DNA of 64,000 nucleotides from IMG/VR virus record IMGVR_UViG_3300029543_000199; one strand, written 5' to 3'. Below, piece after piece: positions 1 to 64,000 of this stretch. The stretch comes from a virus (lineage: Duplodnaviria; Heunggongvirae; Uroviricota; Caudoviricetes). Below the pieces are notes generated by a model. That model saw nothing but the letters and a program-made list of their open reading frames with translations, ran no database searches and was not told the DNA's origin. Positions within the stretch are counted from its first letter, which is position 1; every line of letters starts with the position of its first letter. The position numbers and the translations under genes are program-made.

Positions 1-1585
1 TGATTTTGATTTTGCCTCCAGACTCCTCATACAGGAGTTTCGTAAGTTCATCGACAAGCAGTGTCGTATGAATATACGGAAGCTGTAACGCCATCTTGTC
101 AGAATCAGAAAGAGAGTTGTACCCCCTGATTTCAGCAAGATATTTTTCTGCATCATACTCAGTAGAGAGAAGACGCATTCGTCCACTTCTGAATGCTTCA
201 CGGAGCATAAATGCACAGTCTGAGTTAAACTGAGCGCTTGCCTTGATAGACCAGATTGCTTTCTTTGCTCCTACGACAGTACATCTTGAAGCCATCTCAG
301 CATTATTGCAGCAAGACAATGCAGGATACAATTCTCCTGTATCTGGATTTACCATATCTCTAGCGAGAGCATCATAAACTCCAAGACCTAATCCGTTTGT
401 ATCCAGAACTATGTAGTCACATTTGTAATCCTCATATAGTTTGCGAATATACAGAGCTTGTTCATCTGTACGCATTCCCTCACATGCATCTGCATACACA
501 ATATTACTTGAGTATCGACCAGCCTTTGAAGGTTTCATCTGGTTAATGAAGATCGCTGTAGCATCGTTGTTATTTTTTCTACTTGACATAAGAGCTATAT
601 CCGCAGACAAAACTCTTACTTCTCCATTATTCCTTTCCTGAATTCGGATATTCTGAGAATTATTTAACTTTGATGCAATCTCGTCTGGAAGCATAGGATA
701 TTTGATGGTTCTGTTTTTGGAAATAGTAGGGAAGTCGAAGAATGCACCGTCTTCCGATCCATACCACAACGCATCCATCTCCATGCTCCATTTGATTTCA
801 CTAAAGTCACTTTCTGACATATCGTCTGCTACCTGCTCTGGGTCAAGCAAACCTTCCTCTATAGAAAGTTCATACGGGAATCCACACACGAATTGCCTTC
901 GATTCTCGTCCTTCATGATTTCAAATGTGTCCATGCATTTTGTATAAGACCAATGGTCTTTAAAATAAGCAGAAGATAAGTACATGGTTAGATTCTTTTC
1001 TTTTGCATATTCGATTTTCTTTTCTGCGTCAGTAAGTTCCTCGTATCTAGGCATACGTCTTAATGTAAGGAACTTCTTCAGGACAGTATCGATAGTGTCT
1101 TTTGAAATCAGTCTGTACTCATCCAGAAGTAAAACATTACATCGGTTACCTCTGGCATTGTCTGATGCCGTTACGACCTTGATTACGCTTGTGTTAAAGA
1201 ATACAATCTGAGCATTGGTTCCGTTGATTTTTGACTGCTTATCATCAATCTCCGCACGCAACTCATATGATTGTGGCTTTAGTTCGAGCATTATCTTTTC
1301 AAGCACGTTTATAGCCTGACCCCTGGTTCCGGAGGCAATACATATTTTTGTTCCCGGATACAGGATACACCTAACTACGCAATAGATAGCACTTAGGTAT
1401 GTCTTTCCCAGACCACGACATGCTATCAGAACAAATGTCGTGCTCCAAAACATCATTGTCAGCAAGATTCTTTGGAATAATTTCAACTGAATATGGAGAT
1501 AGTCTTCGGCAAATTTGTCTGGATTGGCACGATAAAAGGCGCCCCATATAGCAGCGCCTTCCATAACAGATTCATATCTGTCCAT
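1..1585 (-). CDS. terL: Terminase large subunit, truncated by the window edge (C-terminal part lies left of position 1)
   Basis: Manual translation of the minus strand from ATG at 1585..1583 gives MDRYESVMEGAAIWGAFYRANPDKF.... Walker A-like LIACRGLGKTY, Walker B VLLLDEY, and a nuclease-like C-terminal segment IVLDTNGLGLGVYD. The start overlaps the stop of the upstream gene (TAATG). Not in the ORF track because the ORF runs off the window. Confidence 0.75.
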   Translation of the reverse strand, partial: MDRYESVMEGAAIWGAFYRANPDKFAEDYLHIQLKLFQRILLTMMFWSTTFVLIACRGLGKTYLSAIYCVVRCILYPGTKICIASGTRGQAINVLEKIMLELKPQSYELRAEIDDKQSKINGTNAQIVFFNTSVIKVVTASDNARGNRCNVLLLDEYRLISKDTIDTVLKKFLTLRRMPRYEELTDAEKKIEYAKEKNLTMYLSSAYFKDHWSYTKCMDTFEIMKDENRRQFVCGFPYELSIEEGLLDPEQVADDMSESDFSEIKWSMEMDALWYGSEDGAFFDFPTISKNRTIKYPMLPDEIASKLNNSQNIRIQERNNGEVRVLSADIALMSSRKNNNDATAIFINQMKPSKAGRYSSNIVYADACEGMRTDEQALYIRKLYEDYKCDYIVLDTNGLGLGVYDALARDMVNPDTGELYPALSCCNNAEMASRCTVVGAKKAIWSIKASAQFNSDCAFMLREAFRSGRMRLLSTEYDAEKYLAEIRGYNSLSDSDKMALQLPYIHTTLLVDELTKLLYEESGGKIKI

Positions 1586-2619
1586 TATTCATCACCATCC
1601 TGACTTTCCGAGTATGCATCAACTAACAATGTTTCATCATCCTCGTCTTCATATTCAGGTTTCTCTACACGCAGTCTGTTGATTTCTTCTTCATACATTC
1701 TGGTATATCCGTTCTTTACTCCAAGCATCTTGCATACATGTCCAAACCATGTAAATACATACTTCTTGATATGATTTACGTCCTGTAGAGATTTATCAAT
1801 CTCAGGAAGAGGACGCTTGTTTTCATATCTGAATAACCATACTCCCATAGGTGTATTTGCTATAGAAGAATCCATTTCATCTGACTTCTTCTGAGCAGGC
1901 TTGAGATTCAAACTACCAATAAGAGTATTTAATGAGTTTACGCTCTTATCAATAGACTTGCCAGCAGCGGCATCTTTTGAAATGCTAACTTCAAGATTGC
2001 AGAGCTGTCTCATCAAAACATCACTACCGATATCATTTCCTCCAGAATCTGAAAACGCATCTGGAAATTTTGAAGCATAGTATTTACGACGCTGCTCCAA
2101 CTGGTCGTACATTTCTGGAGAATAACCAGATCCCCAAAAATCTATAACATTCTGTGGGACTTCAATGTTTTCGTCTTTGTCGTCATTTGATTCAATATGA
2201 TCTTCCTGCTCATCACTCAGTGATTCATCATCCACATGTTGAGCATCAAAAGACCACAATGTACCCTCGTCGAGTAATGTATCGTCGTAACTTTTCCCTG
2301 CGCATGATACGCTATTGATACGCACGATGTATTGTGTCATGATAGAACGCACAGAGCTTTTCTTTGCAACACTATCAAAAATATTTTCGTTCCAGTATAG
2401 ATCCAGCTTTCTGCAAGTCTGTCTTACGGCAATCTTTGAATCCTTACATTGAGCAAGATACTGGCTGTATATTTTGTCCACGCACGATCTGCAGTATGGT
2501 ATGTACCCTAAACCTTTGTATAGTTCACCATAACTTACTGGAAAATGACCTTTTCTTTTCGGATATCCGGTTCCGCATGTCGGACAAATTACTTTATCTG
2601 TATTCATCTCTAAAGCCAT
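1585..2619 (-). CDS. Hypothetical acidic protein with an N-terminal Cys4 zinc ribbon. Its position directly upstream of terL suggests a terminase small subunit.
   Basis: 344-aa ORF; CPTCGTG...CRSC; acidic C-terminus; translationally coupled to terL. Confidence 0.4.
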   Translation of the reverse strand: MALEMNTDKVICPTCGTGYPKRKGHFPVSYGELYKGLGYIPYCRSCVDKIYSQYLAQCKDSKIAVRQTCRKLDLYWNENIFDSVAKKSSVRSIMTQYIVRINSVSCAGKSYDDTLLDEGTLWSFDAQHVDDESLSDEQEDHIESNDDKDENIEVPQNVIDFWGSGYSPEMYDQLEQRRKYYASKFPDAFSDSGGNDIGSDVLMRQLCNLEVSISKDAAAGKSIDKSVNSLNTLIGSLNLKPAQKKSDEMDSSIANTPMGVWLFRYENKRPLPEIDKSLQDVNHIKKYVFTWFGHVCKMLGVKNGYTRMYEEEINRLRVEKPEYEDEDDETLLVDAYSESQDGDE

Positions 2620-3077
2620 TATTCATCACCTTCCTCTTCATCAGATTCGGCTGACTCATAATTTGCGAGCCGTTCTTCAAGAGATAACTCATACATCTTC
2701 GCACACATTTTTAAATCTTTTCCAGATTCAAATTTAGGTACATACCTACCAGATACCTCAACCTCTTCGTGTGTCACTGGATGTTTATTTACTCTTGGCT
2801 TTCTGTAATTAAGTGAGAGAGTACCGAATCCTCTGATTGATACAGACTCACCTCTCTTCAAACTATCACCGATTACCGCAAGGCATGTATCCATTACAGC
2901 CTCGACATCATCGTATGTAAACAGAACACCTTTATCTGTTTTCTTGACGACGAAATCTTTTGAATTTCCTTCATCGTCTGATATATGGAAGACCTGTTTT
3001 TGAGATGATACAGGTTTCCGAATATCATTTTCTCGCATTACATTCGCAATACGACGGACTAATTCCTTTCTATTCAT
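2619..3077 (-). CDS. HU/IHF-family DNA-binding protein with an acidic tail
   Basis: SIRGFGTLSL...PRVNKHPVTHEEVEVSGRYVPKFESGKDLK matches the HU beta-arm and GFG signature. Confidence 0.7.
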   Translation of the reverse strand: MNRKELVRRIANVMRENDIRKPVSSQKQVFHISDDEGNSKDFVVKKTDKGVLFTYDDVEAVMDTCLAVIGDSLKRGESVSIRGFGTLSLNYRKPRVNKHPVTHEEVEVSGRYVPKFESGKDLKMCAKMYELSLEERLANYESAESDEEEGDE

Positions 3078-3102
3078 ATCCGTAATCTCCTTTACATCTA
3101 AT

Positions 3103-4125
3103 TTATAAGTCTTCCAGACCTTTCTTTTCTGGAACTACAATGTCTCCGTCTTTGAAATACATTCCAATCTGTTCGTCAGCGTCAATGTCTTTGTAAATTT
3201 GAACCATATCGGATGATTCCCATGCGACAATACTCTGAATAACACCATCAGGAATTCCTGCTTTCGCCAGGCTGGTTGTGAAGTAGTGTCTTAAACTATG
3301 AATGTATGCTGGCTTACCAGACAGTCTGGAGAATGTATTCGACCAGCTATTGATTGTTGATATCTGAATGTGTTCACTTGGATTCTTTGCATCAGGGAAA
3401 AGCCATTCGCTATCTCCGTATTTGTTTAGTCTGTGATTTCTCCACATATCCAAATATGGGTTGAACTTTTTGGCGAGAGTGTAGCAGTTAATCATTTTCC
3501 CGCCGCCCTTACCTTTTGTTTTGATTGGATCGCTTTTATACAAAGCGCCACCGCAAACGAGTTTATCCTCATCGAAATCAGAGATTTTAAATCTGCACAG
3601 TTCGGATTTTCGTCTTCCGCTATACATTGCAAGGGCAAGATAACAGGCTTTCTCATAGTCCTTACGATCTACAAGCTTTGCAAGTAAAGCATCCAATTCT
3701 TCATCCTCCCATACAGTCTTTTCTCTGACTGGTTTGTTTGCAGGATTCTCCACTTTGTTAATGATATTTCTGAAATTTGGAAACTCGTCATCCAAAATAT
3801 TCTCAACGAAGTTACTCATCGATGAGAGAGAAGCTTTAAGTCTTCTGACACGAGCTGGACTATTTTCATTTGAATTTAATAGCCAGTTCTGATATGCTAC
3901 GATATTTCGTTTTGTCCAGTTTACGAAGAACGCATTGTTGTTATGTTGTAAACACCATACAAATGCAATTTGAATATCGTTTTCATATCCTGCGATTGTC
4001 GTTTCGCTTCTTTGCACCGAACGAAGATAATCTTTAAAATCTTCAAGTAGCTGAGTATTTTCTGGATTCACTTGCGCCAGAAGCTCTGGGCTTGTGATTG
4101 AATTCATTTTTGTCTTACGTCCCAT
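3103..4125 (-). CDS. int: Tyrosine recombinase / phage integrase
   Basis: HSLRHYFTTSLAKAG (HxLRH box) and VAWESSDMVQIYKDID (catalytic Tyr region). Confidence 0.8.
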   Translation of the reverse strand: MGRKTKMNSITSPELLAQVNPENTQLLEDFKDYLRSVQRSETTIAGYENDIQIAFVWCLQHNNNAFFVNWTKRNIVAYQNWLLNSNENSPARVRRLKASLSSMSNFVENILDDEFPNFRNIINKVENPANKPVREKTVWEDEELDALLAKLVDRKDYEKACYLALAMYSGRRKSELCRFKISDFDEDKLVCGGALYKSDPIKTKGKGGGKMINCYTLAKKFNPYLDMWRNHRLNKYGDSEWLFPDAKNPSEHIQISTINSWSNTFSRLSGKPAYIHSLRHYFTTSLAKAGIPDGVIQSIVAWESSDMVQIYKDIDADEQIGMYFKDGDIVVPEKKGLEDL

Positions 4126-4157
4126 TGCGCAAGCACCTCCTTTTTAATATAGTTGAG

Positions 4158-4240
4158 TGGGAAGTGATGGAGTCGAACCATCCGAGCCAATAGGCAACTG
4201 TTTTACAGACAGCACTGCTACCTCTACAGGATAACTTCCC
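4158..4240 (-). tRNA. tRNA-Tyr (anticodon GTA), class II with a long variable arm
   Basis: Reverse complement reads GGGAAGT..CTG/CAG D-stem..GCTGT-CTGTAAA-ACAGT anticodon arm..GCC-TATT-GGC variable arm..GATGG-TTCGACT-CCATC T-arm..ACTTCCC-A. Acceptor stem fully paired. Confidence 0.65.
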
Positions 4241-4281
4241 AAATAAATACCGGAGCATATCTCAGCTCCGGTGTGTTAAAG

Positions 4282-5487
4282 CTATGTAGTTTTCAAATCA
4301 ATATCGTAATGACACACGATACCTGTATTATCACATACGCAAACCATCTGTTCTGGCTTGCCGAATATTCGTTTTTGGATGCAAAAGTCATCAATGCCTA
4401 AGAAGCTTCCAGCCATAACTGTCTTGACACCTTGTACTTCATCGCACATATTGTGGTGCTTATGACCAGACAATACAGCATATATTGGTTTCTGTGCCAT
4501 TGCTTGTAATGCTGCAATTTTTGTTGGACTGCCGTCAAAATCACCATGCACCCCGACATAATTTTTACCACGAATATTTGTAATAAACATTGTTGCGTCA
4601 ATACGGTCATATGTATTGATAGTAATGTTCTCAAAATCTTGGAGACGAGCCTCAAGATACCATTCAATTAAATCATCCATACGCTCATCGTATGGTGAGT
4701 TCTCTTTTGAATCCAATCTACTGTGGTTGCCAGGAACACTGATGTATGTAACAGTATTAAAATGAGAACTAAGTTCTGCAAGAAGCTCAGCAATCAATTC
4801 TGATACACCCTTAACCTGATCGATTACATTTTCTTTATTTGCAATCTGAATGGTTAAATGGATTCTTCCGGATATGCTGTCTCCACAGTTATATACAATG
4901 CAGTTATCACTGTGATGTAATTCTGCAATCGCAATAATTTTATTCAGATAAATACGCATCATTTTTCTGCATACATCCGGATTATATGTATTCCATGCAT
5001 TATTTACATCGATGCCATAGTGAATGTCGTTCAGACTCACGAGCAGATCATTAGATGATGGTTCTATATAAGCTGGTTTATATTCAAGCCTCGGCAAATC
5101 ACCGCTTTTGATGGCATCAATCAGAATTTCATTCAGTTCTTCCTGACGAGACCGTTCTCTGACAACTTTATTGAATGCATTTCTTTGGTCAAAGAATTTC
5201 TGCCTTTCCTTTTTTAATTCGATGATTTTCTCATCTATATCAGACAGTACAGATGAATCTTCGACAGCAGCAATCTGCTGAGAGTCCAGCAACTCAAGCG
5301 TCTTTCTGCTTCCGTACATCATTCGACGAGCTACATCACTGGAATACGGTTGACCATAAAGCTTCTCGGAAAGCTCTACATAATCTGCATCAGCAAGAGT
5401 ACGATCAACTAATTTACCATAAATAAGCCTCTTGTGATAATCAACAAGAGACTCCTGTGGCTGTCGTTCTATATTCATATTTTGCAC
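4282..5487 (-). CDS. Calcineurin-like metallophosphoesterase (SbcD/Mre11-like)
   Basis: Motifs CGDSISGRIH, PGNHSRLD, VGVHGDFDG, LSGHKHH. Confidence 0.65.
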   Translation of the reverse strand: MQNMNIERQPQESLVDYHKRLIYGKLVDRTLADADYVELSEKLYGQPYSSDVARRMMYGSRKTLELLDSQQIAAVEDSSVLSDIDEKIIELKKERQKFFDQRNAFNKVVRERSRQEELNEILIDAIKSGDLPRLEYKPAYIEPSSNDLLVSLNDIHYGIDVNNAWNTYNPDVCRKMMRIYLNKIIAIAELHHSDNCIVYNCGDSISGRIHLTIQIANKENVIDQVKGVSELIAELLAELSSHFNTVTYISVPGNHSRLDSKENSPYDERMDDLIEWYLEARLQDFENITINTYDRIDATMFITNIRGKNYVGVHGDFDGSPTKIAALQAMAQKPIYAVLSGHKHHNMCDEVQGVKTVMAGSFLGIDDFCIQKRIFGKPEQMVCVCDNTGIVCHYDIDLKTT

Positions 5488-5667
5488 CTACCCTTCGACG
5501 CACATGGAACGATCAATTCTGTATGCATTCAGAAATTCAATAATCTTTTCAGACTCTTCACAGAAGTAGTGGTGTCTTTCAGATTTTCGTTTCATTGTTC
5601 TACGGATATGCGCATCTGGGAAGCTCTTTAAAATAGCCTCCTTTTCATTCTTAGTAACTCTAACCAT
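5488..5667 (-). CDS. Small hypothetical protein (59 aa), below the ORF-track cut-off
   Basis: ATG at 5667..5665 preceded by GGAGAATCAAT; translation MVRVTKNEKEAILKSFPDAHIRRTMKRKSERHHYFCEESEKIIEFLNAYRIDRSMCVEG. Abuts the start of the downstream gene. Confidence 0.3.
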   Translation of the reverse strand: MVRVTKNEKEAILKSFPDAHIRRTMKRKSERHHYFCEESEKIIEFLNAYRIDRSMCVEG

Positions 5668-5813
5668 ATTGATTCTCCTTTAACCTCTTGTATTTATAAG
5701 AACTTCGCGTTCATATATTCCCTTCATACAAGCACCTCATCAAATCCCCATAATTAACTGAGTATCAATAGGTTAGAGTGTATAGCAAATTTATATCGTG
5801 CTAAAAATATAAT

Positions 5814-6602
5814 TTACAAGTCCGAATTTTTTCTACGCATGACGTAGTTTACCCGCTGTTGAACGGCTATTTCTGTGGCACACGCTTTGCAGAATTTTTG
5901 CTTTCTTCCCTTTTCCGGGTCTGTATACTTGACAGTTATGCCACAGTTCTCGCATTCAAAGTATGGATTATGTCTATGCTTTCTATATTTATACTTCATA
6001 TATTGGTATCCAAGATTCCTGAAGTCAGATACAGTAAGTGCAACATCTGACTGATCCTCACTAACGAAGCATACCCGAACATTCGTATTATCAATGCGCT
6101 TTGAGAATCTGATCAGACCGGATTCTTTCAATGTCCCATATAATAAACACTGTCGTTTAATAGATGTGTTTATATTCGCAAGAGCCATAATTTCATTATC
6201 TTTATTATTTACCCAGTAATCTGTTTCTGGAGAAACCATATACCAATACTTTGCAAGACACAACAGCGTGAAAGCTAATCGTTCAATCTGGACTCCATTC
6301 ATAGATTCAATGATATCTAATTCAGAAGTCGTAATTGGTATCTGGTCAATATCTACCGCCTCATATTTCAAAGCTGATGTAGCTGCGTATTCAAGCGCAG
6401 CATCCCATTTCGGAAGAGAAGCTACCGGGTCGCATTGTAATAGGAAGATATCCAGTTTCTGACGAAGTTCTTTTTTCTTTGTATACCCATTATCTATGTA
6501 ATACCGTGCAACTCTACGTAAAGTTTCTGATGGTTTCTTTCCTAATGATTTGGACTGAATCATTTTTTCAGCCCAATCATTTTCTTTTAATACAATACTC
6601 AT
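5814..6602 (-). CDS. Hypothetical protein with a C-terminal CxxC...CxxC zinc ribbon
   Basis: 262-aa ORF, CENCG...CKAC; overlaps the upstream gene stop by 4 nt. Confidence 0.5.
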   Translation of the reverse strand: MSIVLKENDWAEKMIQSKSLGKKPSETLRRVARYYIDNGYTKKKELRQKLDIFLLQCDPVASLPKWDAALEYAATSALKYEAVDIDQIPITTSELDIIESMNGVQIERLAFTLLCLAKYWYMVSPETDYWVNNKDNEIMALANINTSIKRQCLLYGTLKESGLIRFSKRIDNTNVRVCFVSEDQSDVALTVSDFRNLGYQYMKYKYRKHRHNPYFECENCGITVKYTDPEKGRKQKFCKACATEIAVQQRVNYVMRRKNSDL

Positions 6603-9346
6603 TCGTTCACCTCTAATTTCTTTGATACAATTTTAAATTTCTCACCGCAATAATTGATATCCCCGTCAGAAGCAATAGTAGGGAAGCTTATCATATTATT
6701 GTGATTTAATAAAAGATTATGTATGATTTCTGAACCGCACATGTTCCAGGCAAATCGTTTTGATGAACTTTTCTGATAGCACAAATCCAATACGATGTTG
6801 CACAGTGCCGATTCATTCTGACATATGATGTCACATGATTTTCTGAATTCTGCATTCATCTCGGACAATTCGGTGAATGCGTCGTACTTGTCAACCTTTT
6901 CATTCTGAGCAAAGATGGTGTAGCTTTGCATTCTCTTGTTATAGTCTTCGTATAATTTTTTGATTGCTTTAAACTGTGTTGTCGTATATTCTGCAGAATC
7001 ATTTTTCATAATGGTGTAGTCGAACTTTATTTTGGAATTGTGCTTGCTGATATACCCATCGAACTCTTGCTCGAATCTGCGGCATATCTTATTCATAACG
7101 CAGTCACCAGTTCCGACCGGCATCCGGTAATCGTAGTATTTTAAAAAATCGGATTGTCTATCAGTTCGATCACTTTCTGGAATTGCTCTCAGCTCATCCA
7201 CTGTAAGCTGAAACTCTCGCAGGCAATTACGATTTGTATTTTTTATGTATTGGTTGTATTGCTTCATGAGAGCTGGGTAGATGTATCTCATGAAGTATGG
7301 CTTCTTGTCTGCAACAATGCTTCTGTAAAATTCTCTGAGTTCATCATCCTCGATTTTATTAGCTGCGTGTCTGTCGTGCCATGTACGTGGCATCGGTTTA
7401 CATATAATGCCCTTAGCCTTGTCTATAGCATTCTGCTGATAAAGCTGACCGCATCGGATACGATAGGAGAGAGCTTCGTATTCCACACTTCCTTTTGGAT
7501 AATGTGAACGGACTTCAAACATCGAAGTGATGTAGTTGGTTGTCTGACCGATATCATTACCGAAACTTTCTATATTAGACCGGATGAAATCATCTTCGGT
7601 TGGTATTATCTTTGCAGCCTTTCTTTGCGCACACATCAATGCCGGGAGAACTTCCAATTTCTCAACCAGAATTCTGTTATCGCTCAACATCACAAGGTCG
7701 CCGTCAAAATCCATACCATTCAGAGCTGCGGCAGCAGTATCCCACGCATTAAATATTGTGCAAGTCGTCATGTACTGATACCAGTAATCAGCCTCATGGC
7801 TATGCACCGGATGAACCAGTCTGATATTATTATGACATGTCATTGGAGCACGAAAGCAAGCAAGCTTCTCAGATCTGTAGTCTCTCCAGTATTTGTTGTA
7901 TATTTCTCCAGCCTTTAAAAGACCAGTCACTTCTAAACCAAACATGCTCTGACACAGTGCATATGGGTCGCCGGATACAATAGAGTAATTACCATGAACC
8001 TTGAGAACACCAACTTTTGCCTCGTCGATGCGATTCTTGATTAACTGATATACCGCATTTTGAATAAACGGGTCGTCAATCATACGGTTATCAATCATGA
8101 TTGCCTTTACGAAATCATCGTCTAATCTTTCGATATTGGATTCATTCATTCCAATTCCTTTTAAGAAAAGAACAGTTTTGCGCCAGTCTCCATGCAGAAC
8201 ATCTTTAATTTCGTTCATTGTCGGAGCAATCAGTTCTTCAATCTCATCATCAGACAGGTCATAACTCTGGATGAACTGATAATTCAATGAATGTTCACTC
8301 TCTAGTTCCTTTGGACATGTCTTAGCGATTCCAAATGTATACCCGTTTGAGAGTGAATTCTTTACATAATCTTCGCAACTATCATAACTGTCCCAAAGCT
8401 TTACCATTGATGTAGTTAATATCAGCTCTACATCACGAATATCGAAATCGTTTCCCCACGCATCCTTGATAATGTATTTGCCGTCAGCCACCTTATCCGC
8501 AAAATCCACATAGTCAAAAGTGAAAGCCATTCCTTTCTCAAAAGAGAATCTAGTATTCGCTCCGCTTATGGTATAGTCAAGTCCAAGCTCATTGCTCCAG
8601 CGTTCTGCGAGGGACGGTAGCATCATACCAAAACCGTCTGACGCATCGAGGTCAACTTTTTGCTTCTCTTTTAACTCCATGATTGGCTCTCCGTCGCACT
8701 CATCAGTTAAATGAACGATATCTGATAGGAAAGAGGTTTCACAGTCATTCACAACCGCAATTCCTTTTGGGAATGAAACAGGAGTAGAAGCACTGCATGT
8801 CAGAGCTTGATAAGCTTCGAGTTTTGCAGTAACCAATCTCTTCTCTTGGTTGCGCCCATTTGTAATTCTGCGATGTAGTTCATCGGAGACTTCTTCGCTC
8901 ACGAATACAATAGTGCTGTTTTTAATTCCACCATTAGTTCCAAGCAGTCGTCTGTATTTCACACCATTGATCTGGAATCCTTTACACGCACGGTAGTAGT
9001 CTTTTTCCTTATCGATAATTAGAGTGATGTAATCTGGTTTATACTGCAGGTGATCCAAATCCTCATACAGTTTCTTTATTGCATGTCTGTTCTTTACATT
9101 ATTTGGTGCGGAGCGAAGACTCTTGATTTCTTCCTTAATCTTTTTGGCTTCTGCGTCCGCATCTGTAATATCATTTAAGAAGTCAATCCAACGCAGTGTC
9201 TGACTATCAGCGAGAGATATCACTTCTTCATTACGTCTAGCTTCTTCGATTGGTAATGTCAGCCGCCAACGATGTTTCCGTAGGCGGCTACTATGTAGTT
9301 TGTAAATAAATTTTTGACAAGTAAGTTGCTTGCTAATTTTCAACAC
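6599..9346 (-). CDS. Candidate YonO-like single-subunit RNA polymerase (beta-prime-type double-psi beta-barrel)
   Basis: 915 aa. FRAPMTCHNNIRLVHPV resembles the beta-prime RxPxLHxxxIxxxxP segment and lies ~35 residues before NGMDFDGDLVML, which resembles NADFDGDQMAV. The spacing matches multisubunit RNAP beta-prime. Confidence 0.55.
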   Translation of the reverse strand: MLKISKQLTCQKFIYKLHSSRLRKHRWRLTLPIEEARRNEEVISLADSQTLRWIDFLNDITDADAEAKKIKEEIKSLRSAPNNVKNRHAIKKLYEDLDHLQYKPDYITLIIDKEKDYYRACKGFQINGVKYRRLLGTNGGIKNSTIVFVSEEVSDELHRRITNGRNQEKRLVTAKLEAYQALTCSASTPVSFPKGIAVVNDCETSFLSDIVHLTDECDGEPIMELKEKQKVDLDASDGFGMMLPSLAERWSNELGLDYTISGANTRFSFEKGMAFTFDYVDFADKVADGKYIIKDAWGNDFDIRDVELILTTSMVKLWDSYDSCEDYVKNSLSNGYTFGIAKTCPKELESEHSLNYQFIQSYDLSDDEIEELIAPTMNEIKDVLHGDWRKTVLFLKGIGMNESNIERLDDDFVKAIMIDNRMIDDPFIQNAVYQLIKNRIDEAKVGVLKVHGNYSIVSGDPYALCQSMFGLEVTGLLKAGEIYNKYWRDYRSEKLACFRAPMTCHNNIRLVHPVHSHEADYWYQYMTTCTIFNAWDTAAAALNGMDFDGDLVMLSDNRILVEKLEVLPALMCAQRKAAKIIPTEDDFIRSNIESFGNDIGQTTNYITSMFEVRSHYPKGSVEYEALSYRIRCGQLYQQNAIDKAKGIICKPMPRTWHDRHAANKIEDDELREFYRSIVADKKPYFMRYIYPALMKQYNQYIKNTNRNCLREFQLTVDELRAIPESDRTDRQSDFLKYYDYRMPVGTGDCVMNKICRRFEQEFDGYISKHNSKIKFDYTIMKNDSAEYTTTQFKAIKKLYEDYNKRMQSYTIFAQNEKVDKYDAFTELSEMNAEFRKSCDIICQNESALCNIVLDLCYQKSSSKRFAWNMCGSEIIHNLLLNHNNMISFPTIASDGDINYCGEKFKIVSKKLEVNE

Positions 9347-9386
9347 CTCATTTCAGTAAATTATAATATTAGCATGATATGCTATT

Positions 9387-9614
9387 TTAATGAGCAAATT
9401 CATTGATATAGCTACGCCACGCATCTTCGTACTCAGAGCGACCGTCCTCAATCATTCTCTCTACCATACGATCTGTTGGGTAGTCGTCATCTACAGGATA
9501 AAAATCCTCGCAAGGTATTGTTTCTTTGCAGTTATCTCTATATACACAGTTATTACATTTACGCTTCATTGATTGTATTTCCTCCTTTTGATGCTGTTTC
9601 AATCCAGTTTTCAA
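9387..9614 (-). CDS. Small Cys-rich hypothetical protein
   Basis: 75-aa ORF, CNNCVYRDNC...C. Confidence 0.4.
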   Translation of the reverse strand: MKTGLKQHQKEEIQSMKRKCNNCVYRDNCKETIPCEDFYPVDDDYPTDRMVERMIEDGRSEYEDAWRSYINEFAH

Positions 9615-10806
9615 GCAGTGTTCTCATTCTTCTGCTCGGTATGTATAAATATATCTCATCGCCATCACGAATTGCAGATCGCCATATCCACTGAACCATA
9701 ATAGACAGTGCGTACATGTCATTATCTGCTTCGATGCCATGTTTATGATAGAATGTCTTCTCACCAACATTCATAAATAGGTTGACCAAGTAAATCATGT
9801 AATGCCGGTTCCTGTATTGGTTCGTAGCTTTCATATTGAATCGCAGAAATGATTTCGTATATCCCTTTCCGCTAATCTTGCTCCGGCAGTCATTGAATGT
9901 TCCCCACATCTTTTCTGATGCTGGCATATCCCTCCAGATATTATTGATGCAATTATTGACATTATTCCTCAACTTCGTTACTAAGTCATCGTCTTTTTCA
10001 AACCAGCTCATTGATAATGCATGGTAGCTATCCCCGATGCTATTTAGTTTCTCATTATCCAGAATGTGAATCATTTCTTTAAGATGACTTACATACTCCG
10101 GCGTATAGCCTGGATACTCACAGAAACTATATTCGCCATCAGCATCCTTATGGATACCTATGTATTGATATGGGAGCTGATACATCTCCAAAAAATGATG
10201 CAGTGATTGCCCCTCAAATAGATAGGTCAATATAATTACATCCCTGAACGAAGTAATAAGTTCCGGCGGAAGCACCCAGTAGAATAGATGCGTACCAGAC
10301 GTATCGTCCATCTGAATCAGCTGTCGTACCTTTAAGAACTGTCGCAGCTCATGATATAGCCTACCATTATAATCTTCCTTGGCAAGAGAGTATGTATCTT
10401 CCTCTTTTGTAATTAGTCCAGAATCAATAGCAAGCTGCATATCGTCCGGATGAAAATCATACTTCTCAAGCACATCTACGTTCTCATCGATAATCAGACG
10501 ATACCCATACCTCTTGATGTCATCCAGCATATCTTCCGTATACATCTTAAATGCCTGATGCGTGGTAGTGATATTCTTACCCTGTTTAATCAGAGCAGCA
10601 GTATGTACTCCTTTTTTGAATTCGTACTGTTTCAGCTTATCGCTTGGTTCTATGAAGTGCATGTCCTTGCATCCATTCTTGATTCGCTCAGCTTCTTCCA
10701 AGTACGGTGTTATGTATATGAACTTTTCATTTCGATGCTCATTCATATACGTGATAGCAGCACTGGACTTCCCAGTACCCATGATCGCATCACAAACTTG
10801 GATCAT
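9559..10806 (-). CDS. P-loop NTPase, function unknown
   Basis: Walker A AIMGTGKSS; Walker B LIIDENVD; first gene of the minus-strand block. Confidence 0.55.
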   Translation of the reverse strand: MIQVCDAIMGTGKSSAAITYMNEHRNEKFIYITPYLEEAERIKNGCKDMHFIEPSDKLKQYEFKKGVHTAALIKQGKNITTTHQAFKMYTEDMLDDIKRYGYRLIIDENVDVLEKYDFHPDDMQLAIDSGLITKEEDTYSLAKEDYNGRLYHELRQFLKVRQLIQMDDTSGTHLFYWVLPPELITSFRDVIILTYLFEGQSLHHFLEMYQLPYQYIGIHKDADGEYSFCEYPGYTPEYVSHLKEMIHILDNEKLNSIGDSYHALSMSWFEKDDDLVTKLRNNVNNCINNIWRDMPASEKMWGTFNDCRSKISGKGYTKSFLRFNMKATNQYRNRHYMIYLVNLFMNVGEKTFYHKHGIEADNDMYALSIMVQWIWRSAIRDGDEIYLYIPSRRMRTLLENWIETASKGGNTINEA

Positions 10807-11402
10807 TTTAAACCTCCCTTTTACACCTTTTATTTGCCATTTTACAACTTAAAAGTTGTAGAATTTTTTGTAATCTGCTGACGCTCAGTAAGTTACAGGT
10901 GTGTTCATAATAACTAAAGAAAAGAAAAACACCATCTTTGCTTTTGATACAACAGCTACATGATAGAGCGTTAAATACAAAGCAGATTCAACATTGTAAA
11001 TAATATAATTAGCATTATAATCCAAAAAGAAAAATCTGCAATGGAAACAAGCAGATTATTTATTTAGCATAATTATTATAACATTGTATGCAAGAAAAGT
11101 CAATATGCAAATAATATAATTAGCATGAATTTTGCAAGTAAATAATTTGCAGGATCGGGCTCGCTGGTTACCGTCTTTTCTTATTGGATAGCTATCTATT
11201 GATTTAAAAAGGAGCATAAGAAAATCCAATAACCAGCGGTGAGCCTTTGTGAAAGAAGGCTGATTTTGGAGGTTTGAGCTGTATGTGGGAGATGAAGCGA
11301 CTTCCTTATAGTATAATCTGACAGCAGACAAAAATACCATAACCACCGCCCCTATGTGATATAGTGGGAAAAGGGAACATAGATATATAGCATTGTAAAA
11401 AG

Positions 11403-11423
11403 TTTTCCCCGTGGGTTACGGTT
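11403..11423 (+). promoter_or_regulatory. 20-nt box TTTTCCCCGTGGGTTACGGTT, the same box as in the tandem repeats at 12801-12974
   Basis: Exact match to the core of each 58-bp repeat unit; lies in the promoter region of the 11553 gene. Confidence 0.6.
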
Positions 11424-11446
11424 AGAAAATGAAACGTTATAGAATT

Positions 11447-11480
11447 AGCTTGACATCTATAACAATTCATGTTATGTTAT
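11447..11480 (+). promoter_or_regulatory. Sigma70-like promoter candidate (TTGACA - 17 nt - TATGTT)
   Basis: TTGACATCTATAACAATTCATGTTATGTTAT about 70 nt upstream of the ATG at 11553. Confidence 0.35.
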
Positions 11481-11552
11481 AGTTCCAAGATATATTTTTA
11501 TATCTTACAACAACCACATAACAACCAATTCAAAGAAAAGGAGAAAAGCGAC

Positions 11553-12728
11553 ATGACAAAACAGCAGACAGCCAAAACAACCACAACAGAAACAAGAAAC
11601 TTTACAGACCTTTTAAGACAGTACGAAAAGGAATACAACAACGACAAAACAAGCGTTGCATTTTCTAATGTATTGGACGAACTAGCAACAGCGGTTGCAT
11701 ACTCTGTTATTAAAAAGTGTCTTGACCCACAACGAAAAGGACGCAAGGACGGACAAGTTAGCAACAGCGGTTGCAATACTCAACTTGACGAAGTGAAAAG
11801 AAGTATCTACAGAGACAAGAACACACTAGCAAACATTGACTACAGTTGCAAACAAGCGTTCGTAACAGTGTATAACGAAGATGGAGACAGACAGACCAAA
11901 ACGAAAGACAGTGATTACAGATATGCTTACAACAAACTGTCACAGCAGACACTGGGGGACGGTCTCGACATTGTACACGTTGCAATGGTTGCACTATTGG
12001 ACGAAAGCGAAAAGGCAGACCGCACGAAAGAAAACTTTCTTGAAAATACATACAATGTTAGACGTTTAAAGAAAAAAATATGGATTAAGTCGGAGGGTTC
12101 TGCAAACGGTTGGGAAACGGTGGAAACTTCACCGATTAAAGAAGTTTATAAGGCGGTTCGGAGAGAAGTAGCAAACAATCGTTCCTTAAATATTGACCCG
12201 TCAAACGGTTATTTGTATCTCGAAGACCTTGCAACGGATGAAGAAAGCAACGAAGAAACAACTATTTACAGACGTTTAAATAAGTTTAGCGACCTTGCCG
12301 GAAACGTGACAGACTTTAATGGTGCTGTCAAATTTGAAACGGTGGACGCTAACAGCGTGACCGATTATGATACAATGGTTGAAAAATTAGAGTTGACAGC
12401 AAGACAAGCAAAAATTTTAGAGTTGAGAATGGGCGGTTATGGTTATGTCGCTATTGCAACTTATTTAGGCGTTAATGAGAAAAGCGTTAGGGACGTATTG
12501 AAAACAGTACAGAAAAAAGCGATTGAAAAACTAAATTTACCTGAATACCTTGTAAAAGCATTGACAGAGACAAAACAGCAGACAGCAAAAAACAAATTGA
12601 CAGATGAAGACAAGAAAACAATAGAACTTTTGTTTGCAGATGGTCATTCTATGAAATTTATTGCAGACCGTTTCAACGTGTCAAAAATGACAGTCAGCAG
12701 GGTTATAAACGGACGAAAAGATAGATAA
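11553..12728 (+). CDS. HTH transcription regulator, sigma-factor-like (region-4-like HTH plus a second C-terminal HTH)
   Basis: Start taken at the internal ATG 11553 (AAAGGAGAAAAGCGACATG). LTARQAKILELRMGGYGYVAIATYLGVNEKSVRDVLKTVQKKAIEKL and DGHSMKFIADRFNVSKMTVSRV. Confidence 0.55.
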   Translation: MTKQQTAKTTTTETRNFTDLLRQYEKEYNNDKTSVAFSNVLDELATAVAYSVIKKCLDPQRKGRKDGQVSNSGCNTQLDEVKRSIYRDKNTLANIDYSCKQAFVTVYNEDGDRQTKTKDSDYRYAYNKLSQQTLGDGLDIVHVAMVALLDESEKADRTKENFLENTYNVRRLKKKIWIKSEGSANGWETVETSPIKEVYKAVRREVANNRSLNIDPSNGYLYLEDLATDEESNEETTIYRRLNKFSDLAGNVTDFNGAVKFETVDANSVTDYDTMVEKLELTARQAKILELRMGGYGYVAIATYLGVNEKSVRDVLKTVQKKAIEKLNLPEYLVKALTETKQQTAKNKLTDEDKKTIELLFADGHSMKFIADRFNVSKMTVSRVINGRKDR

Positions 12729-12742
12729 TAATAAAGCATTTA

Positions 12743-12770
12743 GGGCGGTTATTGTACCGCCCTTTTTCTT
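12743..12770 (+). terminator. Rho-independent terminator
   Basis: GGGCGG-TTATTGTA-CCGCCC followed by TTTTTCTTTT. Confidence 0.6.
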
Positions 12771-12800
12771 TTGGATAACGTCCAAAAAGTAACCCACGAA

Positions 12801-12974
12801 CACAACAGGCAACCACTCAACAGGGTTTCCCCGTGGGTTACGGTTGTAAGTGTGGGAACACAACAGGCAACCACTCAACAGGGTTTCCCCGTGGGTTACG
12901 GTTGTAAGTGTGGGAACACAACAGGCAACCACTCAACAGGGTTTCCCCGTGGGTTACGGTTGTAAGTGTGGGAA
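12801..12974 (+). repeat. Three perfect 58-bp tandem direct repeats (CACAACAGGCAACCACTCAACAGGGTTTCCCCGTGGGTTACGGTTGTAAGTGTGGGAA)
   Basis: Unit starts at 12801, 12859 and 12917. Each contains the palindromic core GTAACCCAC/GTGGGTTAC. Confidence 0.85.
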
Positions 12975-13929
12975 CACGAAAAGACAGAGCGAAAAAGCTG
13001 AGAATCCAGAGAGTTCGCCTATGTCAGATGCGCGGTATATAAATATAATCTGACATAGTATACAAACCGCCATATAATGCAAGATACGGAACGGATGAGC
13101 ATGGGCGCTCTATAAAGGTAAATCCGTTGGTTAATTGATACGAAAATCCTTGCTAATAAGTTCTTAACGAAGAGTCTCTCTATTGAGGGGCTTTTCTTTA
13201 TGGGCTTATGTCCATACAACTGTGAGGTCTACCTACTCGCAGGTAATAAGTGCATATATCGGATCTCTTATGAGGTATCGTGAGGGCTACCTGCGTGATA
13301 GGAAATAAGTGAACTATATCAGTTGAAGCGTTCAATATGGGAAGTCTGGCAAAAGGACGCTATATAAAGAGTTTCAGCAGAGCCGACCTACTGACGGCTT
13401 TAGAATATCAGCAAAACTCTCCGGTCATCGTGGATTCCTTTGACCGATTTGAGGGAGTACATCTGCTATCAGGTGCGTCGCTGGTGCATGAGAGTTAGGC
13501 TCATGGTATCGAGATAGTGAAAATCCCCAGAGTTAGGCAGAGTTAGATGTGAAACATATGCCGCATTGTCCTGAGTGCGTCAACATGAGGGATAGCTTGA
13601 AAATCTATTGATGATTTCCAATCGTGATGGTATCAGTACCCGAGGGTACATCGACTATATTCCAAGGAATTAAATGTCGGACTATCGCAGGAAATTTGAT
13701 ACAGACAGAGTATAGCGAAACAAAATGAATATTGAACGGAACCGCTGGCATTGGCGAAAAGTTCCAGACAAATGCGCATCAGCAGAAGTCCATACGATGC
13801 CGGATATGTCGGCGGTTCTGATAAACCTATATTGAGCGTCCGAGGTTGTGTGTATCACATGGTTTCGGGCGTTCTCTTATGGGTTTATCCCATTGAAACT
13901 AAAAAGAGCATCCAGAGAGGAGAATCGTT
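12975..13929. ncRNA. Candidate large structured noncoding RNA or origin region
   Basis: ~950 nt without an ORF longer than 66 codons in any frame. Looks GC-richer than its surroundings. Internal repeats (TCTTTATGGGCTTATGTCCAT / TCTTATGGGTTTATCCCAT; GAGTTAGGC x3) and many short hairpins. Confidence 0.3.
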
Positions 13930-14679
13930 ATGGCAGAAGCAAAAGTAAAAAGAACGAAAGCCGAATTGCGTGAGGCTGTTGAGGCATTATGCAAACAATA
14001 CAATGAAAACATTCAGGAAGGAAATTTCCAGGAATCAACAAAGCTGAACGATGAAATCGAGCAGACAGTGAATGAATATACATCTATCGCTCGTGAAGAG
14101 TGTTTTGATGCACTCAAAGCAACTGAAAATCCTATGCTTGAGGCTGTGAAACAGCTGACATTCCCGACTATCCGAGCAAAAGACACAAAACAGGGTGATG
14201 AGAAAATCCCGGTTAGGGTAATTGAGGATATTGAGAAACCTATCGACCTGCTGAAATTACATAAAGCCGTTGATGGCGGTATCGGAGCGGATAAAAACTG
14301 GGCTTATAAGGTGGAGAAATTAAACTTCCTGCTGACTGCACAGAAAGCCAAGGATTTGGGTATTGATCCGAAAGAGGTTAATGACTCTTTCGCTATGGCG
14401 GATATTTCAAAGCAGATTGATATGGGGAAAAACCCGACATCAAAGACAAACCTGCTGAAAACCGTCAACGCTGTAGTCCAGGCTATGATTGGCGAGGAAT
14501 ATAAGGCGGTATCACACGATGTGAACTTCCTGATGTCTGTATTTTCACGGAAAAACAGAGCGGCTCTGACGGTATCCTGTGCAAATCACAAGTATCTGAG
14601 ACAGTACATGGCTGAGATTTGTCATCGTATCGTGATGGGCGAAACATACAAGATTGAGTTCCGAAAGGTTCGCAAATAA
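13930..14679 (+). CDS. Hypothetical protein
   Basis: 249-aa ORF with RBS; first long ORF after the noncoding region. Confidence 0.6.
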   Translation: MAEAKVKRTKAELREAVEALCKQYNENIQEGNFQESTKLNDEIEQTVNEYTSIAREECFDALKATENPMLEAVKQLTFPTIRAKDTKQGDEKIPVRVIEDIEKPIDLLKLHKAVDGGIGADKNWAYKVEKLNFLLTAQKAKDLGIDPKEVNDSFAMADISKQIDMGKNPTSKTNLLKTVNAVVQAMIGEEYKAVSHDVNFLMSVFSRKNRAALTVSCANHKYLRQYMAEICHRIVMGETYKIEFRKVRK

Positions 14680-14788
14680 TCTGCGGAATTTCCCACACTG
14701 ATGAGCCGGGAACGGCGAAACCGTCGGGTATCCGGCGGTCTGTGGGTATTACAAACACATAGCGAAAGCCGTATGGCAAAAGCGGAAA

Positions 14789-15226
14789 GTGAGGAAATCT
14801 ATGACATTTGAAGAAATGCGGGTATACATGACCCGTTCAGAGGGAAATTGTTGGGTAGGAGTGGGCATGGCTGATGGAAATATGGCTATGATTTCACGAT
14901 TTGGAAAGGAGCAGGAATTTATCTGCGACTATGACGGAGCATCTCTCGGTGACGAGATGGAAACTGAGGATATTGACAAGGCTTTGAGATGGTTATGGAA
15001 TCGCAAGGCAAGTAAAGGCGGTATGAGTTTCTTGGTATTTCGCCACAGGGTTGAGGAAATGGTCAAGAAAGCAGGTGGTGGGATTTCTGTAAACTATCGG
15101 GCTGATAGGGAAAACGGCAGGCATTTCGCAAACTGTTCTGATGGCACGAGGATTATTGGAAGTACCAGCAGTTTAAAGGTATCTGTTAGATGGGGTTCCG
15201 GTCATGCAGCTGTAGCAGAGTTATAG
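14789..15226 (+). CDS. Hypothetical protein
   Basis: 145-aa ORF, RBS GGAAAGTGAGGAAATCTATG. Confidence 0.55.
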   Translation: MRKSMTFEEMRVYMTRSEGNCWVGVGMADGNMAMISRFGKEQEFICDYDGASLGDEMETEDIDKALRWLWNRKASKGGMSFLVFRHRVEEMVKKAGGGISVNYRADRENGRHFANCSDGTRIIGSTSSLKVSVRWGSGHAAVAEL

Positions 15227-15269
15227 CATGGTGGCTGAAATCAAAAGGATTATTGGATAGGAGTTAAAG

Positions 15270-15551
15270 ATGTATCACGCAGAATATGAGGAATATGACG
15301 ATATGAGTCGTGAAGAATGGCTCGAATATCGCCAGGAAAAGAAACTGGAAAAGAGAGAAGTCGAGGTTGAACGGCAAAAGAAAATGATTATGCAGAGGCT
15401 ATTGGGAATTGGAATGTTACTTATGAGTATTTTGATTTTCATTGCAGCAAGTCATGCTCAGGTTCGGGGGGACTTAGACGGGACTCCGTTGTTCATCACG
15501 GTTCCACTCGGATTGATTCTTTTGTTCTCGAAAGACTGTTGCATAGTATAG
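15270..15551 (+). CDS. Hypothetical membrane protein
   Basis: 93 aa, one hydrophobic helix LLGIGMLLMSILIFIAA. Confidence 0.5.
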   Translation: MYHAEYEEYDDMSREEWLEYRQEKKLEKREVEVERQKKMIMQRLLGIGMLLMSILIFIAASHAQVRGDLDGTPLFITVPLGLILLFSKDCCIV

Positions 15552-15560
15552 GAGGCATTT

Positions 15561-16151
15561 ATGAAAGTATTTAGAACGTCCGAGGTGTTAGCCGGAGGGC
15601 ATTATGAGATTGGAGATGTCGTCAGCTTTTCATTGGAAGATGGTGAGGAAGTTGAAGCAGTGGCTGTAAAAGAGGAATTTGATGCACAAAATAATGCGTA
15701 CATGGTATTCATGTTTGTGGATTGCCTCAAAAAGGAATACCCAATGAATGAACGCGATACCAATGAAGGCGGATATGAGGAATCGCATCTCAGACAGAAA
15801 TTGAATACGGAAATTCTGGAAAGATTTCCGGCGGCAATGAGGCTCAGTTTGATTCCGTTCGATAATGGAGATTTACTCAGAATCCCTACGGAATATGAAA
15901 TCTTTGGGGAAAATGAATACGGAGAGCAGGAGCCTGACTGGGTAGAACAGTTTGAGTATACGAAGAAACGCCGAGGAAGAATAGCATTAGCTGGATTAAA
16001 TGGCGGTCTTCAGTATTACTGGTTACAGAATAAGCGTGTTAGGAGTGCGACTACCTTCGCTCTTGTGTCCAACAGCGGTTATGCGACCAACAGCAACGCT
16101 TCTTATTCTATTGGTGTTCGTCCGCTTTATCGTATCCGTAATTATCGGTAA
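15561..16151 (+). CDS. Hypothetical protein
   Basis: 196-aa ORF, RBS AGGAGG. Confidence 0.55.
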   Translation: MKVFRTSEVLAGGHYEIGDVVSFSLEDGEEVEAVAVKEEFDAQNNAYMVFMFVDCLKKEYPMNERDTNEGGYEESHLRQKLNTEILERFPAAMRLSLIPFDNGDLLRIPTEYEIFGENEYGEQEPDWVEQFEYTKKRRGRIALAGLNGGLQYYWLQNKRVRSATTFALVSNSGYATNSNASYSIGVRPLYRIRNYR

Positions 16152-16365
16152 TCCCGCCACCATTTATGGTGGCGATAAGCTTTGAAAACGGAGGTGTTTC
16201 TATGGAATTGACGGTTAGGTTTTTAGTAAGAGAAACAGGTGTAGTAGTTGACAAACGCTTTGATAGCTATATCGCTTGCAGGAATTTCGTGAATCGTTGC
16301 AGGCATTCAAGAAAGGTTCAGTTGATATTTTACCCTACATTCAGGGATTAAGGAGATATGGGAAT

Positions 16366-16881
16366 ATGTCAGAGAAAATGAAGAGAGACAGTAAGATTTC
16401 TTTACAAGAAAAGGTGTTTATGGTTGTAGCTGCGATTGGGATTGCAGTAGTCCTTATGTACTTTGTAAATAATCCGGTGCAGACAAATGCAAAGACTTAC
16501 ATTGTTGATACACAGGAAATCACTGTTGATTATACAGAGGCTGAGGAATTTTTCCTCAATGATTTCGAGAAAAGATATTCGGATTATGAGCTTTATGATT
16601 CCGGAGATTTGACAGCTGATATATTAGAACATCGCAACGGGAAAAGAATCATAGAGAGATGCGTGGGAATCGTAACTGATTCCGAAACATGCGACGGAAT
16701 GATTCTAAACACAGACCCAGATCATTACTACATATCATATGCGGGAATTGACGGTGTGACAGACGGAACAGTGGTCTTATCATATATGGTTTACAGTACA
16801 ACAGATAATTCTGTAGACGGAATTGAAGAACGGTATGATTACGTAGTATCCAGGGAATACGAACAGGAGGTATGGATGTGA
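16366..16881 (+). CDS. Hypothetical membrane-anchored protein
   Basis: Start moved to the ATG at 16366 (AAGGAG 10 nt upstream); TM helix VFMVVAAIGIAVVLMYF. Confidence 0.5.
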   Translation: MSEKMKRDSKISLQEKVFMVVAAIGIAVVLMYFVNNPVQTNAKTYIVDTQEITVDYTEAEEFFLNDFEKRYSDYELYDSGDLTADILEHRNGKRIIERCVGIVTDSETCDGMILNTDPDHYYISYAGIDGVTDGTVVLSYMVYSTTDNSVDGIEERYDYVVSREYEQEVWM

Positions 16882-17159
16882 TTAAGGAAGAACTTCTCGC
16901 AAAAGTTGCGAGTGACACAATGGTAAGTAGAGGGACAATCGATACGGTTGTTAATTCGTTTATCGAGAATATCGAAAAAGCATTGGTAGACGGCGATAAT
17001 GTGGTCATCAGAGGTTTCGGAGAATTCCGAAATGTAGAGAGAAAGGCGAAGGTTGCACGGAATATTAAAGCAGGAACGCCAATACATATTCCGGCACATA
17101 TCGAACCGGATTTCAAAGTCAGCGATGCTTTGAAGAAGAAATGTTACAGGGAGGTATAG
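16872..17159 (+). CDS. HU/IHF-family DNA-binding protein (second paralog)
   Basis: VVIRGFGEF...ARNIKAGTPIHIPAHIEPDFKVSDALKKK. Confidence 0.65.
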   Translation: MDVIKEELLAKVASDTMVSRGTIDTVVNSFIENIEKALVDGDNVVIRGFGEFRNVERKAKVARNIKAGTPIHIPAHIEPDFKVSDALKKKCYREV

Positions 17160-17162
17160 TTT

Positions 17163-17777
17163 ATGCAGGACATAACGATAGACTCTTCTGAGCTGTGGGA
17201 TTATTGCGAAGAAAATGAGGACGAACTCCTTACAACGCAGCATATGATAGCAGAAAATCCGGATTACGGAATGGCGGTGTGGATAACATGCATAAGCGGT
17301 TCTCCGGAAATCATCGTAGAATCAGACGATATTGAGATTTATCGAGAAGAAATTCTCAATGAAAAGGATGCTAAGAGAACAGCGGACAGGATTTATGAAG
17401 AGTATCTGAGTATAAAAGCGATCGAAACGGTAACCGAAGCTGAGGATGATGGCACGGTATATGTCGATGATGAGGACGAAGACAATCAGGTTCTCATAAA
17501 TGAAAGGGAAGATGATTTAGATGCAGCCGTTATGGAATTTGTGAATATTGTTTCAGATACAGGTTGCTACAACATAGAAGATGAAGTGCTTGATGATTTG
17601 AAAGAGCACTTCCTTGAGTATATGCACAAGACATGGGGAATCGGAATTTACCGTCCGATGTATCTTGAGGATGTAGATACAGGCGAGGAATATTTCACTG
17701 AATATCCGTATGAAGATATGGTTTTCGATGATGAAGATGATCCAGAAACAGAAATTGATGGCAAAGACAAAAAATAA
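17163..17777 (+). CDS. Hypothetical acidic protein
   Basis: 204 aa, Asp/Glu-rich. Confidence 0.5.
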   Translation: MQDITIDSSELWDYCEENEDELLTTQHMIAENPDYGMAVWITCISGSPEIIVESDDIEIYREEILNEKDAKRTADRIYEEYLSIKAIETVTEAEDDGTVYVDDEDEDNQVLINEREDDLDAAVMEFVNIVSDTGCYNIEDEVLDDLKEHFLEYMHKTWGIGIYRPMYLEDVDTGEEYFTEYPYEDMVFDDEDDPETEIDGKDKK

Positions 17778-17830
17778 CTCAAGCCGACGAACTATCGTCG
17801 GTATGCTTACTCATGCTCGGCTTCCGGGAT
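17776..17830 (+). repeat. 53-nt conserved element, copy A (AACTCAAGCCGACGAACTATCGTCGGTATGCTTACTCATGCTCGGCTTCCGGG)
   Basis: Identical to copy B at 18612-18666. Begins at a stop codon. Contains hairpin CCGACGA-ACTA-TCGTCGG and outer pairing AAGCCGA/TCGGCTT. Confidence 0.7.
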
Positions 17831-17898
17831 GCCAACCCAAGCGTAAGCGGATAACGCTAACGGAGTAAATATATCAGAGAAAAAAGGAGATAAGAATT

Positions 17899-18288
17899 AT
17901 GGCAAAAGTAAAAACAATGGGACAGGCAATCGTAGTAGTATCTGAGGTAAAACTTGATGACATCAAGAAGATTGAGAAGTATCGTCCGGAAGCACTGGTT
18001 CTTAAAGGTGGCGAAGATGGTAAAGAGGAAATCTTCAGAATTGGTACAGGAGCTGGAAAGATCAATACATACGGAGCAAGCTTCGGCGAGGCAACCCGTG
18101 ATGATGAGAAGCTGGCTACTATCACAATGACAACAAACTACGACGGAGATGACATTAAAGGATTCATCGCTGATGAGCTTGGTGCAGCTTTGACAAACCT
18201 CGGAAAACTGGAAAAAACAATCCCGGCTGTTATTGATTCTATTGACAAGGAAAGAACAGCTATCATGAATGGCATCACAGTTGCCTAA
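17899..18288 (+). CDS. Hypothetical protein, probably highly expressed
   Basis: 129 aa, strong RBS AAAAAGGAGATAAGAATTATG, own terminator downstream. Confidence 0.6.
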   Translation: MAKVKTMGQAIVVVSEVKLDDIKKIEKYRPEALVLKGGEDGKEEIFRIGTGAGKINTYGASFGEATRDDEKLATITMTTNYDGDDIKGFIADELGAALTNLGKLEKTIPAVIDSIDKERTAIMNGITVA

Positions 18289-18300
18289 TCCAGCAACTTT

Positions 18301-18330
18301 GGCTACCGCAATTAAGCGGTAGCCTTTTTA
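18301..18330 (+). terminator. Rho-independent terminator
   Basis: GGCTACCGC-AATTAA-GCGGTAGCC-TTTTT. Confidence 0.7.
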
Positions 18331-18383
18331 AAACTGAATATGGAACAAATACATATTATATAAGAAGAAAAGGAGATTTAACC

Positions 18384-18611
18384 ATGATTAAAGTTACAGT
18401 AGGAAACAACGTAAAAAGAAATAGCGTAATCGTAGATGAGGCAGTAACACTGAGATCAGTTCTTGAGGAAAACGACATTGACTACACAAGAGGAACAATG
18501 CATCTGGATGGTTCTACACTGCAGCCTGGTGATATGGACAAATCATTCGAGGAGATGGGAATCAAAGACAAATGCTTCCTGCTGAATGTAGTAAAAGCTG
18601 ACAATGCGTAA
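18384..18611 (+). CDS. Small hypothetical protein (75 aa)
   Basis: RBS AAAAGGAGATTTAACCATG; MIKVTVGNNVKRNSVIVDEAVTLRSVLEENDID... has beta-grasp-like alternation but no C-terminal GG. Confidence 0.55.
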   Translation: MIKVTVGNNVKRNSVIVDEAVTLRSVLEENDIDYTRGTMHLDGSTLQPGDMDKSFEEMGIKDKCFLLNVVKADNA

Positions 18612-18666
18612 ATAACTCAAGCCGACGAACTATCGTCGGTATGCTTACTCATGCTCGGCTTCCGGG
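18612..18666 (+). repeat. 53-nt conserved element, copy B
   Basis: Identical to 17776-17830; followed directly by the terminator. Confidence 0.7.
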
Positions 18667-18688
18667 GAGTTAATTCTCCCCGGTTTTA
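18662..18688 (+). terminator. Rho-independent terminator
   Basis: CCGGGGAG-TTAATT-CTCCCCGG-TTTT. Confidence 0.7.
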
Positions 18689-18712
18689 AAAGTAAATAAC
18701 GGAGGCGTCACG

Positions 18713-19354
18713 ATGGCAAAGAAGAAAAACAACTTTTATGCGGTGAAACAAGGAAAGAATCCAGGGATATATAAAACATGGGATGAGTGCAAGGCGCAGG
18801 TTGAAGGCTTCAGTGGCGCTTTATACAAAGGATTCTCAACCCGCAAAGAGGCTGAGATTTACTTGAGTGGAAATGTCGAACCTGTCATAGAGAGCGATAA
18901 GAGCAAGGAAGCGGACATTACCATTTATGTAGATGGAAGCTTTGATGTGGCAACAAATGTTTACGGATACGGCTGTGTTGTAATTAAAAAGGACGGTTCG
19001 ATTGGACAGTATTATGGGGCAGGAAACAATCCGGAATGTGTGTTGCTGAGGAATGTCGCGGGGGAAATGCTCGCGGCTATGAGTGCTGTAAGATATGCAA
19101 TCAGAAGCGGATGTAAATCTGTAAATATTTGCTATGACTATAGCGGTATTGAAATGTGGGCTATCGGAGCATGGAAAGCAAATAACGATTTGACATTAAA
19201 ATACTCAACGTCAATGAAGGAATGGCAGGATGAGATCGCAATATCGTTTCAAAAAGTAGCTGCTCATACAGGTGAAAAGTACAACGAAATGGTAGACAAG
19301 CTTGCGAAGTATGCGGTTAGTAATTTCTGCAAGGAAAACAAAAATAGGGAATGA
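18713..19354 (+). CDS. rnhA: Ribonuclease HI with an N-terminal RNA-DNA hybrid-binding domain
   Basis: N-terminus FYAVKQGKNPGIYKTWDECKAQVEGFSGALYKGFSTRKEAEIY (caulimovirus-VI / RNase H1 hybrid-binding-domain pattern). Catalytic segments IYVDGS, AGEMLAAMSA, ICYDYSGIE, VAAHTGEKYNEMVDKLAK. Confidence 0.75.
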   Translation: MAKKKNNFYAVKQGKNPGIYKTWDECKAQVEGFSGALYKGFSTRKEAEIYLSGNVEPVIESDKSKEADITIYVDGSFDVATNVYGYGCVVIKKDGSIGQYYGAGNNPECVLLRNVAGEMLAAMSAVRYAIRSGCKSVNICYDYSGIEMWAIGAWKANNDLTLKYSTSMKEWQDEIAISFQKVAAHTGEKYNEMVDKLAKYAVSNFCKENKNRE

Positions 19355-19498
19355 GGTGCGTTAAACGCTGATACCGGGTTCAACTCCCGGTTTCCCTTTA
19401 TCTCATAAAGAGAAATGAGATATGAGGATGCTGTCCAAGATGTAAGAATCAGTCGGCTTGTGGATTGCCGGTACAAATATGCTGAAAATCCACGACAC

Positions 19499-19572
19499 GG
19501 ATTGTTAGCTCAGTGGGTTAGAGCAGTCGGCTCATAACCGACCGGTCATCCGTTCGAGTCGGATACGATCCA
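19499..19572 (+). tRNA. tRNA-Met/Ile2 (anticodon CAT), elongator type
   Basis: GGATTGT-TA-GCTC-AGTGGGTTA-GAGC-A-GTCGG-CTCATAA-CCGAC-CGGTC-ATCCG-TTCGAGT-CGGAT-ACGATCC-A. G1-C72 paired. Confidence 0.8.
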
Positions 19573-19599
19573 TTAAACATTAGAAAAGGAGGAATCAAA

Positions 19600-21189
19600 A
19601 TGTTTAGACCAACTATTACAACCACACCATTGGTCACACAGACAGCAAATACATACTTTGCGAATATCAGAGGAGAAAACTTCAACCATGATGTTACATT
19701 TATCTCAACATTAAGAGCATTAGTAAGTCCAAGAATTGCAGACGGGGAATCGGTGTCCTTGTATTTTAGAGGTACATCATTCGATAAAGAAACTGTAGAA
19801 AGGAATCCGGATGGAGCTGTTCTTGATGCTATGTATAATTCAAGACAATATGAAGATGGGTCTATCGTCATTCATAATCTGTCTGGAAATGCACAGGGAA
19901 ATCTTGCATGTCTGAAATTGATTGAAAAAGCGTTCACAACAAACAATTCTCGTTATGAACGAATTGTCAAAGTAACAGAGTTTTTCAAGAAAACTTTTTA
20001 TGCTTTGTGTTATGTAAATCCTACAAATAAAAAGGTTGTCATATTTGTAGATAATCTCAATATTCGTAGAATGCACTATTTACAGTGTTCAATATTTGCA
20101 TTCTTACCTTGGTATTTTAACCCGGAGGCTGGAGTAACGGAAGATGAAATGGAATTGATCCAGTCTCTGAGAGAAACAACTCCAGAGCGGTATATGAATG
20201 CAATTTCAAAGATTGCTTCTGGATATGATTTCAGAGGAATGTTTATCAGACAGCAGTTGAAAGGGTTTGAAACCGCATACGAAGAACAACAGGTTAGGAT
20301 TGTACAGGAAAATATCAGCGATTACGTAGACCAGATTAGAGGATATAACAATAGTATCTCAACTGCACTGAACAGGAAGAGAGATGCTGAGATTAGACTG
20401 CTAGGTCTAAAGACAAAGATTGCTCAGATGGAAGGAGAGGATTCCGAAATTATGGAATACTTCCTGTGCAATCAGAAACTGGATCTTGAGTATGTCAGAG
20501 GATCAGAGATGACTTTTGTTGTTAAAGATTATCTGATGTACTTTGATGAGGATATGGCAAAGACAGTTATAGATAATAGAAGAAGCTATATCTATAGATA
20601 CATCGGAGATTCTATGGAAAAGGATGATGTCGAGAAGCTGATGTATGCGATCTTCATCGACCAGGCATTGAAATTAAGATTCTGCTGTGCATACCGTATC
20701 AGGCTAGGAGAAAGAGTGGATGGCTTACGGAATTATGATTACAACGAGAGCTACGAAACATATATTCCAAACCCGCATATTGACAGATACAGCTGTCTTG
20801 GAAATTACGAAAGAACGATGAATGAGAGACTGGCTGACAATGATGCAATCGGAGCTATCGAGCAATGTATCTCATCATGCAAGAGTTTGAATTTCGCTGA
20901 CAGTACAGTTATGGAAGTATTTATGGAACGCATGTGTGGAAGAAATGGATACAGACATAACAAATGTATCGAGCTTCCAGATGGCAGCATCGTTGATATG
21001 CGAGGGGCTATCAAGTGGATGAAAGAACAGGAAGCGGCAGAGCAGGTTAAGGAGTCTGAGCAGATCGAATCAACTGAGACAACTGCTAATCCAGATACTG
21101 TAACAGATGAAGAGACGGATACAGAAGCAGTAGACACAGAAGAAACTGAAACAGAGGATGATTTCCTTGAAGAAGACGATTTATTCTAA
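19600..21189 (+). CDS. Hypothetical protein (529 aa) with an acidic C-terminus
   Basis: Long ORF with RBS AAAGGAGGAATCAAAATG; no motif recognised. Confidence 0.6.
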   Translation: MFRPTITTTPLVTQTANTYFANIRGENFNHDVTFISTLRALVSPRIADGESVSLYFRGTSFDKETVERNPDGAVLDAMYNSRQYEDGSIVIHNLSGNAQGNLACLKLIEKAFTTNNSRYERIVKVTEFFKKTFYALCYVNPTNKKVVIFVDNLNIRRMHYLQCSIFAFLPWYFNPEAGVTEDEMELIQSLRETTPERYMNAISKIASGYDFRGMFIRQQLKGFETAYEEQQVRIVQENISDYVDQIRGYNNSISTALNRKRDAEIRLLGLKTKIAQMEGEDSEIMEYFLCNQKLDLEYVRGSEMTFVVKDYLMYFDEDMAKTVIDNRRSYIYRYIGDSMEKDDVEKLMYAIFIDQALKLRFCCAYRIRLGERVDGLRNYDYNESYETYIPNPHIDRYSCLGNYERTMNERLADNDAIGAIEQCISSCKSLNFADSTVMEVFMERMCGRNGYRHNKCIELPDGSIVDMRGAIKWMKEQEAAEQVKESEQIESTETTANPDTVTDEETDTEAVDTEETETEDDFLEEDDLF

Positions 21190-21201
21190 GGAGTACGAGA
21201 T

Positions 21202-22155
21202 ATGAGTAAAATGATAACATTGCCACAGGAAATCCTTAACCAGTACACACAGGAATTTTATGAAATCCTCCGCACTGGAAAGTTTTCTGATGGAAAAATA
21301 AATTTCACAAAGACATTAGGGACTGTTGATAGAAAAGCAACAGTCCTTTTTACTGAAATGGCATGGCAGAAAATGCAGACTCTTATTAGAGAATTTGATA
21401 AAGAAGTTGCATGGCATGGTGTGGCAGAACGATGCGAAGAAAAAGATACATATCTGATTTCGGATATATTGGTTTATCCGCAGGAAGTTACAGGTTCAAC
21501 CGTAACAACAGATCAGAATGAGTATGAGATGTGGTTGATGAAGCAGGAAGATGACGTATTCAACAACATTAGAATGCAGGGACATTCGCATGTAAATATG
21601 TCAACAAGTCCATCAAGTGTGGATTTGAATCTTTATGATGGAATTCTTAGCCAGCTGGACAGCGATATGTTTTATATCTTTATGATATACAACAAGCGAG
21701 GGGAGAAAACAGTAAAATTATATGATCTGAGAGAGAACATTCTTTTTGAAACGGCAGATGTTACAGTCGCCGTCAAAGAAGTCGGAGATTTGACAGGATT
21801 CCTTGAGGAAGCAAAAGAACTGGTTGTTACAAAAACATACAATTACGGCGCTGGGGTTGGAACTTATGGAAACTCTTATCCTGGATATCCAAGCTACGGC
21901 GGATATTCAGCGCAGAAAAAGGAAGAACCGAAAAAGGAGAACTCTAGCCTGGGAAAAACCAGTCCCCTTGTGCAGGGAAATAAAAGTGGCAAGAAGCGCA
22001 AGGGGAAACGTAAGAAAGGAAATAAATCTTCTGGTAAACAGATGAGCATGTCAGATTACGGATACCCTGGCTATTTAGATGACGACGATGATGTATACGG
22101 TGGATACAGTGAATTCCAGGATGAGTATTGGAGACAGAAATACGGATTTGAATAA
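21202..22155 (+). CDS. JAB/MPN (JAMM) metallopeptidase-domain protein with a low-complexity Gly/Tyr- and Lys-rich C-terminal half
   Basis: JAMM signature HSHVNMSTSPSSVD (H-x-H-x7-S-x2-D) with upstream Glu residues. Confidence 0.7.
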   Translation: MSKMITLPQEILNQYTQEFYEILRTGKFSDGKINFTKTLGTVDRKATVLFTEMAWQKMQTLIREFDKEVAWHGVAERCEEKDTYLISDILVYPQEVTGSTVTTDQNEYEMWLMKQEDDVFNNIRMQGHSHVNMSTSPSSVDLNLYDGILSQLDSDMFYIFMIYNKRGEKTVKLYDLRENILFETADVTVAVKEVGDLTGFLEEAKELVVTKTYNYGAGVGTYGNSYPGYPSYGGYSAQKKEEPKKENSSLGKTSPLVQGNKSGKKRKGKRKKGNKSSGKQMSMSDYGYPGYLDDDDDVYGGYSEFQDEYWRQKYGFE

Positions 22156-22171
22156 TAAGGAGATGAGATAA

Positions 22172-22651
22172 ATGACCAGAGATGAATTCATTCAGAATGT
22201 GACAACATGGAGTGAATTGAGAAGCTTCTGCTACGACTATGAGTGTTCGGTTTGTAGCGAAGTATATTCACAGGATGAATTAGATGACTATTTTAATGAG
22301 CGGCTTGTCGATATGGCGAGAGATGCAAGTGATTGGAGTGATCTTTTAGAATCCTTGGAAGATATTCCGACAGGAGCATCTTATTATATTAGAGATGATG
22401 ATGGAGATTTTTCAGAAGCAGATGAAAGTGATTTTGATGATTTAAAGGATGAGGTGCTTGAGTGGGCTGATTATGAGGAAGTATTTGACGATTGCGATGA
22501 AGATGAAGAAGACTACGATGACGAAGAAGAGCCGGAGCCATTCGTAGAAGAAGATCCAGACGATAGATATGAAGTGGGAAATGAAGAAATGTCTATCGCA
22601 GAGTTATTTACTGTACCACAAAACGGAAGCAGAGGAATTTACAACGTATAG
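22172..22651 (+). CDS. Hypothetical highly acidic protein
   Basis: 159 aa, D/E-rich; no E2-like HPN-Cys motif. Confidence 0.5.
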   Translation: MTRDEFIQNVTTWSELRSFCYDYECSVCSEVYSQDELDDYFNERLVDMARDASDWSDLLESLEDIPTGASYYIRDDDGDFSEADESDFDDLKDEVLEWADYEEVFDDCDEDEEDYDDEEEPEPFVEEDPDDRYEVGNEEMSIAELFTVPQNGSRGIYNV

Positions 22652-22660
22652 GAGGATATT

Positions 22661-23332
22661 ATGGATTTAAGTAAGAGTTATGAATTTTTCCAGCCAGAAA
22701 AAGATCAGGCAAGAATCCACATTGTAGGATGTGGATCTGTCGGTTCTACAGTAGCAGAGAACCTTGCAAGATGTGGTGTAACAAAGATGACTTTATGGGA
22801 TTTCGATAAAGTTGAACCACATAACATTGTAAATCAGATGTTCGACCAGAACGATGTTGGCAAACTCAAGGTCGAAGCATTAAAAGATATTCTGACAGAT
22901 ATCAATCCAGAAATTTCTGATCAGATTGAAATCAAACCGGAAGGATGGCAGGGAAAGCTGATGTCGGGATATATCTTCCTGTGTGTAGACAGCATTGAAC
23001 TGAGAAGAGAGATTGTTGAAAAACATTTTGACAGTCCATATGTAAAAGCGGTATTTGATTTTAGAACACTGCTTGAAAGCGCACAGCATTATGCAGCTGA
23101 CTGGTCTGATTCCAAAATGAAGGAAGATTTATTGAACTCGATGCAGTTCTCACATGATGAAGCTAAGGATGAGACACCAATATCCGCTTGTGGTGTTACA
23201 CTTGGTGTAGCGACAACAGTAAGATTGATTTCGGCTCTCGGTGTGAACAACTACATCAATTTCGTAAAAGGCGATGGAATCAAGAAAATGATTATTATGG
23301 ACGGGTTCAAATTTGACCTGTTGGCGTTTTAG
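22661..23332 (+). CDS. E1-like (ThiF/MoeB family) adenylyltransferase
   Basis: IHIVGCGSVGSTVAENLARCGVTKMTLWDFDKVEPHNIVNQ: nucleotide-binding GxGxxG plus DxD...NxxRQ-like segment. Confidence 0.7.
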   Translation: MDLSKSYEFFQPEKDQARIHIVGCGSVGSTVAENLARCGVTKMTLWDFDKVEPHNIVNQMFDQNDVGKLKVEALKDILTDINPEISDQIEIKPEGWQGKLMSGYIFLCVDSIELRREIVEKHFDSPYVKAVFDFRTLLESAQHYAADWSDSKMKEDLLNSMQFSHDEAKDETPISACGVTLGVATTVRLISALGVNNYINFVKGDGIKKMIIMDGFKFDLLAF

Positions 23333-23334
23333 CC

Positions 23335-23532
23335 ATGAGGGATAAGCAAAGAATCGACCTATTCTGCGAAATTTTATCGACTGCGTGGAAAAGAGTACCA
23401 GACATGAGATTCGGTCAGCTAATGTATAACTTCTTTCACGACGAGTATAACTCTGATCCATTTTATATAGAAGATACAGAACTGATTCGTAGCTTCCAAG
23501 CATATGTCGATAAGATTAGCAAGAATGTGTAG
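23335..23532 (+). CDS. Small hypothetical protein
   Basis: 65-aa ORF followed by a terminator. Confidence 0.45.
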   Translation: MRDKQRIDLFCEILSTAWKRVPDMRFGQLMYNFFHDEYNSDPFYIEDTELIRSFQAYVDKISKNV

Positions 23533-23545
23533 TAAAAGTGAATGA

Positions 23546-23571
23546 ACCGCCACGTTGCGTGGCGGTTTTTA
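23546..23571 (+). terminator. Rho-independent terminator
   Basis: CCGCCACG-TTGC-GTGGCGG-TTTTT. Confidence 0.75.
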
Positions 23572-23575
23572 TAAA

Positions 23576-23847
23576 GAACATGCAATGATATTTATCTCTT
23601 TGAGATAGCTTTCAGCCGTTGGCGGAAGTAGCAACTTGATAGGGAATGCAACCCCGCCGGGATAGAAGGCAACGGAGGATGCGAGAGTTTCATGAAATTC
23701 CAGCAAAGGTTCCGAAGAAGATGAATCCCGGAACAGATAGGTCATAAGTACATGATAATCAATGGATTATACCAAGCAGAGACATGATCAAGATCAGGAT
23801 CATGCAGCACGGATACAACTAAGACATACATTAGATTGCAGTTCTTG
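23576..23847 (+). ncRNA. Retron-like noncoding element R1 (candidate msr-msd) immediately upstream of the reverse transcriptase
   Basis: ORF-free. Flanking inverted repeats GAACATGCAAT (23576-23586) / ATTGCAGTTC (23835-23844). Conserved block TTCAGCCGTTGGCGGAAGTAGCAACTTGATAGG. Member of a 5-copy family. Confidence 0.4.
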
Positions 23848-23859
23848 AAAGGAGAAAAT

Positions 23860-24999
23860 ATGTATTACATAACAGTAAAACAGCCACCATCATACCACCA
23901 GATGACTCTGGAAGAGTTCCTATTTGGATCTGGTTCTGGCGCACAGTTAATAAATGCAAATTTAACGAATACAAGGACGTATGAGGTTGAAGAAGTTAGT
24001 GATCGATTTCTTCAGCTTGTTGATATTGACAAGCTTATTGCAAAACTCGAATGGTTCAACGAAAGAACAGAATATTTAAGAGAGAAGCCACGGCATGAAT
24101 GGTACTATGAGTTCCATATTCCGAAAAAGAGTGGCGGACTTAGAAAGATTGACGCTCCGGAACCGGAACTCAAAGAAGCATTACGCACTCTGAAAAATAT
24201 ATTTGAGGTTGATTTCAAAGCGCTTTATCACACATCAGCATTCGCATATATACAAGGTAGAAGTACGTTAGATCTTTTGAAAAGGCATCAGGCGAATGAA
24301 AGTAAGTGGTTTGAGAAGTTAGACTTATCCAATTTCTTTGGAAGCACAACAATGGAATGGGTGCTGCATATGTTTTCGATGGTGTTCCCATTCTCGGAAG
24401 TAATGAAAGATGACAAAGGAAAAGAAGCACTTGCAAAGGCTCTTGAGCTTGGATTCTTGGATGGGGGACTTCCACAGGGAACTCCGTTGTCTCCAACCAT
24501 TACAAACATTATGATGATTCCGGTTGATTTTGAAGTTGCAAGAACACTCAGAGAATACAATCACCAGAGGTTTGTATATACAAGATATGCTGATGATTTC
24601 CAGATTTCATCTAAATATGGGTTTAGCTTTATGGAAATCCAGAATGTAATCGTATCAATACTGAATGATTTCGGAGCGCCGTTTACAATCAAGAAAGAGA
24701 AGACGAGATATGGATCGTCAGCGGGTCAGAACTGGAATCTTGGATTGATGCTCAACAAAGATAATGAAATCACGATAGGTCACAAAAAGAAAAGACAATT
24801 CCAGGCAATGCTTTCATCGTATGCTATGGATAGAAAGAATGGAATCGCCTGGGATAAAAGTGATATTCAAACGATGGACGGGTATAGAAACTATTACCGG
24901 ATGGTTGAGGGAGAAAAGATTGACGGAATCGTTAAACATCTCAGCGAGAAATTTGGTGTGGATATCGTGAAATCAATTAAAGAAGACCTCACAGCTTAG
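23860..24999 (+). CDS. Reverse transcriptase, retron-type (not DGR, not group II intron)
   Basis: Start at the ATG with RBS GAAAGGAGAAAATATG. Motifs FHIPKKSGGLRKIDAP, FAYIQGRS, LDLSNFFGS, LPQGTPLSP, FVYTRYADDF. Post-YADD NWNLGLMLN resembles the retron VTG segment. No maturase or endonuclease domain. Confidence 0.85.
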   Translation: MYYITVKQPPSYHQMTLEEFLFGSGSGAQLINANLTNTRTYEVEEVSDRFLQLVDIDKLIAKLEWFNERTEYLREKPRHEWYYEFHIPKKSGGLRKIDAPEPELKEALRTLKNIFEVDFKALYHTSAFAYIQGRSTLDLLKRHQANESKWFEKLDLSNFFGSTTMEWVLHMFSMVFPFSEVMKDDKGKEALAKALELGFLDGGLPQGTPLSPTITNIMMIPVDFEVARTLREYNHQRFVYTRYADDFQISSKYGFSFMEIQNVIVSILNDFGAPFTIKKEKTRYGSSAGQNWNLGLMLNKDNEITIGHKKKRQFQAMLSSYAMDRKNGIAWDKSDIQTMDGYRNYYRMVEGEKIDGIVKHLSEKFGVDIVKSIKEDLTA

Positions 25000-25043
25000 G
25001 CTGTAGGTCTTCAAAGGTATAGAAAGGTTTTAAAAGGTAGCAA

Positions 25044-25439
25044 ATGATGGAAGAACGAAAGAAAATCTTGTCAATGTGGATTGGTAATAGAGTTAAAGAT
25101 AATGAAATCGCAAAATGCATGTTCGATATAACCGTTCCAAAACTTGAGGAGATGCTGTATGAGAATGAATATATCAAAGAAGTGTGTGCGATGCTGGATA
25201 AATACGGAATCAAGCACATGAAAGTTGATACCATTCCTGGATCGTTCAATTTAGACAGAGATTGGATAGAGACCGATTCATCAACTCCAATAGAGTGTGC
25301 AATCGAATATCCTGGAGCATACCCGATAAACTGGGATATAGAAGATGTAGTCATGTTAGAGAAAATGGATCAAAACGGAGACATTATCATTAGAGTAATG
25401 TGGATTACAGAAGATGGGAAATTCGTACAGAACCACTAA
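25044..25439 (+). CDS. Hypothetical protein adjacent to the RT (possible retron accessory protein)
   Basis: 131-aa ORF, no motif recognised. Confidence 0.5.
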   Translation: MMEERKKILSMWIGNRVKDNEIAKCMFDITVPKLEEMLYENEYIKEVCAMLDKYGIKHMKVDTIPGSFNLDRDWIETDSSTPIECAIEYPGAYPINWDIEDVVMLEKMDQNGDIIIRVMWITEDGKFVQNH

Positions 25440-25453
25440 GTGACAAATAATAA

Positions 25454-25702
25454 GCTATGCAATGAAATTACTGTTTTACAGTGCTTTTTGCTGTTAGCGA
25501 AAGTAACAACTCGATCAGGAAAGAAACATACCACCCTGCAGAAGACGGGTGCCTCCTTCCGGATCACCATCCAGGAACTGAAGACTCGAGAAGAAGCAAT
25601 ATTGATAATCAGGAACTTATACCAAATCAAACCCAGAAAGTTATCTCCAGAAGAAACTTCCAGGAAGCGATATACAGGTAAACATGCACTAGATTGCATA
25701 GC
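25454..25702 (+). ncRNA. Retron-like element R2a (first of a tandem pair)
   Basis: Inverted repeats GCTATGCAATG (25454-25464) / ATTGCATAGC (25693-25702). Conserved block TGCTGTTAGCGAAAGTAACAACTCGATCAGG. Confidence 0.35.
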
Positions 25703-25709
25703 AAATCAT

Positions 25710-25990
25710 AAATGTACAATGAAATTATATCCATTGGATATGCTTCTTGCCGTCGGCGGAAGTGACAACTTGATAGGGCAGAGAACCTACCCGAGAGCGC
25801 CAGAGGAGGAGCTGAGCACAGACTCATAAGGAACCTCATAACATAATAAATACAAACTGTCAACAGGATAACTAATTGAAATTCAATGAAACATAGAATC
25901 AAGGATACTCGAAATCCAAATCATCGCAGCATCGACATGCATAAATCAGATCCTGGATAAGCTCATCTGCACATATTAGATTGTACATTT
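25710..25990 (+). ncRNA. Retron-like element R2b (second of the tandem pair)
   Basis: Inverted repeats AAATGTACAAT (25710-25720) / ATTGTACATTT (25980-25990), 11/11. Conserved block TGCCGTCGGCGGAAGTGACAACTTGATAGGG. Confidence 0.35.
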
Positions 25991-26013
25991 AAACAAATTT
26001 AAGGAGGAAGAAT

Positions 26014-26472
26014 ATGTATTTTAACACTAGCATCAATTTGATAAAAGTACCAAATAGATTTAACCATTCAAAACCAAATGAAGACAAAATGGAGGCTTGT
26101 AGAGAGTTCTACCGGACGAACCATCGTCTTGACAGGGATATTGTAGTTGATGAAAATATGGTACTTAAAGACGGATATATCGGATATCTTGTCCTCATTG
26201 AAAACGAAGCCAAGGTTGTATGTGTTAAGCAGACAAATACAAGACAGGTCACACTGGTTTATGGAGTGCATCCTGGTGTTGATAAGGAATATCGCTGGAA
26301 GATGGTAGATGATACTGAAGGCTCAGAGAATCTTAAAATCGGATCTCATGCAATAGTCAGAACAACATTTGGAGATGTAGAAGTTACAGTTACAAAGATT
26401 GAGAAAATTACAAGATCTAAGCTAAAGACGATAGGGCATATAAAAAGAGTTGTTAAGTGCCTGCCGGAGTAA
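26014..26472 (+). CDS. Hypothetical protein
   Basis: 152-aa ORF, RBS AAGGAGGAAGAATATG. Confidence 0.55.
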   Translation: MYFNTSINLIKVPNRFNHSKPNEDKMEACREFYRTNHRLDRDIVVDENMVLKDGYIGYLVLIENEAKVVCVKQTNTRQVTLVYGVHPGVDKEYRWKMVDDTEGSENLKIGSHAIVRTTFGDVEVTVTKIEKITRSKLKTIGHIKRVVKCLPE

Positions 26473-26476
26473 CAGT

Positions 26477-26647
26477 ATGAGATGTATTTATTTGGATAAA
26501 AGAGACTTTCTGTCCAAAGAAGACATGCGAATACATACAGCATTTGTTTGCATGAACAAAGAATCTGATAAGTATAAAACATTTAGTATTGATAAGGCTT
26601 ATATTTGTGGAAATTGCCTACATCACACTAAAGAAAGGGAAAAGTAA
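26477..26647 (+). CDS. Small Cys-containing hypothetical protein
   Basis: Start at the internal ATG with RBS GGAGTAACAGTATG; C...CGNCLHH. Confidence 0.35.
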   Translation: MRCIYLDKRDFLSKEDMRIHTAFVCMNKESDKYKTFSIDKAYICGNCLHHTKEREK

Positions 26648-27210
26648 TGAATTTTTATATAGCAGATATGCATTTTGGTCACAAGAATATCATCCAGTAT
26701 GATAATAGACCGTTTGACTCAGTGGAGGAAATGGATAAGGCGTTGATCCAACTGTGGAATGAGACTGTCGGCAGTGACGATATAGTATATATCCTAGGAG
26801 ATTTTAGCTGGTACAAAGAAGATAAAACAGCCTTTATTCTCGGATGTTTAAAGGGGCATAAAGTTCTGGTAAAAGGAAATCATGACCATATTTCTCCAAA
26901 AGTTGCAAGAAATTTTGACAGAATCTGCGAGTATGCAGAAATTAAAGACGGAGATGAGAAGGTTATACTATCCCATTATCCGATACCATTTTGGAATGGA
27001 CAGCACAGGAATACAATACACCTGTATGGTCATGTTCATACATCAAGTCAGTACAATTACTGCCTGAATATTGAGAAAGAATTAAGACAGCTTCAGGGTA
27101 TTCCAATGAGGATGTTTAATGTTGGATGTATGGTAGAGTACATGAACTACATGCCGAGAACATTAAGCGAGATACTGAGGTGGAAAGGAGATAAGGATGG
27201 ACAGGAGTAA
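26647..27210 (+). CDS. Calcineurin-like metallophosphoesterase
   Basis: DMHFGH, ILGDFSWY, KGNHD, GHVH motifs. Confidence 0.7.
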   Translation: MNFYIADMHFGHKNIIQYDNRPFDSVEEMDKALIQLWNETVGSDDIVYILGDFSWYKEDKTAFILGCLKGHKVLVKGNHDHISPKVARNFDRICEYAEIKDGDEKVILSHYPIPFWNGQHRNTIHLYGHVHTSSQYNYCLNIEKELRQLQGIPMRMFNVGCMVEYMNYMPRTLSEILRWKGDKDGQE

Positions 27211-27505
27211 TTTTAATCCTCAAGTCGGAGATCTCGTAAGAGTTCGATTGTGGGAGGACATGGCAAAAGAGTTTGGTATTGATGAAGATGGTAATATACC
27301 ATGCAAATTCAGTTTCGTTGGTTATATGGAAAATATGTGCGGCGATGAATTTATGATTACGAAGATTATAGATGGAAATTACATCGGTCATCCAAAAGGA
27401 GGCGGCGTATCTATATCTATTGATATGCTCGAACCTGTAATTGAGGATGAAGTTGACGGGTCGGAAATTGATGATTTTCTAAGTGGAATTAAGATCAATA
27501 GTTAG
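27197..27505 (+). CDS. Hypothetical protein
   Basis: 102-aa ORF, overlaps the upstream gene by 14 nt. Confidence 0.5.
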   Translation: MDRSNFNPQVGDLVRVRLWEDMAKEFGIDEDGNIPCKFSFVGYMENMCGDEFMITKIIDGNYIGHPKGGGVSISIDMLEPVIEDEVDGSEIDDFLSGIKINS

Positions 27506-27514
27506 GAGGAAGGT

Positions 27515-27925
27515 ATGAAACTTATTATAGTTTCTGGACAAGAAGGGACAGATGTAGAATCACTGTTTGAGAAAGTTATATCTGAAAACGGATATGTGTA
27601 TCAATATGCTCCTAAAATGGTATTTCCAGAAAATTCGATGCTTTTACGACATCCGAGAGCTTTATATAATAATGTAAGAAAAGTTGTAAGGAAACATATA
27701 GAGAATGGTCAGGATTTGTTTGTTCTGACATTTTCTGATTATGCAATGTATGGTATCAGAGTAGAAATCAAGAAGAATGATTTTGAAGGGGCAATAGTAC
27801 ATCAATTAAAGAATGATGGAGAGGATATTATATCAGAAATGAATCCAGAGACGGCAAAATATGAATACGTTGATGGAATTTTTGATACTATAGACAAAGC
27901 TCTTAATGAACTACTTTGGGGATAA
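27515..27925 (+). CDS. Hypothetical protein
   Basis: 136-aa ORF, RBS AGGAGGAAGGTATG. Confidence 0.5.
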   Translation: MKLIIVSGQEGTDVESLFEKVISENGYVYQYAPKMVFPENSMLLRHPRALYNNVRKVVRKHIENGQDLFVLTFSDYAMYGIRVEIKKNDFEGAIVHQLKNDGEDIISEMNPETAKYEYVDGIFDTIDKALNELLWG

Positions 27926-27952
27926 GGTATTACTGCACATAGTGCATTAGTA

Positions 27953-28213
27953 TACTCACAATGAAAATGGATTGTTTTTAGCGAAAGTATTTACTACGAC
28001 AGCAATACATATTTACAATCACTCCTGCTGTTAGCGAGAGTTCGACAATGGTTCTTGCATCTCAAAACTTTGTACGTTTTCAAAATAAGATCATTTAACT
28101 GCGTTAAAGATCAAATTTTGAAAACGTACAGTTTTTCGATGGCACTTCCAGCATATGCTAATCTCTTAATTCGGACAACACGAACCAGAGATTACGCATA
28201 CGGATTGTGAGTA
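27953..28213 (+). ncRNA. Retron-like element R3
   Basis: Inverted repeats TACTCACAAT (27953-27962) / ATTGTGAGTA (28204-28213), 10/10. Two core-like blocks: TTTAGCGAAAGTATTTAC and CTGCTGTTAGCGAGAGTTCGACAATGG. Confidence 0.35.
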
Positions 28214-28234
28214 AAAAAGGAGGAATTTAATAAA

Positions 28235-29356
28235 ATGAAAGCAATTAACCGTGGTGACAACACATACGATATTTTTGATGACACAATGCAGGTGTTTGAA
28301 AAGTTGCCTGCTCAGCCATATATCGTCAGATTTTCAGAAATCAGAGGCTTCTTTTTGGAGAAATATAATGATATGGAAATCAAGGAGCCAAAAGTTTATG
28401 GTGTACATACAGAAAAAGTAAACAAAGTAATGAATATGTTTGAAAGGCAGGATAGAAATCTCGGAGTCATCCTTAGCGGAGACAAAGGAATCGGAAAATC
28501 TCTGTTTGCAAAGATGCTGTCGAACGCTGCGATTGAAAGAGGTATTCCAATGATTGTAGTTGACAGATATATTCCTGGCATCGCTTCTTATATAGAAGAT
28601 ATTGAACAGGAAATCATGGTTCTGTTTGATGAATTCGATAAAACATTCGGAGAGGTTAAGTCAAAGGCAGGAGAAGCGTCGCCACAAACAAATCTATTAT
28701 CTTTATTTGACGGGTTATCGTCAGGAAAGAAACTGTTTGTCGTGACTTGCAATGAGCTGTATAAACTGAATGAGTATCTGATTAACAGACCGGGGCGGTT
28801 CCATTATCATTTTAGATTTGAGTATCCGTCCGCAAATGAGATCCGAGAATATCTGACAGATAAATTGCAGCAAGAATACCAGAAAGAAATTGATAATGTT
28901 ATTTCTTTCTCAAATAAAATCAGCTTAAACTATGACTGCTTGCGCGCTATCGCAACTGAGCTGAATACCGGATTGACATTCTGTGATGCGATTAAGGATC
29001 TGAATATCGTAAACACAGAGCAGCAGTCATATAACCTTATGCTGAGATTCAAGAATGGAGTCAGCTTCAAAGCGAAGGATATCAGTATGGATATGTTTGG
29101 TGACGATGATGATAAAAATGTGTATATGTACGATAATAAAGGTCGAAACAATGTAGACATTACGTTCAATCCTTGCAATGCAGTCTATGATACAGGAAAG
29201 TTCGCACATGTAATACCTGCTGATGCGATTAAAGTTGAATATTATTTTGGAGACAGTGAAGATGAAAAGGCTATGGAAACTGCATTAAAAGACGCAGGAG
29301 TGGAATGCCTTGTAATCAATAGAAAGGTATCAAGAAATATTCATTACAATGTTTAA
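28235..29356 (+). CDS. AAA+ ATPase
   Basis: Walker A GDKGIGKS; Walker B VLFDEFDK. Confidence 0.7.
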   Translation: MKAINRGDNTYDIFDDTMQVFEKLPAQPYIVRFSEIRGFFLEKYNDMEIKEPKVYGVHTEKVNKVMNMFERQDRNLGVILSGDKGIGKSLFAKMLSNAAIERGIPMIVVDRYIPGIASYIEDIEQEIMVLFDEFDKTFGEVKSKAGEASPQTNLLSLFDGLSSGKKLFVVTCNELYKLNEYLINRPGRFHYHFRFEYPSANEIREYLTDKLQQEYQKEIDNVISFSNKISLNYDCLRAIATELNTGLTFCDAIKDLNIVNTEQQSYNLMLRFKNGVSFKAKDISMDMFGDDDDKNVYMYDNKGRNNVDITFNPCNAVYDTGKFAHVIPADAIKVEYYFGDSEDEKAMETALKDAGVECLVINRKVSRNIHYNV

Positions 29357-29367
29357 GGTGGTAAAAG

Positions 29368-30654
29368 ATGGGGTATAAAGATATCTATAAGTTGCAATCC
29401 ATTACTGGTGCAAATGCAAAGTGCGAGTTCATTAAAGCACATCGCGATGATACATACTTTAAAAGATTTCTATATTTTGCACTTAACCCAATGCTTACAT
29501 ACAACATATCGAAAAAATCAACAGATAAGCTGATGGCTGAAGAAAATTTCGACGGTCAAAAGCTTATCTTTTTTAATGACATTTTTGAATGTTGTGAGCA
29601 TTTGTCAAGGCTCAGAGGTATGGATGATGCAACATTAAGACAGGTAAAGATGCTTCTGAATGTGAAGTATCCGGAAAGGGATGAGAGAGATCTGTATATA
29701 CAGCTGCTTTCAAAGAAAGTTCGCCTTGGAATTGCAGCTAAGACGATCAATAAGATCATTCCGAATCTTATCCCGGAATGGGAAGTGCAGCAAGCTTATA
29801 CCGTTGAGAAGTATCCGTTGAAAGAAGGAACGGAATTCTGGCTTACACAAAAGCTTAATGGAGCAAGAGCAACTTTGTATGAGGGACAGCTGCTCGCAAG
29901 AAGCGGTATGCCGTATAAAGGACTGGAACATATAACTGATGCATTGTCGTGGTTGAGAGTTGCAGGGTTTGTTGCTGACGGAGAATTGACACTGAAAGAT
30001 AAAGGCGACCTGAGTGACAATGAAGCATTCAGAGTTTCTACTGGAATATTGAACTCCGATAATGTTAATAAAACGGTGATTTGCTATACGATTTTTGACA
30101 TGGTTCCGGTAAAAGATTTCGATGCATTAAAGCCGCAGGTCACATACAGATATCGCAGGGATATTCTTAATCAGTTTGCAGAGAGAATTGCAGACACAGA
30201 TGGTGCTGTAAAGGTTCTCCCAGTTCTATATCATGGCACAGATCAGTCCAAAATCGAAGAGTTATTAGAACAGATGGTTCGAGAAGACAAGGAAGGATTG
30301 ATGATTAACACAGATGCTCCATACCGAAGAACAAGGCATAAAGGAATTCTGAAAGTAAAGAGATTCTACACGATGGATTTACCGATTATCCGTTGTGAGG
30401 AAGGAACTGGTAGATTATCCGGTACATTAGGAGCGTTTGTTCTGAAGTACAAAGAGAACGAGGTAAAAGTAGGATCGGGATTCACAGACGAGCAGAGAGA
30501 GCAGTTCTGGAATAACCGTGATGATATGGAAGGATTACTTTGCGAAGTGAAGTACAAAGAAATATCTCAGGACAAGGGAACTGGGCTTGAAAGTTTACAG
30601 TTCCCGGTATTTGTCGGAATCAGAACAGATAAAACAGAAGTGAGCTACAGTTAG
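29368..30654 (+). CDS. Nucleotidyltransferase of the ATP-dependent DNA/RNA ligase superfamily
   Basis: Motif I KLNGAR (Asn where Asp is usual), III FVADGELTL, IV EGLMIN, V ILKVK, OB-fold segment VKVGSGFTDEQREQFW. Confidence 0.55.
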   Translation: MGYKDIYKLQSITGANAKCEFIKAHRDDTYFKRFLYFALNPMLTYNISKKSTDKLMAEENFDGQKLIFFNDIFECCEHLSRLRGMDDATLRQVKMLLNVKYPERDERDLYIQLLSKKVRLGIAAKTINKIIPNLIPEWEVQQAYTVEKYPLKEGTEFWLTQKLNGARATLYEGQLLARSGMPYKGLEHITDALSWLRVAGFVADGELTLKDKGDLSDNEAFRVSTGILNSDNVNKTVICYTIFDMVPVKDFDALKPQVTYRYRRDILNQFAERIADTDGAVKVLPVLYHGTDQSKIEELLEQMVREDKEGLMINTDAPYRRTRHKGILKVKRFYTMDLPIIRCEEGTGRLSGTLGAFVLKYKENEVKVGSGFTDEQREQFWNNRDDMEGLLCEVKYKEISQDKGTGLESLQFPVFVGIRTDKTEVSYS

Positions 30655-30666
30655 GAGGTAAATTAC

Positions 30667-31122
30667 ATGTTATTGCATAAGCAAAAGTCGCTATATCATC
30701 TTAGCGATGATGAGAAGTCAGATTTAATGGATATGATCCTTGTTGCAATCAACGAAGTGACAAAGTTCAATCCGAATGAATCTGACGGTAGCCGGTATGA
30801 TTATGGTGTTGATTTCTCCAACATGCCACCAATCAATCCATATGTGGTATCTAATGTATTGCAGGATTTAGGGTACGAAGAGGGAGATGTAGACACTAAC
30901 GGCTGGGAGAATGATTATTGGCAGTCGTTTACTCATCCGGATAAAAAGAAATTTCCTCCAATGCAGATGAGCGGCACAAGTTGGATTCATGAATGTCACT
31001 TACACGGAGAAGAAGACGAGGATGCTTTATATCAGCACCTTGAAGATGATGAGGAATATGCAGATCGAATCAAACATGGCTTGGAGTTAATCGGAAAGGC
31101 AATGAATCGTGCAGACGGGTAG
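30667..31122 (+). CDS. Hypothetical protein
   Basis: 151-aa ORF. Confidence 0.5.
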   Translation: MLLHKQKSLYHLSDDEKSDLMDMILVAINEVTKFNPNESDGSRYDYGVDFSNMPPINPYVVSNVLQDLGYEEGDVDTNGWENDYWQSFTHPDKKKFPPMQMSGTSWIHECHLHGEEDEDALYQHLEDDEEYADRIKHGLELIGKAMNRADG

Positions 31123-31227
31123 TAAAGGACGAAAAGAGTACGCTGATAGAGTCATTAAAATTAAGTCTCCAAACAATGAAGCGTATACGAAAGCAGTAGA
31201 AGATATGGCAGAGCAAAAAAAAAGGAG

Positions 31228-31416
31228 GTGAGGTCTATGGTCGGCATTGTGATTTTTACCCTATTGGTATGCATAACAACTGCAACTTGCGTGCTCGGAT
31301 GTAAATATTTGGACAAGCAGGGTGATTTATCGTATGCAAAATTTAAGGAATTAAATCAAAAGCTCGATAATTTGGAAAAGATGTTAAGCGACAAAGGACA
31401 TGGAGGTAGGGGATAA
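31228..31416 (+). CDS. Small membrane protein
   Basis: 62 aa, TM helix IVIFTLLVCITTATCVLG, RBS AAAGGAGGTGAGGTCTATG. Confidence 0.45.
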   Translation: MRSMVGIVIFTLLVCITTATCVLGCKYLDKQGDLSYAKFKELNQKLDNLEKMLSDKGHGGRG

Positions 31417-31586
31417 TGAATCCAGTATTTTGGTTTTTGATAATTGTTGCTGCCTTTTGTTTATGGCTTGCGATTTCCTTCATCTTTATTCCTTTAGGAG
31501 GTATTCTCCTGAAAATGATGAAGAGAATTTTTAATATTATCAATTATGAGGAAAAAGAATCAGAGTCAAAGGAGAAAGAAGAATGA
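31416..31586 (+). CDS. Small membrane protein (56 aa), below the ORF-track cut-off
   Basis: ATG overlaps the upstream stop (GGATAATGA); MNPVFWFLIIVAAFCLWLAISFIFIPLGGILLKMMKRIFNIINYEEKESESKEKEE; its stop overlaps the next start (ATGA). Confidence 0.4.
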   Translation: MNPVFWFLIIVAAFCLWLAISFIFIPLGGILLKMMKRIFNIINYEEKESESKEKEE

Positions 31587-32455
31587 AGAAAAAAGGTTTA
31601 ATCGGAGCTATTGTTACAGCTATCGTTATGATTACGGTGGTTGTAGGAGTAATTATGTGCGTTGAAAAGATTCCGGTTGGATATGAGGGTGTTGTGTACA
31701 ACATCAACGGCGGCGTATCCGGTGAGACTCTCAGCACAGGCTGGAACATAGTATCTCCGACTAAGAAAGTAAAGAATTTCACGATCAGTAATGAGCAAAT
31801 TATCCTGAGTAAAGATAGTCGCGAGGGCAGCGAAGGAGACGATTCATTCAAAGTGTCAACATCTGATGATGCTATGCTCGCAATTAGTTTCCAGATGTCT
31901 TACAGATTCAATCCGGATACACTCGTGGATACATATAAGAAGTTCAAAGGTATGGACGGAGAGGCTATTGTAAATAGCAGAGTAAAAACTGTTCTGAAGT
32001 CAAAGGTGTCTGAGGTTACAACAGACTATTCAATGATGGATATCTATTCCGGCAATCGTAGTGAAATCAACAATAAGATTACAGAATATTTGAATAATGC
32101 ATTTGAAAAGGAATATGGCATTCAGGTATTAGATGCAAGTATTATTGATGTTCATCCAGATGATAAGCTGAAAGAGTCGATTGACAACAGGGTAACGGCA
32201 TTACAACAGAAACAGCAGGCACAGGTTGAACAGGAGACTGCAAAAGTACAGGCTGAGACAGCACTTATTAAGGCGCAGAATGAAGCCGATATCAAAGTGA
32301 CTGCCGCAAAAGCAGAGGCTGAGGCGAATCAGTTAAAATCAGCAAGCCTTACACCGGAACTTATTCAGATGACAGAGGCAGAAGCTCGTCTGAAGCATGG
32401 ATGGGTTACGGTACAGGGAGCAGATGCAACGGTTGTAGATGCGAACGGTAAATAA
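31583..32455 (+). CDS. SPFH/Band-7 (stomatin/prohibitin/flotillin-like) membrane protein
   Basis: N-terminal TM; SPFH-like core ISFQMSYRFNP...IQVLDASIIDVHP followed by an Ala/Gln/Glu coiled coil. Confidence 0.65.
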   Translation: MKKKGLIGAIVTAIVMITVVVGVIMCVEKIPVGYEGVVYNINGGVSGETLSTGWNIVSPTKKVKNFTISNEQIILSKDSREGSEGDDSFKVSTSDDAMLAISFQMSYRFNPDTLVDTYKKFKGMDGEAIVNSRVKTVLKSKVSEVTTDYSMMDIYSGNRSEINNKITEYLNNAFEKEYGIQVLDASIIDVHPDDKLKESIDNRVTALQQKQQAQVEQETAKVQAETALIKAQNEADIKVTAAKAEAEANQLKSASLTPELIQMTEAEARLKHGWVTVQGADATVVDANGK

Positions 32456-32543
32456 TTAAAAAGAATATCGGCTACTATATATAGAAAATTTTCCTCAAGA
32501 AATCGCAAGTATTAGTAGCCGATAACTAAAGAGAGGTGGATTT

Positions 32544-32843
32544 ATGAATGATGCAATGAAATTTATATATCGGATTACCTCTGGAGGAGCAAATCATGGC
32601 GTGATCGAATCATTTTCTGGTCGAAACAGCTACTGGTTTGCTTCTATTTTATTCAGAAGATTTATTCGGAACAACGCAGCAATCATGTATGATCCAAAAA
32701 ATAATTGTTTCGGAACAAGAATTGGAGGGAAAGTATACGATGTGACTGGAGATGTCACGGAAAATCACAAATGGATTTCATGGGTAGAATACTCAAATAA
32801 GAAGTCCAAAGATCAAGTCACGAAAGAAGATATTATGTTTTAA
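32544..32843 (+). CDS. Hypothetical protein
   Basis: 99-aa ORF with RBS. Confidence 0.45.
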   Translation: MNDAMKFIYRITSGGANHGVIESFSGRNSYWFASILFRRFIRNNAAIMYDPKNNCFGTRIGGKVYDVTGDVTENHKWISWVEYSNKKSKDQVTKEDIMF

Positions 32844-32845
32844 AC

Positions 32846-33092
32846 CGTAATGATATTACTGCTTTGCAGTGCTTCTTGCCGTCGGCGGAAGTGACAACTT
32901 GATGAGGAAAATAACCGTCACCAAGCAGCTGGAAGACGCGGCAGCACGAGATGCTGAGCACGCCGTAAACCCAGAAATAATTTCAGGATATACATAACCC
33001 ACTGATAATCAATACCTCCATAAGAGGAGGAACCTGAAGATCAAAGATCTACTGGGCGTGATTACACGGGCTACCGTACATTAGATTACAGT
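32846..33092 (+). ncRNA. Retron-like element R4
   Basis: 5' block CCGTAATGATATTACTG...CTTCTTGCCGTCGGCGGAAGTGACAACTTGATGAGG (identical over 31 nt to R2b); 3' block ACATTAGATTACAG. Confidence 0.35.
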
Positions 33093-33287
33093 TTAAACAG
33101 GAAAGGAAGTGTTATGAAATGGCTGAAAACACCTGATTGTAATGACAACTGTTTGTAAGGCAGAACAAGATGATTAAGAAAGAAATTGATCGACTTGGAG
33201 ATGTTACAGATGAAGACATGGCTATGCACAGGGAATTTTATAAGCTTGGATGTGAATATCTGAATAAGTTGAAAGAGGATAGATAGG

Positions 33288-33458
33288 ATGAGCAAAGATA
33301 ATACATGTATTTTCTGCAATGAAGTGATACCCGAAGGAATGATGGTCTGCCCTGTATGCGAGGAGGCTTTAAGAAATATTCCGGCTGGAAGATATACAAA
33401 GGAATCTTTCCTTAAAAGATTGAAGAAAGAAGCAAGAAAATTGTTTCGGATAGCATGA
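33288..33458 (+). CDS. Small zinc-ribbon protein (56 aa), below the ORF-track cut-off
   Basis: MSKDNTCIFCNEVIPEGMMVCPVCEEALRNIPAGRY... Confidence 0.35.
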   Translation: MSKDNTCIFCNEVIPEGMMVCPVCEEALRNIPAGRYTKESFLKRLKKEARKLFRIA

Positions 33459-33874
33459 GAAATCGCCCGGTTGAGACAACATATCACGGCTGTGAGTAGC
33501 GGTCGGGTTCCAAGGTGGATATATAAACAAGTATGTTGTGGTTGGCATATATTTGTTTATATATTTGGGCGTAAAAGAAATAGAGGTTAAGTGGAAGTTG
33601 CACCACCGAAGCGAAACGATGAGCTTTTCAGCGATGCGTAAGGCGTAGCCTCAACGGACGGAGCGATTATTCCTTTTCTGGCTTCGTAAATACCTTGGTA
33701 GACTGAGACGGGAAACACTAACACCCCTGCTCCTATAAGTAGACTGAAAAGACTATCGGTAATGCACTTGAGGCATTATTGTGGTTGCAATATCGTCATG
33801 CGTAAAGGCAATGAGTGAGGTCTGGAGTGGAGTTACTTATGCAACCAACTAAGAAATATATGAGAGGTGAAAAC

Positions 33875-34588
33875 ATGAGAGTTTTACTGTTATTAAGAGG
33901 AAGCGCAGGATGTGGGAAATCCACATGGATTGAGCAGAACGGATTAAAACAGTATGCATTATCAGCAGATAATATTAGAATGATGTGCTCAAGTCCGCAG
34001 ATGATGCCGGACGGAACACACGCAATCAGTCAGGCAAATGACAATATTGTGTGGAAAACACTGTTCAATATCTTGGAGACAAGAATGAAGAATGGCGAGT
34101 TTACTGTGATTGATGCTACTAACTCTAAAACATCTGAAATGAATAGATATAAGAAGATGTGCGATGAGTACAGATACCGAATCTACTGCGTTGATATGAC
34201 GACTGTTCCAATCGAGGTAACAAAGGAAAGAAATCGAGGGCGACAGGAACTGAAAAGAGTGCCGGAAGAAGTAATCGATAAGATGTATGCAAGGTTCGAG
34301 ACACAGAAAATTCCGTCAGGCATTAAAGTTATTCAGCCAGATGAGTTAAACGCTGTTTTGGTGAAGTTAAATGATGAGATATCTCCATACTGCTTTTCTT
34401 TGATGTACTTATTTCTTCTAAGCTCAAGAATCCACTCTCCGACGGAATCCGCACCAGCAGCTACCTCTCCCGGTTCTCTAAATACTGTATTCTTTACCTC
34501 TACCGTATTGAAAGTACCGTCGTTATCGAGGATAACAGCTCTCAGGCTTCCACCAAACTCAACTCTTCCTTCAAGATTGAAGGCATGA
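33875..34588 (+). CDS. Polynucleotide kinase-like P-loop kinase. The 3' end is uncertain: the ORF runs 255 nt into the convergent phosphatase gene.
   Basis: Start at the internal ATG with RBS GAGAGGTGAAAACATG. Walker A LLLRGSAGCGKST; T4-Pnk-like kinase fold for ~170 residues. The last ~65 codons are low-complexity and look like antisense read-through. Confidence 0.55.
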   Translation: MRVLLLLRGSAGCGKSTWIEQNGLKQYALSADNIRMMCSSPQMMPDGTHAISQANDNIVWKTLFNILETRMKNGEFTVIDATNSKTSEMNRYKKMCDEYRYRIYCVDMTTVPIEVTKERNRGRQELKRVPEEVIDKMYARFETQKIPSGIKVIQPDELNAVLVKLNDEISPYCFSLMYLFLLSSRIHSPTESAPAATSPGSLNTVFFTSTVLKVPSLSRITALRLPPNSTLPSRLKA

Positions 34589-35187
34589 TTGTTGACTTTT
34601 ACCGGAAGTCCTTTTGTATTTCTATGACCATGAATCTGATAACAATTTTCATCCATCTTATCCTCGAATGTTGCATCTACCTGCTCAGCATCGTTGTATC
34701 TTCCAACACCCTTAATCATCTGACTGGTAGATACCATTGTGAGATTATCTGGAATCATACTTAACCCAGCATGTGTGGCAAGGACTGTCTTACCTCTGAA
34801 TTCGTAATAAGCGCACTGACCCATCCGTCTGTAAAGCTTCCTGATTGACTTCTTATCAATACCGGCTGCTTCGATTTCTGCTTTTGTATGGAATTCAAAC
34901 TCTTTAGATGCCGTCACTTTATCATGCGCCCAGTCCCATAACCACCGCTCATGATTACCCTCAAGAAGCAGCACATTCGGCTTATCATATGTTGAAAGCA
35001 AGAACTTCAAGACATCAGCGTTTTCAATTCCTCGATCTGTGTAATCACCACAGAAGATGTAGAATTCATCATCTTTAAAACCGCCATTCGCTTCAAAATA
35101 TGTATTCAATGCTGTATTACATCCATGAATATCTCCAATATGATGGATACGTTTGTACTGATCCAGATTGAATTTCTTCATAAACAC
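34333..35187 (-). CDS. Lambda-phosphatase-like (PPP family) metallophosphatase. Only minus-strand gene in the 53-kb plus-strand array.
   Basis: GDIHGC, GDYTDRG, GNHERW motifs. Confidence 0.75.
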   Translation of the reverse strand: MFMKKFNLDQYKRIHHIGDIHGCNTALNTYFEANGGFKDDEFYIFCGDYTDRGIENADVLKFLLSTYDKPNVLLLEGNHERWLWDWAHDKVTASKEFEFHTKAEIEAAGIDKKSIRKLYRRMGQCAYYEFRGKTVLATHAGLSMIPDNLTMVSTSQMIKGVGRYNDAEQVDATFEDKMDENCYQIHGHRNTKGLPVKVNNHAFNLEGRVEFGGSLRAVILDNDGTFNTVEVKNTVFREPGEVAAGADSVGEWILELRRNKYIKEKQYGDISSFNFTKTAFNSSG

Positions 35188-36088
35188 AGCGTTTTATGAC
35201 AAAATCTGGGACGAGCAGACAACAAAGGCAAGAGGATTATACATCAATATTCCGAAACAGAAGATTGTTGCCAGAGCTTATGATAAGTTCTTTAACATCA
35301 ATGAAAGACCAGAGACAGAATTAGACAAGCTGCAGGATAAGTTGGCATTCCCGGTAAGAGCATACGTCAAAGAGAATGGATATCTTGGAATCGTATCCAA
35401 TAATCCAGAAACAGGAAAGCTGTTTGTGACTACTAAATCAAACCCGGAAGGGTCATATGCTGAATGGTTTGCTGAAGCACTTCATACACAGCTTGGTGAC
35501 GATACTCTTGATAAGATCAATGCTTATTGTAAAGAGCACGATGTATCATTTGTATTTGAAAATGTAGACATGGAAAGAGACCCTCATATCATTAAGTATT
35601 CGGGAAGCAGAGTATTTCTGCTGGATATAGTATCGAATGATATGAAATTCCAGAAGCTTAGTTTTGAGGAGATGTGTACTGTTGCCGAATCTCTCAAAAT
35701 TCCTCATAAAGAATTAGGATACGAGATTGAAACATGGCAGGATTTCTTTGATTGGTACAACAGGGTAATGGATGAAGATTACAAGTACGGCGGAAGACGC
35801 ATCGAAGGATTCGTTATTGAAGATTCAAACGGGTACATGGTTAAGTTGAAACTGGCGTACTACAATTTCTGGAAATTCATGAGATCAATTTCGCATGAAG
35901 CTATTAAGAAAGGATATATTGACCCGAAAAGAACAGCTGCGTTGGTAACACCTCTTGCAAATCAGTTCTATGCATGGGTTAAAACACTTCATGATGTAGA
36001 GGATTTAGATAGTGTTCCGAGAAATATCTGCACATTGCGAGATATGTTTTACGAATCAGACTCCGGTAAGAAATTCAAAGATGAATAG
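35168..36088 (+). CDS. RNA-ligase-like nucleotidyltransferase (Rnl2 / Pnkp-ligase-like)
   Basis: Motif I YVKENGYLG (KxNG), IV EGFVIE, V MVKLK. Divergently overlaps the phosphatase start by 20 nt. Confidence 0.5.
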   Translation: MNFFINTAFYDKIWDEQTTKARGLYINIPKQKIVARAYDKFFNINERPETELDKLQDKLAFPVRAYVKENGYLGIVSNNPETGKLFVTTKSNPEGSYAEWFAEALHTQLGDDTLDKINAYCKEHDVSFVFENVDMERDPHIIKYSGSRVFLLDIVSNDMKFQKLSFEEMCTVAESLKIPHKELGYEIETWQDFFDWYNRVMDEDYKYGGRRIEGFVIEDSNGYMVKLKLAYYNFWKFMRSISHEAIKKGYIDPKRTAALVTPLANQFYAWVKTLHDVEDLDSVPRNICTLRDMFYESDSGKKFKDE

Positions 36089-36217
36089 GAGATGATGCCA
36101 TGACAACTCTAATTGTTGTTGAAATAGTGTGTTTCTGCGCTGGACTTATATCCGGCGTGGTAACAATGTGTCTTGTGAGTATTGACAGAGTAAACAAGAT
36201 GCAGAAAGGCGATACAT

Positions 36218-36547
36218 ATGAATGAAATTATGACAAGCGCAGGAAGAATGTCGAAAGCAGATGCGGCAAGGATGAGATTTGCAAAGCATTATGAGATTAT
36301 GCGTAAATATCATACACAGGTTAATCGAATTAAGAACGGGAATATTGCGAAGAACAATAAAACCGGAAGAACAGGAGTGTGGCTTGATCCAAAGAGAAAT
36401 ATATACCAGGCATACATTACTGTTAATTATAAGAAAATGCATTTAGGATGTTTTGACAACTATGCGGAAGCGGTAGAGGCAAGAATCGAAGCGGAGCACA
36501 AGTATTATGATCCGTTGATTGCCGCTATTGAAGAAGAATTCAGTTAA
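36218..36547 (+). CDS. AP2-domain DNA-binding protein (the domain commonly attached to phage HNH homing endonucleases)
   Basis: GVWLDPKRNIYQAYITVNYKKMHLGCFDNYAEAVEAR. Confidence 0.5.
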   Translation: MNEIMTSAGRMSKADAARMRFAKHYEIMRKYHTQVNRIKNGNIAKNNKTGRTGVWLDPKRNIYQAYITVNYKKMHLGCFDNYAEAVEARIEAEHKYYDPLIAAIEEEFS

Positions 36548-36558
36548 GGAGGATTCAT

Positions 36559-36756
36559 ATGGATATTGAAGAAATGATGATAGATTATATTATGAATCAT
36601 GCATCCAATGAAGAAATACAGGAGTTCTTCGGTTATGCAGATTATGGAATTCTTTCAGTTGATGCGTGCAGGGATAACTTATCACAGATGCCTGATGAAG
36701 AATTCGATATGTTTGTAAAGAAATTCAATATCCCACATGACGGTGTAAAATTATAA
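36559..36756 (+). CDS. Small hypothetical protein
   Basis: 65 aa, RBS AAGGAGGATTCATATG. Confidence 0.45.
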   Translation: MDIEEMMIDYIMNHASNEEIQEFFGYADYGILSVDACRDNLSQMPDEEFDMFVKKFNIPHDGVKL

Positions 36757-36768
36757 AAGGAGGACGCT

Positions 36769-37404
36769 ATGAATTTAAAAGAAGCATTTAGATACCAGAA
36801 TTTTCTTGACAGAGTATTTGGCGCCGCTGCAATAAGTATTCAGGTTAGAGACCATTGCCTTACTCAGACAAGAGAGCATCTTTGTAATAAGGTAAATCCA
36901 GACGCCGATGATTTTAGAGAAGAAGTTAAGACGGAGGAAGAATTCTTCCAGAACGACGATGTGATCCGGGCTATGAGATTTCTCATTGGAGAGAAAGAGA
37001 AGCTCAGCATTGCAATCAATAAGGCTAAGAAAAGCATTGCTTTGGATATTGATGCAGCGACAGCTGTTAATAAATACAGACAGAAGCTCAATGGTTCCAT
37101 TGCACTAATGATGAGATTCAAGCCATGTAATCGTATCGAAACAGAGATTGGTCACAAATTTAATGTCGCAGGAGATCCAGTGGATTATAAATACGATGTG
37201 AAAGTGACAAGTGAAGAAGCTTATGATAGAGATTCTGCAAAGAAAACAATGAAAAAAATTATCTCTGAAGCTGATAAGATTTCATCAGAAATTGATGCGG
37301 CAAAAGTTAATACTCAGGTAGAGTATACACCTGTGTTCGATGTTAATGACTCGTTCGAGGATGTAATGAATACATTCCTGAGTATGCAGGAAGTAACAGA
37401 GTAG
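36769..37404 (+). CDS. Hypothetical protein
   Basis: 211 aa, RBS AAAGGAGGACGCTATG. Confidence 0.55.
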   Translation: MNLKEAFRYQNFLDRVFGAAAISIQVRDHCLTQTREHLCNKVNPDADDFREEVKTEEEFFQNDDVIRAMRFLIGEKEKLSIAINKAKKSIALDIDAATAVNKYRQKLNGSIALMMRFKPCNRIETEIGHKFNVAGDPVDYKYDVKVTSEEAYDRDSAKKTMKKIISEADKISSEIDAAKVNTQVEYTPVFDVNDSFEDVMNTFLSMQEVTE

Positions 37405-37904
37405 GGAGCTATCGGCTCTCTGATTTGGACAGTAATTTAGGAAAGTGTAATATCAGTGTCTGACAGTACATAACTGTTGGCTTTCAGCGATGAAGGTCAA
37501 ATCTTATAACAGATGATTATTTGAATCATTGATTATAAATCTAAAAGAAGAATATTAAATTTTCTAGCGAAAATTATCAAGTTCGACAAGCACTTTGCAA
37601 GGCATTCTTCATCATAACACGATAGCTCCATATCCATATAACACAAAAATTATAGCGTACATAAAATGATAATATGTCAATCACAACAAACGCTACTTCT
37701 TCCTCAAATGATATTTGGGTTTTAATGACACATATGGTAAGTGTAAAATTGGTGAAAACACACATTGACGCTGGTCATAATAGTCGTGATCGGCGACGAT
37801 AAAGGTGCAATTAAGTTGCGTGACGCATTTGCGTTTTCTGATATTTATATTTGAATAAGTTGCTGTTCAAATCAGGGAGCCGATATTAAATAGGAGGTTT
37901 TGAT

Positions 37905-38120
37905 ATGCTAGAGGCATGTTTTGGAGTCGTAGTTGCGGCTGTAGTGACAGCATCTCTGGTTGCTGTTGTAATGGCAATAGCAGATCATCCAGAGTTTAAA
38001 TGCCAGTATGGAAACTGCGATGATTGTCCGTTCCCTAGATGTAGAAAGGAGATGGTCAATAATGGGCGTATACATAACAGGAGATTGCCACGGAGAGTGG
38101 ATAAAACTAAGGCAATTTAG
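37905..38120 (+). CDS. Small membrane/Cys-rich hypothetical protein; overlaps the next gene
   Basis: RBS AATAGGAGGTTTTGATATG; TM helix VVVAAVVTASLVAVVMAIA; C...C...C motifs. Confidence 0.35.
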   Translation: MLEACFGVVVAAVVTASLVAVVMAIADHPEFKCQYGNCDDCPFPRCRKEMVNNGRIHNRRLPRRVDKTKAI

Positions 38121-38823
38121 CATTCTCCGTGAATTAACCGAGGACGATTTCATCATAGTTTGCGGTGACTTCGGAATCTGGAATGATACAAACGGATACG
38201 AGACACGAGGGTTAGATAGACTTGCAGAAATCAAACCTACTGTTGTATTTGTCTCCGGCAACCATGAGAATTTTGATAGGCTGTACAGCGATGAGTTTGA
38301 GACGGTTGATTTTCATGGTGGTAAAGCTCAGAGAATTCGAGACAATGTATACCATTTGTTACGAGGATATGTATTTGAATTCTGTGGAAAGAAATTTTTC
38401 GCGTTTGGAGGAGCAAGCAGTCACGATGTAGATGATGGTATTCTTGATCCAGATGATTACGCAACATGGGATGACTTTGTGAAGGTTGCAAATGAATGGG
38501 ATAGACAGAGAAAGATGTTCCGTGTAAAAGGGTTATCATGGTGGGAAAGAGAACTTCCGACAGAGGAAGAAATGAATTTCGGTAAAGAAACACTGAAAGA
38601 AAACGATAATAAGGTTGATTACATTATATCACATTGCTGCCCACAGCAAATCGCAGCTATGTTTTCTCATGGAATGTACAAGCACGATGTGCTGACAAAT
38701 TACTTTGATGAGATCATGGAGAGCACAGAGTTTACCAGATGGTACTTTGGACATTACCACGATGACAGACTTATCATGGGTAAATTTGTAATGCTGTATG
38801 ACAGTTTTGAGAGAGTGGTGTGA
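38062..38823 (+). CDS. Calcineurin-like metallophosphoesterase
   Basis: Start at the ATG with RBS GGAGATGGTCAATAATG. ITGDCHG, VCGDFGIW, SGNHENFD. Confidence 0.65.
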   Translation: MGVYITGDCHGEWIKLRQFSILRELTEDDFIIVCGDFGIWNDTNGYETRGLDRLAEIKPTVVFVSGNHENFDRLYSDEFETVDFHGGKAQRIRDNVYHLLRGYVFEFCGKKFFAFGGASSHDVDDGILDPDDYATWDDFVKVANEWDRQRKMFRVKGLSWWERELPTEEEMNFGKETLKENDNKVDYIISHCCPQQIAAMFSHGMYKHDVLTNYFDEIMESTEFTRWYFGHYHDDRLIMGKFVMLYDSFERVV

Positions 38824-38824
38824 T

Positions 38825-39424
38825 ATGGAAGTTAAAATCAGTAGTGGAAATTCAAAGCTCGGAAAGATACCGAGTGTATCACTTCCTGCCGGGGCGACAT
38901 GCAGAAGCGATTGTGAGTGCAGTAGGAAGTGTTATGCAAAGAAACTTGAAAGACTTAGAAAGACAGTGAGAGAAGCGTATCAACACAACTATGATTTATT
39001 AAAAAACAAACCAGATGTATATTGGAGAGAGGTCGAGGCGTCAATTATGATGTCTCGATTTTTTAGATTCCACGTATCCGGCGATATACCGGATGAATAT
39101 TATTTAATACATATGCTTGAAATTGCAAAGAGGAATCCTCATTGTGAGATTCTGTGCTTTACAAAGAAGTTTGAAATAGTAAATAAAATACTACTTTCAT
39201 ATCCAGTGCCGAGCAATTTGCATCTGATTTTAAGCGGATGGGCTGGCTTAGAAATGCAAAATCTATTCAATCTTCCGGAGGCTCATGTGAGGTATCGTGA
39301 TGGTACTACGACTGCAAGAGAGGATGCTAGAGAATGTGCTGGTAATTGTACAGAATGTGCAATTACAGATGGAGGATGTTGGTCTTTAAAGTCAGGAGAG
39401 CAGGTTGTTTTTAATGAACATTAG
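38825..39424 (+). CDS. Cys-rich hypothetical protein
   Basis: CRSDCECSRKC...C...CTEC; start at the ATG overlapping the upstream stop. Confidence 0.5.
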   Translation: MEVKISSGNSKLGKIPSVSLPAGATCRSDCECSRKCYAKKLERLRKTVREAYQHNYDLLKNKPDVYWREVEASIMMSRFFRFHVSGDIPDEYYLIHMLEIAKRNPHCEILCFTKKFEIVNKILLSYPVPSNLHLILSGWAGLEMQNLFNLPEAHVRYRDGTTTAREDARECAGNCTECAITDGGCWSLKSGEQVVFNEH

Positions 39425-39435
39425 GAGGTGAGGCT

Positions 39436-39783
39436 ATGTTAAATCGTGAAAAACGAAGGAAGTTTGCTAAAGAAGCTAAAGCAAAAGGTATCCCAAAAGA
39501 GTATATTGATGCCTATTTGACAATGCTTGCAAGCAAAAGCGATGGTGACTTAATCGAAGACGGTATGAAAGTCATGGTCAATGTAGAGCGTGTGAAGCAT
39601 GGTAAGAATTACGAGTCCATGCACGATAGATACAAAGAATTCATCAATCAGTGCGATGGACAAGTCTTTACAGCGCATGTTGAAGACAATGGTCTGATTA
39701 GCCTGAAAGAGAGTCCGGAATGGTTGTTCTGGGAGGGAGACTTGATTAAGTGCAAAGAAGGTGATTCTGATGGATGCAGTTGA
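39436..39783 (+). CDS. Hypothetical protein
   Basis: 115 aa, RBS AGGAGGTGAGGCTATG. Confidence 0.5.
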   Translation: MLNREKRRKFAKEAKAKGIPKEYIDAYLTMLASKSDGDLIEDGMKVMVNVERVKHGKNYESMHDRYKEFINQCDGQVFTAHVEDNGLISLKESPEWLFWEGDLIKCKEGDSDGCS

Positions 39784-40273
39784 TAGGCTTAAAAAAGAAT
39801 TGTGTGAATTTGCGCAAAAAAAGTTAGTGGCAAAATATGTTGATTGTATGTCTCTGATGACTATCGTGGACAAGTATAATCGCTGCGCCGGATCGGTCGA
39901 AGGAAATATGATTGACTGTATTACAATCCATAATCGGCTCCTTGCAATAAGATATCCAGCTGGAGAGTATACACTGGATTATATGGATAGGCTTTTAAAA
40001 AATGTGTCTGATACTGTTAGAGATAACACAACGAGAGTAGTTTGTGTGCCAGATGATATTGCAATACAAAGCATGACACAAACAGAATTCGGAAAATTTA
40101 TACATGAATTACTTAGAATATATCAGGAAAAGCCGGACTATCCAGACTACATAGATGCAGCTGGATGGAGATGGATGGGTTATGATTATGCAGATCATAT
40201 GTATGGTTTAAGACATATGATGGATCATTCAGCAGCAGGGTTGGAAAATCAGTTTTTGAGACAGAGATTCTAA
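39761..40273 (+). CDS. Hypothetical protein
   Basis: 170-aa ORF. Confidence 0.5.
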   Translation: MILMDAVDRLKKELCEFAQKKLVAKYVDCMSLMTIVDKYNRCAGSVEGNMIDCITIHNRLLAIRYPAGEYTLDYMDRLLKNVSDTVRDNTTRVVCVPDDIAIQSMTQTEFGKFIHELLRIYQEKPDYPDYIDAAGWRWMGYDYADHMYGLRHMMDHSAAGLENQFLRQRF

Positions 40274-40346
40274 CACGAAACATAGCGAGCTTGCAGTAAT
40301 GCAACTCGCTATTTATATATACAAAACAAACGAAAGGAGTAAAGAA

Positions 40347-42938
40347 ATGAATGGATTAAGTAGTAGTGAGGTTCTGCGAAGCAGGGAAATGCATGGCAGT
40401 AATAAACTTCCAGAACCGAAGATGAAGAAGTGGTATGACTTTGCAAAAGAGGCATTGAGTGAAAAAATCACAATGATTTTGATTGCCATTGCTGTTCTGC
40501 AGTTATTCCTCGGATTCATGGGAGTGATGGAACTTTCTGATCCAATCATGATTCTTGTGGTACTTGCAATCGTGACAGTGATTGCTGTAAAGACTGGACT
40601 TGGTGTTCAGAAGTCAGCAGCAGAGTTGCGAGCAAAGACGTCGGTCAGGTACTGCGATGTAATTCGTGATGGGAAAGTTCAGACAATCAACAAGGATGAG
40701 TTGGTTGTTGGAGATTTAGTATGTGTAGGTATGGGACAGGAGATTTTCGCTGATGGTTATATTGTAGATGGAAAAATCTCAGTGAATAATGCAGCAATCA
40801 ATGGAGAGACAAAAGAGTGTAAGAAGACACCGATTCAAGGATACATACACGCAAAAACTACATCAACATCTGCATACACAAACCCGAATTGCTTGTTTGC
40901 AGGAACTACGGTTATGTCAGGCGAGGGAAAGATGATTGTCACAGATGTAGGCGTAAATACAGTCAACGGGGATACGATGGTTAAGATGCAGACATTGGAA
41001 TCTCCGAAAACAGCTCTTGATATCGCACTCGATAATTTAAGTGACTTTATTTCAAAATGGGGAACCGTCGCAGCTGTGGTAACATTTGCAGTTTTGACAA
41101 TGACAGGCATCATGAGTGTTGGGTTCAGCAACTATTTCGGAGGAAATATTTTAGATGTGATCCAGAAAATCGCACAGAATTTCTCTGTCGCATTAACAAT
41201 TATTGTAGCAGCAGTTCCGGAGGGGCTTCCACTGATTGTAAAGCTCGTAACAAAGCAAAATGTTCGGACGATGGAGACGTTCAATATTCTGGCGAAGAAT
41301 CCAGGCAAAATTCCAGAGCTTGCTTATGTGGATATTATTTGTACGGATAAGACTGGTACGCTTACAACCGGAGTCATGACCCCAAAGAAAATCATCGATG
41401 CATTTGTAGATGAAGTTGATGAATCGTCTGAATTATGGAAAGCTATGGTCAATAATATCTGTATCAATAATAGCGCAGTATTCGACGGCAACGGAGAAAT
41501 TACTGGAGGCAATTCCATTGACCGTGCGGTATTAACTCTGACGGATTCTGAAGAGTATGGAAAAATCGTGAATGACTTACAGGTCAAAGCGAAACAGGTC
41601 TTCAATAGTTCTAATAAATATTCCGCAGTAAGTTGTTCAAACGAAGTTACCTATTATAAAGGTGCTCCAGAAAAACTCATTGATCACTGTACGACAGCTC
41701 TCGGAGATGGAATTCAGACATTTACAGACAGCGATAAGATTAGACTGCTTGAGAACATTAAAGAGATGACAACGAAGTCAATGAGATGTATTGCTCTTAC
41801 GCAATCAAAGGAAGAACTTGTTGAGAATGAGCTTCCAAATAACATGACATTGTTAGGAATTATCGGAGTTGTTGACCCGGTAAGAGAGGAAGTTCCAAAT
41901 GCAGTGGCTATGGCTCATAAAGCAGGTATTCAGGTAATCGAGATTACCGGAGATTGCCTTGAGACAGCAAAAGCCGTGGCAGAAGAATGTGGAATTTATA
42001 TGGCTGGAGATCTGGCTATTACAAATGATGACTTTGAAGCGATGTCTGATGACGAAGTAAAAAGTATCATTCCAAAACTGAGAGTTATTTCAAGATGTTC
42101 ACCTAATACAAAACTGAGACTGGTAACTCTTGCTCAGGAAATTGGAAAGTCTGTTGCGATGACCGGAGACGGTGTGAATGATTCACCGGCATTAAAAAGA
42201 GCAGATGTAGGATTCGGTATGCAGGGCGGGTCTGATGTAGCAAAAGAGGCATCTGATATTGTTCTGACTGATGATAACTTTGCAAGTGTTGTAAAAGCTG
42301 TGGAACTTGGAAGAACATTCATGCACAACATCATGATGTTTCTTGAGTTCCAGTTACCAATCAACATCGCATTGCTTATCTTGAGTGTGATTTATCCTAT
42401 GGTTGCAACCGGTGCTCTGCTGGCTTCGGTACAAATTCTGATTGTGAATATCATTATGGATTCACTTAACTCGCTGTCTTTTGGAGGTGAGCCGCCGAAG
42501 GAAGAATATATGTCTGAGCGACCTATTAAAAAGGGTTCTGGATTATTTATTCGAGGAGCTAAGAAACGTATAGCAATCAGTACAGCTACGTTTATCGCCT
42601 TATACGGAATCATCACATTCAGTCCAGTATCAAATATGTTCGCAACTGATGTGGAGGCTATGACGGCGAGATTTGCGCTCTTATGTTTCATGGCTGTATT
42701 CAACGGATTCAATATCCGTACAGAACATATGAATCTATTTAAAGGTATAGGAAAGAATAAGCTGTTCTCATATATTGCAGTTGGAATCTGTGCGATGACA
42801 GTAATTCTGTGTGATTTCGCAGGAACGTTGATTAAGGCAACAGCGCTTGACTTAAATCATTGGCTTGTAATTATCGCACTTGCGTTTATGGTTATCCCAG
42901 TCGATCTTATAAGAAAGGCTGTAGATAATAGAAAATAA
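40347..42938 (+). CDS. P-type cation-transporting ATPase (P2-type, Ca2+-ATPase-like)
   Basis: Start at the ATG with RBS AAAGGAGTAAAGAAATG. DKTGTLT phosphorylation motif; GDGVNDSPALKRADVG hinge; N-terminal cation-ATPase domain; about 10 TM segments. Confidence 0.85.
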   Translation: MNGLSSSEVLRSREMHGSNKLPEPKMKKWYDFAKEALSEKITMILIAIAVLQLFLGFMGVMELSDPIMILVVLAIVTVIAVKTGLGVQKSAAELRAKTSVRYCDVIRDGKVQTINKDELVVGDLVCVGMGQEIFADGYIVDGKISVNNAAINGETKECKKTPIQGYIHAKTTSTSAYTNPNCLFAGTTVMSGEGKMIVTDVGVNTVNGDTMVKMQTLESPKTALDIALDNLSDFISKWGTVAAVVTFAVLTMTGIMSVGFSNYFGGNILDVIQKIAQNFSVALTIIVAAVPEGLPLIVKLVTKQNVRTMETFNILAKNPGKIPELAYVDIICTDKTGTLTTGVMTPKKIIDAFVDEVDESSELWKAMVNNICINNSAVFDGNGEITGGNSIDRAVLTLTDSEEYGKIVNDLQVKAKQVFNSSNKYSAVSCSNEVTYYKGAPEKLIDHCTTALGDGIQTFTDSDKIRLLENIKEMTTKSMRCIALTQSKEELVENELPNNMTLLGIIGVVDPVREEVPNAVAMAHKAGIQVIEITGDCLETAKAVAEECGIYMAGDLAITNDDFEAMSDDEVKSIIPKLRVISRCSPNTKLRLVTLAQEIGKSVAMTGDGVNDSPALKRADVGFGMQGGSDVAKEASDIVLTDDNFASVVKAVELGRTFMHNIMMFLEFQLPINIALLILSVIYPMVATGALLASVQILIVNIIMDSLNSLSFGGEPPKEEYMSERPIKKGSGLFIRGAKKRIAISTATFIALYGIITFSPVSNMFATDVEAMTARFALLCFMAVFNGFNIRTEHMNLFKGIGKNKLFSYIAVGICAMTVILCDFAGTLIKATALDLNHWLVIIALAFMVIPVDLIRKAVDNRK

Positions 42939-42951
42939 GGAGGTTTGTAAC

Positions 42952-43530
42952 ATGTCAATTAGTTTAGTGAAAGGTCAGAAGATTGATCTTACAAAAGGAA
43001 ATGCTGGGCTGAAGAGGGTTGTGTTTGCTCTTGGCTGGGACACAAACAGATATGACGGAGACGAAGAATTCGATCTTGATGTGTCGGCGTTCTTCACTGA
43101 TGAGTCTGGCAAGGTCACAGGAGAGCAGGATTTCGTATTCTACGGACAGCCACAGCATCCGAGCGGAGCACTTACATACTCAGGAGATAACAGAACAGGA
43201 GAAGGAAGCGGCGATGATGAAACCATGACGGTCGAGTTAGAAAAGATTCCGGCAAATATCTCCAAAATCAGTTTCGCTGCAACAATTTACGATGCAGAAA
43301 ACAGGCTGCAAAACTTTGGTATGGTTGATAATTCATACATCCGTGCATACGATGCAGATACAAATGAGGAGCTTTTCAGATACGATTTGAATGAGGACTT
43401 CTCACTGGAAACAGGCGTAGTTGCCGGAGAGCTGTACAGCAGAAATGGAGAATGGAAATTCAATGCTGTTGGATCTGGATTTACTGGAGGATTAGCAGCA
43501 GTCGGTAGAAACTTTGGACTGAATTTATAA
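42952..43530 (+). CDS. TerD-domain protein (paralog 1)
   Basis: SGDNRTGEGSGDDE Ca-binding signature. Confidence 0.8.
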   Translation: MSISLVKGQKIDLTKGNAGLKRVVFALGWDTNRYDGDEEFDLDVSAFFTDESGKVTGEQDFVFYGQPQHPSGALTYSGDNRTGEGSGDDETMTVELEKIPANISKISFAATIYDAENRLQNFGMVDNSYIRAYDADTNEELFRYDLNEDFSLETGVVAGELYSRNGEWKFNAVGSGFTGGLAAVGRNFGLNL

Positions 43531-43547
43531 GAAAGAAGGGTTGGCAT

Positions 43548-44120
43548 ATGTCAGTAAGTTTAGTAAAGGGGCAGAAAATCAATCTGTCAAAAGAAGTAGA
43601 AGGGCTTAAAAAGGTGGTTGTAGGTCTCGGCTGGGATGCAGCAAAACAGGGTGTGTTCGGTCATAAGCCAAACATTGACTGTGATGCGTCTGCAATTATC
43701 CTGGGTAAAGGTAATAAGTATAAGGGTGTTGTATATTACGGAGACAGATCAGCTGAAGACGGATGTGTATATCATCATGGAGACAACCTTACCGGAGACG
43801 GAGATGGTGATGATGAACAGATTACAGTAAATCTTGAAAAGATGCCATCCGATGTCGAAAAGATTGTATTCGTTGTTAATATCTATGCTTGTACATCCAG
43901 AAAACAGGACTTTGGTCTGATTAAGAACGCATTTATTAGACTTGTGGATGACGCAAGTAGAAAGGAAATTTGCAAATATAATCTCTCTGAAAATTATGCA
44001 GGAAAAACTGCTATGGTATTTGCAGAAGTGTATAAGAAAGACGGAGAGTGGAAGTTCAATGCAATCGGACAGGGAACAAACGACACAAGTATCAGTGAAT
44101 TGGCAAACAGATATAAATAA
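43548..44120 (+). CDS. TerD-domain protein (paralog 2)
   Basis: HGDNLTGDGDGDDE. Confidence 0.8.
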   Translation: MSVSLVKGQKINLSKEVEGLKKVVVGLGWDAAKQGVFGHKPNIDCDASAIILGKGNKYKGVVYYGDRSAEDGCVYHHGDNLTGDGDGDDEQITVNLEKMPSDVEKIVFVVNIYACTSRKQDFGLIKNAFIRLVDDASRKEICKYNLSENYAGKTAMVFAEVYKKDGEWKFNAIGQGTNDTSISELANRYK

Positions 44121-44131
44121 GGAGGATTCAC

Positions 44132-44713
44132 ATGTCAGTATTATTAAGTAAAGGGCAGAGGGTAGACCTTACGAAAGGTCGCCCTTCTTTAAAGAATATA
44201 TTTGTAGGTCTTGGGTGGGACATCAATCACTACGACGGAGAATCTGATTTTGACCTAGATGCATCCGTGTTTATGACAAAAGAAAATGGTAAAGTCGGAT
44301 CGGATGGAGACTTTGTATTCTATGGAAATCTGGCACACAATTCAAAGAGCGTAGTTCACATGGGCGACAATCGAACAGGCGAAGGAGAGGGAGATGATGA
44401 GGTAATCAACATCAAACTTGACAAGGTTCCGGATGATTACGAATCAATCGCTGTAACTGTAACAATTTACGATGCAGAAAGCAGACTACAGAATTTTGGA
44501 ATGGTAGAAAACGCATACGTAAGAGTTGTTGACGCAGACACAGGAGAAGAACTGATGAGATTTGACCTGAGCGAAGACTTCTCTACAGAAACAGCCATCG
44601 TTGTTGCAGAAATTTACCGACACAACGGTGAATGGAAATTTAAAGCAGTTGGTAGCGGATATAACGGAGGTCTTGCAGCTCTTTGTAGACAGTACGGAAT
44701 TGACGCGGAGTAG
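44132..44713 (+). CDS. TerD-domain protein (paralog 3)
   Basis: MGDNRTGEGEGDDE. Confidence 0.8.
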   Translation: MSVLLSKGQRVDLTKGRPSLKNIFVGLGWDINHYDGESDFDLDASVFMTKENGKVGSDGDFVFYGNLAHNSKSVVHMGDNRTGEGEGDDEVINIKLDKVPDDYESIAVTVTIYDAESRLQNFGMVENAYVRVVDADTGEELMRFDLSEDFSTETAIVVAEIYRHNGEWKFKAVGSGYNGGLAALCRQYGIDAE

Positions 44714-44722
44714 GAGGATATC

Positions 44723-45469
44723 ATGACTAACTTTATGTTTACTGTGATTGTAGTAATTGTGCTTGCTGTGATTATACTTTTCGGAACTGTCTTTGGAAAA
44801 CAGCTCCGTGTGAAAATGAAAGGCAGAACTGATGAAGTAATGCGCCAGGACGCTCAGACTCCAGAAGGAGCGAGAGATTACTACAACGCCGCAATTAGAG
44901 AAAAAGAAGATTTTTACAATAGGGCATCTGCAAGTTTTGCTGAAATTTCCGGCAAAAGATCTGCTGCAGAAAATGATCTGCATAAGACACGGAAGGAAAT
45001 TATGAAAGTTACAAACGATATGAATGCTTGTATTGACAGCGATCGAGAAGATGAGGCAATGCAGTATGCACGGAAGAAATCAACGCTCGAAAGCAAAATC
45101 AATGTTTTAAAAGATACTGTGGATGAGATGAAAGAGGTTGAAGCTCATCAGAAAGAGATTATGCAGCAAGCAGCTGAGGAACTGCAGAAGCTAAAAGAAG
45201 AAAAAGAGCAGGTAGTTTTCCAGATGGAAGCCGATAGTCAGATTATTGAACTTCATCAGAGCATGGATTCTTTAAGCATGAACAACGAGAGTGATAGGAT
45301 GCTTGAGAGAGTTCGTGAGGGCGCAAGAAAGACGAGAGAACGCGCCGATGGTAGTCGAATCGCATATGATTCAAGCGCACAGGCGGCTGATCGAAGACTT
45401 GAGGCATCTGAGAGAGAAAGAAATGCTCGTCAGATTCTCGAAGAGGCAAGGAGACAGCGAGGAAAGTAA
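44723..45469 (+). CDS. Membrane-anchored coiled-coil protein (PspA/TelA-like?)
   Basis: N-terminal TM FTVIVVIVLAVIILFG, then ~200 residues of charged coiled coil. Confidence 0.4.
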   Translation: MTNFMFTVIVVIVLAVIILFGTVFGKQLRVKMKGRTDEVMRQDAQTPEGARDYYNAAIREKEDFYNRASASFAEISGKRSAAENDLHKTRKEIMKVTNDMNACIDSDREDEAMQYARKKSTLESKINVLKDTVDEMKEVEAHQKEIMQQAAEELQKLKEEKEQVVFQMEADSQIIELHQSMDSLSMNNESDRMLERVREGARKTRERADGSRIAYDSSAQAADRRLEASERERNARQILEEARRQRGK

Positions 45470-45482
45470 TTCCGGTGATAAT

Positions 45483-45836
45483 ATGTTCAGAGTAATAATT
45501 GCAGGTAGCCGATCATTTGCGAACTACGAAATGTTAAAAGCAAATATGAATCGTCTGTTGCAGAATATCAGTGATGAAATATCCATAGTATGCGGAACCG
45601 CAAGAGGAGCAGACAGGCTTGGAGAGAAGTATGCGAAAGAAATGGGTTTCCATGTTGCATACTTCCCGGCAGACTGGGAGCGGTATGGCAAAGCGGCTGG
45701 ATATATAAGAAATAAAGAGATGGCTCAAAACGCCGATGCTTTGGTAGCATTTTGGGACGGAGAAAGTAGAGGAACAAAATCAATGATAGACCTGGCTAAA
45801 GAGTATGATCTCGCTGTCAGGGTTTTAAAATTCTGA
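45483..45836 (+). CDS. DUF2493-like (SLOG/DprA-LOG-related Rossmann) protein
   Basis: VIIAGSRSF...VCGTARGADRLGEKYAKEMG...FPADWERYGKAAGYIRNKEM pattern; start taken at the internal ATG 45483. Confidence 0.45.
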   Translation: MFRVIIAGSRSFANYEMLKANMNRLLQNISDEISIVCGTARGADRLGEKYAKEMGFHVAYFPADWERYGKAAGYIRNKEMAQNADALVAFWDGESRGTKSMIDLAKEYDLAVRVLKF

Positions 45837-45852
45837 CGGAGGTAATATCGAT

Positions 45853-45990
45853 ATGGACGAAGATGAGCTTGACTATTGCTATGAGTGCGGAGGCTACGGA
45901 GATGATTACTCCGTAGACGAGCACGGCGAACTTGTGTGTAATTGTGATACATGTCCGATGAATCCATTTAGAGGTGATTGGGATGATTAA
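45853..45990 (+). CDS. Small Cys-rich protein (45 aa), below the ORF-track cut-off
   Basis: MDEDELDYCYECGGYGDDYSVDEHGELVCNCDTCPMNPFRGDWDD. Confidence 0.3.
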   Translation: MDEDELDYCYECGGYGDDYSVDEHGELVCNCDTCPMNPFRGDWDD

Positions 45991-46030
45991 CGATAGTGAG
46001 ATAGAATGATTTTAATATGAGGAGTTAAAG

Positions 46031-46381
46031 ATGCAGAAAGACAAAATTATCTATACGGTTAAGCACAGAAAAGCATTCAGAAGAGTAGAGAAAGAACTGC
46101 TTGGACATAACACCCTGAGAGGAATCCTTCATGATTTGGATAAGGTGTTTCTGTATATGATTTTTGATTATAAATCAGTGCATAACTGGCATAGGAATCA
46201 TTCCAGACATCATTCTATTAAGGCAAAGACACATAGTGATTTTGTCCAAATGGTAGTGGACTGGGAATGTTCAAGATATACAAAGCCAGACAAACCATTA
46301 AATGCGAGAGAGACGCTCAACAAGTTCTATCCTGAATTAAAAGACGAGGTTTTACCTGTCATTCAGGAACTTGGTTTATAA
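46031..46381 (+). CDS. Hypothetical His-rich protein
   Basis: 116 aa, RBS GAGGAGTTAAAGATG. Confidence 0.5.
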   Translation: MQKDKIIYTVKHRKAFRRVEKELLGHNTLRGILHDLDKVFLYMIFDYKSVHNWHRNHSRHHSIKAKTHSDFVQMVVDWECSRYTKPDKPLNARETLNKFYPELKDEVLPVIQELGL

Positions 46382-46392
46382 AATTGATGTTT

Positions 46393-46426
46393 GACAGGGT
46401 GGAGTCACATCTGCCCTGTTGATTTT
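46393..46426 (+). terminator. Rho-independent terminator
   Basis: ACAGGGTGGAGTCACATCTGCCCTGT followed by TGATTTT. Confidence 0.55.
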
Positions 46427-46711
46427 CTACAGCAGACAATAGGCGGTATCTGTAACACCTATTGTAGAAGACTTTGCTCGGTATATGATTTATTCAGTGC
46501 ATGAAAACAGATAAGTGCGTTGATAACGAGCAACACTCCAAAGTCTTGGGTAGTTTTTGAGGAGAGAACCCTTCCGACTTAGGTGATATCGGTATCCGGG
46601 TTACGGGAGAATAGTTTGGAGCCTGCAGAAGCGACGTAACCGCGTGACCAGACATAGGAGGAAACGAGCCTCCTACCACCAGTAAACAGGGCGATAGCTG
46701 GATGGATTTTC

Positions 46712-47039
46712 GGGGCTGTAAAGGTTTCGACAGGGGTATGAAAGTTATGAATTCGCTAGAGTGATGACTTAATCATCAACCATTAAACACAAACGCAAAC
46801 AGACAGATGTTAGCAGTAGCCTAAGTTGCTACACCAAAATGTATTGAGATATTGCTGGTAGATACTGAGGTTCAAAAACAAGCATAATTTGTATACGGTT
46901 CTCTGTAAATGAACACCTGTATTGGTTGAGATAGTTAAGAACAGAGTGGTGGATAGAAATCAGTACATGATTCCAAAACAGCGTAAAGATTCATAGTGAG
47001 TAATATTTTTGGACAGGGGTTCGACTCCCCTCAGCTCCA
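46712..47039 (+). ncRNA. ssrA: tmRNA (ssrA-like transfer-messenger RNA)
   Basis: 5' GGGGCTGTAAAGGTTTCGACAGGGG and 3' GGACAGGGGTTCGACTCCCCTCAGCTCCA match the tRNA-like domain of bacterial tmRNA (acceptor GGGGCTG/CAGCTCC, T-arm GGGG-TTCGACT-CCCC). Internal reading frame GCA AAC AGA CAG ATG TTA GCA GTA GCC TAA (ANRQMLAVA-stop). Confidence 0.7.
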
Positions 47040-47068
47040 TTTATATTTAAGAAAGGCTGATAGTTATT

Positions 47069-47266
47069 ATGGATGAAAAGGTAGTTAGATATAGAAAAAG
47101 ACACAAAAGGTGTAAATATTGCATACATAAAACTCTTCGGACTCCAAAGTGCTCTGGACTTCCAGATTATTATGTATGCGAGGCAAAAGATAAAGTAATG
47201 TTTGATTGGAGTGTAGAGTATTTACCGAGATTCTTTTGCTCATGCTATCAATTAAGTAAAGCTTAA
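47069..47266 (+). CDS. Small Cys-rich hypothetical protein
   Basis: 65-aa ORF, CKYC...C...C. Confidence 0.45.
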   Translation: MDEKVVRYRKRHKRCKYCIHKTLRTPKCSGLPDYYVCEAKDKVMFDWSVEYLPRFFCSCYQLSKA

Positions 47267-47268
47267 CA

Positions 47269-47469
47269 GTGGAGGGTTTATCTATGAAGTTGTATAAAAT
47301 AAATTATATGGATGATTGCGATAATGAGACTTGCTTAATGGTCGCAAATAATGAAGAAGATGTAAAAAGGAAGTTTGAGGAGGAAATCTTCTCAAAGCTC
47401 CCGTGTCCAATGTATTATTTTGTACACGAGATAACTGAAATAGACGGTCATAAAATTATAGTCGATTGA
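47269..47469 (+). CDS. Small hypothetical protein
   Basis: 66-aa ORF with RBS. Confidence 0.45.
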   Translation: MEGLSMKLYKINYMDDCDNETCLMVANNEEDVKRKFEEEIFSKLPCPMYYFVHEITEIDGHKIIVD

Positions 47470-47472
47470 TAT

Positions 47473-47544
47473 AATGCGGTGGCGGAATAGGTAGACGCTA
47501 ATGACAGATAGGCTCCCCTAGCGGTTCGATTCCGTCGGTATCTT
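47473..47544 (+). pseudogene. Degenerate tRNA-like element (class-II-type D-arm and canonical T-arm, no pairable acceptor stem or anticodon arm)
   Basis: TG-GCGG-AATAGGTAGA-CGC matches a tRNA-Leu/Ser-type D-arm; AGCGG-TTCGATT-CCGTC is a T-arm. The 21 nt between them cannot form an anticodon arm and the ends do not pair. Confidence 0.3.
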
Positions 47545-47655
47545 AGACAGCGAAATAGCTGACGATACTGGGTCTGATTTGGTAGAAGGGAGTGAGGGGC
47601 TATGTGTGGTGCGAATCCACACCCGCTTTATTATAAAGAAGAGGAGATGATTATC

Positions 47656-47892
47656 ATGTGTAAAGTAATGTTAAATTCTATTGACAAAGTTAAGGAGTTC
47701 GTAAATAAAACATCCAGAGTAGACGGAGATGTGTTCCTGCAATCTGGAAGATATATCATTGATGCTAAATCAATTATGGGGATTTTCAGCTTAGACCTGA
47801 CAAAGCCGTTGAGTTTAAGCTTTGAGAAATGCTCTGATGAAGAAGTTCAGAATTATATGAGTAGCATCCATGAATTCATTATGGAGGAGTAA
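47656..47892 (+). CDS. HPr/Crh-like phosphocarrier-fold protein lacking the active-site His15
   Basis: GDVFLQSGRYIIDAKSIMGIFSLDL closely parallels Crh/HPr SDVFLEKDGKKVNAKSIMGLMSLAV, including the Ser46-equivalent in KSIMG. No His in the N-terminal region (LNSIDKV where GIHARPA would be). Confidence 0.55.
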   Translation: MCKVMLNSIDKVKEFVNKTSRVDGDVFLQSGRYIIDAKSIMGIFSLDLTKPLSLSFEKCSDEEVQNYMSSIHEFIMEE

Positions 47893-48511
47893 GATGGATT
47901 TGCAAACAATTAAAAATATGGTCTCGTCGGAGGAATACAATTTCCTTAGAAATAACGATCACCTCGGAAACAGAATCATCCTTATCGGACTTGGCGGAAG
48001 TCATGCATATGGAACAAATAACGAGACATCTGACCTTGATGTAAGAGGATGCGCTCTGAATAGTAAGGAAGAAATTCTTACAAATCAACATTACGAGCAG
48101 TTTGTTGATGAGAAAACGGATACTACAGTGTATGCGTTCAATAAGTTAATAAGTTTGCTTTGTAATTGCAATCCAAATACGATTGAGATGCTTGGGTTAA
48201 AGCCTGAGCATTATTTATTTCTGTCTCCTGTAGGACAGGAATTATTACATAATAAGGATTTGTTCCTTTCAAAGAAAGCGGCACAGGCTTTCGGTGGATA
48301 TGCTACGGCTCAGCTTAGAAGACTTGATAATAAAGCAGCAAGGCTTGTCGGTCAAGCGCAGCGGGAGCAACACATATTAAACAGTATACGTAACGTGGGT
48401 GCAGACTTCAAAGAAAGATATTTTGAATATCCGGATGACGCGATCAAGTTGTATATCGATAAGTCGGATAGGGAAGATATGATTCCGAAATTTATATGGA
48501 TGTGCATTTAA
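47870..48511 (+). CDS. Pol-beta-superfamily nucleotidyltransferase
   Basis: GLGGSHAYGTNNETSDLDVRG (GS-x9-13-DhD). Confidence 0.6.
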   Translation: MNSLWRSKMDLQTIKNMVSSEEYNFLRNNDHLGNRIILIGLGGSHAYGTNNETSDLDVRGCALNSKEEILTNQHYEQFVDEKTDTTVYAFNKLISLLCNCNPNTIEMLGLKPEHYLFLSPVGQELLHNKDLFLSKKAAQAFGGYATAQLRRLDNKAARLVGQAQREQHILNSIRNVGADFKERYFEYPDDAIKLYIDKSDREDMIPKFIWMCI

Positions 48512-48921
48512 CAAGATATCCACTTCGGGATTATAAATCAATGTGGTCTGAAATGCATAATGTGGTGAAGGACTACGCCAAGGTAGGGAAAAGAAATAAG
48601 AATGCGATAGAGCATAACAAATTAGGAAAGCATATGATGCATCTAATCAGGCTCTATATGATGTGCCTTGATATTCTTGAGAGAAAAGAGATTGTAACAT
48701 TCAGAGAGAAAGAACATGAACTGCTGATGTCAATCAGAAATGGTGAATACCTTGATGGTAATAGACAGCCAATACCGGAGTTCTTTGAAATGGTCGATGA
48801 CTACGAAAAGAAGATGAAGTATGCAAAAGAAAATACAGATCTTCCTGAAAATCCAGACTATAAGGCAATACAGGAATTTGTGATGGACGTAAACGAAAGA
48901 GTTGTAAGAGGACTAATTTAG
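48496..48921 (+). CDS. HEPN-like protein partnered with the nucleotidyltransferase
   Basis: RNKNAIEH fits the Rx4-6H motif; overlaps the nucleotidyltransferase gene by 16 nt in another frame. Confidence 0.4.
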   Translation: MDVHLTRYPLRDYKSMWSEMHNVVKDYAKVGKRNKNAIEHNKLGKHMMHLIRLYMMCLDILERKEIVTFREKEHELLMSIRNGEYLDGNRQPIPEFFEMVDDYEKKMKYAKENTDLPENPDYKAIQEFVMDVNERVVRGLI

Positions 48922-48933
48922 GAGGTGTAAGCT

Positions 48934-49749
48934 TTGGGTGAAATTGTAAATATTGCAGATGCTAAAAATAAGGTAATTGATTTACAGGCACTACAGAGAA
49001 GTAAGGTTAAGTCCGCAGCCGGTTTAATTGCTCCTGCGAAAGAGGAAACCCATTGCGAATTAGCACCGGAACATGCTGCGGAGCCAATTAAAAGTCTGGA
49101 TGATATCTATGCAATTTCTGAATTTCTCATTTCTAATAAAAGATACAGAGATAACATGCTATTCATAGTCGGCATCAACTTTGGACTTCGAGTCAGCGAT
49201 TTAAGGATGCTGAGATTCTCAAATCTTATCAATGATAATTTCACATTTCGTGATAACTTCCCAGTATTTGAAAAGAAAACAAGAAATACAAGGAAAAGAA
49301 AAAAGAATAGATATATCACAATCAATACCGCCGTTATAGAGGCGGTAACTTTATATCTTGAGAATACGCCAGGCGTTACGTTGAGTGATTATCTATTTCG
49401 TAGCGAATCCAATAGGGGGAAATCAACGAATCAGCCATTATCAAAACAGTCAATAGACCGGATTTTAAAAGGAATTGCGGTCGATTTGCACCTGAACATA
49501 AGGATTGCTACACATAGTTTACGGAAAACATTTTGCTATCACCAGATGGTGATGTCGAACAATGATAGCAGAAAGCTTTTGCTTTTGCAGAAGATGCTGA
49601 ATCATTCTTCGCCCGCACAGACGCTGGATTACATCGGAATCACTTCCGAGGAAATCGAAGCTGCGTATAAGGAATTGAATCTTGGAGGAAGAACAAGGAA
49701 TTATCTGATGGACAGTAACATAGTAGAAGTCGAGAATTTTGCGGGGTAG
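48934..49749 (+). CDS. Tyrosine recombinase (second integrase-family gene), TTG start
   Basis: IATHSLRKTFCYHQM (HxLRK) and LNHSSPAQTLDYIGI (Tyr nucleophile); RBS TTTAGGAGGTGTAAGCTTTG. Confidence 0.7.
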   Translation: MGEIVNIADAKNKVIDLQALQRSKVKSAAGLIAPAKEETHCELAPEHAAEPIKSLDDIYAISEFLISNKRYRDNMLFIVGINFGLRVSDLRMLRFSNLINDNFTFRDNFPVFEKKTRNTRKRKKNRYITINTAVIEAVTLYLENTPGVTLSDYLFRSESNRGKSTNQPLSKQSIDRILKGIAVDLHLNIRIATHSLRKTFCYHQMVMSNNDSRKLLLLQKMLNHSSPAQTLDYIGITSEEIEAAYKELNLGGRTRNYLMDSNIVEVENFAG

Positions 49750-49837
49750 GTGTGGCTATGGTTAATTTATATACAGATTATTACAAACAATATCCAGATA
49801 AATTTTTGGAAGAATTTTTTGGAATCAAACTAAGTCT

Positions 49838-50065
49838 GTGGCAAAAATTCATCATAAGGAGGTGGTTGAAATGTCACTAGATAAAGCAATCAAGCATGGA
49901 AAAGAAAAGAGAAAGCAATACACAGGAGCAAGAGCTGTAGATCCGTCTTGCAGAAATCATGGCAATTGCGATTGGTGCAAAGAGAACAGATTACACGCTT
50001 CTAAAGTGCAGCAGGAAATTGCTGATGCAAAACTTGATGAATATGAGAAAGGAGACAGTGGATGA
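49838..50065 (+). CDS. Small Cys-containing hypothetical protein
   Basis: 75 aa, C...CRNHGNCDWC. Confidence 0.45.
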   Translation: MAKIHHKEVVEMSLDKAIKHGKEKRKQYTGARAVDPSCRNHGNCDWCKENRLHASKVQQEIADAKLDEYEKGDSG

Positions 50066-50379
50066 AAAAGTGGTTTTATATCGTTATGTTGTCTCTGATG
50101 CTTGTATTTGGGATAATCGGATGCACATCAAAGGATGATGAAACACAGGGTGGTAAGCAAGATGAGGCTACACCAATACATATTACGATTCCAAAAAGAA
50201 GACGTGGTGATTTCACAGCAGAAATCGATACCGTGTCTGTCACGGATGAGAACGGAGAGATATTGTTTGAATGTGACACAGAAGGAGGAGTTACTATCAA
50301 ACTAAATGATAGTGTTCTTACAGTTGTCGTTCCAGAACGAAATGACAGCTGTTTTGATAATGGAAAATTAGCAGAATAA
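50062..50379 (+). CDS. Putative lipoprotein
   Basis: Signal peptide MKKWFYIVMLSLMLVFGIIGC with lipobox-like IIGC. Confidence 0.55.
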   Translation: MKKWFYIVMLSLMLVFGIIGCTSKDDETQGGKQDEATPIHITIPKRRRGDFTAEIDTVSVTDENGEILFECDTEGGVTIKLNDSVLTVVVPERNDSCFDNGKLAE

Positions 50380-50392
50380 GGAGGAATAGGAA

Positions 50393-50914
50393 ATGAAAAA
50401 TGTACTTATTGTAGTAGACGTTCAGAATGATTTTGTTGATGGTGCTCTTGGAAGCAAAGAAGCGCAAGCAATCATTCCAGCTGTGAAAGCAAAGATTGAG
50501 AAATATGATAAATACGGTAGAGAGATTCTTTTCACAAGAGACTCACACGATGGGGATTATCTGTACACTTCTGAAGGAAGAAAACTGCCTATTAAACACT
50601 GCATTATGGGGACTCGCGGACATAGAATTGTAGATGGTCTTGAAACACATAATAGCAGGCATATTGATAAGCAGACATTCGGATACACTGGATGGGATGA
50701 GGTGTTGGATATGCTTGGAAATCCGGATAGCATTGAGATGATTGGTCTTGATACCGATATTTGTGTTGTTGCAAATGCATTGATTATTAAAACATTAAGA
50801 CCAGATATTGAAATCACAGTGGATGCAGGATGCTGTGCAGGATCGACACCAGAAAAGCACAAAGCAGCACTAGAAGTAATGAAGAGTTGTCAGATTGATG
50901 TGATTGGAGAATAA
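50393..50914 (+). CDS. Isochorismatase-family hydrolase, nicotinamidase (PncA)-like
   Basis: VLIVVDVQNDFVDGALG; LFTRDSH; catalytic Cys in IGLDTDICVVANAL. Confidence 0.6.
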   Translation: MKNVLIVVDVQNDFVDGALGSKEAQAIIPAVKAKIEKYDKYGREILFTRDSHDGDYLYTSEGRKLPIKHCIMGTRGHRIVDGLETHNSRHIDKQTFGYTGWDEVLDMLGNPDSIEMIGLDTDICVVANALIIKTLRPDIEITVDAGCCAGSTPEKHKAALEVMKSCQIDVIGE

Positions 50915-50920
50915 AAAGAA

Positions 50921-51748
50921 ATGATTATTTTGGATGGAACAGAAGTAAATGTAGCGCATTTTCCAGATGGTACTCAGAGAATTATACTAGAAAATCTTCC
51001 AAAGATGGAGTGGAGAAATATACATGAAATTACATGGAAATTTGAAAGAGAGGAAGAACTGTCTACTTTAATTTATGTTACGAGACATTTGAGAAACATG
51101 CCGTGTATACAGGAAATATATCTTAATTTGCTATATCTCCCAAATGCAAGAATGGATCGTATACATCATCATGAAGAAGTATTCACGCTTAGAGGGTTCG
51201 CCGATGCAATTAACTGGTTGCGATTTGATGTTGTGAGGGTTCTTGATGTTCATAGCAATGTTGGAGCAGCCTTACTTAATAATGTGTTGGTTTGTACACC
51301 GGAGAAGTATTTAAAAGAAGTAATGGAACAGATAGATGAAACCGTACCATTAGTTTTATATTTCCCAGATGAAGGAGCAGCAAAACGGTATTCCGATTTA
51401 TTCCCTGGTATGCGGTATTGCTATGGAGAGAAGAAGAGAGACTGGAAGACGGGTAAAATTCTCGGACTAGATATTGTGACAAACGGCATTGATTTGCAGA
51501 AGCAGACCGTATTGATGATAGACGATATCATCGCTTATGGAGGTTCTTTATACTATAGTGCAAAAGAGTTGAAGCGCAGAGGAGTTGGTACGATTTATGC
51601 TTATGCGACACATACAGAAAACTCTATACTCGATGACGAGAAGGGAACTTTGATTAAGTTATTAGAAGACAATACAGTGGAGAGGCTGTATACAACAGGA
51701 AGTCTTTTTGCAGGGAAACATGACAAAATTACAGTTTTGGAGGTGTAA
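50921..51748 (+). CDS. prs: Ribose-phosphate pyrophosphokinase (PRPP synthetase)-like
   Basis: PRPP-binding loop VLMIDDIIAYGGSLYYSAKELKRRGVGTIYAYATH; N-terminal FPDGTQRIILENL parallels Prs FSDGEVSVQI. Confidence 0.6.
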   Translation: MIILDGTEVNVAHFPDGTQRIILENLPKMEWRNIHEITWKFEREEELSTLIYVTRHLRNMPCIQEIYLNLLYLPNARMDRIHHHEEVFTLRGFADAINWLRFDVVRVLDVHSNVGAALLNNVLVCTPEKYLKEVMEQIDETVPLVLYFPDEGAAKRYSDLFPGMRYCYGEKKRDWKTGKILGLDIVTNGIDLQKQTVLMIDDIIAYGGSLYYSAKELKRRGVGTIYAYATHTENSILDDEKGTLIKLLEDNTVERLYTTGSLFAGKHDKITVLEV

Positions 51749-51750
51749 TA

Positions 51751-53211
51751 ATGGATAATACAATGGCTTTATTATTGTCAGACACATATAAACAGTGCCA
51801 TGACAGGATGTATCCAAAAGGATTGACAAAGCTTGTTTCTTATTGGGTTCCAAGAAGATCCATGCTGAAAAATCAGGATAAGATGGTTTTCTTTGGGCTG
51901 CAGGCATTCATTAAAGAGTATCTGTTAGGTTATTTTCAGACAAACTTCTTTGATGTTAATGAGGAGGAAGTTGTCAAACAATACACGGATGCAATGAACA
52001 TTCAGATCGGGTCAGGGAATTACGATGTAGATAAGATCGTGCAATTACATCGTCTCGGATATCTTCCTTTGGAAATCAGAGCGCTTCCGGAAGGAACACT
52101 TGTTACAATGGGAATTCCATGTATCGAAATCACAAACACTACAGAGGAATTTGCGTGGCTCGTGCAGTGGATTGAATGTATCTTGCAGGTAGAATTGTGG
52201 AAACCTTGCTGCCACGCAACAATCGGTTATATGTACAGAAATATTGCGGACTATTGGTATAACAAAACAACAGACGGTCTGGATGGAGCAATGGCTTGTG
52301 CCGATTTCGGCATGAGAGGAATGTCATGCATGGATGAAGCAATAAGATGTTCGGCTTCGTGGCTGTTATCATTTAATAAGACATCTACAATTCCAGCCAT
52401 TTCATATATTGACAAATATTACAATGCAGATTGTAAACACAACAGAATTGGTATCGGAGCAGTATCCACAGAGCATAGCGTTATGGGTGCAAATTTCTCA
52501 ATCGATGGTGATGAAATTACATTTGTAAAAAGATTGCTTACTGAATTATATCCAGACACATCGTTCAGTATGGTATCAGATACATATGATTACTGGAATC
52601 TAGTGAATAATATCCTGCCTCAGTGCAAAGAAGAGATTATGAACCACAATGGAAAACTCTTAGTTAGACCAGACAGCGGAGATATTGTGGAAATCTCAGT
52701 TAAAACAGTTGAAAGACTGTGGGAAATTTTCGGAGGAACTGAAAATTCCAAAGGGTACAAGGTATTAGACCCTCATATTGGAATTATTTACGGGGATGGA
52801 TGCACATTATCCAATGTCGAAACTATTTGGGAAGAACTTGAAAAGCGCGGATTTGCTGCGAATAACATCGCATATGGAGTTGGGGCATTTTGCTTTACAG
52901 CAATCGTAGAAGATGGAAAGCTTGTAGTTGCTACTAGAGATACATTTGGTATTGCGATGAAAGCAACATATGGTGTTATCAATGGTGAGAAGCTGATGAT
53001 TTATAAAGACCCGAAGACAGACACAAGCCATTTGAAGAAATCACATAAAGGTTGTTGCCGAGTATATAAAGAGAATGGACGGCTGAAGTGTCAGGATCAG
53101 TTGATGGAGATGAGTACCGACAGTTTATTAACAACTGTATTCAAAGATGGAGAGCTCGTCAGAGAAGATTCATTTATGGATATCAGAGAAAGAATGTATG
53201 GAGGTGAGTAG
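51751..53211 (+). CDS. nadV: Nicotinamide phosphoribosyltransferase (NAMPT/NadV)
   Basis: N-terminal LLLSDTYKQCHDRMYP (NAMPT xxDSYKxxHxxxYP); size 486 aa. Confidence 0.7.
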   Translation: MDNTMALLLSDTYKQCHDRMYPKGLTKLVSYWVPRRSMLKNQDKMVFFGLQAFIKEYLLGYFQTNFFDVNEEEVVKQYTDAMNIQIGSGNYDVDKIVQLHRLGYLPLEIRALPEGTLVTMGIPCIEITNTTEEFAWLVQWIECILQVELWKPCCHATIGYMYRNIADYWYNKTTDGLDGAMACADFGMRGMSCMDEAIRCSASWLLSFNKTSTIPAISYIDKYYNADCKHNRIGIGAVSTEHSVMGANFSIDGDEITFVKRLLTELYPDTSFSMVSDTYDYWNLVNNILPQCKEEIMNHNGKLLVRPDSGDIVEISVKTVERLWEIFGGTENSKGYKVLDPHIGIIYGDGCTLSNVETIWEELEKRGFAANNIAYGVGAFCFTAIVEDGKLVVATRDTFGIAMKATYGVINGEKLMIYKDPKTDTSHLKKSHKGCCRVYKENGRLKCQDQLMEMSTDSLLTTVFKDGELVREDSFMDIRERMYGGE

Positions 53212-53620
53212 GTTGGATTTTTATCTGCAATCTGGAAATTCATATAGAAGACTTGAAAATGAATTTAAGAAATACGGTAAGTTGATATTTTGTGTCGATT
53301 TTGATGATACGATTTATGACTTCCATAAGAAAGGAAGAACATATGAAGATGTTATTCATTTACTTCGTAGATGGGAGGATTATTCAGAGGTTATTATCTT
53401 TACAGGAAACGGCGAAGATAAATATGCAATGATTGAGAAGTATCTACTGGACAATCATATTAAGTACAAAGGAATTAACTGTGATGCGTCTGTCGAATTT
53501 GCAGGAAGAAAGATTTATGCGAATGCCTACATTGATGATAGGGGTGGGTTAATACAGGTATATAATGAATTACTTACACTGATTGAAAAGGTCGAAAGGG
53601 GAGAAATTAAGCATGAATAG
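53198..53620 (+). CDS. HAD-superfamily phosphatase
   Basis: HAD motif I FCVDFDDTIYD; start at the ATG overlapping the NAMPT 3' end. Confidence 0.55.
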   Translation: MEVSRLDFYLQSGNSYRRLENEFKKYGKLIFCVDFDDTIYDFHKKGRTYEDVIHLLRRWEDYSEVIIFTGNGEDKYAMIEKYLLDNHIKYKGINCDASVEFAGRKIYANAYIDDRGGLIQVYNELLTLIEKVERGEIKHE

Positions 53621-54626
53621 CTTTAATGCAGAAAAAGTAAAAGGTGATATTGTTGCATGGATTAGAGAATTCTTTGAACAGAATGGTGATGGATGCAGTG
53701 CTGTAATCGGTATTTCTGGAGGTAAAGACTCTAGTGTGGTTGCAGCTTTATGCGTAGAGGCTCTCGGTAAAGACAGAGTTTTTGGAGTTCTGATGCCTAA
53801 TGGCGAACAGATTGATATTGATTCTGCATACGCTTTAGTGGAGCATTTAGGTATTGAGTATTGTGTAATCAATATTCATAGTGCCGTAAAATCCTTAAAG
53901 CATGAGATCAAACCTCAGTTAGACGATCATTGGTCAGCTCAGACGGCTACAAATCTTCCAGCCAGAATTAGAATGGCTACATTGTATGCAGTTTCTCAGA
54001 CAGTCGGCGGAAGAGTTGCGAATACATGCAATTTATCAGAAGATTGGGTTGGTTATGCTACAAGATACGGAGATGGAGCCGGGGATTTTAGTCCGTTATC
54101 AAAACTCACTGTAACTGAAGTTAAAGCAATCGGACATGAACTTGGTCTTCCAGAAGAACTAATTGAAAAGGTTCCTACAGATGGTCTGTGTGGTCATACG
54201 GACGAAGATAATCTTGGATTTACATATGCAGTTCTGGACAGATACATTAGAACAGGGGAAATCGATGATATCCATACAAAAGAAAGAATTGATACCATGC
54301 ATGAAAAGAATTTATTCAAGTTGGAGCTTATGCCGTCGTTTGAATACATAAATCCAGTAGAAACAGTAGTGTTGGATGATAAGCAGACTGGGTATGGTGT
54401 TGTAAGTGAGTATGTTAAAAAATACTGGGAACATCACTGTACTGAAGATGTGATTGTATCAATTGAAATATCCAGAGATGGAGAGAATTATGAATGCTTT
54501 AATGAAGTCGCAAGTCCATACGATATGTATGATGTAGAATATTTAAACGATTGGTGGGAAGGCGAGAAATATATCAGGGTAACAGGTATACAAGGCATAT
54601 CCGATATAAAAATCAAGAAATTATAG
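53583..54626 (+). CDS. nadE: NH3-dependent NAD+ synthetase (NadE) with a ~80-aa C-terminal extension
   Basis: PP-loop GISGGKDSSVVAAL; NadE-like ...ATNLPARIRMATLYA.... Confidence 0.75.
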   Translation: MKRSKGEKLSMNSFNAEKVKGDIVAWIREFFEQNGDGCSAVIGISGGKDSSVVAALCVEALGKDRVFGVLMPNGEQIDIDSAYALVEHLGIEYCVINIHSAVKSLKHEIKPQLDDHWSAQTATNLPARIRMATLYAVSQTVGGRVANTCNLSEDWVGYATRYGDGAGDFSPLSKLTVTEVKAIGHELGLPEELIEKVPTDGLCGHTDEDNLGFTYAVLDRYIRTGEIDDIHTKERIDTMHEKNLFKLELMPSFEYINPVETVVLDDKQTGYGVVSEYVKKYWEHHCTEDVIVSIEISRDGENYECFNEVASPYDMYDVEYLNDWWEGEKYIRVTGIQGISDIKIKKL

Positions 54627-54893
54627 AAAGGAACAATTATGGACACATCAGCACTTGCGAAAAGAATGAAGAAGTATGAAGCAGTGCCGAAGAATACGTT
54701 AATGAGAAGAACGCTCGTAATCATCAGAGTTGATGGTCGGGCGTTTCATATTAAAAGAAAAATACTGCCAGGATTCTACTGATGAAGTGCATGTTATAAG
54801 AACAAGATGGGTTATTGATACAGAGATTCCAATCTTTAAAGGATAGGGCAGAGATTATATCGACAGATTAGTGTGTATTGGAGGTGTTGAAAA

Positions 54894-55244
54894 TTGAAAT
54901 GGTTTGAAGCAAAAGATAAAGCAAAAGACAAAGTATGGGCTTTCTTAGAATTACGTCCGACAGGTAAAGTTTTGACGAAAGAACAGTATGATTACGCAAT
55001 GTATTATGCCAAGCATACAGGAATTGATTGCAGCTATGTAAGATCGTTTGAAGAAGAGAAGGGGAAATATCTGCGACTGGGTAGCTGGTTTGGCGGTGCA
55101 TCATATTACTTTTTCTTCGGAGATCAGCCGGAAGGCATTATCGAGACGGCTGTTACAAATGAATGGAAAGTTATTGAAACTTTCAAAGAATATTACGAGG
55201 ATTTTTCTTATGGTAAATTAGGGAAAATCGAATTTGATGAGTAG
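54894..55244 (+). CDS. Hypothetical protein
   Basis: 116-aa ORF. Confidence 0.45.
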   Translation: MKWFEAKDKAKDKVWAFLELRPTGKVLTKEQYDYAMYYAKHTGIDCSYVRSFEEEKGKYLRLGSWFGGASYYFFFGDQPEGIIETAVTNEWKVIETFKEYYEDFSYGKLGKIEFDE

Positions 55245-55715
55245 GTGATACATATGAAATGTAAGCAATGTGAAGGAAAAGGAATGATTGGTCTTGGAGT
55301 AGGAATCAGAGGGGTAACAAAATGTCCCGTATGTAATGGCAAAGGCGAGGTTCCGGATAATTCTACTACAAAGGTAGCTGTTATATTCGATAGATGGTTC
55401 ATCGCGCCAGACGAATTAAATGAATTTTGTCAAAGTATCGGGTACGAAAACCCGGATTACCCAAACGACTTTGATTTAATGTTTGACCCAAGAGTTGCTC
55501 AATTTTGTCAGCAGAATTTGACTAGATTATGGGGAGAACATGTATACAGAGGACGAGAAAGCTGCGATTTTAGATGTGGTTTTGCAGGAGCTGGCTATAT
55601 CAGACAAATAGACACATCTCAGACATGGAGATTGTCTTACAATCATGTGGACGCTCCGGTGATTGACTATGTGCAGGTTAGCACGAATAAATACGGATAC
55701 CTTTCCGTATTATAA
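55245..55715 (+). CDS. Protein with DnaJ-type CxxCxGxG zinc-finger repeats
   Basis: CKQCEGKG...CPVCNGKG. Confidence 0.5.
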   Translation: MIHMKCKQCEGKGMIGLGVGIRGVTKCPVCNGKGEVPDNSTTKVAVIFDRWFIAPDELNEFCQSIGYENPDYPNDFDLMFDPRVAQFCQQNLTRLWGEHVYRGRESCDFRCGFAGAGYIRQIDTSQTWRLSYNHVDAPVIDYVQVSTNKYGYLSVL

Positions 55716-55725
55716 GGAGGAATTT

Positions 55726-56925
55726 ATGATTTACTTAGATAACTCAGCAACAACTCCGATTCACCCGGATGTGCTCAATGCTATGATGCCATACTTAAAG
55801 GGTGGATATGGGAATGCGGGGGCTGTTTATAGGATTGGACGAGAATCTGCAAAAGCTATTCAGAAAGCAAGAGAGCAGGTTGCTCAGTTATTTAATGCTT
55901 CCGCCGATCAGATTGTATTTACATCTGGAGGAAGCGAAGGAAGCAATATGGTGTTCTCATACGGCATGAGATGTATGCTTGAAGAGCTGGGGAAGAAACA
56001 TGTTGTGATTTCTCAGATTGAACATGATTCAGTGTATGAAGCAGCGACGCACATGTTCAAACCATCTGGGAATGTGAATATAAAAGACGACTTTTATACA
56101 CACTTTATACATACAAAGCAGGACGGAACTATAGATGTTAAGCACTTAGAAGAACTACTTAACACAGATGAAAGCATTGGTCTCGTATCTGTGATGTATG
56201 TAAATAATGAAACAGGGGCTGTAAATCCAATCAACCATATCGGGGAAATGTGTAAAGAGCGTGGAATCTTATTTCATACCGATTGCGTACAAGCTGCCGG
56301 GTGTCATGCGATTGATACGAATTTAATAGGATGTGACTATGCTACAATTTCGGGTCATAAAATATATGCTCCAAAAGGAATCGGTGCGATATATGTCAGG
56401 GATAAGTCAATGGCTAGGTCACTGATATATGGTGGGTCAAACCAAGAGTTCGGTCTCCGTGGAGGTACTGAAAATGTCGCAAGTATCGTTGGCTTAGGGA
56501 AAGCTTGTGACATAATATGTTCAGACTTCGGTGCTCAAAGGGTCACGGTTTCTTTACTCAAGAGATTGTTTTATGAAAATGTAATATCCGGTCTTAAAGA
56601 GTATGGCATTGATGAAAGAGTACATGTGAATGGGGCTTCTGTAGGAGATGTTGGGAAGACATTGAATCTAAGAATAGAGGATATTGACAGTGAGACTCTG
56701 CTGCTTATGCTTGACGCAAAGGGCGTATGTATTTCGGCTGGCTCCGCCTGTCACAGTCATAAATCCGATCCAAGTCGGGTGTTGACATCTATGGGGCTTT
56801 CCGATGATGAGGCTAGGGATTCTGTGAGAATCTCATTTTCGTCAATGAATACTCCGGTTGAAGTTGAGGAAGCTGCTGAGATATTTTCAGCGTGTGTAAA
56901 GACATTGGCTGGATTGCAGCGCTAA
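55726..56925 (+). CDS. Cysteine desulfurase (NifS/IscS-like class V aminotransferase)
   Basis: Start at the ATG with RBS AAGGAGGAATTTATG. MIYLDNSATTP; PLP-Lys motif ISGHKIYAPKGIGAIYV; C-terminal SAGSACHS active-Cys loop. Confidence 0.8.
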   Translation: MIYLDNSATTPIHPDVLNAMMPYLKGGYGNAGAVYRIGRESAKAIQKAREQVAQLFNASADQIVFTSGGSEGSNMVFSYGMRCMLEELGKKHVVISQIEHDSVYEAATHMFKPSGNVNIKDDFYTHFIHTKQDGTIDVKHLEELLNTDESIGLVSVMYVNNETGAVNPINHIGEMCKERGILFHTDCVQAAGCHAIDTNLIGCDYATISGHKIYAPKGIGAIYVRDKSMARSLIYGGSNQEFGLRGGTENVASIVGLGKACDIICSDFGAQRVTVSLLKRLFYENVISGLKEYGIDERVHVNGASVGDVGKTLNLRIEDIDSETLLLMLDAKGVCISAGSACHSHKSDPSRVLTSMGLSDDEARDSVRISFSSMNTPVEVEEAAEIFSACVKTLAGLQR

Positions 56926-56956
56926 TGTTTTAATGATAAAATAGGAGGTGTGCTAC

Positions 56957-57355
56957 ATGGATACAATAGGACTTCAGGTTGATATGAGTTTTTTAAATCA
57001 GTCTGATAGACAATGGATTATGGATACAGCGGATGAACTGTGTCGTAATGATTCATGTGTGGACAAAGAACGTATTAGTCAGATGCTTTATAGCTATCTG
57101 GCTTTACGCAATATAACACAAGGAAGAAACGTAAAGGTAAAATATGAGCTGTTTAAACCATCAAAGAATATGGGATATATCAGTGTAGTTGGAAAGAAAA
57201 TCGACTACTATGATAGTAAGCTTTTCAGAACTGTTGCAATGTTGGCAACAAATTTTGAGGCATATCCAAAAACAAATGGTACAGTTCAGCTCAACTTCAC
57301 GTTTCACAAATTAAGAAAGAAGCGAGGAGATGATTGCAATGGGAAGAGTAATTAA
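56957..57355 (+). CDS. Hypothetical protein
   Basis: RBS AAATAGGAGGTGTGCTACATG. Confidence 0.5.
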   Translation: MDTIGLQVDMSFLNQSDRQWIMDTADELCRNDSCVDKERISQMLYSYLALRNITQGRNVKVKYELFKPSKNMGYISVVGKKIDYYDSKLFRTVAMLATNFEAYPKTNGTVQLNFTFHKLRKKRGDDCNGKSN

Positions 57356-57698
57356 ATGTTTTGATGTAGTAAATATGGTTGTGGAAGAAGGAAGCAATCA
57401 GTTCAAACCATTATGGAAAGTCGATCAGGAAAAACTTGATATTTTGCATGAGTATTGTGATGCAATCGACGGGATTTTAAAAGAGTTTGATGGTGATTCT
57501 ATTGATGTTGATATCGATGATATTAAGATGACAATCTGCATTACTATTGAGTGCGAAGATTTGACCATCGAATCCAAAGAACATCAATTCCATCAGCTCG
57601 TGGAAAGAGCCATAGAGTTTGGATTTGAAAAGTCAAAAGAAAGAGAAGCGATGTGTGTGAAATTCGTGTTCCCAAGTGTATGGGATAAAGCGATGTAG
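57330..57698 (+). CDS. Hypothetical protein
   Basis: 122-aa ORF overlapping the upstream gene. Confidence 0.45.
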   Translation: MIAMGRVIKCFDVVNMVVEEGSNQFKPLWKVDQEKLDILHEYCDAIDGILKEFDGDSIDVDIDDIKMTICITIECEDLTIESKEHQFHQLVERAIEFGFEKSKEREAMCVKFVFPSVWDKAM

Positions 57699-57712
57699 GC
57701 GGAGGTATCTGC

Positions 57713-57943
57713 GTGAATAATAAAAGGCGAGAACTGTTAAAAAATGCAACAGGTCTGCTGGATCAGGCATCCGGAATGGTGCAGAGGGCATTAGATTCAG
57801 AGCAGGATTGCTTGGATAATATGCCGGAAAATCTTCTGGATAGTGAGAGATGTCAGAAAATGGAAGATGCAATAGAGAGACTAGAGGAGGCTATCGAACA
57901 AATAGATAACGCGAAAGATTGTATAGTCGAAGCCTCCGCATAG
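57713..57943 (+). CDS. Small hypothetical protein
   Basis: 76-aa ORF. Confidence 0.4.
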   Translation: MNNKRRELLKNATGLLDQASGMVQRALDSEQDCLDNMPENLLDSERCQKMEDAIERLEEAIEQIDNAKDCIVEASA

Positions 57944-58560
57944 GAGGTATTATGTGGGGTATTGTGATCGTTTTAGTCGGTGGAATTTACTGGGGATATA
58001 AATATATTGATGAGAAGACAAACGCAGAGATTGCTCAGAAGAAAGAAAATGATGCAGCAGAAATCAATAAGAAGATAAATGCGACACTGGAGGAAGAACT
58101 GTTCGTCAAATCATTGTTAAAAAATGAGGATACAAGATGGCAGACGTTGGATTCGATTTCCATAGAATTGGAAGATGTATACGGCGTTTGTTGGGGAAAA
58201 TACTTCCAGGATGATGCGAAGTTCGAGTGGGAAATTTCTACGATATATGCATCATGGGGAAAAGCATATCATCTTCTTCTGTCAAAAAGAGGAAAGACTC
58301 CAAGAATGTTCTCTAAGACATATTCTCTTGCTGGAGGCGGAGAAAAAACCGACCAAACCGTCCGTACATGTAAACATATAGAAAAGAATATCCAGACATA
58401 TTATCCAGAATTACGAATGATGTTTGTTCCGGGTCACGGTATTTCAAGCTCATATGAAAATGAGTATTACGATGATTTATGTCGTGGACAACTGTATTGG
58501 GAGCACAATATCCCACCAAGAAATAAGAAATGGAATCCCAATATTAGACAACTCTGGTAA
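57919..58560 (+). CDS. Hypothetical membrane-anchored protein
   Basis: TM helix IGGIMWGIVIVLVGGIYWGY. Confidence 0.5.
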   Translation: MYSRSLRIGGIMWGIVIVLVGGIYWGYKYIDEKTNAEIAQKKENDAAEINKKINATLEEELFVKSLLKNEDTRWQTLDSISIELEDVYGVCWGKYFQDDAKFEWEISTIYASWGKAYHLLLSKRGKTPRMFSKTYSLAGGGEKTDQTVRTCKHIEKNIQTYYPELRMMFVPGHGISSSYENEYYDDLCRGQLYWEHNIPPRNKKWNPNIRQLW

Positions 58561-58585
58561 TTTCTGCCAGCTGCCAAATATACAT

Positions 58586-58616
58586 TGACAGATAATAAGA
58601 TACATGATAAAATTAC
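58586..58616 (+). promoter_or_regulatory. Sigma70-like promoter (TTGACA - 17 nt - extended TGATAAAAT)
   Basis: TTGACAGATAATAAGATACATGATAAAAT in a 300-nt intergenic gap. Confidence 0.4.
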
Positions 58617-58864
58617 AATAAACCGAACGAATGTTCGTGTGACGACCGAACATTTCTCAATAAAAAAGTAGCTGTGAAACAACCACGAAACACAGCTACT
58701 TAACATCAGACCGCGCAAACAACCACTTTCACACGGCTTCTGAATCGGTAGTGGAGCGACATGAATCAGCCACTACGATCATGAATACATGCCCACTATA
58801 GAACACATATTCTGATTGTAGTATGCCACATCACTGCTAAAAAGTCAATGGAGGAATACTGCAA

Positions 58865-59230
58865 ATGAATGGGAAAATCGGGAATAATCATAAAAAAGTT
58901 TCGATTGTTGAATTAAAAGATTACCTTTCAAAAGAAAGGTATAATAAGTATATTTTTTCAAGTAATTATCAGAGCAATATTAACAATTACACACTCAGAT
59001 GTAGTATGATATTCGAGCAGCTTGATGTATTATTTAATCCGAATAAAATTTTCATACACAGTAGATGCGATTCGCCAGATAAAGGGCAGTATATAGTCAT
59101 CGAAAAAGTGAAATATGCGTACATAGAAGAACTTGAGTATGGAATTTTGATGGAAATTGTGTGCGGTAATATATCAAACGACATTGATAATCATACATAT
59201 ACAGTTGTTGCTGAGATTTTTAACAAGTAA
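58865..59230 (+). CDS. Hypothetical protein
   Basis: 121 aa, RBS AATGGAGGAATACTGCAAATG. Confidence 0.5.
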   Translation: MNGKIGNNHKKVSIVELKDYLSKERYNKYIFSSNYQSNINNYTLRCSMIFEQLDVLFNPNKIFIHSRCDSPDKGQYIVIEKVKYAYIEELEYGILMEIVCGNISNDIDNHTYTVVAEIFNK

Positions 59231-59322
59231 ATTATTTTATTAGCTTGACATATTGGGGATAGTATGCTATTCTTTAACTGTAAAACAACAGAAACAAATT
59301 ACAGTGAAAGGAGTGGCAGCCT

Positions 59323-59751
59323 TTGAAGAACAGTAACAACATAAGAAATCCAAAGATAGGAGACATATACCTCGTATATTTCAATGGAAATGGAAACGAG
59401 CAAAATGGTTATAGACCTGGCTTAGTATTCCAAAATAATGTGGGAAATCAGCATAGTCCTAACTTAATTGTATTACCACTTACAAGTGCATTGAAGAAAA
59501 CCACACAACCAACGCATGTATTCATACCAAAGGAGGTCGGACTCCGTAAGGACAGTATGGTATTATGTGAAAATCCAGAATGTATGTCAAAGTACAAATT
59601 GGGAGATTATATTACAACACTACCAGAAGAATATATGGCACAGGTTGCAGTTGGAAATATATTATCTTCATCAGCAATATCATTCATAGATCCTGACTTA
59701 CTGATGAGTGTTTGGCAGAAAGCTTTGGCATTAAATGCAATAGCTAATTAG
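59323..59751 (+). CDS. MazF/PemK-family endoribonuclease toxin
   Basis: KIGDIYLVYFNGNGNEQNGYRPGLVFQNNVGNQHSPNLIVLPLTSALKKTTQPTHVFI closely follows the MazF/PemK consensus GDIYxVDFxPxxGxEQxGxRPxLVxSxxxFNxxSxLVIVxPxTS. Confidence 0.75.
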   Translation: MKNSNNIRNPKIGDIYLVYFNGNGNEQNGYRPGLVFQNNVGNQHSPNLIVLPLTSALKKTTQPTHVFIPKEVGLRKDSMVLCENPECMSKYKLGDYITTLPEEYMAQVAVGNILSSSAISFIDPDLLMSVWQKALALNAIAN

Positions 59752-59760
59752 GAGGAGCAG

Positions 59761-60717
59761 ATGTATAATGAAGAAGTGAAACATCGATTTATGAGAGAAA
59801 CGGTTGCTTCGACACCGTACAAATTGAAATTATGTGAGTCAATATTCAATAGCACAGAGCAATTTGAAGAAGGATGGGGAGCAGATTTATGCACGAGATC
59901 TGCAGAAGAGCTTCAACCGATGGTAAATCAGCTTGCAGGATTTAGAGCAAGAAGCAAGTGGTCAAAACTCATTCTATTAAAAGAGTATGTAAAATGGTGC
60001 ATAGAGATGGGGATTGACGGAGCAAGTCCAGGAATGCTAGAGATTAAGACTGTTGGGCTTGATAAAGTAAAACAGCAAACGATAGCAAATCCGAAGCATC
60101 TGCAGAATTATTTGAATGCAATATGCGAACCGGCGGAGAAACAGGCGACTGATAATATATATCGATGTTATTATTGGTTGGCATACGCTGGAATGGATGA
60201 GGAGGACATCTTAAATGTAAAATGCTCAGATGTTGATTTTAAAACTCTCACGGTAAAATATGATAAGAAATATACGGTTGTTCCTATCTATCCAGAAGGA
60301 TTGGAGGCTTTTCATAATTGTGTTGAATTAGATAGCTTTGCATTCCTACATCCAAATTATTCACATGAGATACGAAAGGAAAGAGCAGCCGGTGATACAT
60401 TGATTCGAGGAATAAGATCCGCCTTAACAATAAAGGCATTGAGAGTTGAGCTATCGAGAAGATCGAAGAATAAAAGCGACAACACTCCGCTGAAATTGAG
60501 TTACTTTAGAGTCTGGATTTCTGGAGTTTTCTACAGAATGTACGAGCAAGAAACCATTGGAGTACCGCCAGATTTTAATGCAATCGTATCTCAGCAGATG
60601 GAAGGGAAGACATACAAGCTGGATAGCGGAAGAAACACAACAGAAGCGAAACATAGACAGCTTGTAAGAGATTATGAAGAAGACTATGAAAGATGGAAAC
60701 TTGCATGGTTTTTATAA
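59761..60717 (+). CDS. Hypothetical protein (possible integrase/recombinase-related DNA-binding protein)
   Basis: 318-aa ORF, RBS TTAGGAGGAGCAGATG; no clear catalytic motif. Confidence 0.45.
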   Translation: MYNEEVKHRFMRETVASTPYKLKLCESIFNSTEQFEEGWGADLCTRSAEELQPMVNQLAGFRARSKWSKLILLKEYVKWCIEMGIDGASPGMLEIKTVGLDKVKQQTIANPKHLQNYLNAICEPAEKQATDNIYRCYYWLAYAGMDEEDILNVKCSDVDFKTLTVKYDKKYTVVPIYPEGLEAFHNCVELDSFAFLHPNYSHEIRKERAAGDTLIRGIRSALTIKALRVELSRRSKNKSDNTPLKLSYFRVWISGVFYRMYEQETIGVPPDFNAIVSQQMEGKTYKLDSGRNTTEAKHRQLVRDYEEDYERWKLAWFL

Positions 60718-60808
60718 GTTCATATTAGGCTAATAGCCATATTGATCGCCTGCTACAGAGTGGGCTTTCAATTACATATATCATGCTAATTAAATAATTT
60801 ACAGTATG

Positions 60809-60879
60809 GGGGTATCGCCAAGTGGTAAGGCATAGCACTTTGACTGCTAAATTCGTTGGTTCAAATCCAACTACCCCTG
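60809..60879 (+). tRNA. tRNA-Gln-like (anticodon TTG) with a 6-nt anticodon loop
   Basis: GGGGGTA-TC-GCC-AAGTGGTAA-GGC-A-TAGCA-CTTGAC-TGCTA-AATTC-GTTGG-TTCAAAT-CCAAC-TACCCCT-G. Near-identical in architecture to Firmicutes tRNA-Gln, but the loop reads CTTGAC instead of CTTTGAC. Confidence 0.6.
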
Positions 60880-60922
60880 CTAGGGTGTAACAGCCCACAA
60901 TAAAACTGAAAGGAGATAACAA

Positions 60923-61501
60923 ATGATTACAGAAGCAAAGAGAATTGCAAACCATGACAGAGTAGTGGAACTTCTCAATTCGGTAAGCAGAGATGGTATT
61001 GATGAATTGCTGAAGTGGCTTGAAGAATCTGATTTTTTCAATGCTCCAGCATCACATGCGTACCACGGTTCATACATCGGAGGTTTATGTGAGCATTCGT
61101 TGAATGTTTACGATGAAGTTCAGAGACTTTTGAAGGCTTATCCGGAAGTAAGTGTGCCAGAGGAATCTGTGATTATTGCAGCACTGCTTCATGATTTATG
61201 CAAAGTAAATTTTTATGCTACTGAAAAGCGAAATCGAAAGAATAGCGAAACAAATCAGTGGGAAAGCTACGATGCATTTACAATCAAAGAAAAATTCTGC
61301 TATGGCGGTCACGGAAGTAAATCAGTGTTCCTCGCTCAGAACTTCATTAAGCTGACACCGACAGAGGCAGTGGCTATTAACTGCCATATGAGCGTATGGG
61401 ACGGCAATAAAGATGTTGGACGGGCATATGAAAAATGTTGGTTTGCATGGCTTTTACATGTCGCAGACGAAAGTGCTACATATATCATGGAAGGAGAATA
61501 A
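60923..61501 (+). CDS. HD-domain phosphohydrolase
   Basis: H...HD pattern: ASHAYHGSYIGGLCEHS...AALLHDLCK. Confidence 0.65.
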   Translation: MITEAKRIANHDRVVELLNSVSRDGIDELLKWLEESDFFNAPASHAYHGSYIGGLCEHSLNVYDEVQRLLKAYPEVSVPEESVIIAALLHDLCKVNFYATEKRNRKNSETNQWESYDAFTIKEKFCYGGHGSKSVFLAQNFIKLTPTEAVAINCHMSVWDGNKDVGRAYEKCWFAWLLHVADESATYIMEGE

Positions 61502-61503
61502 GG

Positions 61504-61782
61504 ATGCGAAGACGCAATGTAGGAAAGGAGACAGTAGAGATCGATGTACTCCAGAAAAAGAATGAGGAACTCAAACAGTTTGTTGAAAGATACGATAGTG
61601 CTGTAGCAGTTGTGACAGGCACAATCAATAATCTCAAGGAAATCAATGAGAATATCGGAGAGAAAATCAAGGAAATTGAAGAGTATCAGACAGAGCTGGC
61701 AAGAACCAGAAATGGTCTTGATGATACGAGATTAAAAAATGAGCAGATCATTAAAAATTTCAGTGCGCTTATCGAAGCGTAG
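61504..61782 (+). CDS. Coiled-coil hypothetical protein
   Basis: Start moved to the ATG just after the HD-gene stop (TAAGGATG). Confidence 0.45.
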   Translation: MRRRNVGKETVEIDVLQKKNEELKQFVERYDSAVAVVTGTINNLKEINENIGEKIKEIEEYQTELARTRNGLDDTRLKNEQIIKNFSALIEA

Positions 61783-61794
61783 TAAGGAGGAACT

Positions 61795-62487
61795 ATGGCA
61801 GAAACATTAAATCTGATTCAGAAACTTGCAAAAATTCGTGCAATTTCTGATGTAGTAGCAAAAGAAAAACGAGGATACAATTACAGCTATGCGGATATCA
61901 CAACAATTTTGGCTAAGATTACAGCAGGTATGAAGAAGTACGGCGTATCACTGATTCCGCAGATTGTTCCAGGAACCGCAAATGTAGAACAGTCCGTATC
62001 TTCAACAACGAAATTTACAAAAACAGGAGAGGCATATGAAGCAAAGACAACGGAGATGCTTGTAACTGCCGACATGATTTTCAAATGGGTAAACGATGAA
62101 GACCCAGAGGACTATATCGAGGTTCCGTGGTTTGTCACAGGATCGCAGGGCGACCCGTCACAAGCACTTGGATCAGGTCTTACATATTGCACAAGATACT
62201 TCCTTTGCAATTATTTCCAGATCGCACAGGCTGATTCGGATGTAGATGCATACAGAAGCAAGCAGAAAGAAGCGGAGTCTTCAGAAGATAGAGCGATTGC
62301 AGAGGAGATTATTTCTCAGTTCGATGCTCAAGTAAGAACATTCCTTGCGGATAATCCTGGAAAATCAGATGAAGTAAAAACATTTGTTAAGAGATATGTT
62401 AAGAGTGGAAACTATCTCGCAATTAAAGAGCCTGCATTAGCAGCAGACTTGCTCGCAAAGTTCAATGAGAAATTCATTACAAAATAA
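61795..62487 (+). CDS. ERF-family single-strand annealing protein
   Basis: LIQKLAKIRAISDVVAKEKRGYNYSYADITTILAKITAGMKKYGVSLIPQI matches the ERF N-terminal pattern (K..G..Y.Y..L..IL). Confidence 0.55.
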   Translation: MAETLNLIQKLAKIRAISDVVAKEKRGYNYSYADITTILAKITAGMKKYGVSLIPQIVPGTANVEQSVSSTTKFTKTGEAYEAKTTEMLVTADMIFKWVNDEDPEDYIEVPWFVTGSQGDPSQALGSGLTYCTRYFLCNYFQIAQADSDVDAYRSKQKEAESSEDRAIAEEIISQFDAQVRTFLADNPGKSDEVKTFVKRYVKSGNYLAIKEPALAADLLAKFNEKFITK

Positions 62488-62513
62488 TACATATAAGAAA
62501 GGCGGAACTACAC

Positions 62514-62903
62514 ATGGGATTTAGAACAGGAAGCTATGCGACAATTTGGACAGTAGAAAGTGCATCAGACACTCGAACAAAAGCAAGAATTTCTATTAGC
62601 AGAAAGAATAAACAGACAGGAGAATACGACACAGATTTTTCCGGGTTTGTAGATTTCATTGGAACTGCTGCTGCTAGGAAAGCTCTGTCTCTGAAAGAGA
62701 AAGACAGAATTAAGCTCGGAGATGTTGATGTCACAAACAACTACAGCAAAGAGACAGGGAAGACATATACCAATTTCAAGATCTTCAGTTTTGAGACACA
62801 GGCAGAAATCAATGGCGGTGGAAGTGGAAATTCAGGATATAGTACAGAGCCACAGAAATCTGTAGACAGTGGCGAGATTGATGACTCACAGCTTCCATTT
62901 TAG
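62514..62903 (+). CDS. ssb: Single-stranded DNA-binding protein (SSB)
   Basis: OB-fold N-terminus; Gly/Ser-rich linker; acidic tail ending DDSQLPF. Confidence 0.7.
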   Translation: MGFRTGSYATIWTVESASDTRTKARISISRKNKQTGEYDTDFSGFVDFIGTAAARKALSLKEKDRIKLGDVDVTNNYSKETGKTYTNFKIFSFETQAEINGGGSGNSGYSTEPQKSVDSGEIDDSQLPF

Positions 62904-62912
62904 AGGTGAAAG

Positions 62913-63722
62913 ATGGGAGAAATAAGTTATCGACCTTTAATTGAGGCGATGACCTGGAGCTATAGCAGACTCGAAATATTTGACGACTGCCCTTACAGAT
63001 GGTTCCTGACATATATACATACTCCAAAATTAAAAAAAGAAGATAAATTCTACGCAATTTATGGACTGTTCATGCATGACTTGCTTGAGAAATATTATAA
63101 AGGTGAAAATTCTAAAGAAGAAATACTGATAATGTTTCTCACGCAATTCAAAGAGCGTACCAAAGGAACCGGTAGACCAAAGTCAGCAACGGTTCAGAAG
63201 TATTTTCAGTCAGGTATAGAATTTATCAAGTCTTTAGAACCTATGAGATTCAAAATGATTTCGGTTGAGGAGAAGATAGATTTTAAGATCGGCGAACTTA
63301 ACTTTACCGGAAGAATTGATTACCTAGGAGAGGAAGATGGAGAACTGATTATCGTAGACAATAAATCAAGAGACTTAAAACAGAGGAGTAAGCGAGAAAA
63401 ACCTACATTAAAAGATAAGGAACTTGATTCGATGCTACGACAGCTGTATATATATGCAGAAGCAGTACGTCAGAAGTATGGTAGATTGCCGAAATTATTA
63501 TGTTTTAACTGTTTTAGGACAGGAGTGTTTATCGAAGAACCGTTTAACGAAGACGCATATCACGAAGCCTTATCATGGGCGCAGAGTAAAGTCGAAGAAA
63601 TATCAGGCGCAGATGAATTCTATCCTAATCGGGAATTTTTCTCATGCTACTATCTTTGCGGATTGAGCAATCATTGCTGCTACGATAGAGAAGCACGAGC
63701 CGAGAGGAGGACTAGATCATGA
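62913..63722 (+). CDS. PD-(D/E)XK nuclease, Cas4/RecB-like, with a C-terminal 4-Cys cluster
   Basis: GRIDYLGEEDGELIIVDNKS (D...E.K core); CYYLCGLSNHCC Cys cluster. Confidence 0.65.
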   Translation: MGEISYRPLIEAMTWSYSRLEIFDDCPYRWFLTYIHTPKLKKEDKFYAIYGLFMHDLLEKYYKGENSKEEILIMFLTQFKERTKGTGRPKSATVQKYFQSGIEFIKSLEPMRFKMISVEEKIDFKIGELNFTGRIDYLGEEDGELIIVDNKSRDLKQRSKREKPTLKDKELDSMLRQLYIYAEAVRQKYGRLPKLLCFNCFRTGVFIEEPFNEDAYHEALSWAQSKVEEISGADEFYPNREFFSCYYLCGLSNHCCYDREARAERRTRS

Positions 63723-64000
63723 CTAGCGTAGACGATATCAATAGTCTTGAGAGCGAAGCCGGTATTATTGCATCATTGATACATAAACCGGATTTCATAT
63801 TCTATTCCGAATATTTATTACCCAATCATTTTACAAATAAAGAAAACAGATGTGTGTACACAGCTATCGGAGACCTTGTTAATAGAGGTATTACGACAGT
63901 TGACCCATATAACATCATTGAAAGTCTTAATGCATCAGAGGCAACGAGAAAGTACGCAGATGAATTGTCTGTAGAAAAGTTGAATGAGCTGATGGAGATG
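63719..64000 (+). CDS. DnaB-like replicative helicase, N-terminal part (continues beyond the window)
   Basis: DDINSLESEAGIIASLIHKPDFIFYSEYLLPNHFTNKENRCVYTAIGDLVNRGITTVDPYNIIESL matches the DnaB N-terminal domain pattern (AE..vLG.ll..p....l..F....h..if.ai..L...g..iD). Confidence 0.55.
   Translation, partial: MTSVDDINSLESEAGIIASLIHKPDFIFYSEYLLPNHFTNKENRCVYTAIGDLVNRGITTVDPYNIIESLNASEATRKYADELSVEKLNELMEM

Follow-up and report, generated by a model that had tools for sequence, protein, structure and literature searches.

A predicted one-piece tmRNA gene in a large uncultured gut phage and a family of compact phage-borne relatives

The locus considered here raises the question of whether a tmRNA-like sequence that lies among phage genes, within a 64,000-nt stretch of viral DNA (hereinafter, the window), is a working gene of the virus or the remnant of a bacterial ssrA gene, and what the short tag frame inside it signifies. 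A preliminary description of this DNA, made from the letters alone, had claimed a complete tmRNA gene. An ARAGORN search calls a one-piece tmRNA on the plus strand with identical coordinates, 46712-47039, and with the tag ANRQMLAVA* starting from gene position 84. An Rfam search with the tmRNA family RF00023 produces a match at 46712-47042 that covers the full model (positions 1-374) with 91 bits, compared to the gathering score of 47, and E = 4.7e-34, so that the two methods agree on a full-length one-piece tmRNA, and the identity of the gene is established. Both terminal sequences quoted in the preliminary description are found in the DNA as written, namely the 5' end GGGGCTGTAAAGGTTTCGACAGGGG at 46712 and the 3' end GGACAGGGGTTCGACTCCCCTCAGCTCCA closing at 47039. 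The gene ends with ...CAGCTCCA followed by TTT and thus does not encode the 3' CCA; the same holds for the three tRNAs of this phage that are present in the window. A two-piece (permuted) tmRNA was considered and rejected: the corresponding model, RF04321, reaches 21.6 bits, well short of its gathering score of 47, and matches the 3' end only. From the evidence detailed below, the gene is predicted, with considerable confidence, to be a working phage-encoded one-piece tmRNA.

The secondary structure was derived by covariation and then counted on two alignments, one of the 12 closest distinct sequences and the other of 38 distinct family members. Among the 12 closest sequences, 96.5% of the cells pair and 31 of the 71 pairs are changed on both sides, a count that is reached in none of 500 shuffles, with shifted controls pairing at 40-55%. 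Across the 38 members, 92.8% of the cells pair, compared to 41-52% in slid controls, and 46 of the 62 pairs show compensatory changes. The structure established in this manner includes the acceptor stem, the T arm, three P2 segments, both stems of pseudoknot 1 (PK1), helix 5, both stems of pseudoknot 2 (PK2), and one stem in the region of pseudoknot 3 (PK3), the only one in that region with covariation support (Table 1). The third pair of the acceptor stem is the G-U that serves as the identity pair for alanyl-tRNA synthetase; it is present in all 38 members, and the discriminator, at 47039, is A. Over the same 38 sequences, the acceptor stem is 97.7% paired, with three covarying pairs (pairs 4-6: GC/CG, UA/CG/AU), and the three segments of P2 are 95-100% paired, with 19 of the 22 pairs changed on both sides.

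Of the two stems of PK1, the short one contains a covarying pair, 47/58 (C-G in 24 sequences, A-U in 12 and G-C in one), next to the invariant G-C pair 48/57, and the long one is 86.5% paired in the 38 members, with all five counted pairs changed on both sides. By eye, the PK1 of one divergent relative (L019) is a clear H-type knot of 4+4 bp. In helix 5, the pair 106/120 changes from U-A to C-G. The stems of PK2 are 97% and 100% paired, and all nine pairs are changed on both sides (38 members). The supported stem in the PK3 region is 100% paired in 11 close relatives, with the pair 191/234 changing from U-A to C-G and the pair 192/233 from C-G to U-A; a candidate second stem (nt 203-206/237-240) is 86% paired and shows no compensatory change. 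The remainder of the part that corresponds to PK3 and pseudoknot 4 (PK4) is variable: L050 and L019 have an expanded version, and L013 and others lack it. In the window, this part contains the 34-nt loop, the UGGUGGA motif, which is nearly invariant wherever it is present, and the small hairpin that adjoins the motif and is 82% paired. As candidate partners for this motif, an ACC at nt 122-124 was tried, and a pairing with a downstream UCC is suggestive at most.

The internal domain is recognized by the Rfam model over its entire length. PK1 is borne out by covariation, and of the pseudoknots between the tag and the 3' domain, which the preliminary description proposed to check, PK2 is likewise borne out, PK3 is represented by one stem only, and PK4 is replaced by a hairpin. 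The reduction of PK3 and PK4 counts to some extent against a working tmRNA, but pseudoknots of the Escherichia coli tmRNA can be replaced without loss of activity (PMC2481249), so that this reduction need not speak against function.

Table 1. Features of the tmRNA locus and related features of the window (nt, position within the tmRNA gene)
Feature	Coordinates	Strand	Basis or remarks
YonO-like RNA polymerase, 915 aa	6599-9346	-	38-40% identical to Clostridium phage c-st and Enterocloster phage proteins
Terminator-like hairpin closing the upstream gene 46031-46381	46391-46422	+	consensus scan only: 13-pair stem, T run
Conserved non-coding block directly 5' of the tmRNA	46462-46711	+	91-98% identity, 15 distinct relatives
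tmRNA (ssrA), one-piece, 328 nt	46712-47039	+	ARAGORN, Rfam RF00023, sequence
Acceptor stem, 5' strand GGGGCUG	46712-46718	+	pairs with 47032-47038 (CAGCUCC)
P2 helix, 5' strand, nt 20-28, 33-41, 43-46	46731-46757	+	covariation
Pseudoknot 1	46758-46778	+	stem 1 nt 47-48/57-58; stem 2 nt 51-56/62-67 (UGAUGA/UCAUCA)
Frame-setting A, four bases before the resume codon	46791	+	equivalent to E. coli A86
Tag ORF, GCA AAC AGA CAG ATG TTA GCA GTA GCC TAA	46795-46824	+	ARAGORN, aligned frame
Helix 5, nt 105-109/117-121, stop codon in loop	46816-46832	+	93% paired, 12 closest sequences
Pseudoknot 2	46841-46884	+	stem 1 nt 130-134/150-154; stem 2 nt 142-145/170-173
Third-pseudoknot region	46901-46946	+	stem CUCUGU/ACAGAG, nt 190-195/230-235, around a 34-nt loop
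UGGUGGA motif (46947-46953) and hairpin AAUCA-GUACA-UGAUU	46947-46972	+	stands in place of pseudoknot 4
P2 helix, 3' strand, nt 269-272, 278-286, 292-300	46980-47011	+	covariation
T arm, AGGGG-UUCGACU-CCCCU	47015-47031	+	99.5% of cells paired; 4 of 5 pairs changed on both sides
Tyrosine recombinase, 271 aa	48934-49749		1.9 kb downstream of the tmRNA; Pfam Phage_integrase, E = 4e-16; kept in relatives

The tag frame singled out in the preliminary description is present and is the same as the one called by ARAGORN. It encodes ANRQMLAVA, with the resume codon GCA at 46795 and the stop codon UAA at 46822-46824, in the loop of helix 5. The adenines A80-A82 are invariant in all 38 family members, and A86 of E. 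coli, the equivalent of the base located four positions before the resume codon, is the main frame-setting base of that tmRNA (PMC2481249). Each of the 38 members possesses an in-frame ORF of 8-12 codons that starts at the aligned resume position, which establishes the reading frame; these ORFs have Ala-rich or hydrophobic ends, the frame survives indels, and synonymous changes are seen. This pattern suggests that the tag is translated, or at least selected as though translated.

The same tag had been described as unusually short. Its length, however, is normal for the phage family and for the relatives from Erysipelotrichaceae. Bacterial copies among the tmRNAs with the PK1 sequence GAGUGAUGACnnAAUCAUC come mostly from this bacterial family and have tags of 8-10 residues, e.g., ANTELAFA, GNNELAFA, ANRQVAFA and ANNNVNYAFA (Bulleidia, Coprobacillus and Thomasclavelia). 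The AVA ending, in contrast, does remain distinctive. It is a recurrent feature, found in the clade of the window and in several other members of the phage family (L096, L105, L050, L019, L031/L052 and L167/L175/L196), and is found in none of the 49 sampled bacterial tmRNAs with the same PK1 sequence, a sample that is biased by this very search pattern; the bacterial tags end with AFA, AFAA, AAA or ALA. Other tags of the phage family have classic endings (ANDYALAA, ANNYALAA, ...QMAA, ...LAAA). Because ClpX of E. coli reads a terminal LVA as a strong degron (PMC10862746), the AVA (or ...VA) end appears compatible with proteolysis.

Relatives of this tmRNA were sought with two conserved sequence motifs, for which collections of viruses, bacterial genomes and metagenomes were scanned; the hits were then searched with ARAGORN and Rfam, and dozens of relatives were recovered. 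ARAGORN mis-calls or misses part of this compact family. The family tmRNAs are 267-397 nt long and were recovered from metagenomes of human gut and rumen samples, in which their contigs reach 577 kb; most of them are located inside tRNA arrays, with 4-21 tRNAs per locus. The clade of the window is exceptional in that no tRNA adjoins the tmRNA; its contigs span 66-165 kb, and the larger contigs of the family 229-577 kb. The tmRNA of the window is 68-99.7% identical to the copies of the phage clade, found on viral contigs and on two contigs binned in bacterial MAGs, compared to only 47-55% identity to the sampled bacterial tmRNAs, which establishes its membership in a phage lineage; the MAG-binned relative L096 shares phage genes with the window. 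About 20 related phage contigs, the longest of 165 kb, have the gene at the same position, among them IMG/VR relatives with contigs of 66-118 kb and 80-95% DNA identity; the tag of the window is also present on fourteen metagenome contigs, which likewise reach 165 kb. In 15 distinct close relatives, the tmRNA is 90-99.5% conserved per 50-nt segment, compared to 62-73% just downstream. Judging from this contrast and from the covariation, the tmRNA is under purifying selection and is kept intact. In the phage collection, a blastn search with the tmRNA yields a single match, the uncultured relative MT835874, and the 22 kb around the gene yield no megablast match; there is no blastn match to the tmRNA in the plasmid collection.

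The window looks like one piece of a large phage genome: the GC content is uniform, at about 39%, and past about 11.4 kb almost every gene is on the plus strand. Phage genes flank the tmRNA on both sides, as identified by PHROG and Pfam matches. Upstream, a P-type cation ATPase is encoded, together with three tandem paralogues of PHROG 5698 and a spanin-like ORF; downstream, there are small ORFans, an RlaP-like nucleotidyltransferase split over two ORFs, the tyrosine recombinase of 271 aa, and a block of genes for NAD salvage (PRPP synthase, NadV and NAD synthetase). Genes for DNA ligase, RNA ligase, phosphoesterases, RNase H, an Erf-like annealing protein and a reverse-transcriptase-like ORF are located farther off. 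In addition to the phages listed in Table 1, the YonO-like protein has remoter homologues in Bacillus and Thomasclavelia phages that are annotated as YonO-type 'RNA-dependent RNA polymerase', and the nearest relatives of the DNA ligase are encoded by phages of Geobacillus, Brevibacillus, Enterococcus and Bacillus. By these protein relationships, the source of the window is a large uncultured gut phage of Firmicutes that is related, via the YonO-like polymerase, to c-st and Enterocloster phages, so that the host would belong to Bacillota. The likeness of the tag and PK1 to those of bacterial tmRNAs provides a weak hint in the same direction, to Bacillota, possibly Erysipelotrichaceae. As stated in the preliminary description, there are three tRNAs in the window, tRNA-Tyr (4157-4240, minus strand), tRNA-Met (19499-19572) and tRNA-Gln (60808-60880), all of which are called by ARAGORN.

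A search for smpB in the six-frame translation of the 64-kb window, using a profile built from 14 bacterial SmpB sequences, detects no candidate at E<=10, and the same profile has no match in the flanks of the related phage tmRNA loci. The sequences for the profile came from a search with an E. coli SmpB probe, which was validated by finding SmpB beside bacterial ssrA genes; indeed, unlike the window, the retrieved bacterial ssrA loci have smpB next door. A scan of viral contigs for SmpB by Erysipelotrichaceae-type peptide patterns, which has limited sensitivity, returned none of the tmRNA-bearing contigs. Given that no smpB is found in the window and that the CCA is not encoded, the tmRNA would have to rely on host factors, and its function would depend on compatibility with the SmpB of the host.

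Directly upstream of the tmRNA, the non-coding block (Table 1), which is as strongly conserved as the gene itself, may be a leader or promoter region; in one relative (L165), 141 nt of it (46569-46709) are missing as one unit. This block contains no tRNA according to ARAGORN, with introns allowed and relaxed thresholds, and no Rfam match at E<=1, and the folding z-scores give no signal. The tRNA-like remnant listed among the translation-related cargo in the preliminary description is not recovered either: under the same ARAGORN settings, nothing convincing appears in 46400-46730, and Rfam reports nothing at E<=1. A 61-aa ORF on the minus strand of the block was considered as a coding gene and rejected, there being no codon-phase bias. 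The terminator-like hairpin that closes the preceding gene suggests that the tmRNA is transcribed on its own. No sigma-70-like promoter is detected between this hairpin and the tmRNA; this carries little weight, given that the phage itself encodes an RNA polymerase and a sigma-like protein.

Four other explanations of the locus were weighed against a working phage tmRNA. That a host ssrA gene was captured at a prophage border, or that the sequence is a chimeric or decaying remnant, can be considered extremely improbable. In its favor, some viral contigs (L027/L043) do bear a host-type tmRNA at their extreme edge, with the tag ANNNVNYAFA and identical to bacterial copies with an adjoining smpB. 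The gene in the window, however, is internal, with phage genes extending for tens of kilobases on both sides at uniform composition; no host genes are seen around it, and there is no adjoining smpB; its identity to the sampled bacterial tmRNAs does not exceed 55%, well below the values within the phage clade; and it is under purifying selection. An ssrA 3' fragment or attachment remnant was specifically rejected because the gene is of full length and its last 22 nt are single-copy in the window even when 3 mismatches are allowed, i.e., there is no duplicated ssrA 3' end elsewhere in it. The claim that the phage carries a full gene rather than a 3' fragment left by integration is therefore upheld by the absence of a duplicated 3' end, the phage genes on both sides and the same placement in relatives. 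Somewhat less improbable, yet still very unlikely, is that the tmRNA or its 3' end serves as the attP site for the nearby tyrosine recombinase, which would insert the phage into host ssrA and replace the end of that gene. The recombinase is conserved in relatives, and ssrA is a classic integration target. Nevertheless, attP would need the 3' part alone, but conservation with covariation extends over the whole gene; at its 3' terminus, the gene is identical to the sampled bacterial tmRNAs over 9 nt at most; the 3' end is not repeated in the window; and in remoter relatives the tmRNA is inside tRNA arrays.

The two remaining explanations concern what the RNA does. It could act as a decoy whose tRNA-like domain soaks up host SmpB (or AlaRS and EF-Tu) and shuts down host trans-translation, the tag being irrelevant. 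This possibility, which is improbable but marginally less so than the attachment-site one, has a precedent in the mycobacteriophage DS6A, where little beyond the tRNA-like domain is present; molecules of this kind are inhibitors of tmRNA and perhaps titrate SmpB (PMC4131195); the lack of smpB in the window also fits. Against it, all 38 members retain the A at position -4, the resume codon and the frame, as well as the length of the tag and a stop codon within the loop of helix 5, and PK1 and PK2 covary strongly. Because the coding part is conserved, a pure SmpB decoy is unlikely. Alternatively, ribosomes might be rescued in the usual manner while the ...MLAVA end is read differently by host adaptors or proteases, so that truncated products are spared or rerouted. 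This explanation is doubtful, although it stands above the other three. It gains some appeal from the recurrence of AVA in several divergent phage tmRNA lineages, from its absence in the 49 bacterial tmRNAs that share the PK1 sequence, and from the Mollicutes-type ...YAFA tags, which are read by Lon rather than ClpXP (PMC9382460), so that small changes at the tag end can switch the protease. However, the classic endings within the same phage family imply that canonical degrons are not avoided family-wide, the terminal LVA of E. coli is itself a strong degron, and the bacterial sample is biased as noted above. A broader version, of similarly low probability, is that the compact tmRNAs form a widespread family by which gut and rumen phages take over trans-translation during infection, employing host SmpB with a phage-specific, non-host ...MLAVA tag that is fixed in one branch. 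If this were true, the tag would alter which protease sees the stalled products, or whether they are destroyed, and the UGGUGGA motif and the 250-nt upstream block would be parts of a phage-specific adaptation.

The proposal that the phage supplies its own trans-translation RNA is supported by the intact gene, the phage context, the covariation and the conserved frame. From these features, we infer the following course for the expression and charging of the working phage tmRNA, its use of host SmpB, the fate of the tagged proteins and the benefit to the phage. The RNA would be transcribed from the phage genome and processed in the manner of a tRNA: RNase P would cleave the 5' end, and the 3' end would be trimmed and receive its CCA from a host enzyme. 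Host alanyl-tRNA synthetase would then charge it with alanine via the G3-U pair, and host SmpB together with EF-Tu would bring it to ribosomes that have stalled on mRNAs which are broken or lack a stop codon. Translation would resume at the GCA codon and end at the UAA in the helix 5 loop, whereupon the ribosome is released, so that the tag added would be AANRQMLAVA, i.e., the charged alanine followed by the nine encoded residues. This hydrophobic C-terminal tag would probably be recognized by host ClpXP and/or Lon. The likely benefit is a greater capacity for ribosome rescue during infection, while host and phage mRNAs are cut, and it fits the other RNA-related cargo of this phage, i.e., the tRNAs, the RNA ligase, the phosphoesterases and the RlaP-like nucleotidyltransferase.

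Among known systems, the gene shares its architecture with the bacterial one-piece tmRNA (RF00023), above all that of Erysipelotrichaceae: the acceptor G3-U pair, the T arm, P2, PK1, the A at position -4, the GCA resume codon, the tag ORF, the stop in the helix 5 loop, and PK2 are all the same. Erysipelotrichaceae ssrA genes additionally have the same PK1 sequence and short 'AN...' tags, such as ANRQVAFA and ANTELAFA. They differ from the gene in the window in that the latter resides in a phage, has no adjacent smpB, shows 47-55% identity to them, is 328 nt long compared to 344-397, has PK3 and PK4 reduced, and encodes a tag that ends with AVA rather than AFA; furthermore, CCA is encoded in many bacterial copies but not here. 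The tags of mycobacteriophage tmRNAs are much longer than the tag in the window.

The tmRNA is already known as phage cargo, having been described since mycobacteriophage Bxz1. Complete phage tmRNAs are reported in eight mycobacteriophages and Bacillus phage G (PMC4131195), and one survey lists tmRNA in 402 of 18,146 phage genomes and puts its share at about 2.3% of sequenced phage genomes (PMC9004378). The mycobacteriophages Bxz1, Catera, Wildcat and others of cluster C1, and phage G, likewise are large phages with tRNAs and a complete ssrA (PMC4131195, PMC13014143), but their tmRNAs belong to an unrelated sequence lineage, given that blastn finds MT835874 only, and to phages of a different host phylum. 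Huge metagenomic phages (Al-Shayeb et al. 2020) similarly show translation cargo, including tmRNA, in large uncultured phages, detected with ARAGORN (PMC7162821); some of them pair the tmRNA with SmpB, in contrast to the window and the surroundings of the family tmRNAs, where no smpB was found. Melnitz-type marine phages also have a tmRNA with a bacterial source lineage that is indicated by its sequence (PMC9004378), but the Melnitz tmRNA is two-piece (permuted), and the riboswitch of those phages has no counterpart in the window. Finally, the mini-tmRNA of mycobacteriophage DS6A is likewise carried by a phage, and its tRNA-like domain can engage SmpB, but it consists of this domain only, whereas the gene in the window keeps the mRNA-like domain, the tag, PK1 and PK2, all of them conserved. 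No description of the sequence lineage of the window was found in the literature searched.

The gene in the window is thus a well-supported addition to the translation-rescue genes of large phages, and gut and rumen phages of Firmicutes hold a whole lineage of compact tmRNAs. The seemingly exotic short tag turns out to be ordinary in the context of the bacterial tmRNAs that share the PK1 sequence. If the AVA ending does alter the fate of the tagged proteins, it would offer a straightforward example from nature of a virus that re-tunes the protein quality control of its host.

The UGGUGGA motif that follows pseudoknot 2/3 of the tmRNA is nearly invariant, and the same motif is present in most members of this family of compact phage tmRNAs. 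Its candidate partners, identified by complementarity, are the ACC at nt 122-124 (counted from the tmRNA 5' end), a downstream UCC and the mature 3' end, UCCACCA. The resume codon, i.e., the first codon of the tag, is non-alanine in some family members, namely AAC or AAT in loci L128, L130, L132, L144, L151, L159, L160 and L181, and GAC in L167, L175, L182 and L196. At these loci, the aligned frames yield sensible tags (NNFEYQAAA, NNFEYKMAA, DNRMLAVA). With ARAGORN, the tags called there are spurious (GGTEKPLL, GEVQK...) or the gene goes undetected altogether, while Rfam detects it. Several of these loci are carried by contigs of 229-577 kb.

The non-coding block directly upstream of the tmRNA shows 91-98% conservation, equal to that of the tmRNA itself, and its last 141 nt are missing as a single unit from one relative (L165). 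The block contains no detectable tRNA, Rfam match or folding signal; it includes AGGAGG-AAACGAG-CCUCCU followed by ACCACCA. This is probably the element that the preliminary description listed as a tRNA-like remnant, a designation that tRNA detection does not bear out.

In another relative (L013), the tRNA array adjoining the tmRNA includes an amber-suppressor type tRNA, labeled Pyl by ARAGORN, which hints at stop-codon recoding in that phage. In the window, no suppressor tRNA was found, and the standard code reads well.

Features of the window and of one related locus (L013)
Feature	Position	Strand	Remarks
Tyrosine-recombinase-like gene 1	3103-4125	-	adjoins tRNA-Tyr
tRNA-Tyr	4157-4240	-	
YonO-type single-subunit RNA polymerase relative	6599-9346	-	915 aa
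RAGATH-16 RNA motif	13460-13532	+	full-length Rfam match
Gene group	19600-24999	+	two large ORFans, then the ThiF/E1-like and reverse-transcriptase-like genes
Large ORFans	within 19600-24999	+	529 aa and 317 aa
ThiF/E1-like protein	22661-23332	+	
Reverse-transcriptase-like ORF	23836-24999	+	
Phosphoesterase	34333-35187	-	PHROG 8238, profile positions 164-447
RNA ligase	35168-36088	+	PHROG 8238, profile positions 441-732
P-type cation-transporting ATPase	40299-42938	+	full length; E1-E2 ATPase, N- and C-terminal cation ATPase domains
PHROG 5698 paralogues	42952-44713		three in tandem, just downstream of the ATPase
Conserved non-coding block	46462-46711	+	directly 5' of tmRNA
UGGUGGA motif	46947-46953	+	after pseudoknot 2/3
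RlaP-like nucleotidyltransferase	47870-48511, 48496-48921	+	PHROG 388; RNA-repair-associated; two overlapping ORFs
Tyrosine-recombinase-like gene 2	48934-49749	+	
NAD+ salvage/synthesis block	50921-54626	+	ribose-phosphate pyrophosphokinase, nicotinamide phosphoribosyltransferase (NadV), NAD synthetase
Tyrosine-recombinase-like gene 3	59761-60717	+	MrpR-type N-terminal domain; adjoins tRNA-Gln
tRNA-Gln	60808-60880		
tRNA, CUA anticodon	L013 5285-5363		amber-suppressor type

The phosphoesterase and the RNA ligase, which are arranged head to head, correspond to consecutive halves of one PHROG family, and GC skew shows a local dip at this pair; this looks like a fused RNA-repair gene split by an inversion. 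The two RlaP-like ORFs match the N-terminal and C-terminal parts of their family; the split represents either a frameshift or a pseudogene. Pfam does not place the RlaP-like protein among class II CCA-adding enzymes. The 64 kb contain three tyrosine-recombinase-like genes, which could be integration or resolution modules linked to tRNA genes.

The RAGATH-16 match, which scores 89.4 bits where the gathering score is 65.6 (E = 2.8e-16), is intergenic and lies near the point at which gene orientation switches. The YonO-like protein shows 40% identity to a homolog from Clostridium phage c-st and 38% to those from Enterocloster phages, a kinship that assigns the phage to the large phages of Firmicutes; some of the homologs are annotated as "RNA-dependent RNA polymerase". 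A homolog of the reverse-transcriptase-like ORF directly precedes tRNA-Gln and the tmRNA in the relative L050. The NAD+ block may counter NAD-depleting defense systems.
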